A stretch of 64,000 bases of DNA from Myxococcales bacterium (lineage in GTDB: Bacteria > Myxococcota_A > Polyangia > JAAYKL01), in the NCBI GenBank assembly GCA_012522445.1, contig JAAYKL010000109.1, forward strand, positions 9,175 to 73,174. Direction: 5' to 3'. A program made the translations under genes and the position numbers. A model generated the notes under the pieces. The model worked only from the letters and a program-made list of their open reading frames with translations. It was not told where the DNA came from and made no database searches. This document shows, in pieces, positions 1 through 64,000 of this stretch (its first letter is position 1; each line of letters starts with the position of its first letter).

Positions 1-1
1 C

Positions 2-520
2 ACCCCATTGGCCCAGCTCGAAGCCGCCATCGCGGGCACCGACATCGCCCCGCGCATGTGCGACGCCCACTACCAACAATGGACCCAACTGGCCGACCGC
101 ACCGTTAAATGCCGCATTGCGGGCTGCACCCACACCTGGACCTGGACGCGCGGCGCGCAACTCCACGACCAAGGCCGCAAGCTCGGTCCTCCCCGGCGCT
201 TGTGCGATCTCTGCAATGACGCCATCAAGGCGCTCTCGCCCATCGAATTGCCCTGCCGCAACGAGGGCTGCACCCACACGTGGACCTACACCCCCGAGAT
301 GCAGCTCGCCTCCCTGCGCAAGGGCTTCGACGCCAACACGCACCCCAGGCGCATGTGCCGCGACTGCGAGCGCTTTCTCACCGAGGCCCACACCCAGGAT
401 CTCACCTGCGAAAAATGCGGCTGCGACATCCTGTGGACCAAAAAACACCAACTCCATGTCCACCTGGGACAATGGGAAAAACCAACCCTCTGCACCGATT
501 GTCGCCGAGGCAACGACTAA
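2..520 (+). CDS. 5'-truncated protein with tandem zinc-ribbon (zf-trcl-like) repeats
   Basis: Frame is open to the window edge. Repeated units C-x2-4-C...W-T-(W/Y)-T...Q...P-x2-3-C-x2-C (CRIAGC..CDLC, CRNEGC..CRDC, CEKCG..CTDC). Confidence 0.65.
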   Translation, partial: TPLAQLEAAIAGTDIAPRMCDAHYQQWTQLADRTVKCRIAGCTHTWTWTRGAQLHDQGRKLGPPRRLCDLCNDAIKALSPIELPCRNEGCTHTWTYTPEMQLASLRKGFDANTHPRRMCRDCERFLTEAHTQDLTCEKCGCDILWTKKHQLHVHLGQWEKPTLCTDCRRGND

Positions 521-574
521 CCGCCACGCAGCGCCACGGCAAACCAACAAGACCACGCACCAAAGGAACACCCC

Positions 575-1777
575 GTGCCCCAACACACGCCTTACGATTT
601 TGACCGCATCATTGACCGCACCGGCACCTACGCCGAAAAATACGACGCCCGAAAGCGCATCTTCGGCAACGACACCGCCGAGCCCTTCTGGGTGGCCGAC
701 ATGGACCTGCCCACCCCCGCCTTTCTCGTCGACGCGCTGCACGCACGCGTCGCACATCCCATCTTTGGCTACACCGACGCCGACGCAGGCACATCCGCGG
801 CCATTCAGTGGTGGCTCGACAGCCAGCACGGCCTGCGCACCGAAAAGAGCTGGGTGCGCCTCTCCCCCTCCGTGGTCACTTCGATGAGCCACGCCATACA
901 AGTCCTCTCCCAACCAAACGACAGCGTGGTCTTTCTCTCCCCGGTGTACGGCCCCTTCTTCACCACTGTGCGCCAAAACGGCCGCCACCCCCTCGACGTC
1001 CCCTTGCACCCACAGCAAAATCGCTACGAAATCGACTTCGACGCCCTCGAAAGCGCCCTGGCCCGCCCCGACGCCACGCTCTTGCTCTTGTGCAATCCCC
1101 ACAATCCCGGTGGCCGCGTTTTTTCACGTGCCGAGCTCTCGGCCATGGTCGACCTGTGCCACAAACACAATGTCCATATTTTTAGCGATGAGATTCACTG
1201 CGACATCGTCTTTGCCCCGCATGCGCACACATCCATCTTGTCGATCGAGGCCGCGCACCCCATCAGCATCGTCGCCTTCTCCATCGGCAAGCTCTTCAAC
1301 ACCAGCGGGCTGAACGCCTCTTTTGCCCTCATCCCCAACCCAAAGCTGCGCGCACAATTTGTCTCGGCCACCCAACGGTCCCACTGCGCCGATATCAACC
1401 TCCTCGGCAAGGTGGCCCTAACGACGGCCATGAGCCCCCAAGGTGCCGAATACAAGCGCCAGCTCATCGCCTATCTCGCCGAAAACACGCAAGAGGTGCA
1501 CCGCATCCTCAGCGCCATCCCCGGTGTCTCTGTTATGCGTCCGGAAGCCACCTACTTGGTGTGGGGGGATTTTCGCGCCCTGGGCACGCCGACCCAAGTG
1601 GCCAAGCGACTCATCGACGACGCCCAGGTGTTGCTCTCTGGCGGCGCCTTCTTTGGGCAAAATGGCGACGGTTGGTTTCGCGCCAACTGCGCCCATCCCC
1701 GGCAACGCCTCTACCCCGCCATGGAGCGCGTTCTACAGGCGCTCGCGCCCGGCACTCGCCCCCACAGCGCACCGTAG
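575..1777 (+). CDS. patB: MalY/PatB family PLP-dependent cystathionine beta-lyase / C-S lyase
   Basis: WVADMD, LCNPHNPGGR, SDEIHCD, SIGKLFN (PLP Lys), PEATYLVW motifs. Confidence 0.9.
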   Translation: MPQHTPYDFDRIIDRTGTYAEKYDARKRIFGNDTAEPFWVADMDLPTPAFLVDALHARVAHPIFGYTDADAGTSAAIQWWLDSQHGLRTEKSWVRLSPSVVTSMSHAIQVLSQPNDSVVFLSPVYGPFFTTVRQNGRHPLDVPLHPQQNRYEIDFDALESALARPDATLLLLCNPHNPGGRVFSRAELSAMVDLCHKHNVHIFSDEIHCDIVFAPHAHTSILSIEAAHPISIVAFSIGKLFNTSGLNASFALIPNPKLRAQFVSATQRSHCADINLLGKVALTTAMSPQGAEYKRQLIAYLAENTQEVHRILSAIPGVSVMRPEATYLVWGDFRALGTPTQVAKRLIDDAQVLLSGGAFFGQNGDGWFRANCAHPRQRLYPAMERVLQALAPGTRPHSAP

Positions 1778-1794
1778 CGACGCGCGCAGCAAAA

Positions 1795-2574
1795 TTATTT
1801 TTGGATGGCTATCCAGGAACCCGTTCCCGGCATGGCAGGCGGAAAGTTGGAGATGATGTAATCGGCGCGGCGGTTGCGCAGCTCATCGACATTGTCCTTG
1901 GTGGGAACCGCCAAGGAGCTCTCGCCAAAGCCGCGGATAAAAATGGAGATTTTTTCTTTTTTGAGGCCGCCCTCCTGAAAATACCGCGCGATGGCCCGGG
2001 CGCGATCGAGCGACAGTTGCGCGTTGTCGGCAGCGCTGCCAACGGTGTCGGTGTGGCCGGCGATATACAGGCTGTAGGTAAGCTGGGTGGAAAAACGCTG
2101 AAATTTTCGGAGCATCTCGACAATCAGCGGCAATGCGGCGTCGAGCTTGGGCGCCTCAGAGGGTCGAATTTCAGATTTGCCCGATTCAAACACCACCTCT
2201 TCGTGGGGAATTAAGCCATAGAAATGGACAATTTCAAACGACGCCCAGTACTCGTTCACGTCGGTGACCTTCAGCTCAATGCGGAAGTTGTCGGGGTCAC
2301 CGCTCAAAAAAGGCCACGAAATCGAAAGCCTTTTGCCGGCCGCGGCGCCTTGGTAGGTTTCGATTTGTTCTCCCACCAGGTTGCCGTCTAAATCATACGC
2401 TTTGAGCTCAGCGGTCTCTGCGGGCTTGTTCAACTTGAAATAAATGGTGCGATTGGCCAAGTCGACGTCGCTGCGACCAATGGAAATTTTGAGGCCCGCC
2501 TTTTGGGCTTCGGCCACGCCGCAAAACGCCAGCCCCATTAGGGCCGTCAGCAAAAGAACCGATAAACGACGCAT
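1795..2574 (-). CDS. Secreted OmpA-family (peptidoglycan-binding) protein
   Basis: Signal peptide MRRLSVLLL..AEA. OmpA motifs GHTDTVG, NAQLSLDRA, GFGE, NRRA. GAGGAG RBS ahead of ATG 2574. Confidence 0.85.
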   Translation of the reverse strand: MRRLSVLLLTALMGLAFCGVAEAQKAGLKISIGRSDVDLANRTIYFKLNKPAETAELKAYDLDGNLVGEQIETYQGAAAGKRLSISWPFLSGDPDNFRIELKVTDVNEYWASFEIVHFYGLIPHEEVVFESGKSEIRPSEAPKLDAALPLIVEMLRKFQRFSTQLTYSLYIAGHTDTVGSAADNAQLSLDRARAIARYFQEGGLKKEKISIFIRGFGESSLAVPTKDNVDELRNRRADYIISNFPPAMPGTGSWIAIQK

Positions 2575-2670
2575 GACATCCTCCTCATCAATTCGGAAAA
2601 CAATGTTTGGCCGCTCCCCTAGCAGCAAACACGCGGTTTTCATTCAGGACGAACTATACCCTGCCCTGAT

Positions 2671-3606
2671 TCATTGTGGCTCTTCAAATCGAAAAAAAAA
2701 GCCCGTGGAAGCCACGAAGTTGAAATCGCCAAAATCAATGCCGCGCGCGCGAAACGAAATTTGCCGCACCCGCGAGAGCGTCATCTCAAAATCGCTGCGC
2801 GAGCCACCGCCCGCCCCCATGCGCCGGGTCACATCCGGTGCAAACGTGTACGCGCCATCGTCGCGCATGCGGCAAACCATGTGCCAAGCCAAGCCCATGC
2901 TCGACCAGCGAATGCGCGCAATGACTTCATCGCCATAACCCGGCCCTTCCCAAGTCAACTCCAGGGGTTGTCCCGCTGCGGACACGGGTACCTGGTCGCC
3001 GGGAGAGATCGCATTCACGCGCACGTCCCCCAAATCCTCAGGCGCCTCCAGCAACACCTCAAAGCCCGCCACTTCATCTGTTCCCATGGCGCGTATGGCA
3101 TAATTTTTCCCGGGCCAAAACGCCAAACCATCCCGGTGACTGGCCGTGTACATCACGCCGTCCACCACCTGCATCAAATCCGGAAACGTGCGCGTCGGAA
3201 TCCCCACGCGCTGCCGGCCCTGAATGAGAAACATGTCTCCGGCATCCAGCAAGGAGATGCGCGCCGCCTTCTGGGGGGTGTCCTGGGTCAAGCTCACGAA
3301 CGCAGGCTCCGGCACGGAGCACTGATCCATGGGCAAGTCCACATCGGGCACGTGGGCGTCCAAAATGCTGTCCAGCGGTGGATTGTCTTTTGTGTAATAC
3401 GCGGGAAACACCGCCATAAAAGAGAACTGCGCAATGGGGTTGGGGTTGTCGGGCGACAAGAACCGCTGCGCGATCGCTGACATGGCGCCTTGCCGGGTTA
3501 GGGTCTTCGGCGATGCGTCCGTATCAACGGGGGTGGGAGGGGAAGAGCAAGCCAGGAAAAAAAGAACAACGCAGACCCACGCCAAACGGTTAGGACTGCG
3601 GTTCAT
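2671..3606 (-). CDS. Hypothetical lipoprotein
   Basis: MNRSPNRLAWVCVVLFFLAC lipobox. Start overlaps the end of the upstream gene. Confidence 0.7.
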   Translation of the reverse strand: MNRSPNRLAWVCVVLFFLACSSPPTPVDTDASPKTLTRQGAMSAIAQRFLSPDNPNPIAQFSFMAVFPAYYTKDNPPLDSILDAHVPDVDLPMDQCSVPEPAFVSLTQDTPQKAARISLLDAGDMFLIQGRQRVGIPTRTFPDLMQVVDGVMYTASHRDGLAFWPGKNYAIRAMGTDEVAGFEVLLEAPEDLGDVRVNAISPGDQVPVSAAGQPLELTWEGPGYGDEVIARIRWSSMGLAWHMVCRMRDDGAYTFAPDVTRRMGAGGGSRSDFEMTLSRVRQISFRARGIDFGDFNFVASTGFFFRFEEPQ

Positions 3607-4192
3607 CGTCCTCAATGGGCAGGGTTTCCACTTCCATGGTTCCGGTTTCGATGCTGAGTTCACCGGTGTCAAATCCCACCACTTCGGCCTCTGGTGCCAC
3701 TTCCTCCACAGCGTCCACTGCGACAGCCTCTTCGAGGTCTGTCTCTGCGCCATTCACGGCCGCCAATACAGCGTCGCTTTCGACTTCGTCCGCTGCTGCC
3801 GCATCCGGTGTGTCCTCAATGGATTCCAACAGCTCCTCTGCCGCGATATCCTCGGCCATCTCTGCCGCGACATCTTCACCGCCAACGCCCTCTGCATCGG
3901 TCGGCGCTGCCAGCTCGTCAGCCAGCTCGTCAACCAGCTCGTCAGCCACCGCATCAGCCGCCACGTCGATCATCGCGTCCGCATCGGTTATCTCTTCCAG
4001 CATGTCGGCAGACTCCAACACGTCGGCAGACTCCAGCACATCATCCGCAGGAATTTCTTCGAGCGCAGTCAGCCCTTCTTCCTGTACAGCGTCCGCCTCG
4101 GGGCTCAGTTGTGCCCTCGCCGCTTGTGACGGCGCCGGTCGGCCATTTTGTTTCCAGTGCTCGATGCGTTCAATCAGCTCTTGCAGATCCAT
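3590..4192 (-). CDS. Highly acidic low-complexity protein with short N-terminal helix
   Basis: CAGGAG RBS before ATG 4192. MDLQELIERIEHWKQ followed by a D/E/A/V-rich tract. Confidence 0.7.
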   Translation of the reverse strand: MDLQELIERIEHWKQNGRPAPSQAARAQLSPEADAVQEEGLTALEEIPADDVLESADVLESADMLEEITDADAMIDVAADAVADELVDELADELAAPTDAEGVGGEDVAAEMAEDIAAEELLESIEDTPDAAAADEVESDAVLAAVNGAETDLEEAVAVDAVEEVAPEAEVVGFDTGELSIETGTMEVETLPIEDDEPQS

Positions 4193-4300
4193 GTTTTTCT
4201 CCTGCAACGGGTTAAGGGTTCTGTTGGCATTGAAACCACGCCCATTCTACAGTATTTTAAAAACAGCATTCAAGTATTTTCAATACAAGGGACAAAAAGC

Positions 4301-4342
4301 TTGACCATCCGTATCAAACCCAATACGTATCAGAAATGATTC
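4301..4342 (+). promoter_or_regulatory. Putative sigma70 promoter with two tandem 16-bp imperfect palindromes (candidate XRE operators)
   Basis: TTGACC at 4301. GTATCAAACCCAATAC (4311-4326) and GTATCAGAAATGATTC (4327-4342) overlap the -10 region and ATG 4336. Confidence 0.4.
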
Positions 4343-4650
4343 AAAACGCACCCAATGCCAGCCATTCCCCAGACCCTTTAGGCCTATCTTCGTTCAAAAC
4401 ACTCATCAAAGAGCTGCATCGGCAAACCCAACATCGCCACGCTGCCGATCCCGCGGTCCGAGCATGTGCGGACATCGCCAAACAAATGGACGCTCACCTA
4501 CAAAAATTGGAAAATCGATACAACGCCTGGAAAGATCGCTACGTGCTGCTCAAACGGGCCAACGCGGTGCTGGTAGATGAAGTCTCCTGGCTCCGCGATC
4601 AACTCGACGACCTTTTTGCCGAAACCCAAGACATTGACGATGTCAAATAA
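4336..4650 (+). CDS. Small hypothetical coiled-coil protein
   Basis: 104-aa ORF with heptad-like C-terminal half. Overlaps the start of the downstream XRE gene. Confidence 0.55.
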   Translation: MIQNAPNASHSPDPLGLSSFKTLIKELHRQTQHRHAADPAVRACADIAKQMDAHLQKLENRYNAWKDRYVLLKRANAVLVDEVSWLRDQLDDLFAETQDIDDVK

Positions 4651-5137
4651 CCCGCGAAAACAAAAATCGCTTTGGCTCTTTGGCGCCCACGCCAACGCAG
4701 AATGCCAGCGGCATCTGGCCAATGCCGAAGCGCATATCCACCAAATCCGCGCGCTGGAGCACGAGCTGGACATCGCATTCTTTCAACAAAGCATTCGCGT
4801 CAATGCCCCTTCCCCACCGCTGTTTTTCTCATCTACTACTGCGCCCACTCCCGACGCTCCCCGCCCGGGAACCGAGCCCCCAACCCCACCAACAACGGCC
4901 AGCCATAGGGAGGACATCACCCCCGAAACCCTCGGCAACCGGCTGCGCACCTGCCGCGAACAAGCGGGCATGACCCAACAAGAGCTGGCCAACACCACCG
5001 GCATTCGCCGGCCCAACATCGCACGCCTGGAGCGCGGCGCCAACTTCCCCAACATCGCCACCCTCCAACGCATCGCCGTGGCCCTCTCCATTTCTTTGGC
5101 CGAACTGTTGGACGACAACGAGCGCCCTCATTCGTGA
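4640..5137 (+). CDS. XRE-family HTH transcriptional regulator (C-terminal HTH)
   Basis: LGNRLRTCREQAGMTQQELANTTGIRRPNIARLERG..PNIATLQRIA. Confidence 0.85.
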   Translation: MSNNPRKQKSLWLFGAHANAECQRHLANAEAHIHQIRALEHELDIAFFQQSIRVNAPSPPLFFSSTTAPTPDAPRPGTEPPTPPTTASHREDITPETLGNRLRTCREQAGMTQQELANTTGIRRPNIARLERGANFPNIATLQRIAVALSISLAELLDDNERPHS

Positions 5138-7725
5138 TCGGCGCGATGTGTGATACGCCACACAAAATCGCCAGCGGAATCGCAATCCAAATCGATTTGA
5201 TCGCCGTCGTAGATTTCGCCCCCGATTAACTTCTCAGCAGCCGGCTCCAACACAACCTCTTGTATGAAACGCTTGAGGGGGCGCGCGCCAAAGGCCGGAT
5301 CCCAGCCCGCCGCCACGACAGCATCGACCGCCGCCTCGCTCAGTTGCAACGAGATGTTTCGCTGGGCCAAACGCTTGTCCACGTCTCGCATGGAGATGGC
5401 CACAATTTGTTTCAAGTGCTCTTTCGACAGCGACGCAAACGGAATAATGCCCTGGATGCGGTTAATGAACTCGGGGCGGAAGACGCGCTTCATGGCCTCG
5501 CTCACCACGGCGCTGCGTTCGGCGCCATCTTGGGTGTCCACCAGCAAATCGCTGCCCACATTGCTCGTCATAATCATCAATGTATTGCGGAAATCCACTG
5601 TGCGCCCCTGGCCATCCGTTAAACGGCCATCATCCATCACCTGCAACAACACGTTGAACACTTCTGGGTGCGCCTTTTCGATCTCGTCGAGCAACACCAC
5701 GCTATACGGACGGCGCCGCACCTTTTCGGTCAACTGTCCCCCTTCTTCATACCCGATATACCCCGGAGGGGCGCCGATCAGCCGCGCCACCGCATGTTTT
5801 TCCATGTATTCGCTCATGTCGATTCGTATCATATTTGATTCGTCATCAAACAAAAACTCCGCCACGGCGCGCGCCAACTCGGTTTTTCCCACCCCGGTGG
5901 GCCCCACAAACATAAAAGTCCCTATGGGGCGGTTGGGATCGTTCAAGCCCGCACGTGACACCCGCACGGCCCGAGAAATCCGTGAAACGGCCTCGTCCTG
6001 CCCCACAACACGCGTCTTCAGGCGCTCTTCCATGTGCAACAACCGTTGGCTCTCCGATTCGAGCATCTTGGACACTGGAATTCCCGTCCAACGCGACACC
6101 ACATCCGCAATGTCTTCCTCGGTGACCTCTTCGCGCAAAAACCCATGGCCCTTTTCTGCCACAGCGGCCATTTCGGTAGAGATATCGGCCTGTTCTTTTT
6201 CGAGCCCAGGAATGGTGCCATAGCTGATTTCGGCGGCCCTTTCATATTCGCCGGCGCGTTGTGCATGGGCGGCCTCTGTCTTTAAACCGTCGATTTGCAC
6301 CTGAATTTCACGGCGGCGCACCAACAGATCCCGTTGTCGCGTCCAGTGAGCGCGCAGCGTATTGATCTCTTCTTTTAGCGCGGCAATTTCTCCGTCCAGG
6401 GCGCCCAAACGCGCGGTAGCCGCCTCTGTGTTTTCCAATTTCATCGCCTGTCGCTCAATTTCGAGCCGCGTCAATTTGCGCTGCAAATCATCGATGGGCG
6501 TGGGAATGGACTCGCTCTCCATCTTGAGCCGGCTGGCGGCCTCATCCATTAAATCGATGGCTTTGTCGGGCAAAAACCGGTCGGATACATAGCGATGTGA
6601 CAAACCCGCGGCCGCGACCAACGCAGCGTCCAAAATGCGGATGCCGTGGTGCAATTCATATTTTTCTTTGATACCGCGCAAAATATCAATGCTGTCTTCC
6701 ACCGTGGGTTCGCCGACCAACACGGGCTGAAAACGCCGCTCCAGCGCCTTGTCTTTCTCAATGTGTTTTCGATACTCATTTAATGTGGTGGCGCCGATGC
6801 ACCGCAATTCCCCGCGCGCCAAGGCGGGCTTGAGCAAGTTGGCCGCATCCTGAGAGCCCTCGGCCGCGCCGGCACCAACAATGGTGTGCAGCTCGTCGAT
6901 AAACAAAATCACCTCTCCATCACGGCCGATGACTTCCTTCATCACGGCCTTGAGGCGCTCCTCAAACTCTCCGCGGTACTTGGCCCCAGCCACCAAGGCC
7001 CCCATATCCAGCAACAACACGCTCTTCCCCTTGAGGCTATCGGGCACATCACCATTGATAATGCGCGCGGCGATCCCGTCGACAATGGCTGTCTTGCCCA
7101 CCCCTGGCTCCCCGATCAATACTGGGTTGTTCTTGGTGCGGCGCGACAAGACCTGCATGGTTCGCCGAATTTCCGCATCGCGGCCAATCACGGGATCGAG
7201 CCGACCGCGCTGGGCCAGCTCCGTCAAATTGATACAATACTTCTCCAAGGCGCGAAATTTGCTGTCCGGATCTTCATCGGCGACCCGTTGGTGCCCGCGC
7301 ACATCTTGCAATGCCAGCATCAATTTATCATCATTGATACCATTTCGAGACAAAATTTGCCCCGATTCCGCGGTGCGGTGGCCCAACATCGCCAATAACA
7401 GGTGCTCCGCAGAGACGTATTCGTCCTTCATTTGCGCCGCAGTGCGCACCGCATCGTTCAACACATCCCGCAAAACAGCCGCCGCATATACGGTCCCGCC
7501 TTGCACAGAGGGCTGTTTGGAGAGTGCGACACCAACATCTGCCTGCAACCGCTCGAGAGACGCGCCCGCACGCGCCAACAATGGCTGTGAAAGCCCCTCA
7601 TCTTGTCCCAACAGTGCCTGCAGCAAATGGATATCGTTGATTTCGGGGTGCCGGGCTTGCGTTGCCAGCATTTCGGCGTCGCGCAGCGCTTCTTTGGACT
7701 TTACCGTAAACTTATCGAGATTCAT
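5128..7725 (-). CDS. clpB: ATP-dependent chaperone ClpB
   Basis: N-domain, NBD1 GEPGVGKT, coiled-coil M domain, NBD2 [31 protein letters not shown]. Confidence 0.97.
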
Positions 7726-7775
7726 CGCCATCCTTCTTTTCGCTACATCATGGGTGACGTTCCCATAACGCCGAC

Positions 7776-7804
7776 AAGGTAGGCGCCGATGAAATGAGGT
7801 CAAG
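7776..7804 (-). promoter_or_regulatory. Putative clpB promoter (sigma70- or RpoH-like)
   Basis: Minus strand CTTGACC-N14-CCTACCTT, which also reads TTGACC-N16-TACCTT. Confidence 0.35.
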
Positions 7805-7830
7805 CGCGCGGCCCAAGAAGGCCCGTGTGG

Positions 7831-8628
7831 CTATTTTTTGAGCAAGAACTGATCGATGCCGACAACGCGCAAAATGGACTTCCCTTGGGCTTTGCGCATT
7901 TCATTGCGAGATGCCAAGTATTCCATAATCAACGGAAACGCCTCGGCGGTGTTGCGGTTGGTGTCGTGCAACAAAAAAATGCCGCCCTCGGGGTTTTCGT
8001 CGATGAGCTGCTGGGCCCGAGACACCAATTGGCGCACGGTGGTGGCCTGCCAGTCCAGGGAGTCGAGATTCCACATCACCACGGTCAACCCCTCCGCCGA
8101 GAGGCGCGACAGGGTTTCGGACGAGACACGGCCAAAAGGAGGGCGAAACAACCGGACCGGGCGGCCCGTAATGCCTTGAATTTGCGTGCCCATGGCGCTG
8201 ACCTCGGACTTCCAGCCCGCATCGTCCAGCGCGGTAATGTCTTGGTGAGAAAACGTGTGGCTGCCGATGAAATGGCCGCGGCGATAAATGTCGCGCAGCA
8301 CCGCTTGGTTTTCTTCTCCCCCAGCGGTTCTCCCGTGAAAGCGGGCGCCATTGACAAAAAATGTCCCTTTCACGCCATAGCGGTCTAGCTGATCGAGCAA
8401 CACCGGAGTCGTGCGGTGATCTGGGCCGTCATCAAACGTGAAAGTGATGCATCCCGGGGCCTCTCCCCCGCGCAGCACACGGGCCGTAGCCGGAAAAAAA
8501 GCCTCCAGTCGGTTGCCATCTGCTGGTTTGATTTTGTACTGCAGGTCGGAAAGCGAACCCAGGGCGTGCAAGCCCATGGGCGCCACCACCGCCAAGAAAA
8601 GTAACAGAAAACCCAGCGTACGTCGCAC
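7831..8628 (-). CDS. Polysaccharide deacetylase (CE4/NodB family), secreted
   Basis: TFDDGP, HTFSH, FRPPFG, DSLDW, LLHD motifs. N-terminal signal sequence. Confidence 0.9.
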   Translation of the reverse strand: MRRTLGFLLLFLAVVAPMGLHALGSLSDLQYKIKPADGNRLEAFFPATARVLRGGEAPGCITFTFDDGPDHRTTPVLLDQLDRYGVKGTFFVNGARFHGRTAGGEENQAVLRDIYRRGHFIGSHTFSHQDITALDDAGWKSEVSAMGTQIQGITGRPVRLFRPPFGRVSSETLSRLSAEGLTVVMWNLDSLDWQATTVRQLVSRAQQLIDENPEGGIFLLHDTNRNTAEAFPLIMEYLASRNEMRKAQGKSILRVVGIDQFLLKK

Positions 8629-8639
8629 AATACACCCAA

Positions 8640-9167
<528 letters not shown>

Positions 9168-9305
9168 TGTTTGTCCTTTTTTCCGTGTTGTGCGCCCCAT
9201 CGCCACGGCAATGAAGGCGCAGCAGTGTTATCATTAATTATACATACCAATTTGGTCGGGTGAACACATGTCAAGTCATAGCACAAATTGCGCGGGCTTT
9301 CTCCT

Positions 9306-11582
9306 TCAATCCGCCAAAGCAAACTTTTCTTCCAATTGGGCTCTCTTCAAGTAGCGCAGCAACGCAAGATCGCCCAGCGCCACCCCATCCGCACCCAAAT
9401 GTTGTATTTGTTCATTGCGCAGCCACGCTCGTACAGGTTGCGACGCCCGCAAGCGTTCGCCCAAAGCGGGCAACACCTCTCGGCAATAACGCAATTTGCG
9501 ATCCAGCGGAACCATGTCCGGCAGATCAAAAATTTCGTCTGGGATCTCACCCCATTTCCCCTCATGTACGGCAGGACCCAAACAAAAACGCACAAACGCC
9601 TCCCCTAGACCCTCTGCAATGGCATTAAATTGTTCAATGGTTTCATTGAGTTGTGTTTCACTTGGTCGTGTATTGTCTGGGTTAGGTATCAAATTATGCT
9701 CGGTATCATTTGGGATACTGTCGGTGGAGCGAGGTTCCGGTACCTCGATATAAATTTTGGTCTTGGGTTCCGTTCCCGAGGGACGCACCACCACCCGCGC
9801 TTCCTGCCCCTTTTCGTTGCGCAGCCAAAATTGCAACACATTGCGGTTGCTCCCATCGCTTTCACTGAGCAAAGGTCCACCATAAACGCGGTGATCGCGG
9901 AATTCCACGACGCGCATCCCCCCGATTTCATTGGGGGGAGCGGTGCGTAACACCTGTTGAATGTGGGCCATCCGCTCCATTCCCTCAATCCCTTCCATCA
10001 CCAGATTGCGCTGCACATGGGCAAAATAACCGTAATCGCGGTAAATATCGCGCAAATAGTCGTAAATGGTGCGCTGTTGCGCCTGCAATTCGCTGGCGAG
10101 CCCTGCCAAAAACACACCGGCGCCGCAAGCGTCTTTGTCCCGCACTTGCGCCGATAACAAAAAGCCGTGGGCCTCTTCGGTGGTGAACAAAAAATCATCC
10201 ACCGTGGCCTGGCAACTGTCCATGCCGGGAAATGGCGCCTCCACGGGATATCGCCCCGCGGTCTCCAGAGCGTGCAGGACATTGCCCATATATTTGAACC
10301 CCACCATGAGATCGCCCACCACCTGCAGCCCATTGTGCCGCGCAATGCGGCGCTGCAGCGACGATGTGACGATGGTGTTGATGAATAGGGTTTGTGCGCT
10401 GAGGCGCCCATTTCGCCGTGCTTCGTCGATGCGCGCCTGCAAAATAATGGCCCCAATTTCATTGCCGGTGATAAATCGCGTCGTTGCTGGGCCGGTTCTC
10501 ACGATGAGGCCCAACCGATCGGCATCCGGATCGGTGGCCAAACCGATGGCGCACTGCTTGTCGAGGACCACCGCCTTGAGATGTCCCAAAACCGCGGGAA
10601 TTTCGGGGTTTCCCGTGCGGTAACGCACGCCGGGAAAGTCCCCATCTGGCGCCATTTCGGCCTGTACGGGATGCACTGGGAACTCCAATTCCACCAAGCT
10701 GCGGTACAAACTTTCGCCCCCCACCCCATTGAGCGGGGTGAAGGCAATGGGGGCGCAACGCAATGGGCTGGGGCAAAGCGCTTGGTTTAGCGCGATGTAG
10801 GCGTCTCGGTGCTGGGGTGAAATAAACTGAATGAAACCATCAAGGCGGGCGCGTTCATAAGGCATTTTTTGCACCGCGCGCACTTTTTCGACAAAGGCCA
10901 GCAATTGTTCATCGTGTGGGGGCACCTCCTGACCGCCAGCCCCATTGTAAAACTTGCCCCCATTGTCGTCGGGCGGGTTGTGCGATGCGGACACATTTAG
11001 CCCGCCATCGGCCCCCAATCTGCGGATCAAAAACGACAGCTCCGGCGTCGATATATAATGTGTTGTGCGCGGCAGTTGCGGCCCTTCGTCGGCCATGGGC
11101 CCCACCACCCATGCCTGAATGCCATTTCCGGCATAAACCTCGGCCGCAGAACGCGCCAAGTCCAATGACGAGAGCCCCAACAAAATCCCCGCCGACGGGC
11201 CATAGACGCGTCGGTGATCGGAAAACGCCCGCACGTCCCAGGCCAAGACCACCGACAGCTTTCGGGGTTCTTTGTAAATCGACCGCAGGTAATCGCAGTG
11301 CCCCTGCACGGAAAAATCAAAGGTCACCGCGTTGATGCGGTTGGGACCCACCCCGACGGCACCCCGGCGACCGCCCGTGCCAAACGGCATCAAGCGATAA
11401 AAACAATCGAGCAGCTCTTTCCAGTTTTTTGTTGCGACCAAGTAATCGATCAACGCCCAATACGGCTGGTAGGCCACATCGTTTTGCCAAGCCGCAATAT
11501 TGGACAACGCGCTCTGGACAGCGTCCGGGCGAGCGTTTAATGACAGAAATCCTTCTTTTATCTCCGCTAATTTCGGCGCCAC
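9306..11582 (-). CDS. Phosphoglucomutase/phosphomannomutase family protein with C-terminal extension
   Basis: FGTGGRRG, SASHNP (catalytic Ser), DPDADR metal loop, TEEAHG, RPSGTEPK. Confidence 0.9.
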   Translation of the reverse strand: MAPKLAEIKEGFLSLNARPDAVQSALSNIAAWQNDVAYQPYWALIDYLVATKNWKELLDCFYRLMPFGTGGRRGAVGVGPNRINAVTFDFSVQGHCDYLRSIYKEPRKLSVVLAWDVRAFSDHRRVYGPSAGILLGLSSLDLARSAAEVYAGNGIQAWVVGPMADEGPQLPRTTHYISTPELSFLIRRLGADGGLNVSASHNPPDDNGGKFYNGAGGQEVPPHDEQLLAFVEKVRAVQKMPYERARLDGFIQFISPQHRDAYIALNQALCPSPLRCAPIAFTPLNGVGGESLYRSLVELEFPVHPVQAEMAPDGDFPGVRYRTGNPEIPAVLGHLKAVVLDKQCAIGLATDPDADRLGLIVRTGPATTRFITGNEIGAIILQARIDEARRNGRLSAQTLFINTIVTSSLQRRIARHNGLQVVGDLMVGFKYMGNVLHALETAGRYPVEAPFPGMDSCQATVDDFLFTTEEAHGFLLSAQVRDKDACGAGVFLAGLASELQAQQRTIYDYLRDIYRDYGYFAHVQRNLVMEGIEGMERMAHIQQVLRTAPPNEIGGMRVVEFRDHRVYGGPLLSESDGSNRNVLQFWLRNEKGQEARVVVRPSGTEPKTKIYIEVPEPRSTDSIPNDTEHNLIPNPDNTRPSETQLNETIEQFNAIAEGLGEAFVRFCLGPAVHEGKWGEIPDEIFDLPDMVPLDRKLRYCREVLPALGERLRASQPVRAWLRNEQIQHLGADGVALGDLALLRYLKRAQLEEKFALAD

Positions 11583-11741
11583 ACACGACCCCTTTCCATT
11601 GGAGGAACTCCGGTAAAATGCGATGGGGACCCGGCGGCCAAAAGCGCGCGTTTCCCGCAGGTTGAATCGCCATCTTTTATATAGGAATCGCCGGTGAGAA
11701 AGCCAACTCTTGGCCGCTCTTTTTTGGGCGGGAGAATGGCG

Positions 11742-12407
11742 TCAACGCTCAATGCCATCCCGATCAGCGTGCGGCCAAATCAACCGATGCAACTGCAATT
11801 GCAACCGAAAGGGAAACGAAGACGCCAAAATCCATTCGGCGACTTGCGCGGGATCAAGACCCGCCACGGGAGAAATGAGCATTTCGGTGTGGTCGGCGAG
11901 GCGATGCTGCGCTGCCATTTGGCAGGCGAATTTGAAATCCTCTTGGTCGGTCACCACAAATTTCACTTGGTGGTGGTGCCCCGGCCGGGACAGCACCGCT
12001 ATGTTTTCGGCACAAAACCGGTGCGCCATCCTCGAGCCCGGTGTCTTGATGTCCATAATGACGACCACGCGCGGATCGATCGCCGCAATGGAAAACGCGC
12101 CGCTGGTCTCCAGCAATACGCGACACCCCTGATCGGCCAACGCGCGGAGCAACGCGTGGGTGCCCGGTTGGGCCAGGGGTTCTCCGCCCGTCACCTCAAC
12201 CAGGGACGGAGCGCCGCGCAATGCGCGCTGCACAATCGCGGATATCGGCAATGCCTCTCCCACTGCCGACCGCGCCGCCTGTGTGTCGCAATAGACGCAC
12301 GCCAGGGGGCAACCCGCCAGGCGCACAAAAACACAGGGCAGGCCCGCATAGGTCGACTCGCCCTGAATCGACGTAAAAATTGAAAAGACGCGCAGCGTGG
12401 TTTCCAT
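11742..12407 (-). CDS. queE: 7-carboxy-7-deazaguanine synthase (radical SAM)
   Basis: IFTSIQGE, CPLACVYCDT, TGGEPL, LQLQLHRLIW. Adjacent to queC. Confidence 0.92.
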   Translation of the reverse strand: METTLRVFSIFTSIQGESTYAGLPCVFVRLAGCPLACVYCDTQAARSAVGEALPISAIVQRALRGAPSLVEVTGGEPLAQPGTHALLRALADQGCRVLLETSGAFSIAAIDPRVVVIMDIKTPGSRMAHRFCAENIAVLSRPGHHHQVKFVVTDQEDFKFACQMAAQHRLADHTEMLISPVAGLDPAQVAEWILASSFPFRLQLQLHRLIWPHADRDGIER

Positions 12408-12414
12408 GCCTTAG

Positions 12415-13128
12415 CTAGTCCCCCAACAAAGGATCGGCCATGCCAGCGGCGGCGAACCCCTTTTGCCGCAGCACACAGGCATCGCAGGCACCGCAAGGCT
12501 TCCCCGCTCCATCGGGCTCGTAACACGTGTGGGTTTGTTGAAAGTCGACCCCCAAGGAGAGCCCCAATTGAATGGTTGCGGCCTTGCTCAAGTGTTGCAG
12601 CGGTGCGTGGATGCGAAATCGCTCGCCCGTTGGCGATGCACAGGTCGCTTGGTTGGCCATCTCCTCGAAGGCGTGAACAAACGCGGGACGGCAATCCGGA
12701 TAGCCGGAATAGTCGACCGACGAGACGCCGATAAATATATCGCGGGCGCCAATGGCTTCGGCCAGTGACAATGCCAGTGACAAAAAAACCGCGTTTCGCG
12801 CAGGCACATAGGTGGCCGGCACATTCGGCGCTGGCGCTGGACACGGGGTTTCCGCAATGGGGACGGTCCCGGTGAGCGCCGAGCCACCAAAACTCGCCAA
12901 ATTCAACGCAAGGGTGCGGTGGGATGCCACGGCGAAGGCATTTGCCTGGTTTTGGGCCGCCAGCAGCTCCGTTTTGTGCCGCTGACCGTAGTCAAATGTT
13001 AGCGCGTGCACCTCAAATCCCATCGAAATGGCTTGGGCCAACACCGTGGTGGAATCCATTCCACCCGAAAGCAATACCACGGCTTTGCGGACATTATTTT
13101 TCGTCTGTTTTGTCATTTTTGCCGCCAC
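12415..13128 (-). CDS. queC: 7-cyano-7-deazaguanine synthase
   Basis: LSGGMDS, YGQRH, TYVPARN, YPDCRP, CGACDAC. Confidence 0.95.
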   Translation of the reverse strand: MAAKMTKQTKNNVRKAVVLLSGGMDSTTVLAQAISMGFEVHALTFDYGQRHKTELLAAQNQANAFAVASHRTLALNLASFGGSALTGTVPIAETPCPAPAPNVPATYVPARNAVFLSLALSLAEAIGARDIFIGVSSVDYSGYPDCRPAFVHAFEEMANQATCASPTGERFRIHAPLQHLSKAATIQLGLSLGVDFQQTHTCYEPDGAGKPCGACDACVLRQKGFAAAGMADPLLGD

Positions 13129-13135
13129 TCACAAG

Positions 13136-13260
13136 TTATCCGCAACCTGTGGATAACTTGTGGATAAAAAGTACGCTCTTTTCTCCACCAACTCAACCCC
13201 CCATAAAACAAGGGCTGGAGCCGCGTTGCTTTCACGTGAAACACATGGTCCTGTGGATAA
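13136..13260. promoter_or_regulatory. Cluster of DnaA boxes
   Basis: TTATCCGCA 13136-13144 (1 mismatch). Perfect TGTGGATAA at 13148-13156, 13159-13167 and 13252-13260. Confidence 0.85.
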
Positions 13261-13283
13261 CTTTGCATGTTGCACGTGAAACA
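13228..13283. promoter_or_regulatory. parS: Two parS (ParB-loading) palindromes
   Basis: GCTTTCACGTGAAACA 13228-13243 (14/16) and TGTTGCACGTGAAACA 13268-13283 (15/16) versus consensus TGTTTCACGTGAAACA. Confidence 0.85.
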
Positions 13284-13295
13284 TTTCAGAAAAAA

Positions 13296-14213
13296 CTAGA
13301 ATTGCTGTTCTAATTCTGAAAGGACTTTTTCGGTCTCAGGGTTGTCTTCGAGGGGAATAATAATGTTCAAACGGATGTGCAAATCGCCCTTCTGGGTGTT
13401 TTTTCGTATCCCGTGACCCTTAATGCGCAACTTGCGCCCTCCCTGGGTTTTCGGGGGAACCTTCAATGTCCCGTTACCCCATGGAGATTCGACTTCCACA
13501 TCGCCGCCGCGAAACGCCAAAAGGGGCGTTATGTTTTGCTCGCAGGTCAAATCCATGCCATTGCGTGTGTAGCGCGCATCGGGATGAATGCGAATTTCAA
13601 GCCGCAAATCGCCTGGAGGCCCCCCAAAAGGGCTCGCCGCGCCCTTTCCTTTCAATCGAATGCTTTGGCCGTCTTCGATGCCTTCGGGAATGCGCACTTT
13701 GATGGTGGTGGGAAGCGCAGACTCCCCAGCGAGCTGAAACGTTACCTCGCGGCCCAAAATGGCATCCATCAAATCGATGGTCAGCGTTGAAGAGATATCG
13801 GTGCCCCTGCTGGGCGGTGGGCTGGCAAAGGGTCCCCGACCGCTGCGGCCCGCGCGGTGCCCCCCAAAGAGCGTCTCGAAAATATCACCCAAATTGCCAA
13901 ACCCGGAAAATCCGCCAAAATCAGGGGAGGGCCCACCAGCGCCGGCTGCGCGTTGGTACTGTTCCCAATTGCTGGGATCAAACCCATCCCGCAAACCATC
14001 CGGGCCGTATTTGTCGTACAAGGCCCGTTTTTTCTCATCGCTCAATACGGTGTAGGCTGCGGAGACCTTTTTGAACTTCTCTTCGGCCTCCACATTGCCC
14101 TTGGTTTTGTCGGGGTGATATTCGCGCGCCAAGCGCCGGTACGCCTTTTTGATTTCATCGGGTGTCGCGTCTCGGTTCAAACCGAGTTCTGTATACAAAT
14201 CATCGTGTCTCAT
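13296..14213 (-). CDS. DnaJ class B (CbpA-like) co-chaperone
   Basis: J domain with HPD, G/F region, C-terminal DnaJ domain, no zinc finger. GAGGTG RBS. Confidence 0.9.
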
Positions 14214-14351
14214 CGTCTTGCACCTCACTGCAAAGCTATGCACCAAACGCCGTGGGTATAGGGCAACAAAATGCACCAAAAAAGAAGCGAGAAGGTGAAG
14301 TTTTCTGGATGCAGTCTTTTTATTGATCCGGGCTTATGCTAACAGTGTTTT

Positions 14352-15074
14352 ATGGTTCAACCCCAAAATGCCATTCCGCATCACATCGGTATTATTATGG
14401 ACGGAAATGGGCGGTGGGCGAAAGCGCGGGGCCTGCCCCGGGTCGCCGGACATCGCGCAGGGGCGCATGCGGTGGATCGCGTTGTCTCTGCCTGTAGGGC
14501 GCGCGGCATTTCCGCATTGACCCTCTATGCTTTTTCTTCGCAAAATTGGCAACGCCCTTCGCTCGAAGTGCAGGCACTGATGGGGCTGTTGGGCGACTAC
14601 CTGCGAAAAGAGCGCGAAAAAATCCTGCAAAACAACATTCGACTTCACGCCATTGGCGCCCTCTCGCGTCTACCCGCCAAAACCCGCGCCGCCCTCCGCG
14701 AGCTCATGGACGCCTCAAGAGACAACACGGGCATGGTGCTCACCTTGGCCCTCTCCTACAGCGGACACGAAGAAATTGTCGCCGCCGCCCAACAGGTGGC
14801 CGCGCGCGTTGCCAACGGCGAGTTGTCCCCCGACCAAATCGACGAAACCGTTTTTGCGGAAGCCACATGGTCGGGATGGCTCGGTCCCCTCGATCTGCTC
14901 ATCCGCACCTCTGGCGAACTGCGCCTCTCCAACTTTATGTTGTATAGCGTGGCCTACGCCGAACTGGTCTTCACCCCCAAAATGTGGCCGGACTTTGCCG
15001 AATCCGATCTGGACGAAGCCTTGGCTGCTTATGCTTGCCGGGAGCGGCGCTTCGGAGATATTACCTGCTCATGA
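14352..15074 (+). CDS. uppS: Undecaprenyl diphosphate synthase
   Basis: HIGIIMDGNGRWA, YAFSSQNWQR, IRTSGELRLSNF. Confidence 0.96.
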   Translation: MVQPQNAIPHHIGIIMDGNGRWAKARGLPRVAGHRAGAHAVDRVVSACRARGISALTLYAFSSQNWQRPSLEVQALMGLLGDYLRKEREKILQNNIRLHAIGALSRLPAKTRAALRELMDASRDNTGMVLTLALSYSGHEEIVAAAQQVAARVANGELSPDQIDETVFAEATWSGWLGPLDLLIRTSGELRLSNFMLYSVAYAELVFTPKMWPDFAESDLDEALAAYACRERRFGDITCS

Positions 15075-15889
15075 ACAACTTGACGCTGCGCATTATCACT
15101 GCCCTGCTCATCTTGCCCGTCGTATTGGCCATTTTGTTTTGGGCCCCCGTCGACGGTTTCGCCTTGGCCGCAGTGCTGACCGCCGCCATCGCCGGATGGG
15201 AATTTGGCAACATCACCCTCTCCGCCTCTCCGCCCCCCATGCGCTTCTTTCTGGCGGGCGTCAGCGCCATGGTGGCGGCGTCATTGGCGTTCCGAAATGC
15301 CGTCCCGGATGCCCCGACCATCGTATTGATTACCGTGGCGCCCCTGTTCATGACCACTTTTATGTTTTCGATCAAAACCGAAAAGAAAATCGCCGCGGCC
15401 GATAGCGCCTTTGCCACCCTGGGTGCCATCTACACCGGCGCCTTGTTTGGTGCCATGGCGATGATGGTCCGCGAAGCCACGCATGATTTGGGGCGCTACT
15501 GGTTCTTTGCGCTCCTGGCCACCACCACCTTCAACGATACCTTTGCCTATGCGTTTGGGCGGCGTTTTGGCAAACGAAAGATGGCGCCGGCCATCAGTCC
15601 AGCAAAGACGTGGGCTGGTGCGGTGGGCGGGGCGTTGGGCGCGGTGATCGCCATGGTGGCGTGCCAATTCATCTTCTTGCCTTCCCTGCCTCTGTGGAAG
15701 GCCCCCCTCATCGGTCTCGCCGTCGGCGTGGCCGCGCAAACTGGCGATTTGGCCGAATCCTTTATTAAGCGCGCCTTTCAAGTCAAGGACTCGGGGCGCA
15801 TCATTCCCGGGCATGGCGGCATCCTCGATCGCTGCGATGCGCTGATGTTTGGCGCACCCGTCATGCTGTTTTTTGCCCTCACACATTGA
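15071..15889 (+). CDS. cdsA: Phosphatidate cytidylyltransferase
   Basis: Multi-TM protein. DTFAY..G, SPAKTW, GDLAES.IKR..VKDSG.IIPGHGGILDRCD. ATGA overlap with uppS. Confidence 0.95.
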   Translation: MNNLTLRIITALLILPVVLAILFWAPVDGFALAAVLTAAIAGWEFGNITLSASPPPMRFFLAGVSAMVAASLAFRNAVPDAPTIVLITVAPLFMTTFMFSIKTEKKIAAADSAFATLGAIYTGALFGAMAMMVREATHDLGRYWFFALLATTTFNDTFAYAFGRRFGKRKMAPAISPAKTWAGAVGGALGAVIAMVACQFIFLPSLPLWKAPLIGLAVGVAAQTGDLAESFIKRAFQVKDSGRIIPGHGGILDRCDALMFGAPVMLFFALTH

Positions 15890-15895
15890 CCTGAG

Positions 15896-18331
15896 ATGCG
15901 AACGCGACTGCCATATTTTGCAATGGTATGGCTTTGCGGCTGTGTCCCTGCCCTATTATCCACACCCCCATCCACACCCCACACACACAGCGCAGGCGCG
16001 TCCACCGAGGCGCGCAGCCCCGAGCCCACACTGCGCTGCGAAAATCACAGCGTTGCGCTGCAGAGCTTTGCCATTCACCAAGACGGTCGGGACATTGGCC
16101 GCGAGATCCGCTCCATATGGGAAGAAGAAGGCCCCTTTGGCACCGAACGCGTCGCGTTATCGCACATGGTGCGGCAATTCCAGCGAGACGATCTGACATT
16201 CGATCGCGCCACCATCATCTCGCAGCGCATCTTAAAGGAAGACAATACATTGTTGCGCAACGCCTTTGTCACGATGGACGAAGGCGGCATCTGGCTCTCT
16301 CTGGTGGGCTTTGATGGCGATGGCTGGCAGCGGATTCACGAAGAGAAACACACCATACGAGACAACATTCGCACCAAACCCACCGACCTAGACCTACCGG
16401 AGGAGGTGCTCATCGGCTTCGATTTAAATGCCCATATGCGTCTTGTGGCCCTGGGCCAAGAATCGCCACAAGAAGGCCTAGCGCACTATGTGGCACGCAT
16501 GCAAACAACCCTGACACTCGACATTCTGCCGCCCACAACCGAAATTCTCGCATGGCAACAGCAACGCATCGAAGGGAACCGGGTCATGGCCGTCCACGCG
16601 GGCACGGATCGCGTTTGGCTGTCGCTGTTTGTTTCCAGTGATGGCATTGTCTTAGAAGAGCGCTATCCGCAACTGCACCAAGTCCGCACATTGGCACCAG
16701 GCGCCCCCACGCGGCCCACGCAAACCGCCAACCCCATTGTGGGATTGCACTCCGACACGTATCTGGCCCTGCCCGGATTGTCCACAAAGAATCGCTATCA
16801 GATTGTTTCGGACTGCGAGCTAACCTGGTCCGAAATCTCATTCCTCGATGAGCCCGCCAATCAGCGCCTCGAATCCGTCGACGCCCAAACCTTTTCTTTG
16901 ACCGTGCAGGCCGGTGGTCCGAGCGGCAGCGCTGAGCCCACATCCCGCGACTTGGACGACAATCGCTACATTGAAACCGCTTCGCCGCTCATCACGCAGG
17001 CCCTGCAATACCTAAAATCCGCCGGCGCCGAGGGCCAACTTCCCCCGCACCGCAAAGAAAATGCCCTAGCCGTCGTTTCGGAGCTGGGCCAACTGGCCCA
17101 GCGCAGCGCCATCTGGAAATCCCCCGACCAAACAGCCCGCTGGTTGATGCGATACGTCTACGACATCTTGCCGGACAAGGCACACACGCACACGATGAAA
17201 ACCGCCACGCAAGCCCTCCTCGATGGTCAGGGCGACTGCACCGAACACTCTGTTTTGTTCGCGGCGATCATGCGGGCAGCGGGCATCCCCACCCGCTTGG
17301 TGTCCGGGGTGTACTTGGCCCGCGGTGGTGCGTGGATCTACCATATGTGGAACGAATACTGGGACGGCCACCGCTGGCAGTCCATCGACACCGCCGTGGG
17401 TCCCACCTTCCGGACCGGCGCCCACTACATCGCGCTGGGCCCCGGCGTATCGGACTTTGCCGACCACCGAGACAAAATCGCCTTCTTCCTCGATACGGCC
17501 TTTTCGGGATTTGCCATTCACCTCACCGAAGCCACGGCCAACGGACAGATATTGCACTTGGTCACCCCCACGCGCCACAATATCGCCCTGTCCGACAAAA
17601 CCATCTTTGCCGCCACCGCGGCGCTCAAGCGCGGCGAAGCCAATCGGGCATTGCAAATCGTGACCCAACAAAGCCACGGCGCGCACCCGCCCCTGCAGTT
17701 GCAAATACTCACCGCCGAGCTGCTCTACCAAAACGAGCGCTACGACGAGGCCCTCCATGCCATCCACGCCCTGCGGCGCATTACATCGCTGCCGGTAAAC
17801 GTGGTGTTTTTGGACCGCCTGGAGCACCGCATTTTGCTCGATGTCAAACGCTTCCGAGAGGCCGAAAGCATCGTGAAACACCTGTGCACCCCGGCCATGC
17901 ACCACTTGCCGGGATGTGCGCAAATGCGCGCCAGCGGACTGGCCGCCGAAGGGGCGTTTTCCGAGGCCCTCGATATCCTCGAACACGCTCTGGCGCAACA
18001 ACCCGACGACATCGAGCTGCGCACGGCGGTGGTGGCATTGCTCGCTCATCCAGGCGCCGCTTTTTCTGCAGAAGAACAGCAGCGCGGCATCGCCATGGGC
18101 CGAAAATTGCTCCTCGACACCCATTATGCCGATAGCGATGCGCTGGTCGCGGTGACGCAACTGCTCCTGCGCACGCAGCACGTCGACCGGGGCACCGCCA
18201 AACTGTTTCACACCCAGCTACTGGTTCCGGGCAACCCGGCACTCCAACAGTGGCGGCGCACCATCATTCGGCAGTGTCCCAACCACTTTTGGGAACCCTC
18301 ATTGCCGCCCGTTGTGTCGCAGCAACACTAG
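15896..18331 (+). CDS. Transglutaminase-like domain lipoprotein with C-terminal TPRs
   Basis: LCGC lipobox-like N-terminus. GDCTEH, YHMWNEY, IDTA triad. TPR-like helical repeats. Confidence 0.8.
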   Translation: MRTRLPYFAMVWLCGCVPALLSTPPSTPHTHSAGASTEARSPEPTLRCENHSVALQSFAIHQDGRDIGREIRSIWEEEGPFGTERVALSHMVRQFQRDDLTFDRATIISQRILKEDNTLLRNAFVTMDEGGIWLSLVGFDGDGWQRIHEEKHTIRDNIRTKPTDLDLPEEVLIGFDLNAHMRLVALGQESPQEGLAHYVARMQTTLTLDILPPTTEILAWQQQRIEGNRVMAVHAGTDRVWLSLFVSSDGIVLEERYPQLHQVRTLAPGAPTRPTQTANPIVGLHSDTYLALPGLSTKNRYQIVSDCELTWSEISFLDEPANQRLESVDAQTFSLTVQAGGPSGSAEPTSRDLDDNRYIETASPLITQALQYLKSAGAEGQLPPHRKENALAVVSELGQLAQRSAIWKSPDQTARWLMRYVYDILPDKAHTHTMKTATQALLDGQGDCTEHSVLFAAIMRAAGIPTRLVSGVYLARGGAWIYHMWNEYWDGHRWQSIDTAVGPTFRTGAHYIALGPGVSDFADHRDKIAFFLDTAFSGFAIHLTEATANGQILHLVTPTRHNIALSDKTIFAATAALKRGEANRALQIVTQQSHGAHPPLQLQILTAELLYQNERYDEALHAIHALRRITSLPVNVVFLDRLEHRILLDVKRFREAESIVKHLCTPAMHHLPGCAQMRASGLAAEGAFSEALDILEHALAQQPDDIELRTAVVALLAHPGAAFSAEEQQRGIAMGRKLLLDTHYADSDALVAVTQLLLRTQHVDRGTAKLFHTQLLVPGNPALQQWRRTIIRQCPNHFWEPSLPPVVSQQH

Positions 18332-19869
18332 CGAAATCGCTCGGGAATCTTTAATCCATCGTCTTTGGAGGGCGAGGCACTCGGTGACTGGGTGCCCTTT
18401 TTGGCGCGGGCGGGCTTGGATGGTTTCTTTGCCGCGGGCGCGGTGCCGGATTGCTTGGCCTGGGCGTTTTCCAAGTCGACGGTCACCAAAATGTCGCGGT
18501 TTTGCTCGGAGGGCGTCACGGTGGCCTCGGCGGAGACGCTGCCGATGCGCGCTGTCACCACCACCGGCTTGCCGCTGAGCATCTCCACTTCGCATGGCGC
18601 GCTGGAGCAAACCTGCCCCATACCGTCGATTTCAATGATGGCGCCTGCGGGCATGGAGCCTATCGTCACCGTCACTTTTTCGCGGTGTGCGTCGCGAATG
18701 GCGTCCATGGCCTGCAGCTCGGCCATCACTTCTGCCACGGTGGCCGACACCGGGCGCGACCCCTGGCCGTCATTGTCGGTTTGGGAAGCGGTGCCGAAAA
18801 AGAAATACACCACAGCGACCAACAGCAGCAAGGCGCCCGCCGCGGCAATAAGCATGTGTTTTTTTCTTGTGGCGCGCGCAGATGTCGCCGTGGGCACCGG
18901 TGTGGAGAGCGTGCGAAATTGGTGGATGCTGCGCAGGGACAGCGTGGAATCGCGATCGGGATGTGCGGTGATGTAGTTTTCGTCGGTGAGGGCCTTGGCC
19001 AGGTCAATTCGCAACGCCTTCATGTCGTCGTAGCGCTGGTCTGGGTCCTTGGCCATGGCCTTGTACACAACGGAAATCACAGAATCGGGGATGTTTTTGT
19101 CGGCGTCGAATTCGCGAATCGACGGGATGGGCTCAAACATGTGCTGAGTTAAAATCGCCATAAACGAATCGCCCTGGTACGGCACTTGGCCCGTGAACAG
19201 CTCAAACATAATGCAGCCCAAGGCGTAAACATCGACGCGGTGGTCCAAGGAACGGCCCGCCGCCTGCTCCGGGGACATGTATTCGGGTGTGCCGAAAATC
19301 ATGCCGGTTTGGGTCAATCGTTTGCCTTCGGTGCCAGCTTGGGTCACCTTGGCGATGCCGAAATCCAACACTTTGACAAAGTCGGGATAATCTTCTCGTT
19401 GCAGCAGAATGATATTTTCGGGTTTTAAATCGCGGTGCACCACCCCTTTGTCGTGGGCGGCCTGCAGTGCCTTGGCAATTTGATCGATAATGGACACCGC
19501 GCGGCCAAATGGCACGGGACCCGACTCGCAAAGCGCGGCCAAATCTTGGCCATCGAGCAACTCCATGGCAAAAAACAAACCGCCGTCGTCGAGCTGCCCA
19601 AAATCCGTCACATCGACAATGTGCGGGTTGCCAATGCGGCTCGCGGCGCGGGCTTCCTGGCGAAAACGCTCCACGATATCGGGTTTTTTGGAGAAATCGT
19701 CGCGCAACAGCTTTAGGGCAACGCGTTTTTCGATCTCGATGTGCTCCGCTGCATAAACGACGCCCATGCCGCCTTCACCGAGTTTTTCCAAAATGCGGTA
19801 GCGTTCGTGTACCACCGTTCCCAGCAGGGGATCTAGCGTCTCTATATCTGTATCTCCGCGCGAAACCAT
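18328..19869 (-). CDS. Hanks-type Ser/Thr protein kinase with TM segment and PEGA-like domain
   Basis: GEGGMGVVY, VALK, HRDLKPEN, DFG, GTPEYMSPEQ. TM helix, then SMPAGAIIEIDG. Confidence 0.93.
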   Translation of the reverse strand: MVSRGDTDIETLDPLLGTVVHERYRILEKLGEGGMGVVYAAEHIEIEKRVALKLLRDDFSKKPDIVERFRQEARAASRIGNPHIVDVTDFGQLDDGGLFFAMELLDGQDLAALCESGPVPFGRAVSIIDQIAKALQAAHDKGVVHRDLKPENIILLQREDYPDFVKVLDFGIAKVTQAGTEGKRLTQTGMIFGTPEYMSPEQAAGRSLDHRVDVYALGCIMFELFTGQVPYQGDSFMAILTQHMFEPIPSIREFDADKNIPDSVISVVYKAMAKDPDQRYDDMKALRIDLAKALTDENYITAHPDRDSTLSLRSIHQFRTLSTPVPTATSARATRKKHMLIAAAGALLLLVAVVYFFFGTASQTDNDGQGSRPVSATVAEVMAELQAMDAIRDAHREKVTVTIGSMPAGAIIEIDGMGQVCSSAPCEVEMLSGKPVVVTARIGSVSAEATVTPSEQNRDILVTVDLENAQAKQSGTAPAAKKPSKPARAKKGTQSPSASPSKDDGLKIPERFR

Positions 19870-19965
19870 GTCTCCATGATTCAATACAATTTGTGACCGC
19901 GCAATGCAAAATACCCACTGGATCACCGCCGAATGCGGGCATCACTTTTTTTTCGATTTTGAGAA

Positions 19966-19993
19966 TTGACAGAACCGCGCGGTTGGGGATACT
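19966..19993 (+). promoter_or_regulatory. Putative sigma70 promoter of tRNA-Phe
   Basis: TTGACA-N16-GATACT, 20 bp upstream of the tRNA. Confidence 0.45.
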
Positions 19994-20012
19994 TGCGTGT
20001 CTTCAGACAGGA

Positions 20013-20085
20013 GCCCAGGTAGCTCAGTCGGTAGAGCAGGGGACTGAAAATCCCCGTGTCGGCGGTTCAATTCCGTTCCTGGGCA
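20013..20085 (+). tRNA. tRNA-Phe(GAA)
   Basis: Cloverleaf GCCCAGG..CCTGGGC-A, anticodon loop CTGAAAA, T-loop GTTCAAT. CCA not encoded. Confidence 0.95.
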
Positions 20086-20119
20086 AAGCCCTCGAGCCAA
20101 TCGTTCGAGGGCTTTTTTT
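20085..20119. terminator. Intrinsic terminator between tRNA-Phe and uvrB (possibly bidirectional)
   Basis: AAAGCCCTCGA / TCGAGGGCTTT stem followed by a T run. Confidence 0.8.
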
Positions 20120-22151
20120 ATCGGCGCGGACGTCCAGCGCGCCTTCTCTGCGGGCGAACCGCTTTTCCCGAAATGCCATACTGCTGCGCAATGCGGTTGA
20201 TTTCATCGCGCAACGCCGCGGCCTTTTCGAATTCCAGCGCCGCAGAGGCCACGAGCATCTCTTCGCGCAGCGCTTCGATGAGCATGGACGGATCCTCGCT
20301 CATCTCTCTTTTGTCAGGGCGTCTGGAGACCGGCGCATAGTCGCCTGTCGCCGCACCCGGACCGTATTCACTGGCATTGCGCACAGCGTTTTGCGGTGTA
20401 ATTTTATGCTCGGCGTTGTAGGCGAGCTGTTGCGCTCTCCGCGCCACCGTGATGTCGATGGCTTCTTTCATGGAACGAGTTATCGTGTCGGCGTACATGA
20501 TCACCTGGCCCGCCACATTGCGCGCCGCGCGGCCAATCGTTTGAATCAACGAGCGGCTGGAGCGCAAAAACCCCTCTTTGTCGGCATCGAGGATGCCCAC
20601 CAGCGAAACCTCGGGCAAGTCGAGACCCTCCCGCAGCAGGTTGATGCCCACCAAAACATCAAAGGTGCCCGCCCGCAACTCGCGCAAAATTTCCACCCGC
20701 TCGGTGGTGTCGATGTCGCTGTGCAAGTAGCGCACCCGGACCCCGATGTCGGTGTAATACTCCGTCAGCTCTTCGGCCATGCGCTTGGTGAGGGTCGTGA
20801 TCAAAACCCGCTCGTTTCGCTCGGCCCGAATGCGAATTTCCTCTAATAAATCATCTACTTGGCCAGTTACTGGGCGCACGATGATCTCGGGATCGACCAA
20901 CCCCGTGGGCCGGATGACTTGCGAAACGACATGCGGACCAGCGCGCTGCAGCTCGTATTCAGCCGGTGTGGCCGACACGTACACCACCCGACGCATGCGC
21001 TCTTCGAATTCCGCAAAGCGGAGCGGTCGGTTGTCCAGGGCAGATGGCAGGCGAAACCCGTACTCAACCAGGGTTTCTTTGCGCGATCGGTCGCCGCGGT
21101 ACATGGCGCCCACTTGGCTAACCGTCTGGTGGCTTTCATCGATGAAGAGCAGGTAATCGTCGGGAAAATAATCGAGCAGCGTCGCGGCGGGCTCCCCCTG
21201 CCCCCTCCCTTCGAGATGGCGCGAATAGTTTTCGATGCCCGCACAGTGCCCCGTCTCTTCTATCATCTCCAAATCGTACAGCGTTCGCTCTGTAAGGCGC
21301 TGTTTTTCCAGCAGTTTTCCCTGGGCGTCGAGCTCCGTCAACCGCACCTGCAGTTCGTCGCGAATGCGGGAGAGCGCCGCTTTCATTTTGTCTTGCGGCA
21401 TCACGTAGTGCGTGCCCGGAAAAAAGACCGCCTGTTTCAACGCGCCGAGTGTGTGCCCCCGCAGCGCGTCAAATTCGCTGATGCGCTCGACGGTATCGCC
21501 CCAAAACTCAATGCGAATACCCTTTTCGCTTTCGTGTACCGGGAAGACTTCGACGGTGTCCCCGCGCACGCGAAAGGTGCCCCGGGCAAAATCGGTGTCG
21601 TTGCGGTCGTATTGGATTTCCACCAACCGGCGCAGCAAATGATCGCGGCCGAACGCCTCGTCCTGCCGAATGGGGATAAGCATGTCGCGGTAATCCTCGC
21701 GGGCCCCGATGCCGTAAATGCACGACACAGACGCCACAACGATGACATCGCGGCGCGTGAGCAACGCACGGGTGGCGGCATGGCGCATGCGGTCGATGGC
21801 CTCGTTGATAGAGGCGTCTTTTTCGATAAATGTGTTGGTCGCGGGGACATAGGCCTCGGGCTGGTAATAGTCGTAATAACTGATGAAATACTCGACGGCG
21901 TTGTCGGGAAATAGCGCCTTGAGCTCGGCGTGCAATTGTGCCGCCAGGGTTTTGTTGTGCGCCATGACCAGCGTGGGACAATTCATGCGCTCGATGACGC
22001 TGGCCATCGTAAAGGTCTTTCCCGAGCCGGTAATGCCGAGCAACACTTGGTGCGCCAACCCATCCTCAAGACCTTGCACCAACGCCTCAATGGCGGCTGG
22101 TTGATCGCCTCGGGGCGCAAATACGCTTTTCATTTGAAATTTGTCTGTCAT
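20118..22151 (-). CDS. uvrB: Excinuclease ABC subunit B
   Basis: [40 protein letters not shown]-terminal UVR ([11 protein letters not shown]). Confidence 0.98.
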
Positions 22152-22176
22152 AAAATTCTTTCATATCCCAAAGGCC

Positions 22177-22402
22177 CGTGGACAATCTGTGGAAAAGTGT
22201 GGATTTTCTGCTGAAAAAAATGAACCTTTTGTGGACAAAATCCAGCGCCCCAAAATAAACCCAAAAAAAACATTTTTTCCCACGGGACAAACACAGCCCA
22301 AAACGCGGACAACCAACTGAAATCAAAACGTTTTTTTGTTTTTGTCCACATATTCACAGCCCCTTTCATTACTTGTTTTATTTAATAAATATTATATATA
22401 AA
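22177..22402. other. oriC: Probable chromosomal origin (oriC): DnaA boxes, IHF-like site, unwinding element
   Basis: DnaA-box-like 9-mers at 22177, 22188, 22198, 22230, 22342 (TTGTCCACA) plus TATTCACA 22351, then GCCCC and a ~40-bp almost pure AT tract. AATCAAAACGTTT at 22321. Directly upstream of dnaN. Confidence 0.75.
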
Positions 22403-22459
22403 GCAGCCAATGACATAAAAAAAGAGGTGCCGTTTCGCGCATCCCAAAGGACAAACGCC

Positions 22460-23602
22460 ATGGAAGCCATACTCTCAAAACATTGCTTTGTATCCGCGCT
22501 TTCTCGCCTCAGCGGCATCGCTGATCGCAAGAGCTCGATGCCCATTCTTTCCAACGTATACATTTCCACCGAAGGTTCGAGCAGCATCGTTTTTGCGGCC
22601 ACCGACCTCAACATTTCTGCCAGAGGTGTGTTTCCGGCACAAATTGTTCGTCCTGGCACCATCACATTGCCGGCCAAAACACTTCACGACATCGTTAAAA
22701 GTCTGCCCGAAGGCGACATCCTGCTGCGTGCTGAAGGCGACAGTGTCGAGGTGAGCAGCGGCCGTTCTAATTTTACGCTCCTCGGTTTGCCCGCCGAAGA
22801 TTTCCCCACGTTTCCCGACACCGTCGAAGTTGACTATCTAGAGTTCAACACCCAATTGTTGGGCCAATTGATCGACCGCACCTCTTTTTCGATTTCCAGC
22901 GACGAGTCGCGGCCGCATTTAAACGGCGCGCTTTTTCAAGGGGATGCCAAAATTTTGCGCATGGTAACCACCGATGGACATCGCTTGTCCAAGGCCGAGT
23001 TCAAAGCTGAAGAGACGGGGTTTTACAATTTCTCGCACGTCGTGTCCCACAAGGGCATTTTGGAGCTGCGGCGCTTGCTCGACGACAGCTTGTCCGTGAT
23101 CTCCATGGGCTTTCACGCGGGCACCCTGTTTGTGAAACGCACCCTCGAGGTCGAAAAACCCGTCGAAGGCGAACCCACGCCCACCGCCGAATTTGTGTTG
23201 GCCTCCAAGCTCGTCGAGGCCGAATTTCCCTCATATGACCAAGTCATTCCCAAGGGCATGGAGCGCGAAGTCATCGCCCCGCGGGTCGCCCTTCTCGAGT
23301 CGCTGCGGCGTATTTCCATTGTCTCCCCGGATCGCAACATGGCGGTAAAATTTGCCATCTCCGAAGGCAGCATTGAAATATCCTCCAACAATCCCGCTGT
23401 GGGCACCGCCGTTGAAGTCATTGATGTCACTTACGATGGCGACGAAGTCGAAATCGGTTTTAACGTGCGCTATTTCGCCGACGCCCTGAGCGTTCTCTCC
23501 GACGACGAAGTGAAACTCGAGCTCTCCGGTGCGCTAGACCCGGCCGTAATTAACGATCTCGAAAAGACATTTGTCGGTGTGATCATGCCCATGCGAATTT
23601 GA
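22460..23602 (+). CDS. dnaN: DNA polymerase III beta sliding clamp
   Basis: PILSNV, ATDL, TTDGHRL, IGFNVRYF, C-terminal IMPMRI. AAGGA RBS. Confidence 0.97.
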   Translation: MEAILSKHCFVSALSRLSGIADRKSSMPILSNVYISTEGSSSIVFAATDLNISARGVFPAQIVRPGTITLPAKTLHDIVKSLPEGDILLRAEGDSVEVSSGRSNFTLLGLPAEDFPTFPDTVEVDYLEFNTQLLGQLIDRTSFSISSDESRPHLNGALFQGDAKILRMVTTDGHRLSKAEFKAEETGFYNFSHVVSHKGILELRRLLDDSLSVISMGFHAGTLFVKRTLEVEKPVEGEPTPTAEFVLASKLVEAEFPSYDQVIPKGMEREVIAPRVALLESLRRISIVSPDRNMAVKFAISEGSIEISSNNPAVGTAVEVIDVTYDGDEVEIGFNVRYFADALSVLSDDEVKLELSGALDPAVINDLEKTFVGVIMPMRI

Positions 23603-24699
23603 TGCCCCAAAACACCCTCTCCAAAGTCCAAATCGATTCGCTTTCCCTCGTTCAGTTTCGCAACATCGCCCGTGCCGAGTTCGCGCCATCTCCTCGGTTC
23701 AATGTCATCTCTGGGCGCAATGGCATGGGAAAAACGAATTTGATCGAATCGATTTATTTGCTGGGCGCGCTGCGTTCTTTTCGCACATCGGTGCGCCGCG
23801 AAATCATTTCGCAAGGAGAGCGAGACGCCAAAATCAGCGCTCGTTTTGGCCAATCGCTGCACGGGCTGTCGGTGGAGATTCAATTGGGCGCCCAGGGCCG
23901 ACAAATATCCATGGATGGCAAGGCGGTGGTGCCGGATGGCGATTATTTTCGAACGCTTCCCATGGTGCTCTTTCATCCCGGCAACATGGAGCTGGTGCAA
24001 GGGGCTCCCGAGACGCGGCGGCGCTTTCTCGATCGCGCGCTGTTTCAAGCGGACGCGGCGTATCCGCAATTGTACCGCCAGTATGCGCGTGCCCTAGCCA
24101 ATCGCAACACGGTGATTCGCCGGCAACCGCTGGACATGCGCGCCCTGGTGCCGTTTGACAGCGCCTTGGCCAAACTAGGCAGTCAAATCGTTGCGTCGCG
24201 CGCTGCCTTTACCGCGCAGCTCAGTCAGTTTTTTGAAGAGGGCGTGCTGGAGGTGAGCGGCGGCAATCGCGGGGCCATTCGCTATCGCCCACGGGTGAGC
24301 GGCGACGAGGCGGCTTTTTTGCAAGTCCTCGATGCCAAGCGGCAACTGGACGTCGATCGGGGCTACACCACGTGCGGGCCCCACGCGGACGATCTCGACT
24401 TTGAAGTGGATGGGCGATCGGCCAAAAAATACGCGTCACAGGGGCAGCAGCGAACGGTGGTGCTGGCCGCGAAAATTGCCGAGACGCGCGTCCTGTCGCA
24501 GCGGTGTCACCGCATGCCGTTGCTGTTGCTCGACGATGTTTCTTCCGAGCTCGATCGCGATCGAAATCGCCATTTGTTTTTGTTTTTATCGGGCGTGGGC
24601 GGCCAAGTGTTTATTACGACGACCCATCCCGATCACATATCGACCAGCGGAGAGCGAGCGGATTTTTGCGTGACAAACGGAGCGCTTTCTTCGTTGTAA
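23602..24699 (+). CDS. recF: DNA replication and repair protein RecF
   Basis: FRN, GRNGMGKTN, RRRFLD, GPHADD, SQGQQR, LLLDDVSSELD. Confidence 0.96.
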   Translation: MPQNTLSKVQIDSLSLVQFRNIARAEFAPSPRFNVISGRNGMGKTNLIESIYLLGALRSFRTSVRREIISQGERDAKISARFGQSLHGLSVEIQLGAQGRQISMDGKAVVPDGDYFRTLPMVLFHPGNMELVQGAPETRRRFLDRALFQADAAYPQLYRQYARALANRNTVIRRQPLDMRALVPFDSALAKLGSQIVASRAAFTAQLSQFFEEGVLEVSGGNRGAIRYRPRVSGDEAAFLQVLDAKRQLDVDRGYTTCGPHADDLDFEVDGRSAKKYASQGQQRTVVLAAKIAETRVLSQRCHRMPLLLLDDVSSELDRDRNRHLFLFLSGVGGQVFITTTHPDHISTSGERADFCVTNGALSSL

Positions 24700-24730
24700 T
24701 GATGGAAAGCGTTACCAGTAAGGAGCGAGG

Positions 24731-25783
24731 TTGGTGAACAAAGTATCGTTTGCCCATTGGGCGCTGTGCGGGGTGGCGTTGTTGTGGTGCGGGTGCGCCA
24801 AAAAAGACGCGCCGCGCGAGGCGGTTTCTGCGGACGGCAGTACGGAGCAAGTTGAGCGCGTGCAGCCCGCTGCTGCGCCGTCTTTAGCGATGGCCAACCC
24901 AACCGATGTGGAAACCGATGTGGACACTGGGGCGCCCGGCGGGGTGTCCGATGCGGCGCGCGCCGATACCGCAGAGGTTGCCGGCGACGCTGACGACGCA
25001 TCGGTACTGCACATGCTGCAACACGAACCCATCGTCAAAGCTGCGATTTTGTCGCGGCGCTCTTTGGCGCTCAAGCTGTCCTTTAAAAACGGCACCCATG
25101 CGGCGTTCAAGCCCATTCGGCTCGACAACGAGACAGCGCGATACGAGGCAGCGTTTTACCGCTATGCCAAATTGTTGGGCATTCCCGGCGTGCCCCCATC
25201 GACCATGCGTCGCCTTTCATTTGCCCAGCTAGAGCGCTTCGTCGCGCGCCAAAATCCCGAATTGGCCGAACGCCTGAAAAATGAATTGGCGGTGGACCGC
25301 GCCGGTCGGGTGGCGGGGGCGGTCATTCAGTGGGTGAACGACATGCAGCCTTCGGGCTTGGACGAGAAAGACAGCATTTTGCCAGAACTGCTGTCGCAGC
25401 CCAGCGCGCATCCCCTGTCTCGCGCCGCCGTAGAGATGGTCGTGATCGATTATACCGGCAGCAACTGGGATCGCTACACCGGCGGCAATTTGTTTGTGCT
25501 AGACGAGGGGACAAAACTCGTGCTCCTCGACAACGACAACGCCTTTTCCCGGCTCTCCGAACGGCAGTTTGAGCGGCTCGAAGACAGCGTCGCCGCCCTG
25601 CAATGGATACCCAGCGACTTGTTGGCCAAAATAACGGCGTTGGATGCGGCGCAAATTGCCGAGGCAGTGGCGTGCGAAGATTGCGATATGACACTGCTGT
25701 ATTCGGGCGAAATTGAACGCATCCTGGCGCGCCGGGATTTGTTTTTGGCGCAAAAAAAGTCGCTCCAGCGGCAAGCGCCATAG
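24731..25783 (+). CDS. Lipoprotein with FAM20/Four-jointed-like atypical kinase domain
   Basis: LWCGC lipobox. LKLSFKNGTHAAFKP, EAAFYRYAKLLG..VPP, DYTGSNWDR, LVLLDND. Confidence 0.7.
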   Translation: MVNKVSFAHWALCGVALLWCGCAKKDAPREAVSADGSTEQVERVQPAAAPSLAMANPTDVETDVDTGAPGGVSDAARADTAEVAGDADDASVLHMLQHEPIVKAAILSRRSLALKLSFKNGTHAAFKPIRLDNETARYEAAFYRYAKLLGIPGVPPSTMRRLSFAQLERFVARQNPELAERLKNELAVDRAGRVAGAVIQWVNDMQPSGLDEKDSILPELLSQPSAHPLSRAAVEMVVIDYTGSNWDRYTGGNLFVLDEGTKLVLLDNDNAFSRLSERQFERLEDSVAALQWIPSDLLAKITALDAAQIAEAVACEDCDMTLLYSGEIERILARRDLFLAQKKSLQRQAP

Positions 25784-25852
25784 CAAGGGAATGTTTCACC
25801 ACCAGGGCACAGGATGGCGCATCGCCATGCCCGCCACCGAGGAGCCACACGC

Positions 25853-26587
25853 ATGAAGGACGGCAGCGCATTACAGCAGTGGAAGAGCGATCAATACGCC
25901 TTAAACAAACTGTACGTTCACGATTTTAAAAATCCGCTCTCTGTTGTGATGGCCAATCTCTCTTATTTTGAAGCGATTTTGGATCCAGCCGATGAAGACG
26001 CGCGTGCCGCCCTCGACGATTCCATGATGGCGCTGCAGCAGCTCTTGCACATGTATGAAAACTTTTTGTGCATTTCGCAGATGGAGGCCGGTGACATGCC
26101 GCCCCGCTCCGCGGTTTCGGTGGCGCAACTGGTCCAGGCTGCTTTAGAGCGGCTTCAGCGCGTCAATGCCTGGCCGGATGCGGAGATTTTGCTGTGCGGC
26201 GATGTTCCCGACGCCACCTGCGAGTGGCCCATCGATTGCGTTCGCGTCGCGCTCGACAACATGTTGTTCACCGCACTGCAGCACGCCCGCAGCCCCAAGA
26301 AAGTGCATTTTTCCGTCGCCATAGATGACGCGGCGCACCACGTGGTCTTTGCGTGCGAAGACAATGGCATTCCGATTGCCGCGGCGCATTGCGATGTGTC
26401 GTTCGAACGCACTTTTCAGCCCCAGGCGAAACATTTGGCACACGCGCGTTACGGCCGCGCCATGGCCATGTACGCCATCGGTTTGGCGGCGCAGGCATGC
26501 GGTGGAACGGCGCGTGCAGAAACGAGCGCCCGTCAGTGGTCGCGCATCGCCTTGGTGCTGCCCCTGTCCTTGCCGTCATCGCCGTAA
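25853..26587 (+). CDS. Sensor-less histidine kinase-like protein (DHp plus degenerate HATPase)
   Basis: H-box VHDFKNPL. N-box LDNMLFTALQH, DNGIPI, G2 region GRAMAMY. GAGGAG RBS. Confidence 0.75.
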   Translation: MKDGSALQQWKSDQYALNKLYVHDFKNPLSVVMANLSYFEAILDPADEDARAALDDSMMALQQLLHMYENFLCISQMEAGDMPPRSAVSVAQLVQAALERLQRVNAWPDAEILLCGDVPDATCEWPIDCVRVALDNMLFTALQHARSPKKVHFSVAIDDAAHHVVFACEDNGIPIAAAHCDVSFERTFQPQAKHLAHARYGRAMAMYAIGLAAQACGGTARAETSARQWSRIALVLPLSLPSSP

Positions 26588-26589
26588 CC

Positions 26590-27165
26590 ATGTGCGCTTG
26601 TCCCCACGTCCGTCGGGCCCGTAGATTTGGGTGCGCGTGGCTCGCGTTGGCGATATGGCTTTGCAGTGCGGCGGCCTGGGCCTGGAGCGAGGAGCGCCCC
26701 CCGCTGCGCCGAGAAGGCCTGGTCATGGGATTGGATCCCGGGCTGGTCCTGCGGCATGTCGACGACGAGTGGAAATTGTTTGCGCGATTGAATCTGCGCT
26801 TTGCGGGCTGTATCGGTCCGCGCGTGCAGATGGGGGTGGATTGGCGCATGGAAATTTTCACCGCTGGCCAGGGCAGCAATGTGCCCAACCGCCACGAAAT
26901 CGGTCCGGTGCTGACCGTGTTTGCGCACAAGGGGTGGTTTTTTCGGTTTTACAGCCATGTTGGCGCGCTGCATCCCTTTCGCGTCACGGTGGGCGCGGGC
27001 ACCGGATACGAGTGGTCGTTGGGTCGGTTCACCGGTATGGGCGTGGCGGTGGGCGGCGATGTCGACATCTTGTTTACGGGTGCGCCCCCTCCGGCCCAGG
27101 CTGTTTTTGTGGTTTGGCACCTCTCGGCATATGATTTGAAGACGCGGCGCGGTCGCGAGGACTGA
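26590..27165 (+). CDS. Small secreted, probable outer-membrane beta-barrel protein
   Basis: Signal peptide ending AWA, then alternating amphipathic strands (VGAGTGYEW, GVAVGGD). Confidence 0.55.
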   Translation: MCACPHVRRARRFGCAWLALAIWLCSAAAWAWSEERPPLRREGLVMGLDPGLVLRHVDDEWKLFARLNLRFAGCIGPRVQMGVDWRMEIFTAGQGSNVPNRHEIGPVLTVFAHKGWFFRFYSHVGALHPFRVTVGAGTGYEWSLGRFTGMGVAVGGDVDILFTGAPPPAQAVFVVWHLSAYDLKTRRGRED

Positions 27166-27250
27166 TCTCGAATCGTTGTGTTTTGAAAACAATTCCAGTA
27201 AAGTCTAGGGATATTTATTTTTCATAACGACACGAGAGAAAGGCCGTCCG

Positions 27251-29026
27251 ATGAACCGGTTGTTATATCGCCATACTGTCGCATTTTTGGTTGCCTTAAT
27301 TTTGCTTTTTCCCATGCACTCCTTTGCCGCCGACAAGCCGCTGCTGCGATCCGGCCAAGGCATGTCGCACAGCCTTTTTGATCCCGCCGTAGATACCAAG
27401 GGGCATTTTACGATGGATGGCAGCGCCGTGCTGCCGCACCTGTCATTTTCTCTCGGGTTGATGCTCGACTTTGGTTTCAACAACTGGGTGTCGGTCGAGC
27501 AAGACGGCTTGTCCTACACGCACGAAAACGCCACCATTGAGGCATACAACAAAGCGGTCATTGAACGCTTGATCACGGCGCGTTTCATCTTCAACTTTGG
27601 CTTGCTCAACCGCTTGGCCGTCGGTTTGCAAATCCCCATCGTGGTACCCACCGGCACATTTTACCAAGTCATGCCGCAAAACACGGCGGCATCCATTTGG
27701 GAGGTCGAGGGGTCGCATTGGTCGAGCAAGGGCAGCTTTGGCGACATCGGATTGCACGTCAAAGCCAGCGTCTTTCGCTCGGACTGGCATCCGGTAGGCC
27801 TCGCGTTTATCGCCCAATACCTCATCCCGTCGGGCAAGTCCGAGTTTTTCAGCGGAGAACCCGGTGGCGGCGCCTTTGTCTTGAAGGCCATTTTCGACGC
27901 CGAACCCGCGCTCTGGTATCGCCTTGGTTTAAATGTGGGTGTGCGATTGCCGCTGGGTGCGAAAAAAGAGAACTACCACAACTGGAACGAAAGCTCGTTT
28001 CCCGCATCCTTTCCGCCACCGCCGGAGCTGTTGCTGTTTGAATATGGCCCCATGCTGTATTTCGGCCTCGGGCAGAGCTTCAACATTTGGGAAAACATTA
28101 TGGACTTCGTCGTGGAGGTGTATGGCAACCACATGATCAACCGCATGAGCGATTTGCCCTATCTGTCGCTGGAGGCCAACGCGGGCTTTAAGGTGTTCAT
28201 CGAAGAGAGCTCGTACTTAATGGCGGGCTATGCCCATGGCATTCCCACCGGGGCCACCGATTCCAACTACGGCTTTCAAAGCATGGAGCACCGCTTTTTT
28301 CTCGGCTTCTCCTACGAGCCGTCCATTCCCATTCGCATCAAAGACACCGATATGGACCGCGATGGCGACGGCATTCCCGATCATTTGGACGATTGCCCCG
28401 ATGAACCCGGTCCGCCCGAAAACAATGGCTGCCCCGAAAGCGACATGGACGGCGACGGCGTTCCCGATCACCTCGACAAGTGTCCGCTGGTGCCCGGCGA
28501 CCCTGCCAATCACGGCTGCCCCAAAGCGTTTGAAGCCAGCGCCGAGGCAGAGGTTGCGGAGGCCGATCCCCCGCCGCCGCCGCCCAGCGGAGACGTGGTG
28601 GTGGCCAACAGCTCGCTCATGATTCTCAAAAAGGTAAACTTTGAAACCGCTTCGGACAAAATTTTGCCCGAATCGTTTGGCATCCTCGACGAAGTGGCCA
28701 AGACCATCCAAGACAACCCGCAGCTCACCGCCATCGAAGTACAGGGCCACGCCGACGAGCGCGGTTCGGACAATTACAACCTCGGCTTGACCAAGCGCCG
28801 TGCGGCGGCCGTGCGCAAATACCTCATCGATAAAGGGGTGGATCGCGGTCTCCTGAAATCGCAGGGATATGGCGAGTACTGCCCGCTGGACCCGGCGAGC
28901 AACGAAGAAGCCTGGGAAAAGAACCGGCGCGTCGAATTCAAAATTGTCGAGATCAACGGCAAGCCCACGGGCGTCAAGTGCGGTTGTGCGGCCGCCGAAG
29001 CCCGCGGTGTGCGCTCCGCTTATTGA
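27251..29026 (+). CDS. OmpA-family protein: N-terminal barrel, thrombospondin type-3 repeats, OmpA domain (TraB-like architecture)
   Basis: Signal peptide. DRDGDGIPDHLDDCP and DMDGDGVPDHLDKCP. GHADERG, GYGE, NRRVEF. Confidence 0.88.
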   Translation: MNRLLYRHTVAFLVALILLFPMHSFAADKPLLRSGQGMSHSLFDPAVDTKGHFTMDGSAVLPHLSFSLGLMLDFGFNNWVSVEQDGLSYTHENATIEAYNKAVIERLITARFIFNFGLLNRLAVGLQIPIVVPTGTFYQVMPQNTAASIWEVEGSHWSSKGSFGDIGLHVKASVFRSDWHPVGLAFIAQYLIPSGKSEFFSGEPGGGAFVLKAIFDAEPALWYRLGLNVGVRLPLGAKKENYHNWNESSFPASFPPPPELLLFEYGPMLYFGLGQSFNIWENIMDFVVEVYGNHMINRMSDLPYLSLEANAGFKVFIEESSYLMAGYAHGIPTGATDSNYGFQSMEHRFFLGFSYEPSIPIRIKDTDMDRDGDGIPDHLDDCPDEPGPPENNGCPESDMDGDGVPDHLDKCPLVPGDPANHGCPKAFEASAEAEVAEADPPPPPPSGDVVVANSSLMILKKVNFETASDKILPESFGILDEVAKTIQDNPQLTAIEVQGHADERGSDNYNLGLTKRRAAAVRKYLIDKGVDRGLLKSQGYGEYCPLDPASNEEAWEKNRRVEFKIVEINGKPTGVKCGCAAAEARGVRSAY

Positions 29027-29051
29027 GCGTCCCCCACCCCTCCCACTCGTT

Positions 29052-30440
29052 TCACGTCTCGTTTTTTTCCCGCATGTCTTTTTTGCCGAGCCTCGCCAGG
29101 CGGCGTTCGCTGGCTTCCTCGCCTTCGGCTTCCTGCGCGGACCGGGCGTGGACGATGGCCTGTGCGTAATCTTTGAGGCGGTGTTCAAAGTCTTTGGCCA
29201 GGGCCAGGTGGGCCGCCGCGTCGTCGGGATAACGCGCGACCAGGTTTTGCCAGGCTTGATGGGCGGTGTCAGCGTCGCCGCTTCTGCGGGCTTGCCGCGC
29301 CAATAGGTGCCACGCGACCTGGCGTTCGTCGGCGTCGTCTGCGACTTCGGCCCGGTGCAAGTGGGCAAAGCCCCGGGCGCTGTGTCCCGCGTGAAAGGCC
29401 GACTGGGCCAACCCCAGGTTGTCGGCGGCGTGGGCCACGGCCTCGGGATCGTTGTACATATTTTCCAATACGCCCCCGAGCGCTGCCAGGGCGATCAGGT
29501 CGAGCGCATTGTGTTCGAAGACGCGCACCATATCGGCGGCCTCACCCGTGCGCAGGTAGTGGGCGTACACCGCGGGAATTTGGGCGCCGGGGATGTCGCC
29601 TTGTCGGCGGAAACCCAAGATGACGTCTTCGAGGTTGTTGAGGCTGCGATTGGCCAAGCGACGCGAGAAGATGCGGCGGGCCACGTGCAGCAAATCGACG
29701 TGCGGCAGTTTCACCCCGGGATTGGGGGCGCGGTTGAGGATGCAGCGCGTATTGATGAGGGGCAAATCGAAGGCCCGGCCGTTAAAGGAAACCAGGTGCG
29801 TGGCGCGGGCCATGTGGTGGCGCAGGCGTTCGAGTTGGGCGGGCTCTTCGCTGGGATCGCGACAAAATATCTGCTCGACGACAAAGGTGCGCGATGCGGT
29901 AAACCAAGCGACGCCGATGAGGAAGGGCAAGGTGCCTGTGCCGCCGGAGAGTCCGGTGGTTTCGGTGTCGATAAACAGGGCGCCTTCGGGGGATAAATCG
30001 GCGATGCGCGCATCGCGACACAGGGTGGCCAGGCCGTGGCCCGTGGTTAAAAAGGTGTGAATGGGGACGTCGCCATGGTGGTGTCCCGCATCAAAATGCG
30101 GCTGGTGGCACCAGACTTCGCCCATGGCGGTGTCGATGACCTCGCCGGGAAGCGCGGTGTCGACCGATGGTGTCCGGGGCGGCGCCTCGGCGGTGTCGGT
30201 GTTGCGCGGGGGTGACTCCGGTGATGTGGCGTGCGGCTGGGTGCGGGCTTCAATGCGCTTCATGCGCTGGCGCAGCTCCGCGATCAAGCTCGTTTTGTCC
30301 ACCGGTGTGGTCGGTGCGTCTGCGCCCCCGGCCCCGGAGAGCGTTTCGGTGGCATCGCCGAGGGTTTGATTTGCCTCCGGTGTTGCGGTCGTGTCGGGGG
30401 TGGTGCGCCGCTTGAGCCGGGATTGCAGTTTAGTCGCCAT
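29052..30440 (-). CDS. mrfB: YprB/MrfB-like RNase H-fold (DEDDh) exonuclease with TPR
   Basis: FIDTETTGL, SFNGRAFDLP, HVDLLH, HNALD, C-terminal TPR (LAKDFEHR). Overlaps the helicase gene. Confidence 0.8.
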   Translation of the reverse strand: MATKLQSRLKRRTTPDTTATPEANQTLGDATETLSGAGGADAPTTPVDKTSLIAELRQRMKRIEARTQPHATSPESPPRNTDTAEAPPRTPSVDTALPGEVIDTAMGEVWCHQPHFDAGHHHGDVPIHTFLTTGHGLATLCRDARIADLSPEGALFIDTETTGLSGGTGTLPFLIGVAWFTASRTFVVEQIFCRDPSEEPAQLERLRHHMARATHLVSFNGRAFDLPLINTRCILNRAPNPGVKLPHVDLLHVARRIFSRRLANRSLNNLEDVILGFRRQGDIPGAQIPAVYAHYLRTGEAADMVRVFEHNALDLIALAALGGVLENMYNDPEAVAHAADNLGLAQSAFHAGHSARGFAHLHRAEVADDADERQVAWHLLARQARRSGDADTAHQAWQNLVARYPDDAAAHLALAKDFEHRLKDYAQAIVHARSAQEAEGEEASERRLARLGKKDMREKNET

Positions 30441-32796
30441 GCACCACCACCAAGTGCGCCGCGATGCGCGCCGCGATGTCTTTGAGGTTGTGGTGGGCGG
30501 GCACGGGCAGCGGGCCGATGCACGCGGGACAGCCGTCGGGGCACGGACAACCCCGGATGAGGGTTTGGGCATCGGAGAACAGGAGCGAGATGGACGCAAA
30601 GGCGCGTTCCATCAGACCGGCGCCGCCTTCGTGGGTGTCGTAGAGGTACAGGGTAACCGGTGGCGGTGTGGGCGAGGCTGTGGCATCCGGGTCGAGGGCT
30701 GCGGTTTCGGCATGGATGGCGTCGGGCGCATCGAGATGTGGCCCTTGCAGCAGCGTGGCGATGTCGCGCGGATCGGCCATGAGCCGCAGGGCCGTCACTT
30801 GGTGCAGGGCGTGTCGCAGGCCATCTAGGGCTAGGGGCGTAATGTCGGGAGGCCAATCGCGCAACGCGTGCTCGTGCAGTTGCACCCAGACCGCTTCGGT
30901 TTCCATTTGCAATGGCGGCAAGGAGACCTCGTCGTAGCCGAGGTTTTCGTGGGTGCGGAATTTGATTTTTTTACACCCTACCACGTTTTCGACCACGCTG
31001 ACGTCACCGATGAAAATGGTGCCGCCGGGCCCGTCGGTGGTGGCGTGCGTCGCCAGCGGTGCGATGCGGCTCTGGGCCACGGCTGTGGTGTAGTAAACGG
31101 GTGGCACCGGAGAGACCCAAGCCTTGCTCGCGGCGGGATCAAAGCGCTGCACCTCAAACGTTTCGCCCTCGTGTTGGTAAATGGCGTGGTCGAAGAGCTC
31201 GAAATGGGCGGCGCGCCAGGCCACTTCGGCCAAGGGCTCACCGCTCTCTTGTTGCACCACCACCACGGGATTGCCCACGTCGCGCAAGCTCACCTGGGCC
31301 GCCGGATATGCGCTGCCGATGTAGTGATAGCGACCGTTGCGCAACACCAAATCGGATTCGGCGGTGAGGCAGGAGAGGGCGGCGTCGGTGTCTTCAATGC
31401 CCAAGGTGCCGAAGCGATCGGTGGTGGCAAAGGGAAGCTCGAAGGCAGCACAGCGCAGGTGGGCGAGCAAGATGGTGACATTGTCGGGTTGCACCAGGGC
31501 GACCTCGGGGGTGCTGTGCAACAGATAGGCGGGCTCGCGGGCCAGGAATTGATCGAGGGGCGCGTTGCCGGCGATGAGCACCGCCAGGGACGGGGACTGG
31601 CGTCTTCCGGCACGTCCGGCGCGTTGGTGGGTGGCGGCGATGGTGCCGGGGTAGCCGCACAACAGCACGGCGTCTAGCGCGCCCACATCGATGCCCAGCT
31701 CCAGGGCGTTGGTGGCCACCACCGCGTCGACGTCGCCCTGCTGCAGAGCGGTTTCGATTTCGCGTCGCAACAGGGGGAGATAACCGCCGCGATAGCCGCG
31801 GATGCGCCCGGGATCGCCGCCGTTTTGCCGCACTTTGTCGCGCAGGTATCGCAGCACAATTTCGACGCCGCGCCGCGTTTGGCAAAAGATGAGCGAGGTG
31901 ACGCCGGCCAACACCAGGTCGGCCCCCATGCGTGCGGCGATGCGGTGTGCCGAAGCGCGGATGCCCATCACGGGGTCGACGACGGGCGGGTTGAAGAGCA
32001 CGAAAGTGCGCGTGCCAGTGGGCGCGGTGCTTTTGTCGATTAAGGTGGTGGGTGCGCCGAAGAGCGCCTCGCCGAGTTCGCCGGGATTGCCGATGGTGGC
32101 GGAGCAGCCAATGAAGATCGGCCGGGCGTTGTAAAACCCGCAGACGCGTTGCAATCGCCGCACCACATTGGCCACATGGGAACCGAAAATGCCGCGATAG
32201 GTGTGCATTTCGTCGACCACCACGTGGGTGAGGCCCGCCCAAAACTGCGCCCACGCCGTGTGATGGGGCAAGATGCCGGTGTGGAGCATGTCCGGATTGG
32301 TGATGATGATATGGGCTTCGGTGCGCGCCTTGCGCCGGACATCGCCCGGGGTGTCGCCATCGTAGACCACGGTTTTGAGATCGGCGCCGCATAGATCGAT
32401 GAAGCGCCGTATGGTGCTCTCTTGGTCGCGGGCCAAGGCCTTGGTGGGAAAGAGCAGCAGCGCCCTGGCCGAGGGCCGGGATAACAGGCGCGCGACAATG
32501 GGCACGATGTAGGCCAGGGATTTTCCCGAAGCCGTGGGGGTGGCGATGACCGTGGCACGCCCAGCGGCAATGCTGTTCCAGGCATCCACCTGGTGTTGCC
32601 ACGGAGAGGTGATGCCCAAAGACGTCATCGCTTGCAAAATGGGGATGTCGATCCACTCGGGGAAGCGTGCGGTTTGGCCCGGGGTGGGGTTGGTGGTTTC
32701 TTGGGCGCAAAAATCGCCGGAAATGCCGCCGGCGCGCCAATGGGCGACAACGGTATAAATGTCGTCGCTCGTCGCGTTGCCCGTACGGCGCGTCAC
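30430..32796 (-). CDS. mrfA: YprA/MrfA (Hrq1-like) DEAH helicase with DUF1998
   Basis: TPTASGKS, TNPDMLH, DEMH, SATIGNP, QRAGRAGR, C-terminal CPCPDGCPAC. GTG start in a GTGA overlap. Confidence 0.88.
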   Translation of the reverse strand: MTRRTGNATSDDIYTVVAHWRAGGISGDFCAQETTNPTPGQTARFPEWIDIPILQAMTSLGITSPWQHQVDAWNSIAAGRATVIATPTASGKSLAYIVPIVARLLSRPSARALLLFPTKALARDQESTIRRFIDLCGADLKTVVYDGDTPGDVRRKARTEAHIIITNPDMLHTGILPHHTAWAQFWAGLTHVVVDEMHTYRGIFGSHVANVVRRLQRVCGFYNARPIFIGCSATIGNPGELGEALFGAPTTLIDKSTAPTGTRTFVLFNPPVVDPVMGIRASAHRIAARMGADLVLAGVTSLIFCQTRRGVEIVLRYLRDKVRQNGGDPGRIRGYRGGYLPLLRREIETALQQGDVDAVVATNALELGIDVGALDAVLLCGYPGTIAATHQRAGRAGRRQSPSLAVLIAGNAPLDQFLAREPAYLLHSTPEVALVQPDNVTILLAHLRCAAFELPFATTDRFGTLGIEDTDAALSCLTAESDLVLRNGRYHYIGSAYPAAQVSLRDVGNPVVVVQQESGEPLAEVAWRAAHFELFDHAIYQHEGETFEVQRFDPAASKAWVSPVPPVYYTTAVAQSRIAPLATHATTDGPGGTIFIGDVSVVENVVGCKKIKFRTHENLGYDEVSLPPLQMETEAVWVQLHEHALRDWPPDITPLALDGLRHALHQVTALRLMADPRDIATLLQGPHLDAPDAIHAETAALDPDATASPTPPPVTLYLYDTHEGGAGLMERAFASISLLFSDAQTLIRGCPCPDGCPACIGPLPVPAHHNLKDIAARIAAHLVVVHGD

Positions 32797-34067
32797 CCCA
32801 CGATGCCGTCCTGAATCAATTTGGCGATGATGCGGCATGTTTCGAAGCGCGGCAGACCCGAGATGTCGATGACGTCTTCGAAGGAGCTCATGCCATCAAA
32901 GCGGGAGAGGACAAAGCCCGTGGTGGGATCGAGATTGCGCCACATGAGCTCGTTGGCCGGGACCAAGAGCTTGGGGATGCGCGTCATGTCGCCAATGCGC
33001 GATTCGTACATGCGCAGCAGGGTTTCGCGGCATGTCTCGCGGTAGTTGAGCATTTCGATGTTGTCGGGATCGTCTTTTAAAATTTCGTTGGCGAGGTCTA
33101 GGGCGCCTGAAAAATCGCCGAGATTGTACTTGGCCTTGAGCTGTTCGCGAGGGGAGGGCGGCGGCAGGGAAATGGCGATATCCCGGTCATCGTCATCTGC
33201 TTCGGGGATGAGCTCTAGGGGCGCATCGTCGCCGCGGTAATCGGCGGGCAGATCGATGATGGCGTTTAAATCGGGTGCGGGCGGTGGGATGGAGGCGATG
33301 GAGATGCGTGCGCCGCACACGTCGACGGTGTGGTCGTGGCGTTTTTGGTCTTGTTGTTCCTGCAGTGTGGTCAGCGCTTCTTGTAGGGCGGCGGTATCGT
33401 CGTAGTTGTGCAAGGGCGTCTGCCGCGTGTCGTCTTCTTCGCGGATGGCGCGATAGGCGGGGTCGGAGGTTTCGATCTCCACCGTGGGCCGCTCATCGGC
33501 GATGTCGATTTCGCGCGTGGGCCGTATGTAGGCGTCATCGTCGGCGGCAATGGGTGCGGGTGCCCGGGACTGGAGGGCGAAGGGCGCCGGGTCGGTTTGG
33601 GTTCGCTTGGCGGGCCTGGGCGGAAAGCCCATGTTCGGTGGCGCCACCAGTGGCGTCGGTGTTTGGCGGAGTAAGGGTATGCCGGAAACCGTGGCGCGTA
33701 CGCTGCGCACTTTGAGCGCTTCACTGCGAAAGGCTTCCGCTTCTCGCGGTGGCTCCGCGGCGTTCTTGGTGGCGATCTCGCGGGTGATGTCCTCGGTGCG
33801 ACCCTTGCGGGGCTTGGTCGACTCAATGACGATGACGGGTTGCGCGGCATCGTTTGGCGTGGATGGCGATGGTGTGAGGCTGGGATCGGTTACGGGGGAC
33901 TTGGGCGCTTCGGAGTGCATCACCTCAATGGTGGCGCCGCGGATATCGCCCGGCGGCAATTCCCAGACATCGTCGACCTCGTCGATGAGGCCCGCATCTG
34001 CCAGGATTTTTGCCCAGCGACTGCTTTTGTCCGAATCCGACATTTCGTTTGTTGCCACTGGCGGCAT
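32793..34067 (-). CDS. Hypothetical protein: disordered acidic N-terminus, TPR-like helix pair, C-terminal winged-helix
   Basis: GDFSGALDLANEILKDDP. LDPTTGFVLSRFDG..FEDVIDISGLPRFETCRIIAKLIQDGIV. Confidence 0.7.
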   Translation of the reverse strand: MPPVATNEMSDSDKSSRWAKILADAGLIDEVDDVWELPPGDIRGATIEVMHSEAPKSPVTDPSLTPSPSTPNDAAQPVIVIESTKPRKGRTEDITREIATKNAAEPPREAEAFRSEALKVRSVRATVSGIPLLRQTPTPLVAPPNMGFPPRPAKRTQTDPAPFALQSRAPAPIAADDDAYIRPTREIDIADERPTVEIETSDPAYRAIREEDDTRQTPLHNYDDTAALQEALTTLQEQQDQKRHDHTVDVCGARISIASIPPPAPDLNAIIDLPADYRGDDAPLELIPEADDDDRDIAISLPPPSPREQLKAKYNLGDFSGALDLANEILKDDPDNIEMLNYRETCRETLLRMYESRIGDMTRIPKLLVPANELMWRNLDPTTGFVLSRFDGMSSFEDVIDISGLPRFETCRIIAKLIQDGIVG

Positions 34068-35890
34068 TAGGCCCGCGCCAGCACCCCCTTAAAGATTTTT
34101 TGTGTGCGTTTTAACGCCTCTAGGTGTTCGTTTAGTTTTGCGGCGTCGCGCTGATCGATGGATTGCTGCGCATTGTCGAGCAAATCCCGGGCCTTGGCGA
34201 GCGCCTCGCGACCAAACTCCGAGTTGCCAACGGTTTGTTCGGCCTTGTGAAAGGAGCGGTCGATTTCGCGCATAATGCGCTCGGCCTCTTGGCGCATGGC
34301 GTCAAACTCCTCGGAGGCGCGCCGATCGAGCATGTACTCCTGGTTGTCGTTCGCCATGTTGAGGATTTCTTCTTCGGTGAGTCCGGATGACGCCGTGACG
34401 GTGATGGATTGCTTCAGCCCCGTTTCGAGGTCTTTGGCCGACACGCTGACAATGCCGTCGGCGTTGATGTCAAAGCTCACTTCGACTTCGACTTGCTCCT
34501 TGGGTGCGTTGCGCAAACCCGTGAGTACGAATTCGCCCAGGAGCTCGTTTTTTTCGGCGCGTTCGTTTTCGCCTTGGAACACCAAGATTTTCACGGCGGT
34601 TTGGTTGTCGCGCACCGTGGTGAAAATTTTAGAACGGGAGGTGGGCACCGTTGAGTTTTGCGGGATGAGCTCTTCGAAGAGTCCGCCCGCAATCATAATG
34701 CCCAGGGTGTGGGGCGTTACGTCGAGCAGCAGCATCTCGCTGCGGTCATCGATGAGCGCCGTGGCTTGGATGGCGGCGCCCAGGGCAACGACTTCGTCGG
34801 GATGGACGCCCTTGCAGGGTTCGCGGCCAAAGTATTCGGCCACCGAGCGCTGCACCAGCGGAACGCGGGTCATGCCGCCCACCAGAATGACATCTTCGAC
34901 GTCGGAGACTTCGAGGCCCGCTTCTTGGATGGTCGCCCGGCAGATCTCCATGGTGCGCTGCACCAGGTCGAAGCAGAGCTCTTCCATGGTTTCGCGGCGC
35001 AACATGCGCTGCAGGTGCAGGGCTTCGTTTTGGCCCACCGAGATGATGAACGGCAGGTTGATTTCGGCTTCCAGTTGGGTGGAGAGTTCGATTTTGGCCT
35101 TTTCGGCGGCATCTTTCAGGCGCTGCAGGGCCATGCGGTCCTGGCGCAGATCGACGCCGTGTTCGTCCAAGAAGCCCTGGACGAGCCAGTCCATGATGCG
35201 CGTGTCAAAGTCTTCGCCGCCCAAGAATGTATCGCCCGCAGTGGAGATGACTTTGAAGACTTCGTCGGAGCTGATCTCGAGAACGGAGATGTCGAACGTG
35301 CCGCCGCCCAAGTCGTAGACGGCCACGGTGCGGTCGATTTTTTTGCCAAACCCATAGGCCAGTGCGGCTGCGGTGGGTTCGTTGATGATGCGAATGATTT
35401 CGACGCCGGCGATGGTGCCGCTGTCGCGCGTGGCTTGCCGTTGGTTGTCGTTGAAATAGGCCGGCACCGTCACCACGGCCTTGGCCACCGGTTCGCCCAG
35501 GTAATCTTCGGCGATGATTTTCATCTCCTGCAGAATCATCGCGGAGATTTCGGGCAACGAGTACAGCTTGCCGCGCAGATCGATGCGGGTATCGCTGTGC
35601 GGGCCCTCGATCACTCGGTAGGGTGCGGTGTCGCGAGCGGCCTCTACCGGCGGAGAGTTCCATTGGCGCCCGATGAGCCGCTTGGCGGCATACACGGTAT
35701 TTTCGGCATTGGTAATGGCTTGGCGCTTGGCGATGTGCCCGACCAACCGTTTGTCGGCTTCTGTTACAGCGACCATGGAAGGGGTGGTTTTGTAACCGCC
35801 CCGGTTGGGAATTACCGATGGGGTGTCGCCCTCCACCACAGCCACACAAGAATTGGTGGTGCCCAGGTCAATACCGATCACTCTTTCCAT
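34067..35890 (-). CDS. dnaK: Hsp70/DnaK paralog
   Basis: IGIDLGTTNS, TVPAYFND, EPTAAA, DLGGGTFD, VGGMTR, linker MLLLDV. No acidic disordered C-tail. Confidence 0.9.
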   Translation of the reverse strand: MERVIGIDLGTTNSCVAVVEGDTPSVIPNRGGYKTTPSMVAVTEADKRLVGHIAKRQAITNAENTVYAAKRLIGRQWNSPPVEAARDTAPYRVIEGPHSDTRIDLRGKLYSLPEISAMILQEMKIIAEDYLGEPVAKAVVTVPAYFNDNQRQATRDSGTIAGVEIIRIINEPTAAALAYGFGKKIDRTVAVYDLGGGTFDISVLEISSDEVFKVISTAGDTFLGGEDFDTRIMDWLVQGFLDEHGVDLRQDRMALQRLKDAAEKAKIELSTQLEAEINLPFIISVGQNEALHLQRMLRRETMEELCFDLVQRTMEICRATIQEAGLEVSDVEDVILVGGMTRVPLVQRSVAEYFGREPCKGVHPDEVVALGAAIQATALIDDRSEMLLLDVTPHTLGIMIAGGLFEELIPQNSTVPTSRSKIFTTVRDNQTAVKILVFQGENERAEKNELLGEFVLTGLRNAPKEQVEVEVSFDINADGIVSVSAKDLETGLKQSITVTASSGLTEEEILNMANDNQEYMLDRRASEEFDAMRQEAERIMREIDRSFHKAEQTVGNSEFGREALAKARDLLDNAQQSIDQRDAAKLNEHLEALKRTQKIFKGVLARA

Positions 35891-35918
35891 GCGCAATCCT
35901 CTTTCTTTCGCATTCAAT

Positions 35919-37460
35919 TTACGCCCTTTGCAGCGATTTGAGTCGTTTCTTATAGTCTGGGTTTCTCGGGTCCATTTGCAATGCCTTTTGATAGGCTTCT
36001 GCGGCCCTGAGCAGTGAGTTTTCCTTTATCATTAAATCGCCGAACAATGCGTAATATTTTGCTTTTGGCGCTGTGCCCGAAATGATTTCGCGCGTAAGGG
36101 CCAGGGCGCGAGACAGATTTTGGTCGAGTTCGAGCAACAGGCTGGCGATGAAGTAACGGGCCTCGGGATTTTCGTGATCGACAGACAGCGCCTTTTCGAA
36201 TTGTCGCATGGCTTCGCCCATGAGGCCGCGCGTTTGCAACAGGCGACCTTCTTTAATGAATTCGGCAGCGCAGCTCTTGGATTGCCGCGACATGGCGTGT
36301 GCCATGAGCTTTTGGGCTTCGGGATGGTTGGGGTGCGCGGCCAAAATGGTCTCCAGCGTGCGCAAGGCTTCGTCGCACTCGAAGCGCTCTAGGGCGATGC
36401 GCGCGTGGGCAATCATCGCCTCGATGGATCGCGTCTGCGCGGTGCGGGCATTGGGTTGCAGCCCCGCCAAGGACCGCTGGAGGCGTTCCCGTTTCCACTG
36501 TTCGCGACGGGCTTCGATTTCGGTTTCGTCGAGGGTGGGCATGGGCGGCATCGAGGAGCGCCTGGGGCTGGGCATGGACTGGTGGTTGCGGATTGCGGCA
36601 TGGGGCGAGGCCGAGGTGCGCCGCGGTGTGGGCATGGGGGTGGTGCGCGGCACCGGGCTGGCAGGTGCTTTTGAGGCCGGCGCCGGTTTTACTTTGGGGC
36701 GACCGATGGGGGGCCGGGGCACGATGCCGGAGGCCGTGGGGCTGGTCATGGGCACTGCGTTGGGTTGGGCGCGGGTGACGGCGGCGGCTCTGGCGGGGGC
36801 CGTGGGTGCAGCGGGCGCCGTAGATGCTGCCGGGACTGCGGGCGTCGGCGCGGGCGTCGATGTGCGGTGCAGCGATGCGTCGTAGGCCTGGCGTTGTTTG
36901 GCGTTCGACAGGGTTTCGAAGGCGCGCGTCAACACGTGAAATATGCGCGTCATCTGGGAGCGCGTTTTTTCAATATCGCGACCAAAAGCCTTGTCGGGGT
37001 GAAATTGTTTGGACAGGGCGAAGTATGCGGTGCGGATGGTTTTGCGATCTGCGTCGACCGGGACCCTCAAGACTTCGTAGAAATTGAGCTGATCGAGTTT
37101 GGCGTAAAATCGGCCGACGGTTTCTTCGAGCTGTTCGCGGCGGTCGTTTGTATTTGCCGGCGATGAGGGCGTGGCTTGGGGCACAGTTGGCGCTGCCGCA
37201 GCGGCGGTGGGGCCCGTCGCGACCGGGACCGAAGCCGTGTCGTGAAAGCCGGGCAGATCTACTACGCGCAACTGGTACAATCTCTTAAAGATGCGCTGGG
37301 CCATTTCGGTTTCGAGCCCGCAGGCATCGCCGATATCGCAGATGCTGTTGCGCCCATCCATCAACGTGAGGACGAGATTTTCCATGACGCCCAGGGACAC
37401 ACGAGAGCCGCGGGGATTGCGCGAAGGAATGGGCACGGTATCGAGAGAGGGTAGCTTCAT
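35919..37460 (-). CDS. wHTH / J-domain / Pro-rich linker / TPR protein
   Basis: NFYEVL..IRTAYFALSKQFHPDK J domain. C-terminal TPRs. N-terminal LVLTLMDGRNSICDI wHTH. Confidence 0.85.
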   Translation of the reverse strand: MKLPSLDTVPIPSRNPRGSRVSLGVMENLVLTLMDGRNSICDIGDACGLETEMAQRIFKRLYQLRVVDLPGFHDTASVPVATGPTAAAAAPTVPQATPSSPANTNDRREQLEETVGRFYAKLDQLNFYEVLRVPVDADRKTIRTAYFALSKQFHPDKAFGRDIEKTRSQMTRIFHVLTRAFETLSNAKQRQAYDASLHRTSTPAPTPAVPAASTAPAAPTAPARAAAVTRAQPNAVPMTSPTASGIVPRPPIGRPKVKPAPASKAPASPVPRTTPMPTPRRTSASPHAAIRNHQSMPSPRRSSMPPMPTLDETEIEARREQWKRERLQRSLAGLQPNARTAQTRSIEAMIAHARIALERFECDEALRTLETILAAHPNHPEAQKLMAHAMSRQSKSCAAEFIKEGRLLQTRGLMGEAMRQFEKALSVDHENPEARYFIASLLLELDQNLSRALALTREIISGTAPKAKYYALFGDLMIKENSLLRAAEAYQKALQMDPRNPDYKKRLKSLQRA

Positions 37461-37702
37461 CGTTTTGCGTTCTGTGTTGCTGCGGCACGCCAATGATCAC
37501 ACTGTTTTATCGGGCGGCGTTCCTGTGGTTCGCTTCAGCGGCATTCATAATTTGATATTGTTATTATATATAGCAAGTGCCTGGAAATTAGAATACTCCG
37601 CCGCAGGGATTTTTCATGTCTACGCCGTGAGAGCAAAGTGGTAAGGTGCCGACCATCCACAACGGCGACGCACTGCCGTGACTTTTGCCCATGGGAGACA
37701 GC

Positions 37703-39538
37703 ATGAAAAACAAATTGAGAAGCGCCACCAGCACCGAAGGTCGCCGTATGGCGGGTGCCCGCAGTTTGTGGCGGGCCAATGGAATGAAAAAAGAGCAGTT
37801 TGGCCGTCCGATTATCGCCATTTGCAATTCCTTTACGCAATTTGTCCCAGGTCACACCCACCTGCACAGCATCGGCCAAGATGTGAAAGCCATTTTCGAA
37901 AAAGCCGGTTGCTTTGCCGCGGAGTTCAACACCATCGCCATCGACGATGGCATCGCCATGGGCCACGACGGCATGTTGTACTCGTTGCCCTCGCGAGAGA
38001 TCATCGCCGACAGCGTTGAGTACATGGTCAACGCCCACTGTGCCGATGCCATGATTTGCATCAGCAACTGCGACAAAATTACGCCCGGCATGCTCATGGC
38101 CGCCATGCGGCTCAACATCCCGGCCATTTTTGTGTCCGGCGGGCCCATGGAAGCCGGTCGCCGCGGCGAACAGCGCCTCGATCTCATCGATGCCATGGTG
38201 CTGGCTGGCGATACGGGCGTGTCCGATGAAGAGGTCGACGCTGTGGAGTCCGCCGCCTGCCCCACTTGCGGTTCTTGTTCGGGCATGTTTACCGCCAACT
38301 CGATGAACTGCCTCAACGAAGCGCTGGGCTTGGCGCTGCCGGGCAACGGCACCATCGTCGCCACCCACGCCAACCGGCGCCGCCTCTTCGAAGACGCGGC
38401 CCACCACCTGTTGCGCATGGTAGAGGCACACTACGAAAAAGGCGATGACACCGTGCTGCCCCGCTCCATTGCGAACCGCGCCGCATTTCTCAACGCCATG
38501 ACCCTCGACATCGCCATGGGCGGGTCTACCAACACCGTGCTGCACACGCTGGCCATTGCCCGCGAAGGCGAGATCGACTTTACGCTGGCCGATATCGACG
38601 CCCTGTCGCGCAAGGTGCCGGTGCTGTGCAAGGTGTCGCCCAACGGGCATTACCACGTCGAAGACGTCAACCGCGCGGGCGGCATTTTGGGCATCCTGGC
38701 CGAGCTCGGTCGCGCCGATCTGCTGGACACCTCTGTGGGCCGCGTGGACGGTCTTTCTCTGGGGGAGGCGCTCGAGCGTTACGACATTGCGAAAGCCGCG
38801 CCCGATGCCGAGGCCACGCGCATTTACGGCAGCGCCCCGGCGGGCAAGTTCAATTTGCAACTCGCGTCGCAGGACACGCGCTACGACGAACTCGATCGCG
38901 ACCGCGAAAACGGCTGCATCCGCTCTGTGGCCCACGCCCATTCTCCGGACGGTGGCTTGGCGGTGCTGTACGGCAACCTCGCCATCGATGGCGCCGTGGT
39001 GAAAACCGCGGGGGTCGACGAATCCATTTTTCACTTCAAGGGTCCGGCCCGCGTCTTTTGTTCGCAGGATGAAGCCTGTGAGGGCATCCTCGACGGGCGG
39101 GTGCAAGCCGGCGAAGTGGTGGTCATTATTTACGAAGGTCCCAAGGGCGGTCCCGGCATGCAAGAGATGCTCTACCCCACCTCGTACATCAAGTCGCGCG
39201 GCCTCGGAAAGGCTTGTGCGCTGCTGACCGACGGGCGCTTTTCGGGCGGCACCTCGGGGCTGTCGATTGGGCACGCCTCGCCCGAAGCCGCCGCAGGTGG
39301 CAACATCGCCCTGGTGCGCACCGGCGACATCATCGAAATCGACATTCCCAACCGCAAAATTCAAGTGCTGCTGAGCGACGCCGAACTCGCGCAGCGACGC
39401 GAAGCCGAAGAGGCGCGCGGAGACGATGCCTTTACGCCGTGTGAGCGCGATCGAAAAGTATCCAAAGCCCTGCGTTTTTACGCCGCCCATGTGTCGAGCG
39501 CAGACAAAGGCGCGGTGCGCAACGACGACATCCGCTAA
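37703..39538 (+). CDS. ilvD: Dihydroxy-acid dehydratase
   Basis: [52 protein letters not shown]. Confidence 0.98.
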
Positions 39539-39543
39539 GCCAC

Positions 39544-40470
39544 ATGAGCGCCGATCTCAGCCGGGTCCTTTCCGCCATCCGCAGCGTCATTCGCGGCAAA
39601 GACGATATCGTGCAGGATTTGCTCATGGCCCTGCTGGCCCAAGGGCACGTCTTGCTCGAGGACGCGCCCGGCACCGGAAAAACCACCCTGGCCAAGGCCC
39701 TGGCCCGCTCCCTCGACATGCGTTTTTCGCGCATTCAATTTACGCCTGATCTGCTGCCCACCGACCTGCTCGGCAACGCGGTGCTCGACCCGCGCGATGG
39801 CAGCTTCACCTTTCACGAAGGTCCGGTGTTCACGCACCTGTTGCTCGCCGACGAGATCAACCGCGCCTCTCCCCGCACGCAATCGGCGCTGCTCGAAGCG
39901 ATGAACGAGAGCCAGGTGACCATCGACAACAACACCCGCATGTTGCCCGCGCCTTTCTTTGTGGTGGCCACGCAAAACCCCTCCGACTTTCACGGCACCT
40001 ATCCACTGCCCGAGGCGCAGCTCGATCGCTTTTTGATCCGGTTGTCCCTGGGATACCCGCAGGCCGAAGCCGAATTGCAACTCCTGTTGGACCGGCAAAC
40101 CCAAGAGCCGCTGGACGCCCTGGTGCCGTTGTTGTCGGCGGCAGATGTGTTGGCCTGGCAAGAGCAGGTGCGCCATGTCCGCGTCGAGGAGGACATCGCC
40201 CGGTACATTATTCGCCTGATGGATCGCACGCGGGAGCATGCGGACATCGCGCTGGGGGCCAGCCCGCGCGCCTCGTTAAATTTGTTTCGGGCCAGCCAAG
40301 CCCAGGCGTATTTGTCGTCGCGCGAATACGTCATCGCCGCCGATGTGCAGGCGTTATTTTTCAAGGTGGTGGCACACCGCATTCGCTTGACACGCCAGGC
40401 GAGTTACAGCGGGCGCAGCGAAGCGCAGGTGCTGCGGGAAATCCTCGATACTGAATCTGTCCCGGCATGA
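39544..40470 (+). CDS. MoxR-family AAA+ ATPase
   Basis: EDAPGTGKT, RIQFTPDLLP, DEINRA, ATQNP, LPEAQLDRF. Confidence 0.95.
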   Translation: MSADLSRVLSAIRSVIRGKDDIVQDLLMALLAQGHVLLEDAPGTGKTTLAKALARSLDMRFSRIQFTPDLLPTDLLGNAVLDPRDGSFTFHEGPVFTHLLLADEINRASPRTQSALLEAMNESQVTIDNNTRMLPAPFFVVATQNPSDFHGTYPLPEAQLDRFLIRLSLGYPQAEAELQLLLDRQTQEPLDALVPLLSAADVLAWQEQVRHVRVEEDIARYIIRLMDRTREHADIALGASPRASLNLFRASQAQAYLSSREYVIAADVQALFFKVVAHRIRLTRQASYSGRSEAQVLREILDTESVPA

Positions 40471-41741
40471 ACTTCGCCCGGCTCAACCACATTTTAATCC
40501 CCGAGCGCGCGGAGAAACGCATGGCACTGCGCCATGCCAAAGGGGGCTTCATCGTGCGCGGCGCGCTGCGGATTTACAGCGCCTTTACGCCCCTGGGGTT
40601 GTTTGTCTTGTTGTTGTGGCTCGTGATCACACCCCTGAGCTTTAGCCTGCACATCACGATGTATTACGTTGTTTGGAGCTTGGTGAGCGGCGCCTTGGTC
40701 GCGTCCTTGATCATCCGTCCGTGGGTGCGCTCCCGCGGGGTGTCGCTGCGCGTGTCGCATCCGCAACGGGTGCGCGTGGGCGAGGAGATGCACTTTCACA
40801 TTGCGCTGCACAACAGCGGCCCCGAACCGGTGCACGCCCTGGAGTTGGAGCCGCCTTTTTTACCCTGGGACGGCGTGTTGACCCAATCGCCCACACACGT
40901 GGACGTGTTGCCGGTCGACGCGCATCGCACGGTGGTCGCGCGGTTGCGTTTTCGCGCCCGCGGGCAGCACAGCATCATGCCCTTTGTCGCCGCACCGTTG
41001 GCGCCATTGGGATTGACCCGCGGACGACAAGTGGCCAGCGCCATCAGTTCGTTCACGGTGGTGCCGGGCTTTCCCGAGGTGTTGGGGCTCGACATGCCGC
41101 TGTATCCGCGCCACCAACCCGGCGGCATCGCCCTGGCTTCGCGCGCTGGAGAGGCCCTTGAGCTCATGGGGGTCAGGCCCTACCAGCCCGGCGATCGCAT
41201 CCGGGATTTGCACCCGCCCACCTGGGGCCGCACCGGCGTACCCCACGTGCGGCATTATCAGCAGGAATACTATTTGCGCACAGCGGTGTTGCTCGACGTG
41301 TTTACCCGCCGCGGACGCGTCTCGGAGCGCCGTTTTGAGGCGTCGGTTTCGCTGGCTGCGGGCTGCGTGGCGGCGCTGTTGCAAGGCGATGCCTTGGTGG
41401 ATTTGTTGCTGTGTTGCGAGCAGATGCCTCCGGTGACCATCGGTCGTCGCACCGGGACGCTGGACACAGCGCTCGATACATTGGCCTGCGTGCAGGGCTC
41501 GCCGGAGGTGTCGATGGACGCGGTGCAGGACTATCTGGCGCCCCTGTTGCCGCGCCTATCCAGCCTGGTGTTGGTGGCCCTCGAAGACGACGATGCGACG
41601 CGCGAGCTGCAGCAGTGGATCGCGGCGCAAGGGGTGATGTGCCGCACGCTTTCCGTGGGTCAGGGCGGACAGACATCCGGCGCGCCGGTGCAGTGGGTGC
41701 CGTTACAAGCGGTGGAGCGCTTTGCGCAGGTGCGGTTGTGA
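40467..41741 (+). CDS. DUF58 domain membrane protein
   Basis: VRPYQPGDRIRDLH motif. Two N-terminal TMs. Position in the MoxR operon. Confidence 0.85.
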   Translation: MNFARLNHILIPERAEKRMALRHAKGGFIVRGALRIYSAFTPLGLFVLLLWLVITPLSFSLHITMYYVVWSLVSGALVASLIIRPWVRSRGVSLRVSHPQRVRVGEEMHFHIALHNSGPEPVHALELEPPFLPWDGVLTQSPTHVDVLPVDAHRTVVARLRFRARGQHSIMPFVAAPLAPLGLTRGRQVASAISSFTVVPGFPEVLGLDMPLYPRHQPGGIALASRAGEALELMGVRPYQPGDRIRDLHPPTWGRTGVPHVRHYQQEYYLRTAVLLDVFTRRGRVSERRFEASVSLAAGCVAALLQGDALVDLLLCCEQMPPVTIGRRTGTLDTALDTLACVQGSPEVSMDAVQDYLAPLLPRLSSLVLVALEDDDATRELQQWIAAQGVMCRTLSVGQGGQTSGAPVQWVPLQAVERFAQVRL

Positions 41742-43624
41742 AGGCGTCGCCGCGTGCGATGATCCCTGCGGTGACAGCGGGCGTTGTGGGCTTTGCGCTA
41801 TTGACGGCGCACTGGTTTCCCACGGGTGTCCTGTTGGCGTTGGTGTTGGTGGCGCTGGTGCTGCCAAGGAGAATGCCGCTCGATAAAATTGGGCAAGTCA
41901 TCGTGGCGTTGTTTTGGGGTGCCGCAGTGTACACTTGGTACTTTGTCGTGCAAACCCCGCCGGAACACCGCAACCCCACACAGCTCGGTTTTTTGGCCTG
42001 CGCAATCGCTGCGGGTCTGCTGGGCATCGCGGCCATTCGCCTGTTGCTGAAAGCGCCCCACGGCGGCAACGGGGCCACGGCGGCGGTGATGGTGCTGGCG
42101 CTGTTGGCGCTCGGTTCGGCGCGGTTGTCCCACCGCTACACGCTGGTAGCCGTTGTGGGGTTTGCGCTGTTGTTTGTGGGCATGTGGCGCGGCGCGGCGC
42201 ATCGCCCTGTCGCATCTCGCATGAGCCCCGCACATCGTTCGCGGGTGGCGTGGACCGTGTTGGTGGCCGTGCTGCTCTCCGTGGCGGGCGTGGTGGTGTT
42301 GCCCGCGGTCTACCAGCGCGTCATGAGCGCTTACATGAAAAACCGCTGGAGCGAGAAGTCCGGGTTTTCAAGCCACATGCGCCTGGGTGCGTTGTCGGAT
42401 TTGTTTTTATCGCACCGCCCGGTGTTGCGCGTGATGCCGCCCGAAGACGCCCCAACAGTGCCGACCCATTTGCGCGCCGTGGTGCACAACCGCTACGTGT
42501 CCGCGCGCTGGTTGTTCAGCGGGGCGCCCACGGCCGAGGCCATGGATGTCGATACGGCTCCCACATCGCCGCAGGCGATACAGGTGATGCACCTGGGCGA
42601 GCGAGATCGCGTCTTTTTTACCCCGCTGCACACCGGGGACATCGCCGCGCCCGAAGGGCAGGTGTCGGTGTCGGCCACCGGCGTGCTGTCGCCCTTGCCC
42701 GGCGCTTACGCCCATTGGATCGCCTTTGCCCCGCGCCCGGGCGAATCCATCAACACCCTCGCCCCCGTGGAGGGCGACCGCGAAGTACCTGCGGGGCTGC
42801 ACCCAGCACTGGCAGCGCTCGCCGCACAAATGATCGGCGATGATTTGCCCCCGGCGCAGAGCATGGCGCGGTTGATGTCGGCGTTGGCCCGGGACTATCG
42901 CTACCAACTGACGGTGCCCGAGGCGGGGCGTCTCGATCCGCTCGCGGCATTTTTGATGGTGCACAAGCAGGGGCATTGCGAGTACTTCGCTTCGGCCTTG
43001 GCCCTGTTGGCGCGCACCCGCGGTATCCCCACGCGCGTGGTGAGCGGTTACCTGGTCAGCGAATGGAACCCATTGGGCCGTTGGTTCATCGTGAGAGAGC
43101 GCAACGCCCACAGTTGGGTAGAGGCCTGGATTGACGGCCGCTGGCGCACATACGATCCCACACCTCCGGCGTCGCTTTCGGGCATGCGCGATCAATCCAG
43201 CACCGCCGCTGCCGCCCTGGACTACGCGTCGTGGCAGGTCGATCGAATGCTCGATTTCATGGCGGCGTTGACAGCGCTGCAGTTGGTGTTGTTGGTCAGC
43301 GCCTTGCTCGGCATTTGGGTGGCGGTGCGCGTGGTGCGCCGCTTGCGGAAAACCCGGGCCACGCCCGCGCGGAGCATCTTGGCGTATCGTCCGTTAGATC
43401 CGCTCTTTGCCGAATTTTTGGCGCGCATGGCGGCCAAGGGTTTTGCCCGGCAGCGCGCGGAGCCCTTATCTGCGTTTGCCGATCGCGTGGCGCGCGACAT
43501 GCCGGCGGGCGAGGCGGCGGCGGCGTTGGTGCGCCGTTATGAAGCGGTGCGTTTTGGCGGTGTGGACAATGCGGATGTGGACGCGGATGCGCTGGCGGCG
43601 GCGTTGGCGCAGTGGCTCGGCTGA
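41738..43624 (+). CDS. Membrane transglutaminase-like protein (TgpA/DUF3488 type)
   Basis: Multiple TMs. GHCEYFASA, AHSWVE, YDPTP. GTGA overlap. Confidence 0.88.
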   Translation: MKASPRAMIPAVTAGVVGFALLTAHWFPTGVLLALVLVALVLPRRMPLDKIGQVIVALFWGAAVYTWYFVVQTPPEHRNPTQLGFLACAIAAGLLGIAAIRLLLKAPHGGNGATAAVMVLALLALGSARLSHRYTLVAVVGFALLFVGMWRGAAHRPVASRMSPAHRSRVAWTVLVAVLLSVAGVVVLPAVYQRVMSAYMKNRWSEKSGFSSHMRLGALSDLFLSHRPVLRVMPPEDAPTVPTHLRAVVHNRYVSARWLFSGAPTAEAMDVDTAPTSPQAIQVMHLGERDRVFFTPLHTGDIAAPEGQVSVSATGVLSPLPGAYAHWIAFAPRPGESINTLAPVEGDREVPAGLHPALAALAAQMIGDDLPPAQSMARLMSALARDYRYQLTVPEAGRLDPLAAFLMVHKQGHCEYFASALALLARTRGIPTRVVSGYLVSEWNPLGRWFIVRERNAHSWVEAWIDGRWRTYDPTPPASLSGMRDQSSTAAAALDYASWQVDRMLDFMAALTALQLVLLVSALLGIWVAVRVVRRLRKTRATPARSILAYRPLDPLFAEFLARMAAKGFARQRAEPLSAFADRVARDMPAGEAAAALVRRYEAVRFGGVDNADVDADALAAALAQWLG

Positions 43625-43631
43625 GGGGTCG

Positions 43632-44561
43632 CTATTCGTCGCGCTGTGTCTGGCTGGCCTTTAGTTCGGCTTCGCGCTCTTTGGTTTTGGCGCGCTGTTG
43701 TTCGCGTCGTTCGGCTTGTTCGGCTTGCAGGCGTTGTTCGCGGGCAAACTGTTCGTAGGCCTTTTGGGCAGGGTCGTCCTGGGCGGGGCGCTGATCGGCC
43801 AGCACTTTCGAATCGACGAACATGGTGAAGGCATAGGTTTCTTTTTCGGTGCTGGTGGGAAAGGTGAGCTCGTTTAGTTTTTGGTAAACGCAGAGCCGCT
43901 CGCTGGCATCGAGACCAAAGGCGGAGGCCGTTAGGGTGTGCGGCTTTCCGGAGGTGGCGTCGATGGCCAGGCGCAGGGCAAAGCGATAGATGCGGTTTTG
44001 CAAGCAATTCTCAAAGACTTGTTGATTGGCCCCGAGGATGTTGGAGATGGCCTTCCAGTCGGGCAGTGCACCCATGGCATAGAGCGGCCCTTCGATGCAG
44101 AGCTCGGGCGTCCAGGCGCCAGGACAGCGCGTGTCGAGGTCGTCTAGTGGGTCGAGGCACAGCTCGCGATCGATTTGGTGTTCGTCGTCGTCGCTCAACT
44201 GGGCGATGCACTTTTCGATGGTCGACGAAATGCCCATCAAGCATTTGCGCGGGGCGGCGTTGACATCTTCGTCGGTATCGCCAGTGGGCGTGGGGGTTGG
44301 GACGTGAATCACCCTGTGCGGCTGCGGTTTGCGGGCCACCATTTTGGCGTAAATGGGGGGGATGATCAAAAAGCCCACGGCCACAAGGATCAAAATGCCG
44401 CCGACGACCAGCGTGGCGGAGATGCGTTTTTTTTGTTGTTTTTTGCACAACACGCAGCCCCATGTAATAGCGGGATCGTATTTTAGGCCGTGTGCTTGGC
44501 AGGTTTCGAGTTTTCGTTTTGGGGATTCTTCTTCGATTGCGTCGGAAAATTCTGTGTTCAT
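43632..44561 (-). CDS. Bitopic membrane protein with CxxH..CxxC motif and Cys-rich external domain
   Basis: CQAHG..CVLC, TM helix, several Cys, C-terminal coiled coil. GGAG RBS. Confidence 0.65.
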   Translation of the reverse strand: MNTEFSDAIEEESPKRKLETCQAHGLKYDPAITWGCVLCKKQQKKRISATLVVGGILILVAVGFLIIPPIYAKMVARKPQPHRVIHVPTPTPTGDTDEDVNAAPRKCLMGISSTIEKCIAQLSDDDEHQIDRELCLDPLDDLDTRCPGAWTPELCIEGPLYAMGALPDWKAISNILGANQQVFENCLQNRIYRFALRLAIDATSGKPHTLTASAFGLDASERLCVYQKLNELTFPTSTEKETYAFTMFVDSKVLADQRPAQDDPAQKAYEQFAREQRLQAEQAERREQQRAKTKEREAELKASQTQRDE

Positions 44562-44677
44562 GAAATCTCCTGGCACCGTTTTTGGGGGCGCGTCTTGTGG
44601 ATCAGCATAGCGCAGTTGGGGGCATTTTCCAAAGCGCAGAGGGGGAAAAGTGCGAGAAAAGTGCGGGATAAGCGGCG

Positions 44678-45370
44678 TTAGCTGCGGCGATTCCCGATGA
44701 GCCCCAAGCGGATGAGGTAGTACAGCAGGGTGAGCAGGGCGCTGATGGCGGCGGCCACGTAGGTCATGGCAGCGGCCGAGAGGACCTTGCGAACGCCTTT
44801 GGCGTCATCTCTGGAGACGAGGCCCAACGTTTCGAGTTGGGCATGGGCGCGCCGGGAGGCATTGAATTCGACCGGCAGCGTAATGAGCTGAAAGAGCACC
44901 GTCACCGCAAACAGCGCGATGCCGACGTACACCAGCTCGAGGGAGTGCAAAATAAAACCGCCGATCAAGATAATCCACGGGGCATACGAGCCAAACCGGG
45001 CCAGGGGCACCGCCATAGAGCGCAGTTGCAGCGGCGCATAGGCTTTGGCGTGCTGCAGGGCGTGTCCCACCTCGTGGGCGGCGATGGCCACCGAGGCAAC
45101 CGAGGCCTCGCGGTATACGGCCGGGGAGAGCCTCACGGTGCGCGAGCGGGGGTCGTAATGGTCGGAGAGAAAGCCGTGGGATTCCTCGACGGTCACATCG
45201 AAGATGTGGTTGCGCTGCAAAATTTCAGCGGCCACATCCGCACCCGTCATGCCCGAAGAGGCGCGCACTTGGCTGTATTTGGCAAAGGCGGACTTGACGC
45301 TAATAGAGGCCCAGGTGGCCAGCAAAAGTCCGGGAATCATCAACATCAAGTAAAGGGGATCGATAAACAT
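44678..45370 (-). CDS. YugP-like membrane zinc metallopeptidase
   Basis: LSDHYDP, AAHEVGHALQH, TLPVEFNAS, AAAMTY. Confidence 0.92.
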   Translation of the reverse strand: MFIDPLYLMLMIPGLLLATWASISVKSAFAKYSQVRASSGMTGADVAAEILQRNHIFDVTVEESHGFLSDHYDPRSRTVRLSPAVYREASVASVAIAAHEVGHALQHAKAYAPLQLRSMAVPLARFGSYAPWIILIGGFILHSLELVYVGIALFAVTVLFQLITLPVEFNASRRAHAQLETLGLVSRDDAKGVRKVLSAAAMTYVAAAISALLTLLYYLIRLGLIGNRRS

Positions 45371-45397
45371 TTTCACCTCGAAATTTGTGTCCTGCAA

Positions 45398-45426
45398 AAG
45401 GTAAACACAGCGTGCCCACGGGTCAA
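45398..45426 (-). promoter_or_regulatory. Putative sigma70 promoter of the peptidase gene
   Basis: Minus strand TTGACC-N17-TACCTT. Confidence 0.45.
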
Positions 45427-45634
45427 TCTCATCGGAACAATACGCGCTGTGTTATGCGCTGCGATATGCGCTGTGAGTCGCGGAAACCCTACGCCTGTTC
45501 AGGTATTCGCACCGGGGCTTTATCGCTATAATTGTATCGATTTGTAAAGAGACTGTGAGTATGTTGGTGTCGCAAGACATGAATTGTTTTTTTTGGTGGT
45601 GAATTTCCCCATACAACGCAATGAAGTGAGCATC

Positions 45635-48600
45635 ATGATTTCAATAATGCCTGAGTCCCATCGTCCCATGCACGCTTTTGCCCGACTTTCTTATCTGCAG
45701 TCGCTGTTTGCACATCGCCGGGTCTTGTTGCTGAGCAATGACCCCGCGCTGGCCGATTTCGTGAATCGATTTCGCGCGCGGTATGTGCAAGCGGTATCCG
45801 ATGTGCCGCCCGAGACGCCCTGGCCCAGCGATCAATTGGCGGGCCCCATTGAATTTCGCACGGTTGATCCGACAGCGCTGCCGTTTCGGGAGGGCATGTT
45901 CGACATCGCCATCATTCCCGACATCGCGGTGATCCGCGATTACGCCGCTGTCATCGCAGAGTTTCGCCGCGCAGTGGGACGTCGCGGTCACCTGGTGGTG
46001 GCGTCGCCCAACCCAACGTGTGTCCAACGCCTGGGCCCGGTTTCGGATGGCCGCAGCGTTGATTATTACGAGCTGTATGATCTGCTGGTGGAGGCCTTTC
46101 CCAGCGTGCAGATGGTCGGGCAGGCGCCCTTTGTGGGGTATGCGATTTCCGACCTGGGCCGCGAAGGCGACGAGGGCATCACGTTCGACACCGGATTGCT
46201 CGAAGAAGGCGCCGAAGAAATCGAGTGGTTCCTCGCCCTGTGCGGACCAGAGCCCCTGCCGGTGGACGCCTACTCAGTCGTGCAAATTCCGCTGTCCACA
46301 GTGGGTTTGGCGGGTTCAGCGCCAGCATCGACAGCGGCGCTGGATGAGGCGTTGCAGCAAAGCGAACAACTGCGTGAGGAGCGCGCGCAATTGCTCGAGC
46401 AGTTGACGCAAATGGAAGAGGACTTGCGGCTTGTCGAGGACGATCTCTACGCCATGCGCCGGTCTGCGCCCACGGCTGCTGATACCGCTCCGCTGAACGA
46501 ACAAATTACCGCGTTGGAGGCCGAGCTTCGCGAGGTACGGCTCGAATTGGGAACGCGGGGTGTGCGCATTGAGTCGCTGCAAAAGGACTTGGAGCACGAA
46601 AAACAAGAAGCCGAAGCCGCCCGAGAGCGCGCGGTGAAAATCTCGAAACAATACGACGACGAACGAAAGGCCAACCAAGCGCAACGCATCGAAGCGCAGA
46701 TGTCGCGCGCGCTGCCCGACACCCAGTTGAGCGATCGACTGGCCGAACTCGAGGTGCAGTTGAAGCAATCGATCGCCGCTCGAGAGTCTGCCGAGCGCTC
46801 CCGCGACGATATTATCGATCGCACCCGCGCCGATGTGGCCGAACTCGACAAGCTGCGCCATCGCTTATCCGAAGCCGAAAACCAAAGGCGCAAACTGGTG
46901 ACCCACGAGGAGACCCTGCACGAGCAACTCGCCTTGGCCCACGATGAAATTCGTCGCTTGAGCGAAGAGTTGCGCGGCGCGGGCGAACAAGAGGACTTGG
47001 CACCCTTGCTCGAGAAAAGCCGCCGCCGTGAAACCGAATTAAACGCCCAGGTGCAGCAATTGCGCCGTGAGCACGAAGCGGCACAGTCGCAGTTGCGCGA
47101 GCGTGAAGCCCAGCTAGCGCAGGCCGAGAGCGCTGGGGATGACGGCGATGAAAGCGCCGAAGTACAACGCCTGGAACAGCACTTGAAAGAGGTATCGGCC
47201 GCGCTGCGCCAGGCGGAGCAAGAGCTGGTACACCGCGAAACTTTGGTGCGCGATTTGTTGGCGCAAATGGCAGCGCACACCGCAGGCGCTGTTGTGGGGG
47301 AAGCGGCGAGCGGCGCCGTGGAAACCGCAACCCAGGGCGACGACACCGAGGCCGCACCGCAGCGCGAATTAGAGCAGCGCTTGGCAGCGGCAGGTGCCGA
47401 AATTGAACGCCTCACCGCAGAGTTGTCTCGTCACGCCACCAGCGCCTCTCCCGCCGAAGACATCGGCGTGCGCGATCAGCGCATTGCGCGTCTGGAAGCC
47501 GAGTTGCAGGCCGCCACCTGGAAAGCCGAAGAGCTGACAGCGCGATGCGAGGATGGCCAGCGTGCGGTCGACCAGGCCCAAGAGCAACTCCAGGCGGCGA
47601 CACAACGCGCGGAAGCCCTGGAGATCGAATGGCGTTCGCGATGCGAGGCGCTGGAGGCGTCGTCGTCGTCGGGCGCAGGAGAGGACTGCGCGGCGGTCAC
47701 CCAAGAGCTCGAAAAAGCGCGTGAGCAAATGCATGTGCTGGAGGAAAAGCTCTCCGCGGCCCTCGGCGCCATTGCGGGCCATCATCGCTCCCGCGTGGAA
47801 GCGGAATTGGCCCTGACCACATTGATGGTGGAGCGCGAGCGCGTGTTGGATGAACTAGATGATTCACTTGCGTGCAACCATGCGCTGGAAGAGCAAGTGG
47901 CGGCGGCCATGGGAGCGATTTCCGGTCATCGGCGCGCCCGTGTGGAAGCCGAATTGCAACTCGCTGCATCGGATGTGGAACGCGAACAAACCCTGAACGA
48001 ACTGGACGAAATGATCGCGCTGAACGCCGCAATGCAGGACTCCTTGGCGGAGTTGCAAGGGGCGCTAAATGGGCATCGCCGCTCCCGCATGGAGGCGGAG
48101 TTGGCGCTGACCGCTGTGGAGCGCGAAAACGAGAAATTGCGCGAAGAGATGGCGCGCAACGATGATGCCATCGCAGATTTGACGTCGCGCATCGCTCAAC
48201 TGTCGGCCCAGCCATCACCCGCCGAATCGGCTTCTATCGACGAAGAAGAGGCGAATGCCCGCCTTGTCGCTTTGCAAAACGAACAACATGTACTGCAAAC
48301 GCAGCGCGATGCGTTGGAAGCAGAGGTTGCGCGTTTGCGAGACGAGTTACAGGCGGCACACCAACGCGTCGATGTCATGGAAGGCGAGCTGGCCGCGCGT
48401 CTGGCTGATGAGCGGCAGGTGTGGGAACGGCAGCTCTCCGAGACGCAGGCGCAATGCGAGGCAGCGCAGACAGCGCAAGGCGAAAAACTGCACATCCTTA
48501 CGGGGGAGTTACGCAGCGCCGAAGCGCATTGTGCGCACCTGGAGCGTGAACTTCACAGCGCCCACGAACAGCGCGGTCACTTGGAAGGCGAACTTCGCGA

Positions 48601-50398
48601 GGCCCACGAACAACGCGCGCATTGCGAGCATTTGGAGCGTGAACTCCACAGCGCCCGCGAGCATTGTGCGCACTTGGAACGGGAGCTTCACGGTGCCCAC
48701 GAACAGCGCGCACATTGCGAGCATTTGGAGCGTGAACTCCACGGCGCCCGCGAGCATTGTGCGCACTTGGAACGGGAGCTTCACGGTGCCCACGAACAGC
48801 GCGGTCACTTGGAAGGCGAACTCCACGGCGCCCGCGAGCATTGTGCGCACTTGGAAGGGGAGCTTCACGGTGCCCACGAACAGCGCGGTCACTTGGAAGG
48901 CGAACTCCACGGCGCCCGCGACCAACGCGATCATCTCGAGAGAGAACTCGGATCCATCCGCAATGAGCTTCAGCAGCGCGTGGATGAACTAGAGGCACTC
49001 CTGGCCACGAAAGAGGCGGAGCAGTCGCAGCGTGCGGATACGGCGAACGAATCTTTGGCCGCCATCACCGGCGAGAGAGATGCGCTGCGCGAGGCGCGCG
49101 ATCACTGTGCTGACGAAGTGGCGGCGTTGACCGCAGCGCTGACGGCGTTGCGGGGCGATCTGGCGATGGAGGAGTCCCGCACACGAGCGGCCGGTGCCGA
49201 TGCGGCGCGCTTGTCCGGCTTTGTCGCAGCGCGCGATAACCGCATTGCACAACTGGAGAGCGAATTGTCGACGGCGCGTACCGCTGGCACCGCAGCAGAG
49301 GAAGTGCTCGCCACGCTGCGCGACGAGTTGTCCCAAACCGATCGAAGACAGCGCGAATTCCACGAGCAAATCGCCGCGCTCTCCACCGAATGCCAATCGC
49401 TGCAAGAGGCGCTCTCCGTTAGCGAGGATCGCAATGCGGCCATGGCGCAGTTGCCCTCAGATGCCGCGGTTCGCATCGAGCAGTTGCAAGAGATTGTCGG
49501 GCAAAAAGACGTGGCGCTCAGTGACACCATGAGCGAGCTGGCCATGGCGAAAAGCGCAGCCGATGCGCGGGAGAAAGAGTTTGTGGCGCAGCAAAACAAG
49601 ATGGCGGACATGTCCATTCGCCTCTCACAGCGCGAGATGGATCTCGGCGAGATGAAGGGCGCGCTGGCCGATCTCACCGGGCGCCTCGAACAAGAGACGC
49701 GCAGCCGAGAAGAGCTTGCGGCGAAGGCGGCGCCTTGTGCCGAGGAGCTGGCTGCTGTGCGCGAAGAATTGACCTTGACCCGCGATGCGCTAAACGCTGC
49801 CCAAGCGGATTCGGGAAACACACAAGAGGTGTTGGCAGAGCTGGCTTCGCTGCGGCGCACGCTGGCAGAAAAAGACGAGACCATCGGTGAATTGAAGGCG
49901 TTGACCGCGGAGAGCCAACCGCTGTTTGACAGCATGACAGCGCAGCTTGAGGAGCGCGAAAAGCGCGCGACCCTGTTGGAAAAAAAGGTGCGCATGCTCG
50001 AAACGGAAATCAAGGAATCCGAAAGCGATGTGTTGGCCTGGGACATGGAGCTCAAATTTCGCGATTCCAAAATCCATTCCCTAGAAGAGGAAATTGCCAC
50101 GCTGCAATCGGCGATTCGGTTGCGAGATCCCGATGCGGTTCAGCTCGCTCCCGTTCCCGAGGCCGGACCCGATACGGTGGCCGAAGAAGAGTTCCTAAAA
50201 GTGAAAGGGCAACTGAAAGACGTGACCCACGATTTGGAAGAACGCGTGACCGAGTTGAAGTCCGTGCGCACCGAAGCAGATGCGCACCGCACCCGCCTCG
50301 AGAGCACCCGCCAAGCCCTGCAAGATTTGTTGTTGTCAAACACAGTGGATAGCGGCACCGCGCTGTACCTCGAAGAGGTGCTCAAAGCGCTGGATTGA
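45635..50398 (+). CDS. Very long coiled-coil protein with N-terminal degenerate SAM-methyltransferase-like domain
   Basis: LPFREGMFDIAI, AEFRRAV..RGHLVVASPN, then >1300 aa of heptad-rich sequence. Exact start uncertain (45635 or 45647). Confidence 0.8.
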   Translation: MISIMPESHRPMHAFARLSYLQSLFAHRRVLLLSNDPALADFVNRFRARYVQAVSDVPPETPWPSDQLAGPIEFRTVDPTALPFREGMFDIAIIPDIAVIRDYAAVIAEFRRAVGRRGHLVVASPNPTCVQRLGPVSDGRSVDYYELYDLLVEAFPSVQMVGQAPFVGYAISDLGREGDEGITFDTGLLEEGAEEIEWFLALCGPEPLPVDAYSVVQIPLSTVGLAGSAPASTAALDEALQQSEQLREERAQLLEQLTQMEEDLRLVEDDLYAMRRSAPTAADTAPLNEQITALEAELREVRLELGTRGVRIESLQKDLEHEKQEAEAARERAVKISKQYDDERKANQAQRIEAQMSRALPDTQLSDRLAELEVQLKQSIAARESAERSRDDIIDRTRADVAELDKLRHRLSEAENQRRKLVTHEETLHEQLALAHDEIRRLSEELRGAGEQEDLAPLLEKSRRRETELNAQVQQLRREHEAAQSQLREREAQLAQAESAGDDGDESAEVQRLEQHLKEVSAALRQAEQELVHRETLVRDLLAQMAAHTAGAVVGEAASGAVETATQGDDTEAAPQRELEQRLAAAGAEIERLTAELSRHATSASPAEDIGVRDQRIARLEAELQAATWKAEELTARCEDGQRAVDQAQEQLQAATQRAEALEIEWRSRCEALEASSSSGAGEDCAAVTQELEKAREQMHVLEEKLSAALGAIAGHHRSRVEAELALTTLMVERERVLDELDDSLACNHALEEQVAAAMGAISGHRRARVEAELQLAASDVEREQTLNELDEMIALNAAMQDSLAELQGALNGHRRSRMEAELALTAVERENEKLREEMARNDDAIADLTSRIAQLSAQPSPAESASIDEEEANARLVALQNEQHVLQTQRDALEAEVARLRDELQAAHQRVDVMEGELAARLADERQVWERQLSETQAQCEAAQTAQGEKLHILTGELRSAEAHCAHLERELHSAHEQRGHLEGELREAHEQRAHCEHLERELHSAREHCAHLERELHGAHEQRAHCEHLERELHGAREHCAHLERELHGAHEQRGHLEGELHGAREHCAHLEGELHGAHEQRGHLEGELHGARDQRDHLERELGSIRNELQQRVDELEALLATKEAEQSQRADTANESLAAITGERDALREARDHCADEVAALTAALTALRGDLAMEESRTRAAGADAARLSGFVAARDNRIAQLESELSTARTAGTAAEEVLATLRDELSQTDRRQREFHEQIAALSTECQSLQEALSVSEDRNAAMAQLPSDAAVRIEQLQEIVGQKDVALSDTMSELAMAKSAADAREKEFVAQQNKMADMSIRLSQREMDLGEMKGALADLTGRLEQETRSREELAAKAAPCAEELAAVREELTLTRDALNAAQADSGNTQEVLAELASLRRTLAEKDETIGELKALTAESQPLFDSMTAQLEEREKRATLLEKKVRMLETEIKESESDVLAWDMELKFRDSKIHSLEEEIATLQSAIRLRDPDAVQLAPVPEAGPDTVAEEEFLKVKGQLKDVTHDLEERVTELKSVRTEADAHRTRLESTRQALQDLLLSNTVDSGTALYLEEVLKALD
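47738..48130 (+). repeat. Three 147-bp (49-aa) coding repeats
   Basis: GAIAGHHRSRVEAEL / GAISGHRRARVEAEL / GALNGHRRSRMEAEL spaced 147 bp apart. Confidence 0.75.
48536..48949 (+). repeat. Tandem 42/51-bp coding repeat (HLE(R/G)ELHGA..., ~10 units)
   Basis: Near-identical units such as cacttggaaggcgaactccacggcgcccgcgagcattgtgcg. Confidence 0.9.
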
Positions 50399-50433
50399 AT
50401 CCGCACGGTAACGCAGGTGATTGAGGAATAAAG

Positions 50434-52518
50434 ATGTCTTCATTGGCAGAACCAATCAAAATTTTGGTCGTAGAAGACAACGAAGATGTCCGCAATATCG
50501 TCACGGTGTATTTGCGCTCCAAGGGGTTTCAAGTGGTGGAAGCCCTAGATGGCCGCGCGGGTCTGGACATGGTCGAAACAGAGCGACCCGACCTGGTGCT
50601 TTTCGATGTGTTGTTGCCCAAACTCGACGGCATCGAAGCGATCAAACTGCTGAAAAAGATGCCGGGCGGCGCGTCGCTTCCGATTGTGATGATGAGCGCC
50701 ATTTTGCAGCACCGCGACATCCAGGCCGAGCTGGCGAGTCTCGGCATCTCTGCCTTTTTGCAGAAGCCGTTTCAAGTTCGCGAATTGTTGGAAACCATTA
50801 ACAAGGCCTTGGCGCAATCGCGGCCGCATAAAGCGGAGCAGGCAGCGCCCGTTTCGGCCCGCGCGTCCTCCCAGGTTCGTGCACCGCGCACTTCGTTCTC
50901 CATGGCTCGCTCTACCGCAACGCTTCATAGCGCTCCGGAGAACGACACGTCGCGTCCGCTGTTGTACCGCAATCCCAAGCTGCCCGAACGCGGCACCCTG
51001 TCGCAACTGCCCATGCCGGGATTGATACACGCCGCCTTCTTTGCCAATGCAACGGGCCGCATGCGCGTTATTTCGGGCACCACCGAGAAGCGCATCTATT
51101 TTCAAAACGGGTTCCCGGTGTACGCCGAGTCGTCTCTCCCCGAGGAAACCCTCGGCGCTTATTTGATGGCACAAAACCGGTTGACCTTGGAGCAGCACAT
51201 CCAAGCACAACGCGAGATGACCATGAGCGGTCGGCAATACGGCGAAGTGTTGTTGCGGCTCGGCTATCTGGGGCCTCATGAGTTGTTTCAATTGTTGGAG
51301 CAGCATCTGGCCGAAAAAGTGGTGTCCTCGTTTGCCTGGACAGAGGGACAGTTTGCTTTTGAGGCGGGCGATGATTGGAAAGACAGCGTCATCGTTGTGC
51401 GCATGAAACCTGGGCGCATCATCATCGACGGCATTATGCAGCATTGGACCGACGCATATGTGCAGTCGCTGGCCATTATGGCGGCCACCAATCAACCCTT
51501 TGTACGAGAGGGTGCCATTTACAGCGATGCGCAATTGGCGTTGACCACACAGGAAGCGCGCATCGATCAAGCCATCAAACGCGGCGGGACCGTGGCGCAA
51601 ATCGCTGCGATCACCGGCGATGCCCAACGGGCACACAAGCTGCTCATCGCCTTTTACATTATGGGGCGCATCGGGTTTCGCGCCCAAGAAGTGGCGGCGA
51701 AAAAGGCAGCGAAAGACAAGCCCGCCTCGCTCAATCCCAGCCAAGCCATTCCGCCAGAAGTAGAACCCCGGGGACAAATACTGCTCTCTGAGTACCTGAA
51801 GTATCGCACCAGCGATTATTTTAAGCTGCTGGGTTTGGCACGCGGCGCGACGGCGGCCGAAATCGAGCAGGCGTTTCAGGTGCGTCAGAAACGCTATCAT
51901 CCCGACGCCATGGTGGGCATCAATTCCAGTTTGATCCGCGAGAAAATGGAAGAGCTCTACATGCGGCTGCACCAAGCGCGCCAAACGCTGCTCGATCCCG
52001 AATTGCGGGCACAGTACCTGGCGGAGCTGGAGCAGAGCAGCACGCCCATGTTGTCGGCCCGGAGTCGCACAGGCCGGTACAACGCGTTGGCGGCTACGGC
52101 AGAACGCCACGCCATTGATTTCGAAGAGGGATTCTCCATGCTGCGCAATGGCGATCCCAAGACCGCATTGACGCTGTTTTCACGCGCCGAAAAAGCAGAA
52201 CCCAAGGCCAAGTACCAAGCGTTTCGCATATGGACCGAGTACCTGTTAAGCGTCACATCCGCGCTTTCTACAGAAGAGCAACTCCAAAAGGTGTTTTCGG
52301 CCAATACCGACGAGGCATTGTTGGCCTTTCTGTTGGGCAATTTTTATTTGAAGGAAAAAAAGACCAACGAAGCCATCAGATGGTTTGAAAAGGCATTGCA
52401 AATTGATCCGCAGCACATCGACTCGGCACGGCAGTTGCGTTTGTTGCGCATGCGCCAAAACGAAGAGCCGTCTTCGCTGTTCAATTTGAAAGAGCTGTTT
52501 CGCAAAGAGCGCTCTTGA
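50434..52518 (+). CDS. Response regulator receiver / DUF4388-like / J-domain / TPR protein
   Basis: ILVVEDN, DLVLFD, KPF receiver. KRIYFQNG..ETLG. RYHPD J domain. TPRs. Confidence 0.85.
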   Translation: MSSLAEPIKILVVEDNEDVRNIVTVYLRSKGFQVVEALDGRAGLDMVETERPDLVLFDVLLPKLDGIEAIKLLKKMPGGASLPIVMMSAILQHRDIQAELASLGISAFLQKPFQVRELLETINKALAQSRPHKAEQAAPVSARASSQVRAPRTSFSMARSTATLHSAPENDTSRPLLYRNPKLPERGTLSQLPMPGLIHAAFFANATGRMRVISGTTEKRIYFQNGFPVYAESSLPEETLGAYLMAQNRLTLEQHIQAQREMTMSGRQYGEVLLRLGYLGPHELFQLLEQHLAEKVVSSFAWTEGQFAFEAGDDWKDSVIVVRMKPGRIIIDGIMQHWTDAYVQSLAIMAATNQPFVREGAIYSDAQLALTTQEARIDQAIKRGGTVAQIAAITGDAQRAHKLLIAFYIMGRIGFRAQEVAAKKAAKDKPASLNPSQAIPPEVEPRGQILLSEYLKYRTSDYFKLLGLARGATAAEIEQAFQVRQKRYHPDAMVGINSSLIREKMEELYMRLHQARQTLLDPELRAQYLAELEQSSTPMLSARSRTGRYNALAATAERHAIDFEEGFSMLRNGDPKTALTLFSRAEKAEPKAKYQAFRIWTEYLLSVTSALSTEEQLQKVFSANTDEALLAFLLGNFYLKEKKTNEAIRWFEKALQIDPQHIDSARQLRLLRMRQNEEPSSLFNLKELFRKERS

Positions 52519-52644
52519 AGCGCGGGGCCCGAAAAGCATTTGATAATATGGCAAACAATTGTGCTTTTAGGCGGGTTAAAGGGGTTCGCAATTGCGGCAG
52601 TCTTGTTACAATGCGGGCACTCTTAGACCTTGAGAAAAATGGTG

Positions 52645-52673
52645 TTGACCCGATGCTACGCATGCAACACAAT
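52645..52673 (+). promoter_or_regulatory. Putative sigma70 promoter of the FHA gene pair
   Basis: TTGACC-N17-CACAAT. Confidence 0.45.
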
Positions 52674-52714
52674 TACGATTTCGAACGAACCCATATTTTG
52701 AAAACGAGAGAGTC

Positions 52715-53641
52715 ATGACCGTTCAGGCGGGCATTGTTTGTGGCAAATGTGATGTACTAAACCCGGCTGACAGTCGGCATTGTCTGTCTTGCCAATCTGA
52801 CTTGGCGTTTCAGGCACCGTCGGTCGTTGGGTCGACGGCAGAAACAGAAGAGGAGCAACCCATGGAACAGGCGCGTCAATTTGTGTGTCATTCATGTTAT
52901 AGCCCTGTCCCCAGCGGACATAAGTTTTGCGGAAAATGCGGGGCTTCGCTGGAGAGCAATGTGGCCCAGTCGTCCGATTATTTTGGCGCATTGCAGTCTC
53001 CGGGGCGCGCCAAATTGATTTTGATCAAGGGCGCGGGTGTCGACGGCATGTCGTATCACCTCAACTCCGAACAGCACGTCGCTGGTCGCCTTGATGGGCC
53101 CATTGTGTTTGCGGATGACGATTGGTTGTCCCCCACCCACGCCAATTTTTATTACGAAAACAACCGGCTGATGGTGCGCGACGAAGACAGCCTCAATGGT
53201 GTCTTTATCTCGGTGCGCCATCCATTGCCCGTTCCCTCTGGCACGATTTTTATGGCTGGCGAACAAGTGTTTCGCATTGAGACGTCGGCACCTGTCGACG
53301 AATCTCCCGAGGAAGACGGCACTTACTTCTTTTCGAGTCCGCACCAAGACAGCGCGTTTCGCGTGGTGCAAATCTTGGAGGGTGGCGGAGACGGCATGGT
53401 GGTGTGCGCCCACGAAAATGAAGTGGTGATCGGCCGCGAAGACAGCGACATGAATTTTCCCAACGATCCCTACATTTCGGGTCAACATGTGAAAATTGAG
53501 TTTTCGGACGGCATTCTCAACATCGTCGATTTGGAAAGCAAAAATAATACATTTGTCAAAATTGACCGCGAAAAAGAACTCAGTCACGGTGACTACTTGT
53601 TTCTCGGTCGGCAACTGCTCAGAGTTGAAATTACCGAATAG
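52715..53641 (+). CDS. Zinc-ribbon x2 plus double FHA-domain protein
   Basis: CGKC..CLSC, CHSC..CGKC. GR..SPTH..SLNG and GR..SGQH..SKNNT. Confidence 0.88.
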   Translation: MTVQAGIVCGKCDVLNPADSRHCLSCQSDLAFQAPSVVGSTAETEEEQPMEQARQFVCHSCYSPVPSGHKFCGKCGASLESNVAQSSDYFGALQSPGRAKLILIKGAGVDGMSYHLNSEQHVAGRLDGPIVFADDDWLSPTHANFYYENNRLMVRDEDSLNGVFISVRHPLPVPSGTIFMAGEQVFRIETSAPVDESPEEDGTYFFSSPHQDSAFRVVQILEGGGDGMVVCAHENEVVIGREDSDMNFPNDPYISGQHVKIEFSDGILNIVDLESKNNTFVKIDREKELSHGDYLFLGRQLLRVEITE

Positions 53642-53652
53642 GAGGTCCGCCG

Positions 53653-54735
53653 GTGATAGTTTGCCCCGTCTGCTCAAAAGAAAACCAGGACCATTACAAG
53701 TTTTGCCTCGGTTGTGGCTCGGATTTGCCGCGCGCCAGTGGTGATGAGGCCAAGCCCCTGTCTACGGCCACCCCTCCTGCGGGCATTGCCGCTGTATCAG
53801 CGCAAGCCGTGGCTGCCCCAGCCGCTCCCGCTGCGACGGCGACGGCTGACACCGCTGCTCCGGCACCAGCATCTGCTCCGGTAACTGCTGCGGCATCCCC
53901 AGCGCCTCCGGAAGCCCAGGCCGAAGCGGCTCCGGCTCCTCCCGCAGACTCTCCTGCGCCATCGCAGGGTGTGGCCTGCGCCAATTGCGGTGCCGCCATT
54001 CCACCGGGATTTGCATTTTGCGGCGCTTGTGGCACCCCGATTGGCGGTGCGGCTCCCCCAGCCGCTGCTCCTGAGGCCGCTGCCAAGGCGACGGGCGCCA
54101 GTGCAGGCGCTGGCAAGCTCATCTTGATCAAGCCCGATGGCACGGAAGGCGGCATGGTCGAAATTCCGACCAGCCCTGTGGCTGTGGGGCGTGATGCGGG
54201 TGGATTTTTTGGCGAGGACGCATATTTGTCGCCCCGGCACGCGGTGTTTCGCACACAAGACGGCAAAATTGTCGTGAAAGACGAAGCCAGCCTCAACGGC
54301 GTTTTTTACAAAATTCTGCCCAATCAACCCATTGAAATCACCTCTGGCACCATCTTTCGCATCGGCCAAGAGCTCATCCTCTTCGAAGCGATTGACCAAG
54401 GCGCCACGGGGCCCGATGACACGGCGCGCATGGGGTCGCCCATCACCGGTTTGTGGGGACGCATTTCTTTGATCATCGGCAAGGGTCGCCTCGGCAACTC
54501 CTTTCCCATCGGCATCGACAATGTGGTTTTGGGACGCGAGCGCGGCAACATCTTGTTTCCCGAAGATGGGTACATCTCTGGGGTTCATCTGCGCATCCAC
54601 ATGGAAGGCGGCAAGGTGTTCCTCACCGATCTGGGCAGCTCTAACGGCAGTTACATCAAGGTGGCGGGCGAAAAAGAGTTGGCAGACGGTGATTTTATTT
54701 TGATGGGAACGCAGCTCTTCCGCATTCAAGTCTGA
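53653..54735 (+). CDS. Zinc-ribbon x2 plus double FHA-domain protein (paralog)
   Basis: CPVC..CLGC, CANC..CGAC. GR..SPRH..SLNG and GR..SGVH..SSNG. GGAGG RBS. Confidence 0.88.
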   Translation: MIVCPVCSKENQDHYKFCLGCGSDLPRASGDEAKPLSTATPPAGIAAVSAQAVAAPAAPAATATADTAAPAPASAPVTAAASPAPPEAQAEAAPAPPADSPAPSQGVACANCGAAIPPGFAFCGACGTPIGGAAPPAAAPEAAAKATGASAGAGKLILIKPDGTEGGMVEIPTSPVAVGRDAGGFFGEDAYLSPRHAVFRTQDGKIVVKDEASLNGVFYKILPNQPIEITSGTIFRIGQELILFEAIDQGATGPDDTARMGSPITGLWGRISLIIGKGRLGNSFPIGIDNVVLGRERGNILFPEDGYISGVHLRIHMEGGKVFLTDLGSSNGSYIKVAGEKELADGDFILMGTQLFRIQV

Positions 54736-54809
54736 TTTCACATCCCCTCACAAACAACCAACCATACAGACAAGCAACCATGGCGGTCATAACGGGCGTG
54801 GTGCCGCGT

Positions 54810-55763
54810 TCACCTGCGGTGGTGCGGCCGTCGACCGACAAAGCGCACTTCGGGTTCGAGGCGTTCGCCAAAGGCGTCGTACACGCGCGCTTGCAGCAAC
54901 GCCTCCAGTTGCAGTACGTCTTTGGCCGAAGCGTTTTGGCGATTGATAAAGATGTTGGCGTGTTTTTCAAAGACCGCCGCATCGCCCACATGCAGTTGTT
55001 TTGCCCCTACTTGGTCGAGCAGCGCTCCTGCTGGGCGCCGCCACTCACCGGGATTTTTGGGCGGCAAATTTTTAAAGTACGAGCCGGCTGTGCGGATGTG
55101 TTTGCCTGGATGTTTGGTGCGCCGGGTGTGGCAATGTGACTGCGCGGTTTGGCATAGCTCTGCTGTGTCGCCGTCTTGCAATTGAAACGTGGCATCCACG
55201 ATGAGGGCGAGCTCCTCGGAGAGCCGAGAGTGGCGATAGGCAAAGCGAAACCATGCCGGGTCGGTGATCTCGAGCAAATTGCCCTGCGCGTCGAGTACGG
55301 TGGCTCTTTGCAGATGTTCGCCAAAGCTGCTGCCGAAACACCCCGCATTTCCCGCGATGGCTCCCCCAACGGTTCCCGGAAGACCGGCCGCAAACTCGAG
55401 TCCCTGTCGGCCCGCATGGACGAGGTGGTCTACGAGCGCAGCGGCGGGCACCGAGGCACCCACCGTGACCGAGAGGCCGTCGTCGGCAATGGCGCAGCCC
55501 GCAAAGCGGAGTGACACGGCGAGGCCTTCGTAGCCTTCGTCGCTGATCAGGAGATTGGTGCCGCCTCCCAGCAGCAAGACGGGGAGCGACAGCTCGTGGG
55601 CGGCGGACAAGAGCGCTTGGGCTTGTGGCAGCGTGTGTACCGTGGCGAACAAGGCTGCGGGGCCACCGATGTGCAAGGAGGTGTATTTCTTTAGCGAAAC
55701 GCCGTGTTCAATGCGCAACCCGGTGTTTTGGGCCAGCGCATTGCCCATTTGAAAAATGTCCAT
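54810..55763 (-). CDS. murB: UDP-N-acetylenolpyruvoylglucosamine reductase
   Basis: GGPA, LGGGTNLL, PGTVGGAIAGNAG, FAYRHS, AGSYFKN, KHANIFIN, LEPEV. Confidence 0.95.
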   Translation of the reverse strand: MDIFQMGNALAQNTGLRIEHGVSLKKYTSLHIGGPAALFATVHTLPQAQALLSAAHELSLPVLLLGGGTNLLISDEGYEGLAVSLRFAGCAIADDGLSVTVGASVPAAALVDHLVHAGRQGLEFAAGLPGTVGGAIAGNAGCFGSSFGEHLQRATVLDAQGNLLEITDPAWFRFAYRHSRLSEELALIVDATFQLQDGDTAELCQTAQSHCHTRRTKHPGKHIRTAGSYFKNLPPKNPGEWRRPAGALLDQVGAKQLHVGDAAVFEKHANIFINRQNASAKDVLQLEALLQARVYDAFGERLEPEVRFVGRRPHHRR

Positions 55764-55899
55764 ATTTGCCTTCGAAAATGCGTTGCGAAAATCCTTTGAG
55801 AAACAAGCGCTGGAATCTTGACAAAACGGTGCGCTAATGGCAATAGCCATACCCTCACGACACAATGTGTCGCGTTCTTTTAAGCGATGTGGGTTCGAT

Positions 55900-55987
55900 G
55901 GAGGACTGGCCGAGCGGTCGAAGGCGGCGGTCTTGAAAACCGTTGTGTCGAAAGGCACCCGGGGTTCGAATCCCTGGTCCTCCGCCA
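55900..55987 (+). tRNA. tRNA-Ser(TGA)
   Basis: GGAGGAC..GTCCTCC-G-CCA, anticodon loop CTTGAAA, long variable arm. Confidence 0.95.
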
Positions 55988-56010
55988 GCGGAAGACTGCA
56001 ACCGTGTTCC

Positions 56011-56095
56011 GGGGAGGTGGCCGAGTGGCTAAAGGCGCACGCTTGCTAAGCGTGTGTACCGAAAGGTACCGAGGGTTCGAATCCCTCCCTCTCCG
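56011..56095 (+). tRNA. tRNA-Ser(GCT)
   Basis: GGGGAGG..CCTCTCC-G, anticodon loop TTGCTAA, long variable arm. Confidence 0.95.
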
Positions 56096-56127
56096 CTGTT
56101 TGATATTTTATTGGCTTCATGTTTATT

Positions 56128-56201
56128 GCGTCCGTAGCTCAGTTGGATAGAGCATCGGTCTACGGAACCGAGGGTCGGGCGTTCGAATCGCTCCGGGCGC
56201 G
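56128..56201 (+). tRNA. tRNA-Arg(ACG)
   Basis: GCGTCCG..CGGGCGC-G, anticodon loop CTACGGA. Confidence 0.95.
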
Positions 56202-56282
56202 CAATAAAAACACCAATCAATTCGGTAGGTTATTCGGGCTTCTGCGAGGGGCCTGCGGCCTCTCTCTCATCCTCACAAGCCT

Positions 56283-57314
56283 TTATGTACCCTTGATGTT
56301 GTTGAGGCGCATTTGCGACAGGCATTGCAGGGCGGCTTCGCGATCGCCAGTCATGAAGACCAGGCGGTCTTGGTCTTGTAACACGGTGTCTTTGTCGTAA
56401 CCCCGTTTGAGCAGAAACCCGCGCTCGGCGGCTTTGCGGCTCATGTGACCGGGGTTCACCACCAAGTCGATTTGCTTGTCGTTGTGTATGACGCCGCGCT
56501 TTTTGGCCGTGAGGTGGCAGAGGTGTGGCGCGTGTGCATCGTAGGGAAATTTGCGAGTGAACCCACACAATATTAGCGGAGCGCTATGGGTGCGGATAAT
56601 GGCTTCGGTCAATTGTCGATAGGTGTGCCCCAACAGATGCCCGAGGGGTCCGTCGGCGCAGATAGCGTGGGTTGCGAAGTGCCACGCGCCCGGCGTTTGG
56701 TGCAAGAGCTTGTCGAAGACCTCTGTGATGCCCGGAGAAAAACAGTCTTGCGCCAATAGGTTCTCGGTCAACTCGCCCGAACACACCACGGTATCGACGT
56801 GGAGCGACTTGAGATAAATGCGGTTGGCCGAGGAGTGCAATTCGACAACGGTATGGATGTCGGGCGCGCCCGTTGTTTTTTGTTGCAGGGTTGAAAACTT
56901 CTCAATGGCCGTGGCGGCGATAATGGCATGGGCATCGGCATCTTGCCCGCGCAACGGATCCGCCAGGATGACAACCGATCGGATGCCGGGTCCGCTGATG
57001 GTTTGCAGAATGTCGTGTGATGCGGCGAATGCGCTGTCGAAAGGGATGCAGAGCAATCGCTGCGCATGGTTCGCGGGCAAGTAGCCCTCGGGCAGTTGCT
57101 CTTGTGCAGCGTATCCGGGTTGCAACACCACGATGTAGGAAAACGGCGGCAAGTTTTTGGTGAGACGCTCGGCGTCCATCTCCGCAATGACGCGCGGCAG
57201 CCGGGGGCTCGCATGCACAAAGACGACGTGCTCTTGGCCGGTTGCTGGGGGGCCCAGAAAACGCTGTATTTGCGCTTTGAGCGCTTCTCGTGATGCCGGC
57301 GAGGCGTGGGTCAT
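56283..57314 (-). CDS. Stand-alone RCK-like gating subunit
   Basis: EHVVFVH, IHTVVELHSSAN, VDTVVC, TYRQL..ILCGF, VVNP..LQDQDRLVF. ATGA overlap with the channel gene. Confidence 0.65.
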   Translation of the reverse strand: MTHASPASREALKAQIQRFLGPPATGQEHVVFVHASPRLPRVIAEMDAERLTKNLPPFSYIVVLQPGYAAQEQLPEGYLPANHAQRLLCIPFDSAFAASHDILQTISGPGIRSVVILADPLRGQDADAHAIIAATAIEKFSTLQQKTTGAPDIHTVVELHSSANRIYLKSLHVDTVVCSGELTENLLAQDCFSPGITEVFDKLLHQTPGAWHFATHAICADGPLGHLLGHTYRQLTEAIIRTHSAPLILCGFTRKFPYDAHAPHLCHLTAKKRGVIHNDKQIDLVVNPGHMSRKAAERGFLLKRGYDKDTVLQDQDRLVFMTGDREAALQCLSQMRLNNIKGT

Positions 57315-58969
57315 TGTCGTTCTCCGTGGTGCCGAGATTCGAGATGAGCGGTCGCCTCGGAATAAGCGATGACCAGCAGTTGATCTTCGCGGCGCAGTGG
57401 ACGTGGTACCGCGTCGGTGTCGGTGCCGTTGGCGTCAGTGCCCAAGTGGATGAAGGGCTGCAACGCGCCGTCCACTTCGTTGGTGTGCACCACACCGATG
57501 AGGGTGATGTCGTTGGCGTCGCAGTGCAAAAAGGCGAGCTGCGCCTCTTGAAAGGATTTTCCCACGAGATCTTGGGGGACGTCGATGAGGTAAATTTCGT
57601 TGGTTTCGTCGGTGATTTGGGTCAGGTGGTGATAGATGTCGGAGGCTTGCGGGTTGAGCACAAATTGTCCGATCAACTGCTCGGCGATGTGCGTGCCACA
57701 AATGAAGTTGGTGCGGGAGAGCACGTGCTTGGCGACGTGCCCGGGCATTTGGTTCATCTGCACCGATGTGTAAAACGGGGGTTCTTGGCTTCCGTCGACG
57801 GTGGCGTCAAAGCCCCCGGCGAGCTGGGCGGTGACGGCAATCATCAGAGAGCGGCTGTCCTGTTGCTCGGGCTCTTCAATGGTGGGGTCCGACAGCACAA
57901 TGGCGCGATGGGCGCGTGAAATGCCAGCGCGTTCTAAGACCAGCGGATCGGATGGGTGGCCTTCAAGGGCGAATACCAATGCGTACACTTTGGGATCGGT
58001 AATGTTGAGATTGGGGGCGTTGGGATCGACCACCACGATGTAGCGGCGCCCGGCAAACGCGGTCCACACCTGCCGGATGATATTGTCGAGGTGTTCGTTG
58101 GCACCGAGGATTAAGATGTGATCTTTGAAGACGCGCGTGGAAGGCGGCAACATGCGGATGCGGCCAACGCGTTCGAAGCGCACCAGGACTGTCGAGACGA
58201 TTTGGGCGGTCAATTGGCCGATGAGGATCATGCCGATGAGCAAAATCACAACGGCTTCGATGCGCCCGACGATGCTCAGGGGCTCTTTGTCTTCGATGCC
58301 GGAGATCAGCATGATCAGCGTAGACCAGTAGGCGTTGCCGAGATCGCCGAAGTGATCAAAGACCGGGGCATCTTGGCAAACCGCTGAGTTGGCGCACTCG
58401 GTCCAGTAGAGCAGCCACGCGCCGGCGAAGCTCACCACGCCAAAGGCCACAAACAAACCAAGGAGTTGGGGGATGCGAAAGGTGTACAGCAAGGACGCCC
58501 AGTAAATGCGCACGCGCACCCACGCGAGGTGCATGATTTCCTTGTAGCGAAACAGCCGGAGGATGCGGAAAAAACGAAAGATGCTGAGGATGCGCTGCAG
58601 GCGGATGAGGCGCAACCCGTCCCAGGCTTCTAACTGCAGGAAGGGCATGGCGATGAGGGTGAGCGAGGAGATGACCACCACGAGATCGAGGATGGATATC
58701 CACTCCGTTACAAAGGCACGCCGGTTGCGAGCGGCATACAGCCGGGCGAGGTATTCGAGCAAAAACACCAGGGCAACCGCGATGTCGATGCATTGAAAGA
58801 CGGTGGCGTCTGCGGCGATGTCCAGGCGGAACTCCAGCAGGATGGCCAGCGATGAGGCGACGATGAGGCCGATGAGCCCAAAGTTGAGCCAATAGCCCGC
58901 CGAGTTGCGCGTCTGCACATTGATGGGGAGCAGCAGTCGGTATAGTTTTTCGCGCAGTGTGTTGTGCAT
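57311..58969 (-). CDS. Voltage-gated-type ion channel (6TM) with C-terminal RCK domain
   Basis: FLLEYLARLY, ILDLVV, Arg-rich S4 (LRLIRLQRILSIFRFFRILRLFR), pore helix AYWST, RCK DHILILG. Confidence 0.88.
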   Translation of the reverse strand: MHNTLREKLYRLLLPINVQTRNSAGYWLNFGLIGLIVASSLAILLEFRLDIAADATVFQCIDIAVALVFLLEYLARLYAARNRRAFVTEWISILDLVVVISSLTLIAMPFLQLEAWDGLRLIRLQRILSIFRFFRILRLFRYKEIMHLAWVRVRIYWASLLYTFRIPQLLGLFVAFGVVSFAGAWLLYWTECANSAVCQDAPVFDHFGDLGNAYWSTLIMLISGIEDKEPLSIVGRIEAVVILLIGMILIGQLTAQIVSTVLVRFERVGRIRMLPPSTRVFKDHILILGANEHLDNIIRQVWTAFAGRRYIVVVDPNAPNLNITDPKVYALVFALEGHPSDPLVLERAGISRAHRAIVLSDPTIEEPEQQDSRSLMIAVTAQLAGGFDATVDGSQEPPFYTSVQMNQMPGHVAKHVLSRTNFICGTHIAEQLIGQFVLNPQASDIYHHLTQITDETNEIYLIDVPQDLVGKSFQEAQLAFLHCDANDITLIGVVHTNEVDGALQPFIHLGTDANGTDTDAVPRPLRREDQLLVIAYSEATAHLESRHHGERQ

Positions 58970-59099
58970 ACGGAACTCGTGCTTTTCATAGTACTGAAAA
59001 AAAAGCGCTCTGCAATGCGGGTTGCCCGGTATCTCAGATCACGCGGACCCTTCATGTTTCTTTTGACCGAGAATTGCAATTCACCGTATAGTGAAACGC

Positions 59100-60176
59100 A
59101 TGGCGATTGACGAACAAGAACGGTTGATTAAAGAACTCGAAGTTGCGTTGGATCGCCTGAACGCGCTGTACAATCAATACTTTATGGGCATTGAAAAGCT
59201 CGAGCCGTTGGTGCCTCGCAAAGATGTCGATCGCAAAATCAACGCCCTGCGAAAAATGCAGTTGCGAAATACGGCGCTTCGCTTTCGTTTTCAGGCACAG
59301 GTGCAAAAGTATTCGACACACGCGAGCCACTGGCAGCGGATTTGTCGCCAAATTGAAGAGGGCACATATAAGCGCGACATTATGCGAGCGAAGTCGCGGG
59401 TGCGCAGGGCCGAAGAAGCCGAGCGCGCCACGCAGGCGTTGCAACAGTTGGATGCGGATGACGAGCTGTCGGCGGCTGTCGATGAGAGCGCATCGCGCGA
59501 TGGCGCTTATGATTTGTCGGGGTTCATGGACGCGACACTGGATGATCCCTTTGCCGAACCATCGGCCTTGCCCAGCGCTGCCTCGTCGCCGCGAGATATG
59601 GTTTCTCCCGTGGGCGCCGGGGCTGTCGATCCATCCTCTCGGCCCCAGGGCGTCCCGGTTCCTGCCCGCTTTCAAGCGACAAAGCCCGTGGTTCCCGTTT
59701 CGTCCAAGGGCCGTCAACTGCCCGACATGGGCGAGGAGGATTTTGAGGCCTTATCGGGATTCTTTCAGGAATCGACAGCGCAAGCACCGGTATCGCCGCC
59801 TAGGCCATCCGCGCCACACAGCAGACGCCCTGCGCCGCCACCCCCACCGCCGCCCCCATTGCCGTCTGACATGCGCCCTGGCCGTCCTGTGCCACCTGCC
59901 CCACCCCGCCCGTCCGCCAGCTCGAAGGTTCGCCCCGCTGCGCCGCCGCCCAAATCCAGCAAGAGCGCATCGACGGGGTTGACCGACGATCGCATACAGT
60001 CGGTGTATCGCGCATACATGGCTGCGCGCACCAAAACCAACGAATCCACCACCAACATTACGGTGCAAAAAATTGCCCAAGTGCTGCGAAAACAGGCGGC
60101 CAACCGAGGCGGCGACGTCGATTTTCAGGTGGCCATTCGCGATGGCAAGGCCGTGATCAAAACCATCAAAAAATAA
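59100..60176 (+). CDS. MXAN_5187 C-terminal-domain-like protein
   Basis: N-terminal YNQYFMGIEKLEP..RFRFQ. C-terminal VYRAYMAAR..TNE..VDFQVAIRDGKAVIK. Confidence 0.7.
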   Translation: MAIDEQERLIKELEVALDRLNALYNQYFMGIEKLEPLVPRKDVDRKINALRKMQLRNTALRFRFQAQVQKYSTHASHWQRICRQIEEGTYKRDIMRAKSRVRRAEEAERATQALQQLDADDELSAAVDESASRDGAYDLSGFMDATLDDPFAEPSALPSAASSPRDMVSPVGAGAVDPSSRPQGVPVPARFQATKPVVPVSSKGRQLPDMGEEDFEALSGFFQESTAQAPVSPPRPSAPHSRRPAPPPPPPPPLPSDMRPGRPVPPAPPRPSASSKVRPAAPPPKSSKSASTGLTDDRIQSVYRAYMAARTKTNESTTNITVQKIAQVLRKQAANRGGDVDFQVAIRDGKAVIKTIKK

Positions 60177-60367
60177 AAAAACGGTTGTTTTGTAAGGGTG
60201 CGAAAATTGGGTGGCACCTAAAAAAACTGTTTGATTTCACATAGATATGGGCTCTCTACCGCTGGCAGGCCCCAGATTGAGAGACGGATTACGCGCTTAG
60301 CGAGATGATCTAGGTCATGTGAAGTGCTAACATGGCGAAATTAAAGGATATTTCCGGATTGAAAGCG

Positions 60368-60384
60368 TTGGCATGCGAATTGCT
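60368..60384 (+). promoter_or_regulatory. Sigma54 (-24/-12) promoter
   Basis: TTGGCATGCGAATTGCT matches YTGGCACG-N4-TTGCW with one mismatch. Confidence 0.7.
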
Positions 60385-60421
60385 CTAGCTAGGCGCAGTC
60401 TTTGTAGAAAGAGAGTTCCCC

Positions 60422-60607
60422 ATGAATTGGATCAACAACGTAATCGAAGATATACAGCACAAAATTCTGCTAAAGACCGGGAAAAATCCGGCCCAGGGCA
60501 TGATGACCCACGCGGCGCCCCCGGTGCCCTCTGACACCTCCGAGCAAGTGCGCAAATTCCAATGCCGTCTGTGCGACCTCGACAAGAGACTCCTCGAACT
60601 CCGCTAA
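60422..60607 (+). CDS. Small 61-aa protein with CxxC
   Basis: ORF 37 bp after the sigma54 motif. AAGAGAG purine-rich RBS-like tract. Confidence 0.5.
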   Translation: MNWINNVIEDIQHKILLKTGKNPAQGMMTHAAPPVPSDTSEQVRKFQCRLCDLDKRLLELR

Positions 60608-60752
60608 TTTATTTCATTTACAATTCATTGATGATCGCCGGGCAACGCCCTGGAAGGGTGCGTGGCGAGCGGCTCGTTTTGTGGGTAAGTGCGCCGAAGC
60701 GTTACCTTTTCACACAAAAGGTGCGCGGCGGGTTTGCGGGGCGGCTTGGGTA

Positions 60753-61754
60753 TTAGCCGACGCCTGCGTCGCAAAAAAAGCAAATGTGGGGATCGGACGT
60801 GAGGCTTTTGCCCTGCGGATCGGCAACTTCAAAGTCTTGGCTGTTGTCGTTGTCGTCTTTGCAACCTTCGCCGATGCGCTGTAAGGAGCGGGTGGCTGTG
60901 GGAGCGGGGGCCTTGGCCCAACCTTCGAAGCAGCGCGGTGACGAGCCGTATCCAACGAGGTCGCGAATGTCATTCCCGGTACAGCGTTCTTTGAGGGGTT
61001 CGCTGTGGTCGACCAAGGCCAAAATACCGCCATTGGCAGCGAGGTTGACCTCGGCGACGAGATCGGCTCCGGGCAGGGGCATGCCCGTGTCGCTAGAGGC
61101 CGCCAATTGAATTAAAAGATATTGTCCGCCCTCAAGCACATCTGACAGCGGGATCATTTTGCCAAAGTTGCCAGCAGCGGGCGCGTATTGCAGGCTCCAG
61201 CCCTCGAGATCGACGGCCAGATCGCTGCGATTGTGCAGCACGATGTAATCGTTTTGCCAGATAGCGCCAGCATTGCCGCCATGCGCGTAAATTTCGTGAA
61301 TGACCACCTGGGAGGACTGGCAGACATTGGGCGCCTCCGTGTCGGTGTCGTCCGTGTCGGTGTCGTCCGCATCGGTGTCGTCCGCGTCGGGGTCGCCGGT
61401 GTCGGTGTCGTCCGCGTCGGGGTCGCCAATATCGGTGTTTCCAGTGTCCTGGCTGCCGGTATCGCTGCTGTTGTCGTCGTTGCGTTGGGCATCGTCGGTA
61501 TTGTCTGGAGCCGCATCGTTGTCCTTTTTGGCGGGGTCTTCGTCGGTTTTTTCGGGCGGTTGTGGCGTTGTTTTGTCGTTTGGCTCCTTATTGCCGGTGT
61601 CATCAACAGGAGATGCATGGGCGTCGTCGCTGGTTTTGTTGTCATCGCAGGCACTGGTGGCTGCGAGAAACAGGGCGCAGAGCAATGGAAGCGACAGGCG
61701 CCGGGTTTGGGAAAACAAGCTGTTGTGTGGGTACGGATTGGTTTGTTCTGACAT
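60753..61754 (-). CDS. Lipoprotein with Asp-rich linker and lamin-tail (LTD) domain
   Basis: ATSAC lipobox. VVIHEIYAHGGN..DYIVLHNRS..VDLEGWSLQY. GGAGGA RBS. Confidence 0.85.
   Translation of the reverse strand: MSEQTNPYPHNSLFSQTRRLSLPLLCALFLAATSACDDNKTSDDAHASPVDDTGNKEPNDKTTPQPPEKTDEDPAKKDNDAAPDNTDDAQRNDDNSSDTGSQDTGNTDIGDPDADDTDTGDPDADDTDADDTDTDDTDTEAPNVCQSSQVVIHEIYAHGGNAGAIWQNDYIVLHNRSDLAVDLEGWSLQYAPAAGNFGKMIPLSDVLEGGQYLLIQLAASSDTGMPLPGADLVAEVNLAANGGILALVDHSEPLKERCTGNDIRDLVGYGSSPRCFEGWAKAPAPTATRSLQRIGEGCKDDNDNSQDFEVADPQGKSLTSDPHICFFCDAGVG
61338..61437 (-). repeat. Coding Asp/Thr repeat (DTD(T/A)DD, GDPDADD)
   Basis: Repeated gtcggtgtcgtccg units. Confidence 0.75.
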
Positions 61755-61889
61755 GGTATCCTCCTTCAAAATGGTCCAAAGGCCAGACACCAGGTACATC
61801 GGCCACTTTTGCGAAAAGTTTCCTATTTCGCGAAAAAAAGATGAAATATTTGCGAAATAGTCCGATTTAACCGCACGAATGTTCAGTGG

Positions 61890-62945
61890 TTATCCCAGAA
61901 ACCAGATCAAAAAGAGCACGAGCATCACAATAATGGCGGTGCCCACCAAGATGAGGCCGATGTCGGATTCCTCCTTGGGGGCAGCGTCGTTGTCGTGTTG
62001 TGGCGCCTGGCTGTCGCGCGTTCCCGGCACATCGAGGCTGGGCTCGGTGACGCCAGTTGGCAGCGTGGCGACGGGTGAGGGCGCTGCAGGCGGTGGGGCG
62101 ACATGGTCGTCGTCGGGTGTGGCGGGGGAGGCTGGCGCCGTCTCCGCATCGTTGGCGTCGGTGGCGTGGGGCGCTGGGGTGGGAATGTCGGGCACAAAGG
62201 GCACGGTGGCCTCGTGCGGCGCTAGTTGGATGTCTTGCAGGGCGGCGGCCACGGGGTCTTCGAGGCCAAAGGTGGTTTGTCCGACGGCGAACGTGAGGCC
62301 GGGCACCAACGCGAAGCTGTCGCAGCGCTCTCCGTTACACCAGGTGCCGTTGCGAGAGCCCAAGTCGCGTACCATGAGTTGGCCGTCGTCTTGCCATTGG
62401 ACTGCGGCGTGGGCGCTGGTCACTTCGGGATCGTCGAGGGGTATCGCGTTGTGGCGCGTGCGTCCCATGGTGGCGCTGTCGCCGGTTTGCACGAAGGTGA
62501 AGCGCGCCCCGCGTCCGGGACCCGAGAGCCCCAGAAGAGTGGGCGTTACGTGCGCGAGATGTCCCTGATGCGCAAGCCGCCGATGCAACAGGTCGTGCGC
62601 GCATTGCCCAATGGCTTGCTTGCCGATGGCGCTGGGATGCGTGCCGGATTCAAAGACAATGCGGTAGTGGGCGATGGTGATTTCATCGTTGGAGGCGAGC
62701 TTGGTGGGCCGGTGGGGGATGAGCTTGCGGCTGGCCACCAACGTGCCGTTTTGTGAGCTGAGGTCGACAAGCGTGTAATGATGGCCCTGTAGGCGAATCT
62801 CGGCATGCATGGGACAGACCGTGAGATCCGGGAGACAGAGATCGCAAATTTGGGCGCGTCCAATGGCGATTTGCCCCTGGATAAAACCGCACTGGTAGGA
62901 GAAGTCGGGATGTCGCGTATCGGTTATCGTGAGGCGAAAGGCCAT
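61890..62945 (-). CDS. Double FHA-domain protein with C-terminal TM anchor
   Basis: IGR..HAEI..DLSSQNGT and MGR..HAAV..DLGSRNGT. Terminal hydrophobic helix. Confidence 0.88.
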   Translation of the reverse strand: MAFRLTITDTRHPDFSYQCGFIQGQIAIGRAQICDLCLPDLTVCPMHAEIRLQGHHYTLVDLSSQNGTLVASRKLIPHRPTKLASNDEITIAHYRIVFESGTHPSAIGKQAIGQCAHDLLHRRLAHQGHLAHVTPTLLGLSGPGRGARFTFVQTGDSATMGRTRHNAIPLDDPEVTSAHAAVQWQDDGQLMVRDLGSRNGTWCNGERCDSFALVPGLTFAVGQTTFGLEDPVAAALQDIQLAPHEATVPFVPDIPTPAPHATDANDAETAPASPATPDDDHVAPPPAAPSPVATLPTGVTEPSLDVPGTRDSQAPQHDNDAAPKEESDIGLILVGTAIIVMLVLFLIWFLG

Positions 62946-62951
62946 GGCAGA

Positions 62952-64000
62952 TCAATTGGTGGCGGCCGGTGTCTTTTCGGGTTTTGGGACCGCCGCGTCT
63001 GTGGATTTTGGTGCCGTTATATTTGAGCCGCTGGGTTTGGCGGGGTCATTGCCCTGGCTGTCCGCACTGGGGCTGGATGCTTGGGTGTCGGTATCCGTTC
63101 CGTTGTCGATGGGCGGGGGCTGCGTCAAGTGGGCGTATTGGGGCGGCAAAAAGCGCGCATCTGATCCGTAGTTGACGTTGGGCTTGGGCATGTGGGCGTC
63201 GATGGGCGTTTTCTGGGCGCCGCGAATATTGCCGGTTTCGACCACCACCGGCACGGGATCGATGAGCTCGTATTTGTAGCCGCGCGAGTCGAGGCGGATG
63301 ACGAAGTCCTCTTCGTCGACGGTGATGGTGCGCGCAAAGCCCGAGGGTATTTCACCGACGCGCTTAAAGGGTTTGTGCGTGAGGATAAAGCTGAACAAGC
63401 GAATGGCGATGTGGTTGTACAAGCGATGACAGCCGTGGGAATAACGGCGCAAAATTGAGTTGTAATCCACCGAGCCGTGGCTGCGGATGCCATTGTCGAG
63501 GTATTTGATCTCGCCGCTTTTGAGCTGTGTGGGGCGGTAGTGAAAACCGGCCACCAAGCCATAGGCCGACGCGTACCACGGGCCAAACTCGTCGTAGTTG
63601 GGCACGCGCACGGTGCGCCCTTTGTAGGTGACTGTCTTGATCAACGAGGCGCTGGGTGACGTGTCCGGCGGTAGCCATACCGGTCCGGCGATGATGTCCT
63701 TCCAGATGCGGGGGCCGACATCGGAGTTCTTGTAGCGAAAGTATTCGTAGCCGTCTGGGGCGAGCTCGGAGCGCCAGGAGCCGATGGTCGTGTTGGTGGT
63801 GATGAGGGGAATGTCCTGGTCGTTCCATTTGACGTACAGCGTGTTGGTGGGCAGGACCTTGCGCGGCTGGCCCCGCTCCTTGCCGGAGTCGGTGTAGGGG
63901 TAGTCGTACCAGACATCACCGCGGTGGATGACGGAGTGCAGGGCCATGGTGTCGCTGTAATACGGTGGGCGCGGCGGCAGGGGGATGGCGACATACAGGG
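62952..64000 (-). CDS. L,D-transpeptidase (YkuD-like), 5'-truncated
   Basis: GPVWLPP, GIRSHGS..SHGCHRL catalytic motif. Frame open to the window edge. Confidence 0.8.
   Translation of the reverse strand, partial: LYVAIPLPPRPPYYSDTMALHSVIHRGDVWYDYPYTDSGKERGQPRKVLPTNTLYVKWNDQDIPLITTNTTIGSWRSELAPDGYEYFRYKNSDVGPRIWKDIIAGPVWLPPDTSPSASLIKTVTYKGRTVRVPNYDEFGPWYASAYGLVAGFHYRPTQLKSGEIKYLDNGIRSHGSVDYNSILRRYSHGCHRLYNHIAIRLFSFILTHKPFKRVGEIPSGFARTITVDEEDFVIRLDSRGYKYELIDPVPVVVETGNIRGAQKTPIDAHMPKPNVNYGSDARFLPPQYAHLTQPPPIDNGTDTDTQASSPSADSQGNDPAKPSGSNITAPKSTDAAVPKPEKTPAATN

Follow-up and report, generated by a model that had tools for sequence, protein, structure and literature searches.

A putative lipoprotein of a Myxococcales bacterium carries a minimal kinase domain related to the animal Fam20 family

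Results

The window, that is, the whole stretch of 64,000 nucleotides analysed from a contig of a Myxococcales bacterium (JAAYKL010000109.1), contains a gene for a putative lipoprotein with a Fam20-like kinase domain (Table 1). The open reading frame is as the original prediction had given it, and translation from its TTG codon yields 350 residues. Upstream lie dnaN (22373-23602) and recF (23599-24699), again as described before. This neighbourhood is specific to this genome: dnaN-recF and the barrel and OmpA genes were nearby in none of the related loci (0/20). The gyrB gene, in whose usual place the lipoprotein gene was said to sit, was found elsewhere in the genome, on contig C88, where it scored 957 bits and thus passed the cut-off. 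The neighbour called a TraB-like OmpA protein does have OmpA and TSP_3 domains, but its TraB score of 165.9 bits falls far under the cut-off of 700 bits. The open reading frame described as a small barrel had no Pfam match. The one described as a pseudo-HK is above the cut-off for HATPase_c, but stays just under that for HisKA (26.9 bits).

Table 1. Coordinates of the lipoprotein gene, its predicted parts and its partner gene in the window
Feature	Position	Strand	Basis or remark
Shine-Dalgarno-like AAGGAG	24720..24725	+	Read from sequence; 5 nt upstream of TTG
Fam20-like lipoprotein gene (putative)	24731..25783	+	TTG start, 350 aa plus stop; ORF list and translation
Signal peptide and lipobox, residues 1-22, predicted lipidated Cys22	24731..24796	+	Sequence MVNKVSFAHWALCGVALLWCG-C
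Low-complexity Ala/Asp/Glu-rich linker, residues 23-87	24797..24991	+	pLDDT <50; variable in the relatives and not aligned
Minimal Fam20-like kinase domain, residues 88-350 (263 aa)	24992..25780	+	AF2 model, fold and profile matches
K127, predicted ATP-binding beta3 Lys in FKP	25109..25111	+	K 121/133, R 10; aligns with FAM20C FKP Lys
E139, predicted alphaC Glu	25145..25147	+	E 132/133; aligns with Glu of FAM20C NAEIAAF
Catalytic-loop block D240-x4-N245-W-D247-R248-x4-N253	25448..25489	+	Aligns with FAM20C FDFLMGNMDRH
D267, predicted metal-binding Asp (DFG-equivalent) in LLDN	25529..25531	+	D 132/133; aligns with FAM20C LDNGRGF Asp
Histidine-kinase-like (HK-like) partner gene (small, soluble, atypical)	25814..26587	+	HATPase_c 32.5 and HisKA 26.2 bits; conserved neighbour

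The stop codon of recF (24697-24699) lies upstream of both the Shine-Dalgarno-like sequence and the TTG. In an independent DNA run the gene was intact and differed at 6 synonymous and 2 non-synonymous positions. A scan of 22000-29400 gave 3 promoter-like sites, compared to 2.7 expected, and 10 terminator-like sites, compared to 11.3 expected; counts so close to expectation did not inform the operon structure. In one metatranscriptomic library, three short contigs fell inside the gene and others on the HK-like partner, which is a weak hint only, because such a library may contain DNA. In the RNA cover of run X18, parts of the stretch, recF included, were without a contig, and the uncovered parts prove nothing. 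The runs X19 and X20 gave one contig each, outside the gene.

The N-terminal lipobox reads L-W-C-G-C22; its residues at -2 (C) and -1 are small, and the W at -3 is atypical. Lipoboxes were read from the sequence by the strict pattern [LVI][ASTVI][GAS]-C. Cys22 is invariant in an alignment of four sequences (A1), in which the three relatives carry canonical lipoboxes. Among 121 relatives starting with Met, 109 have a hydrophobic N-terminus and 64 fit the strict lipobox pattern, and more distant family members carry a hydrophobic N-terminal segment or anchor with no lipobox. The N-terminal export signal, announced earlier as a lipobox followed by an Ala/Asp-rich linker, is thus a trait of the family. 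The pLDDT of the linker derives from a full-length AlphaFold model on a 4-row alignment with an overall pLDDT of 48.9, and this model was kept out of the fold searches.

The imperfect lipobox leaves room for a cytoplasmic protein, in which the hydrophobic stretch would be non-functional or the start codon wrong, and the kinase would act inside the cell on its HK-like neighbour. ATP is present there, and the conserved partner is itself soluble and free of a signal peptide. We consider this very improbable, because family members repeatedly (109/121) have a hydrophobic N-terminus with a Cys and a low-complexity linker behind it, the Shine-Dalgarno sequence precedes the TTG that includes the signal, and the distant members have a hydrophobic anchor instead. 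We predict that the protein enters an export pathway through its lipoprotein-type signal, as a bacterial counterpart of the entry of Fam20 into the secretory pathway.

In the following domain, the motifs LKLSFKNGTHAAFKP (K127), YEAAFYRYAKLLGIPGVPP (E139), GAVIQW (putative hinge), EMVVIDYTGSNWDRY (D240 and D247) and LVLLDNDNAF (D267) were all found, in the order in which the original prediction had quoted them. Conservation was counted in an alignment of 133 diverse relatives (A2). In the catalytic block D240 and R248 are present in all 133 sequences, and N245, D247 and N253 in 131 each. W201 is also kept in 133/133, and at the position of K115 in 'LKL', 121/133 have K or R. Loss of the Lys/Glu/Asp/Asp set among homologs, which would have spoken against a kinase, was not seen (K127 in 121, E139 in 132, D247 in 131 and D267 in 132 of the 133 sequences). 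A HMMER alignment places the blocks in register with FKP, AEIAAF, FDFLMGNMDRH and LDNGRGF of FAM20C, in agreement with the FAM20C motifs quoted in the original prediction. D267 follows D247 by 20 residues, a spacing that is equal in the FAM20C alignment, and N253 is without a counterpart in the aligned FAM20C block.

Searches with the single sequence were empty in Pfam and NCBIfam even at E <= 1, and phmmer against the PDB gave an unrelated protein as its best match (E 0.39); a word-based protein search returned 4 matches only. A profile of four sequences matched FAM20A (E 3.7e-7) and FAM20C (E 2.9e-5) in the PDB. With the A2 profile, the E-values were 5.7e-21 for FAM20C, 8.5e-18 for FAM20A, 1.3e-17 for DrFam20C1, 1.8e-14 for C. 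elegans Fam20 and 7.6e-12 for a Fam20B-type xylosylkinase. Fam20 was the sole significant family in the PDB, the next kinase being PI4KII-alpha (E 0.22), and each Fam20 match consisted of two collinear stretches in the N-lobe and the C-lobe. The Pfam Fam20C model PF06702 (cut-off 26.8 bits) was not reached by the protein, which gave no match at E <= 1, nor by its domain at E <= 0.01, and nothing was found with it in this genome. However, one relative (P0129) clears the cut-off with 28.6 bits, and among 101 genomes sampled from the class 17 pass, compared to none of 14 control genomes.

The AF2 model of residues 88-350 has a pLDDT of 95.6 and a pTM of 0.93. When Foldseek was run with this model, ranks 1-28 were all Fam20 entries, with E down to 1.8e-9 and TM by query of 0.59-0.76, and PI4KII-alpha came next after Fam20 with a TM by query of about 0.6. 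VIA-align, a structural aligner independent of Foldseek, gave Z-scores of 21.8 for DrFam20C1, 21.5 for hydra Fam20 and 21.2 for C. elegans Fam20, with 252-255 of the 263 residues aligned at 3.2-3.3 A; a fourth Fam20 entry scored 18.5. The scores of other families were 17.2 for PI4KII-alpha, 15.0 for CtkA, 12.4 for CotH, 12.3 for actin-fragmin kinase, 11.9 for HipA and 9.6 for the Legionella effector kinase MavQ. The proposed resemblance to Fam20C was borne out, since Fam20 is the best family by both structural methods and the sole significant PDB profile match. Judged by profile and predicted fold, the 263-residue domain is a true homolog of the Fam20 kinases of the animal Golgi and secretory pathway, and its family is the closest prokaryotic relative of Fam20 among those found.

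The family is large, uncharacterised and mainly from Myxococcota. It comprises 1401 representatives at E <= 1e-3, of which 228 reach E <= 1e-30, and matches were present in 32 of 41 related genomes and in at least 79 of the 251 genomes of a phylum sample, mostly with one to three gene copies per genome. The named records with related loci all have Myxococcota titles and the source names seen were all 'hypothetical protein'; these loci had been chosen by one exact motif, GNWDRFSG, so the uniform titles do not give the full range. The nearest clusters in the ESM Atlas are bacterial and mostly from Myxococcota, with related clusters also in Acidobacteriota and Pseudomonadota. One cluster bears the automatic name Fam20 domain protein and 90% of its members carry PF06702, so bacterial proteins with a Fam20C domain are already partly visible in Pfam-based annotation. 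Full-text literature searches, with subscription journals outside their scope, returned no prior description of the bacterial family. No longer fused form was found among proteins of 780-2225 aa at E <= 1e-5, which is weak evidence for their absence. Two long matching frames in another class (L115, 1206 aa; L116, 932 aa) had no Pfam domain and thus gave no clue to the substrate.

The HK-like gene comes immediately after the kinase gene, on the same strand, in 56 of the 73 loci having room for it; within the taxonomic family it lies downstream in 10 of 13 loci. Comparison with homologs makes the ATG at 25853 its likely true start. All partners (29/29) share the H-box V-H-D-x-x-N-P without change, whereas an equally invariant R-Y-x-R stands in place of the G2 box and the second Gly of the G1 box is absent. 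The Asn of the N-box is replaced by T, A, C, S or Q in the 10 closest partners and kept in the larger subfamily. No signal peptide or transmembrane segment was visible in the sequences of the partner proteins. In a distant subfamily, an MFS transporter gene follows in 4 of 7 loci of the same class, and it overlaps the stop codon in L027 and L031.

Discussion

We suggest that the protein is an exported, lipid-anchored and active Fam20-like phosphotransferase, and we give this reading a probability of roughly two in three. A Sec-type lipoprotein signal with Cys22, together with the flexible acidic linker, would tether the kinase domain to the membrane on its periplasmic side. The phosphotransfer site appears complete, with an ATP-anchoring Lys127 paired with Glu139, a catalytic Asp247 and Asn253 and Asp267 as putative metal ligands. 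From such a complete site, nucleotide-metal binding and phosphate transfer are expected, and the domain may bind a nucleotide-metal complex and pass the phosphate to a hydroxyl of an extracytoplasmic substrate. Protein Ser/Thr would be the leading candidate for this substrate, although at somewhat less than even odds; a glycan would come second, and a lipid or small molecule would be an outside candidate.

In most members, the kinase gene forms a two-gene module with that of the small soluble HK-like protein, in which the His is invariant and the ATP lid degenerate. The pairing hints at a signalling link between a kinase and a two-component-type protein, and no current model predicts such a link. 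The interpretation of the original prediction is partly supported overall, in that its computational checks came out in its favour and none of the outcomes named as refuting it was observed, but it leaves unexplained this cytoplasmic-looking partner, the sole conserved neighbour (56/73). Since the partner lacks an export signal, a functional coupling across the membrane would be unexplained as well. To our knowledge, the bacterial periplasm has no ATP pool, which leaves an extracytoplasmic kinase without an obvious donor. If it is true that these bacteria phosphorylate outside the cytoplasm, periplasmic ATP or another phosphate supply is needed, and none is currently known.

Animal Fam20 proteins (the Golgi casein kinase Fam20C, the xylosylkinase Fam20B and the pseudokinase Fam20A; PF06702) have in common with the bacterial domain an atypical kinase fold over nearly the whole domain, and the FKP Lys, the alphaC Glu, the D-x-x-x-G-N-x-D-R block and the L-D-N Asp in register. 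Both also have an N-terminal export signal, the location of the bacterial protein outside the cytosol being a prediction. However, the identity is only 13-18%, and the bacterial core has 263 residues, compared to about 350-430 in the solved Fam20 chains. The animal proteins are type II Golgi or secreted proteins, whereas the bacterial one has a predicted lipid anchor and its gene is paired with that of the HK-like protein. In the bacterial domain, Cys occupies any one column in at most 13 of the 133 sequences, and 66 of the 133 domains are free of Cys; without conserved cysteines, the family does not have the Fam20 disulfide pattern. Such disulfides are described for Fam20A and Fam20B in a Fam20 review. 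The bacterial beta3-alphaC loop has 11-12 residues and is without the Mn-coordinating Glu of Fam20C. At this position, 5 residues before E139, the family has P (45), R (23), Q (15) or G (8), and the loop is without any D or E in 57 of 133 sequences; printed alignments have ERHNAE in FAM20C and QRHNAE in FAM20A. The protein is therefore not a full Fam20, but a minimal core with no Mn-coordinating Glu and no conserved cysteines, and with an Asn in the catalytic loop instead.

The same review states that the Mn-coordinating Glu is essential in Fam20C and that its replacement by Gln makes Fam20A a pseudokinase. The bacterial fold could accordingly serve a use other than phosphotransfer, as a pseudokinase, a nucleotide sensor, or a transferase of AMP or another group like SelO and SidJ. 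The review notes that some kinase folds 'transfer molecules other than phosphate', and a protein that only binds would be less affected by the absence of ATP in the periplasm. We nevertheless regard such a use as quite improbable. Near-invariant D247, N253 and D267 (131, 131 and 132 of 133) form the pattern expected of an active transferase, and a mere binder usually lets such residues drift. Canonical kinases and those of the PI3/4-kinase type work with an Asp/Asn/Asp set and no extra Glu. We assume that N253 compensates for the absent Glu, which would keep the protein an active phosphotransferase.

An exported kinase of the same fold could instead act on a sugar or a lipid head group, in exopolysaccharide, LPS or the membrane lipid near the anchor, as Fam20B does with xylose on proteoglycan linkers and PI4KII with membrane lipid. 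This is possible, but we consider it unlikely. The Fam20B-type hydra xylosylkinase matches the model like Fam20C does (Z 21.5 compared to 21.8), with a TM by query of 0.75 and the highest TM by target (0.58), and the MFS transporter gene of the distant subfamily (4/7 loci) would suit such a substrate. The profile, however, favours FAM20C and FAM20A over the xylosylkinase (5.7e-21 compared to 7.6e-12), and the general neighbourhood survey showed neither glycosyltransferase nor polysaccharide-export genes as conserved neighbours.

PI4KII-alpha, whose fold ranks second (Z 17.2 and 16.6 over 231-234 aligned residues), adds to the case for a lipid substrate. It is lipid-attached to the membrane, as is predicted for the bacterial protein, and the catalytic loop of PI3/4-kinases has an Asp and then an Asn, as in the bacterial family. 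However, it is cytosolic and eukaryotic, its profile match was not significant (E 0.22-0.45) and its Z-score lies clearly below those of Fam20. The Pfam matches to PI3_PI4_kinase (PF00454) were weak and confined to 11 of 133 members. As the family of record for the bacterial domain, PI3/4-kinase was rejected on the grounds of these profile E-values and of the fold (Z 17.2 compared to 21.8).

Fam20 kinases perform most of the phosphorylation of secreted animal proteins; their phosphotransfer prefers Mn2+ or Co2+ and is directed to Ser (S-x-E) or to xylose. Our results suggest that this animal family has close bacterial relatives and that phosphorylation of extracytoplasmic targets may occur in some bacteria. 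What emerges is a large and conserved family of bacterial Fam20 homologs with an apparently intact active site, its own predicted export signal and a simpler core, and both the origin of the secretory-pathway kinases and extracytoplasmic phosphorylation in bacteria become directly testable questions. The Fam20 review speaks of a family 'conserved in animal kingdom', and a 2022 kinome survey treats the FAM20 cluster as eukaryote- or Metazoa-specific. It has been proposed repeatedly that Myxococcota gave genes to eukaryotes; a 2026 preprint names FAM20B, and not FAM20C, in its list of possible contributions. Together with a remark in the review that Fam20B is 'arguably the ancestral Fam20', this listing would favour a sugar kinase over a protein kinase.

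It is tempting to go further and to see here the first dedicated bacterial system of extracytoplasmic phosphorylation, in which envelope or secreted proteins or glycans would be modified in the periplasm or at the surface with exported nucleotide, and which would be wired to the cytoplasm through the HK-like partner. The same family would then represent the prokaryotic stock of the animal Golgi kinases (Fam20, perhaps Four-jointed and PI4KII). This combined proposal is tentative, and we hold it to be rather less probable than its opposite. The idea of a prokaryotic stock fits the sister relationship of Myxococcota and FAM20B that the 2026 preprint notes in passing. For the study of catalysis, the minimal domain of 263 residues, free of disulfides and glycans, should be easy to express and could serve as a model for the catalytic mechanism of Fam20.

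Among bacterial kinases, CotH of the Bacillus spore coat is also an atypical kinase that acts on structural proteins of a surface layer, and it does so inside the mother cell, not after export. Its fold is related (Z 12.4, 208 residues) but far more distant from the bacterial domain than Fam20 (Z 21.8), at the level of the superfamily only, and neither the Pfam scans nor the profile search of the PDB gave a match to CotH. PMC12189002 presents CotH as a bacterial kinase similar in sequence to Fam20C, without a DFG-type metal motif and with the adenine sandwiched between two aromatics; the family described here, by contrast, retains the L-D-N Asp.

HipA and HipA_2 (PF20613) are bacterial kinases of the same broad superfamily (Z 10.4-11.9). 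Weak HipA_2 matches around the catalytic loop occurred in 62 of the 133 members at E <= 0.01, with none for the protein of the window, and no HipA chain was found at E <= 1 in the PDB profile search. Unlike the bacterial Fam20-like family, HipA proteins act as toxins in the cytoplasm and have antitoxin partners. In three members that were examined, the HipA_2 matches covered 45-60 residues with 15.9-20.1 bits, and HipA_2 was rejected as the family of record on account of these short matches under the cut-off of 27 bits.

The HipA kinship, together with CtkA and MavQ, bears on a last alternative, in which the lipoprotein is a weapon or effector that is delivered by outer-membrane vesicles or membrane exchange and acts in the cytoplasm of another cell, like HipA-type toxins and secreted bacterial kinases. 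The target cytoplasm has ATP, so the problem of the donor would be solved. Many Myxococcota live as predators and export lipoproteins in vesicles. CtkA, a secreted proinflammatory protein of Helicobacter pylori, is a small exported kinase and the third-best structural family (Z 15.0, 207 residues), followed at a distance by the HipA toxins (Z 10.4-11.9) and MavQ (Z 9.6). CtkA acts in host cells, is not known to be a lipoprotein and has no detectable sequence relationship to the bacterial family. Weak HipA_2 matches are present in 62/133 members, but those examined are short and under the cut-off. We find such a role improbable. Toxins are typically variable and linked to immunity genes, whereas this gene is widely conserved, occurs mostly in one to three copies per genome and is stably paired with the gene of a regulator-like protein. 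Genes for secretion or immunity were not among the conserved neighbours, and the changes in the strain comparison were mostly synonymous.

A bacterial homolog of Fam20 kinases

The Fam20-like gene has the extent and strand that the original prediction gave it, with a TTG start and 350 codons in the ORF list and translation, and the ribosome-binding sequence AAGGAG can be read with its end 5 nt upstream of the start. Its product opens with 22 signal-like residues, of which the last four are W-C-G-C22, continues through an Ala/Asp/Glu-rich linker of about 65 residues that is disordered in the model, and ends in a domain of 263 residues. As a single sequence, the window protein matched no Pfam or NCBIfam model and no PDB chain. 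A profile built from four relatives of the first search matched FAM20A (3.7e-7) and FAM20C (2.9e-5) in the PDB along two collinear stretches, the N-lobe and the C-lobe. The exhaustive profile search returned 1401 cluster representatives with E up to 1e-3; the count falls to 605 when E is limited to 1e-10 and to 228 at a limit of 1e-30. We then used an alignment of 133 sequences, with the window domain as its first row and 132 of the 150 relatives listed, the omitted ones being mostly short fragments. Its profile matched FAM20C (5.7e-21), FAM20A (8.5e-18), zebrafish Fam20C1 (1.3e-17), C. elegans Fam20 (1.8e-14) and a Fam20B-type xylosylkinase (7.6e-12); the first non-Fam20 kinase was PI4KII-alpha, at E 0.22.

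The AlphaFold2 model from this alignment is confident (pLDDT 95.6, pTM 0.93). When it was compared with the PDB by Foldseek, Fam20 entries filled ranks 1-28 and PI4KII-alpha came next. A second structural aligner, independent of Foldseek, compared 48,161 representative chains and gave Z scores of 21.8, 21.5 and 21.2 for Fam20 entries (252-255 of 263 residues, 3.2-3.3 A), 18.5 for human Fam20C, 17.2 for PI4KII-alpha, 15.0 for CtkA, 12.4 for CotH, 12.3 for actin-fragmin kinase and 11.9 for HipA. Sequence profiles and structural comparison concur, and the resemblance to Fam20 that the original prediction proposed was correct; the Fam20 profile matches and the best structural alignments support the homology part of that interpretation. 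On this profile and model evidence, the domain is a homolog of Fam20 kinases, and the bacterial family is a Fam20 homolog, not a full member of Fam20.

We read the protein as an exported and catalytically active phosphotransferase, with a probability of about 0.7; it would be a kinase that is tethered to the membrane and transfers phosphate. The Fam20B-type structure matches the model as well as Fam20C does, and a Fam20 review calls Fam20B arguably ancestral. Both points favor a glycan or lipid kinase, which we hold to be possible, if doubtful.

The active site and departures from Fam20

Over the 133 aligned sequences, D240 and R248 are kept in all, E139 and D267 in 132, and N245, D247 and N253 in 131; position 127 is K in 121 and R in 10. 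HMMER places the conserved residues of the bacterial family opposite the FAM20C blocks FKP, NAEIAAF, FDFLMGNMDRH and LDNGRGF, in which we take the corresponding residues to be K285, E311, D458 and D478. Asn253, which is nearly invariant and follows the catalytic Asp by six residues, has no equivalent in the FAM20C block aligned with it; it resembles the Asn that canonical and PI3/4-type kinases have in their catalytic loop.

Three features that define Fam20 are absent from the family. The Mn2+-coordinating Glu is described in the Fam20 review as essential in Fam20C and as replaced by Gln in the pseudokinase Fam20A, and in the printed profile alignments this site is five residues before the alphaC Glu. 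The bacterial family lacks this Glu, having P, R, Q or G in the column, and its beta3-alphaC loop has only 11-12 residues, without any acidic residue in 57 of the 133 sequences. In contrast to Fam20, it also has no conserved Cys column (66 of the 133 domains contain no Cys), and its domain falls short of the solved Fam20 chains by about 100-150 residues. Judged from these sequences, we take the family to be a minimal kinase, probably active, with Asn and Asp as its metal ligands, as is usual in kinases. It is quite improbable that the kinase fold, with the residues counted here, is used for a purpose other than phosphotransfer.

Occurrence of the family

Among 41 related genomes 32 carry the gene, as do 17 of 20 within the window's own taxonomic family. 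Of 251 genomes sampled from the phylum, 79 or more have it, a floor because the first look was stricter. Named genomes were scanned for GNWDRFSG as an exact motif, which yields a sample selected by motif; 94 loci were confirmed, of which 80, all from MAGs, were kept. The titles of 77 read Myxococcota, Polyangia, Polyangiales, Sandaracinaceae, Polyangiaceae, 'Myxococcales' or 'Deltaproteobacteria'/'delta proteobacterium', and the remaining three read 'uncultured bacterium' alone.

Source records label the family's proteins 'hypothetical protein', and some relatives are already flagged by databases. With the Pfam Fam20C model, relatives were detected in 29 of 101 genomes sampled from the class, and its cut-off was passed in 17 of these 101 versus none of 14 control genomes; one relative, P0129, scored 28.6 against the cut-off of 26.8. 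The model had no match in the window's genome; among 11 genomes of the family to which it belongs, 10 gave none. The ESM Atlas places the window protein in a bacterial cluster of 1069 members, 11% of which carry PF06702, and also lists a bacterial cluster of 258 members auto-named 'Golgi casein kinase, C-terminal, Fam20 domain-containing protein'. Because of these matches, bacterial Fam20-domain proteins are partly visible in databases already.

Our full-text search of literature open without subscription found no printed description of a bacterial Fam20-like family. The Fam20 review treats the family as animal, and a Legionella kinome survey describes the FAM20 cluster as eukaryote- or Metazoa-specific. 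A 2025 review (PMC12189002) gives CotH as the bacterial kinase that resembles Fam20C. A 2026 preprint places FAM20B among possible Myxococcota contributions to eukaryotes and calls the signal 'not always unequivocal'. A minimal, exported and apparently active relative of Fam20, widespread within a single bacterial phylum, would be unexpected to specialists; with it, the origin of secretory kinases and phosphorylation outside the bacterial cytoplasm both come within reach of testing.

A different study contributed an independent DNA run that contains the whole locus; its copy of the gene differs from the window's by six synonymous and two non-synonymous changes (T242I, V256A). One metatranscriptomic library gave three short contigs within the gene and one within the histidine-kinase-like (HK-like) gene that follows it; this is a hint only, because such libraries can contain DNA. 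DNA nearly identical to window positions 23599-27200 occurs in metagenomes from anaerobic digesters, bioreactors, landfills and biogas fermenters. At least half of the sampled words of this segment were found in each of six studies, the possible source study excluded, and the near-identity was confirmed in sequencing run X3. At 3.12 Mb and 88% completeness, the assembly that carries the window is small by the standards of its phylum.

Probable export and the phosphate donor

A strong hydrophobic N-terminal stretch is present in 109 of the 121 relatives that start with Met. The strict lipobox pattern is met by 64 of them, and several that fail it have a small-residue-Cys box visible by eye. Cys22 is invariant in a close alignment of four sequences, and distant members of the same class have an N-terminal hydrophobic segment without Cys. 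These N-termini strongly suggest that export is a trait of the whole family; a cytoplasmic protein with mispredicted export is highly improbable.

We know of no periplasmic ATP pool, and the phosphate donor is therefore the chief difficulty for an exported kinase. A second difficulty is that its conserved partner, the HK-like protein, appears to be cytoplasmic. The protein might instead be an effector delivered into another cell and active there, which we consider unlikely.

The neighboring genes

In the window, dnaN, recF, the Fam20-like gene, the HK-like gene, an unassigned ORF and an OmpA gene follow each other on the forward strand, and this setting had been emphasized in the original prediction. 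We searched 9 kb on either side of the homolog in 20 relatives for the window's neighbors, and dnaN, recF, the ORF and the OmpA gene were near it in none. Since gyrB is found elsewhere in the window's genome, a position 'where gyrB usually is' carries no meaning. The protein called TraB-like has an OmpA domain, but its match to the TraB 'outer membrane exchange' model reaches only 165.9 bits against a cut-off of 700, and it is therefore no TraB equivalog. Read from its first start codon, the ORF named 'small barrel' overlaps the 3' part of the HK-like gene.

In 10 of 13 same-family loci the HK-like gene follows downstream and shares the strand, nine times within 600 nt and once at 1.7 kb. A profile of ten partners was run on the 80 named loci, 73 of which had at least 700 nt of downstream room; the gene lies within 600 nt downstream in 56 of these 73, often after a gap of 27 nt, and is divergent and upstream in two more loci. 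It is absent from all seven loci of other families in the class. The partner has about 235 aa and lacks both a signal and a TM segment. The H-box reads V-H-D-x-x-N-P in every one of 29 sequences, and an invariant R-Y-x-R replaces the G2 ATP-lid box. The N-box Asn is also replaced in the window's subfamily, and the label 'pseudo-HK' is fair. The invariant His suggests that the partner may still take part in phosphotransfer.

Within a distant subfamily, an MFS_1 transporter gene is just downstream of the Fam20-like gene in four of these seven loci. It overlaps the Fam20-like stop codon in L027 and L031, and a HEAT-repeat gene intervenes in L032. The Fam20-like proteins of this subfamily have an N-terminal hydrophobic anchor and no lipobox. 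The transporter may hint at the supply of substrate or donor.

Coordinates of the genes and loci discussed
Feature	Location	Strand	Remarks
811-aa protein	window 15896-18331	+	transglutaminase-like core, TPR repeats
Hanks-type Ser/Thr protein kinase, canonical	window 18328-19926	-	Pkinase 1.1e-48, C-terminal PEGA domain
Fam20-like gene	window 24731-25783	+	
HK-like gene	window 25814-26587	+	
ORF named 'small barrel'	window 26353-27165	+	signal-like stretch; no Pfam match
591-aa protein	window 27251-29026	+	C-terminal OmpA domain, thrombospondin type 3 (Ca-binding) repeats
DEAD/DEAH helicase and exonuclease pair	window 29052-30599 and 30430-32838	-	Pfam; genes overlap
Distant-subfamily loci with MFS_1	L027:7661-8992, L030:6351-7616, L031:7754-8992, L032:11017-12291		
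Redoxin-domain genes	L026:10122-11228, L029:10125-11306		upstream of Fam20-like gene
Long frames, another class	L115:789-4406, L116:1505-4300		1206 aa, 932 aa

Other genes and proteins

The Hanks-type kinase is 5 kb upstream of the Fam20-like gene. In the helicase and exonuclease pair, the helicase has MrfA Zn-binding and HRQ1 winged-helix domains and is directly upstream of the exonuclease, which belongs to the RNase_H_2 superfamily and has TPR repeats; we take the pair to resemble the MrfA/MrfB-type DNA-repair pair. The redoxin-domain genes of two distant loci encode proteins that end in an AhpC/TSA-redoxin (thioredoxin-like) domain.

Two long frames from another class of the phylum enclose matches to the kinase profile, and no Pfam domain was found in either; several genomes of that family have comparable frames, about 1260 aa long. 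The ESM Atlas cluster of the relative P0198 contains proteins of about 615-629 aa, mostly from Pseudomonadota, with a calcineurin-like metallophosphoesterase domain. The sequence match of P0198 to the kinase family is weak (E 3.7e-4), and the predicted structure of a second region in these proteins aligns to the kinase domain with a TM of 0.60 over 253 residues; they may be kinase-phosphatase fusions.
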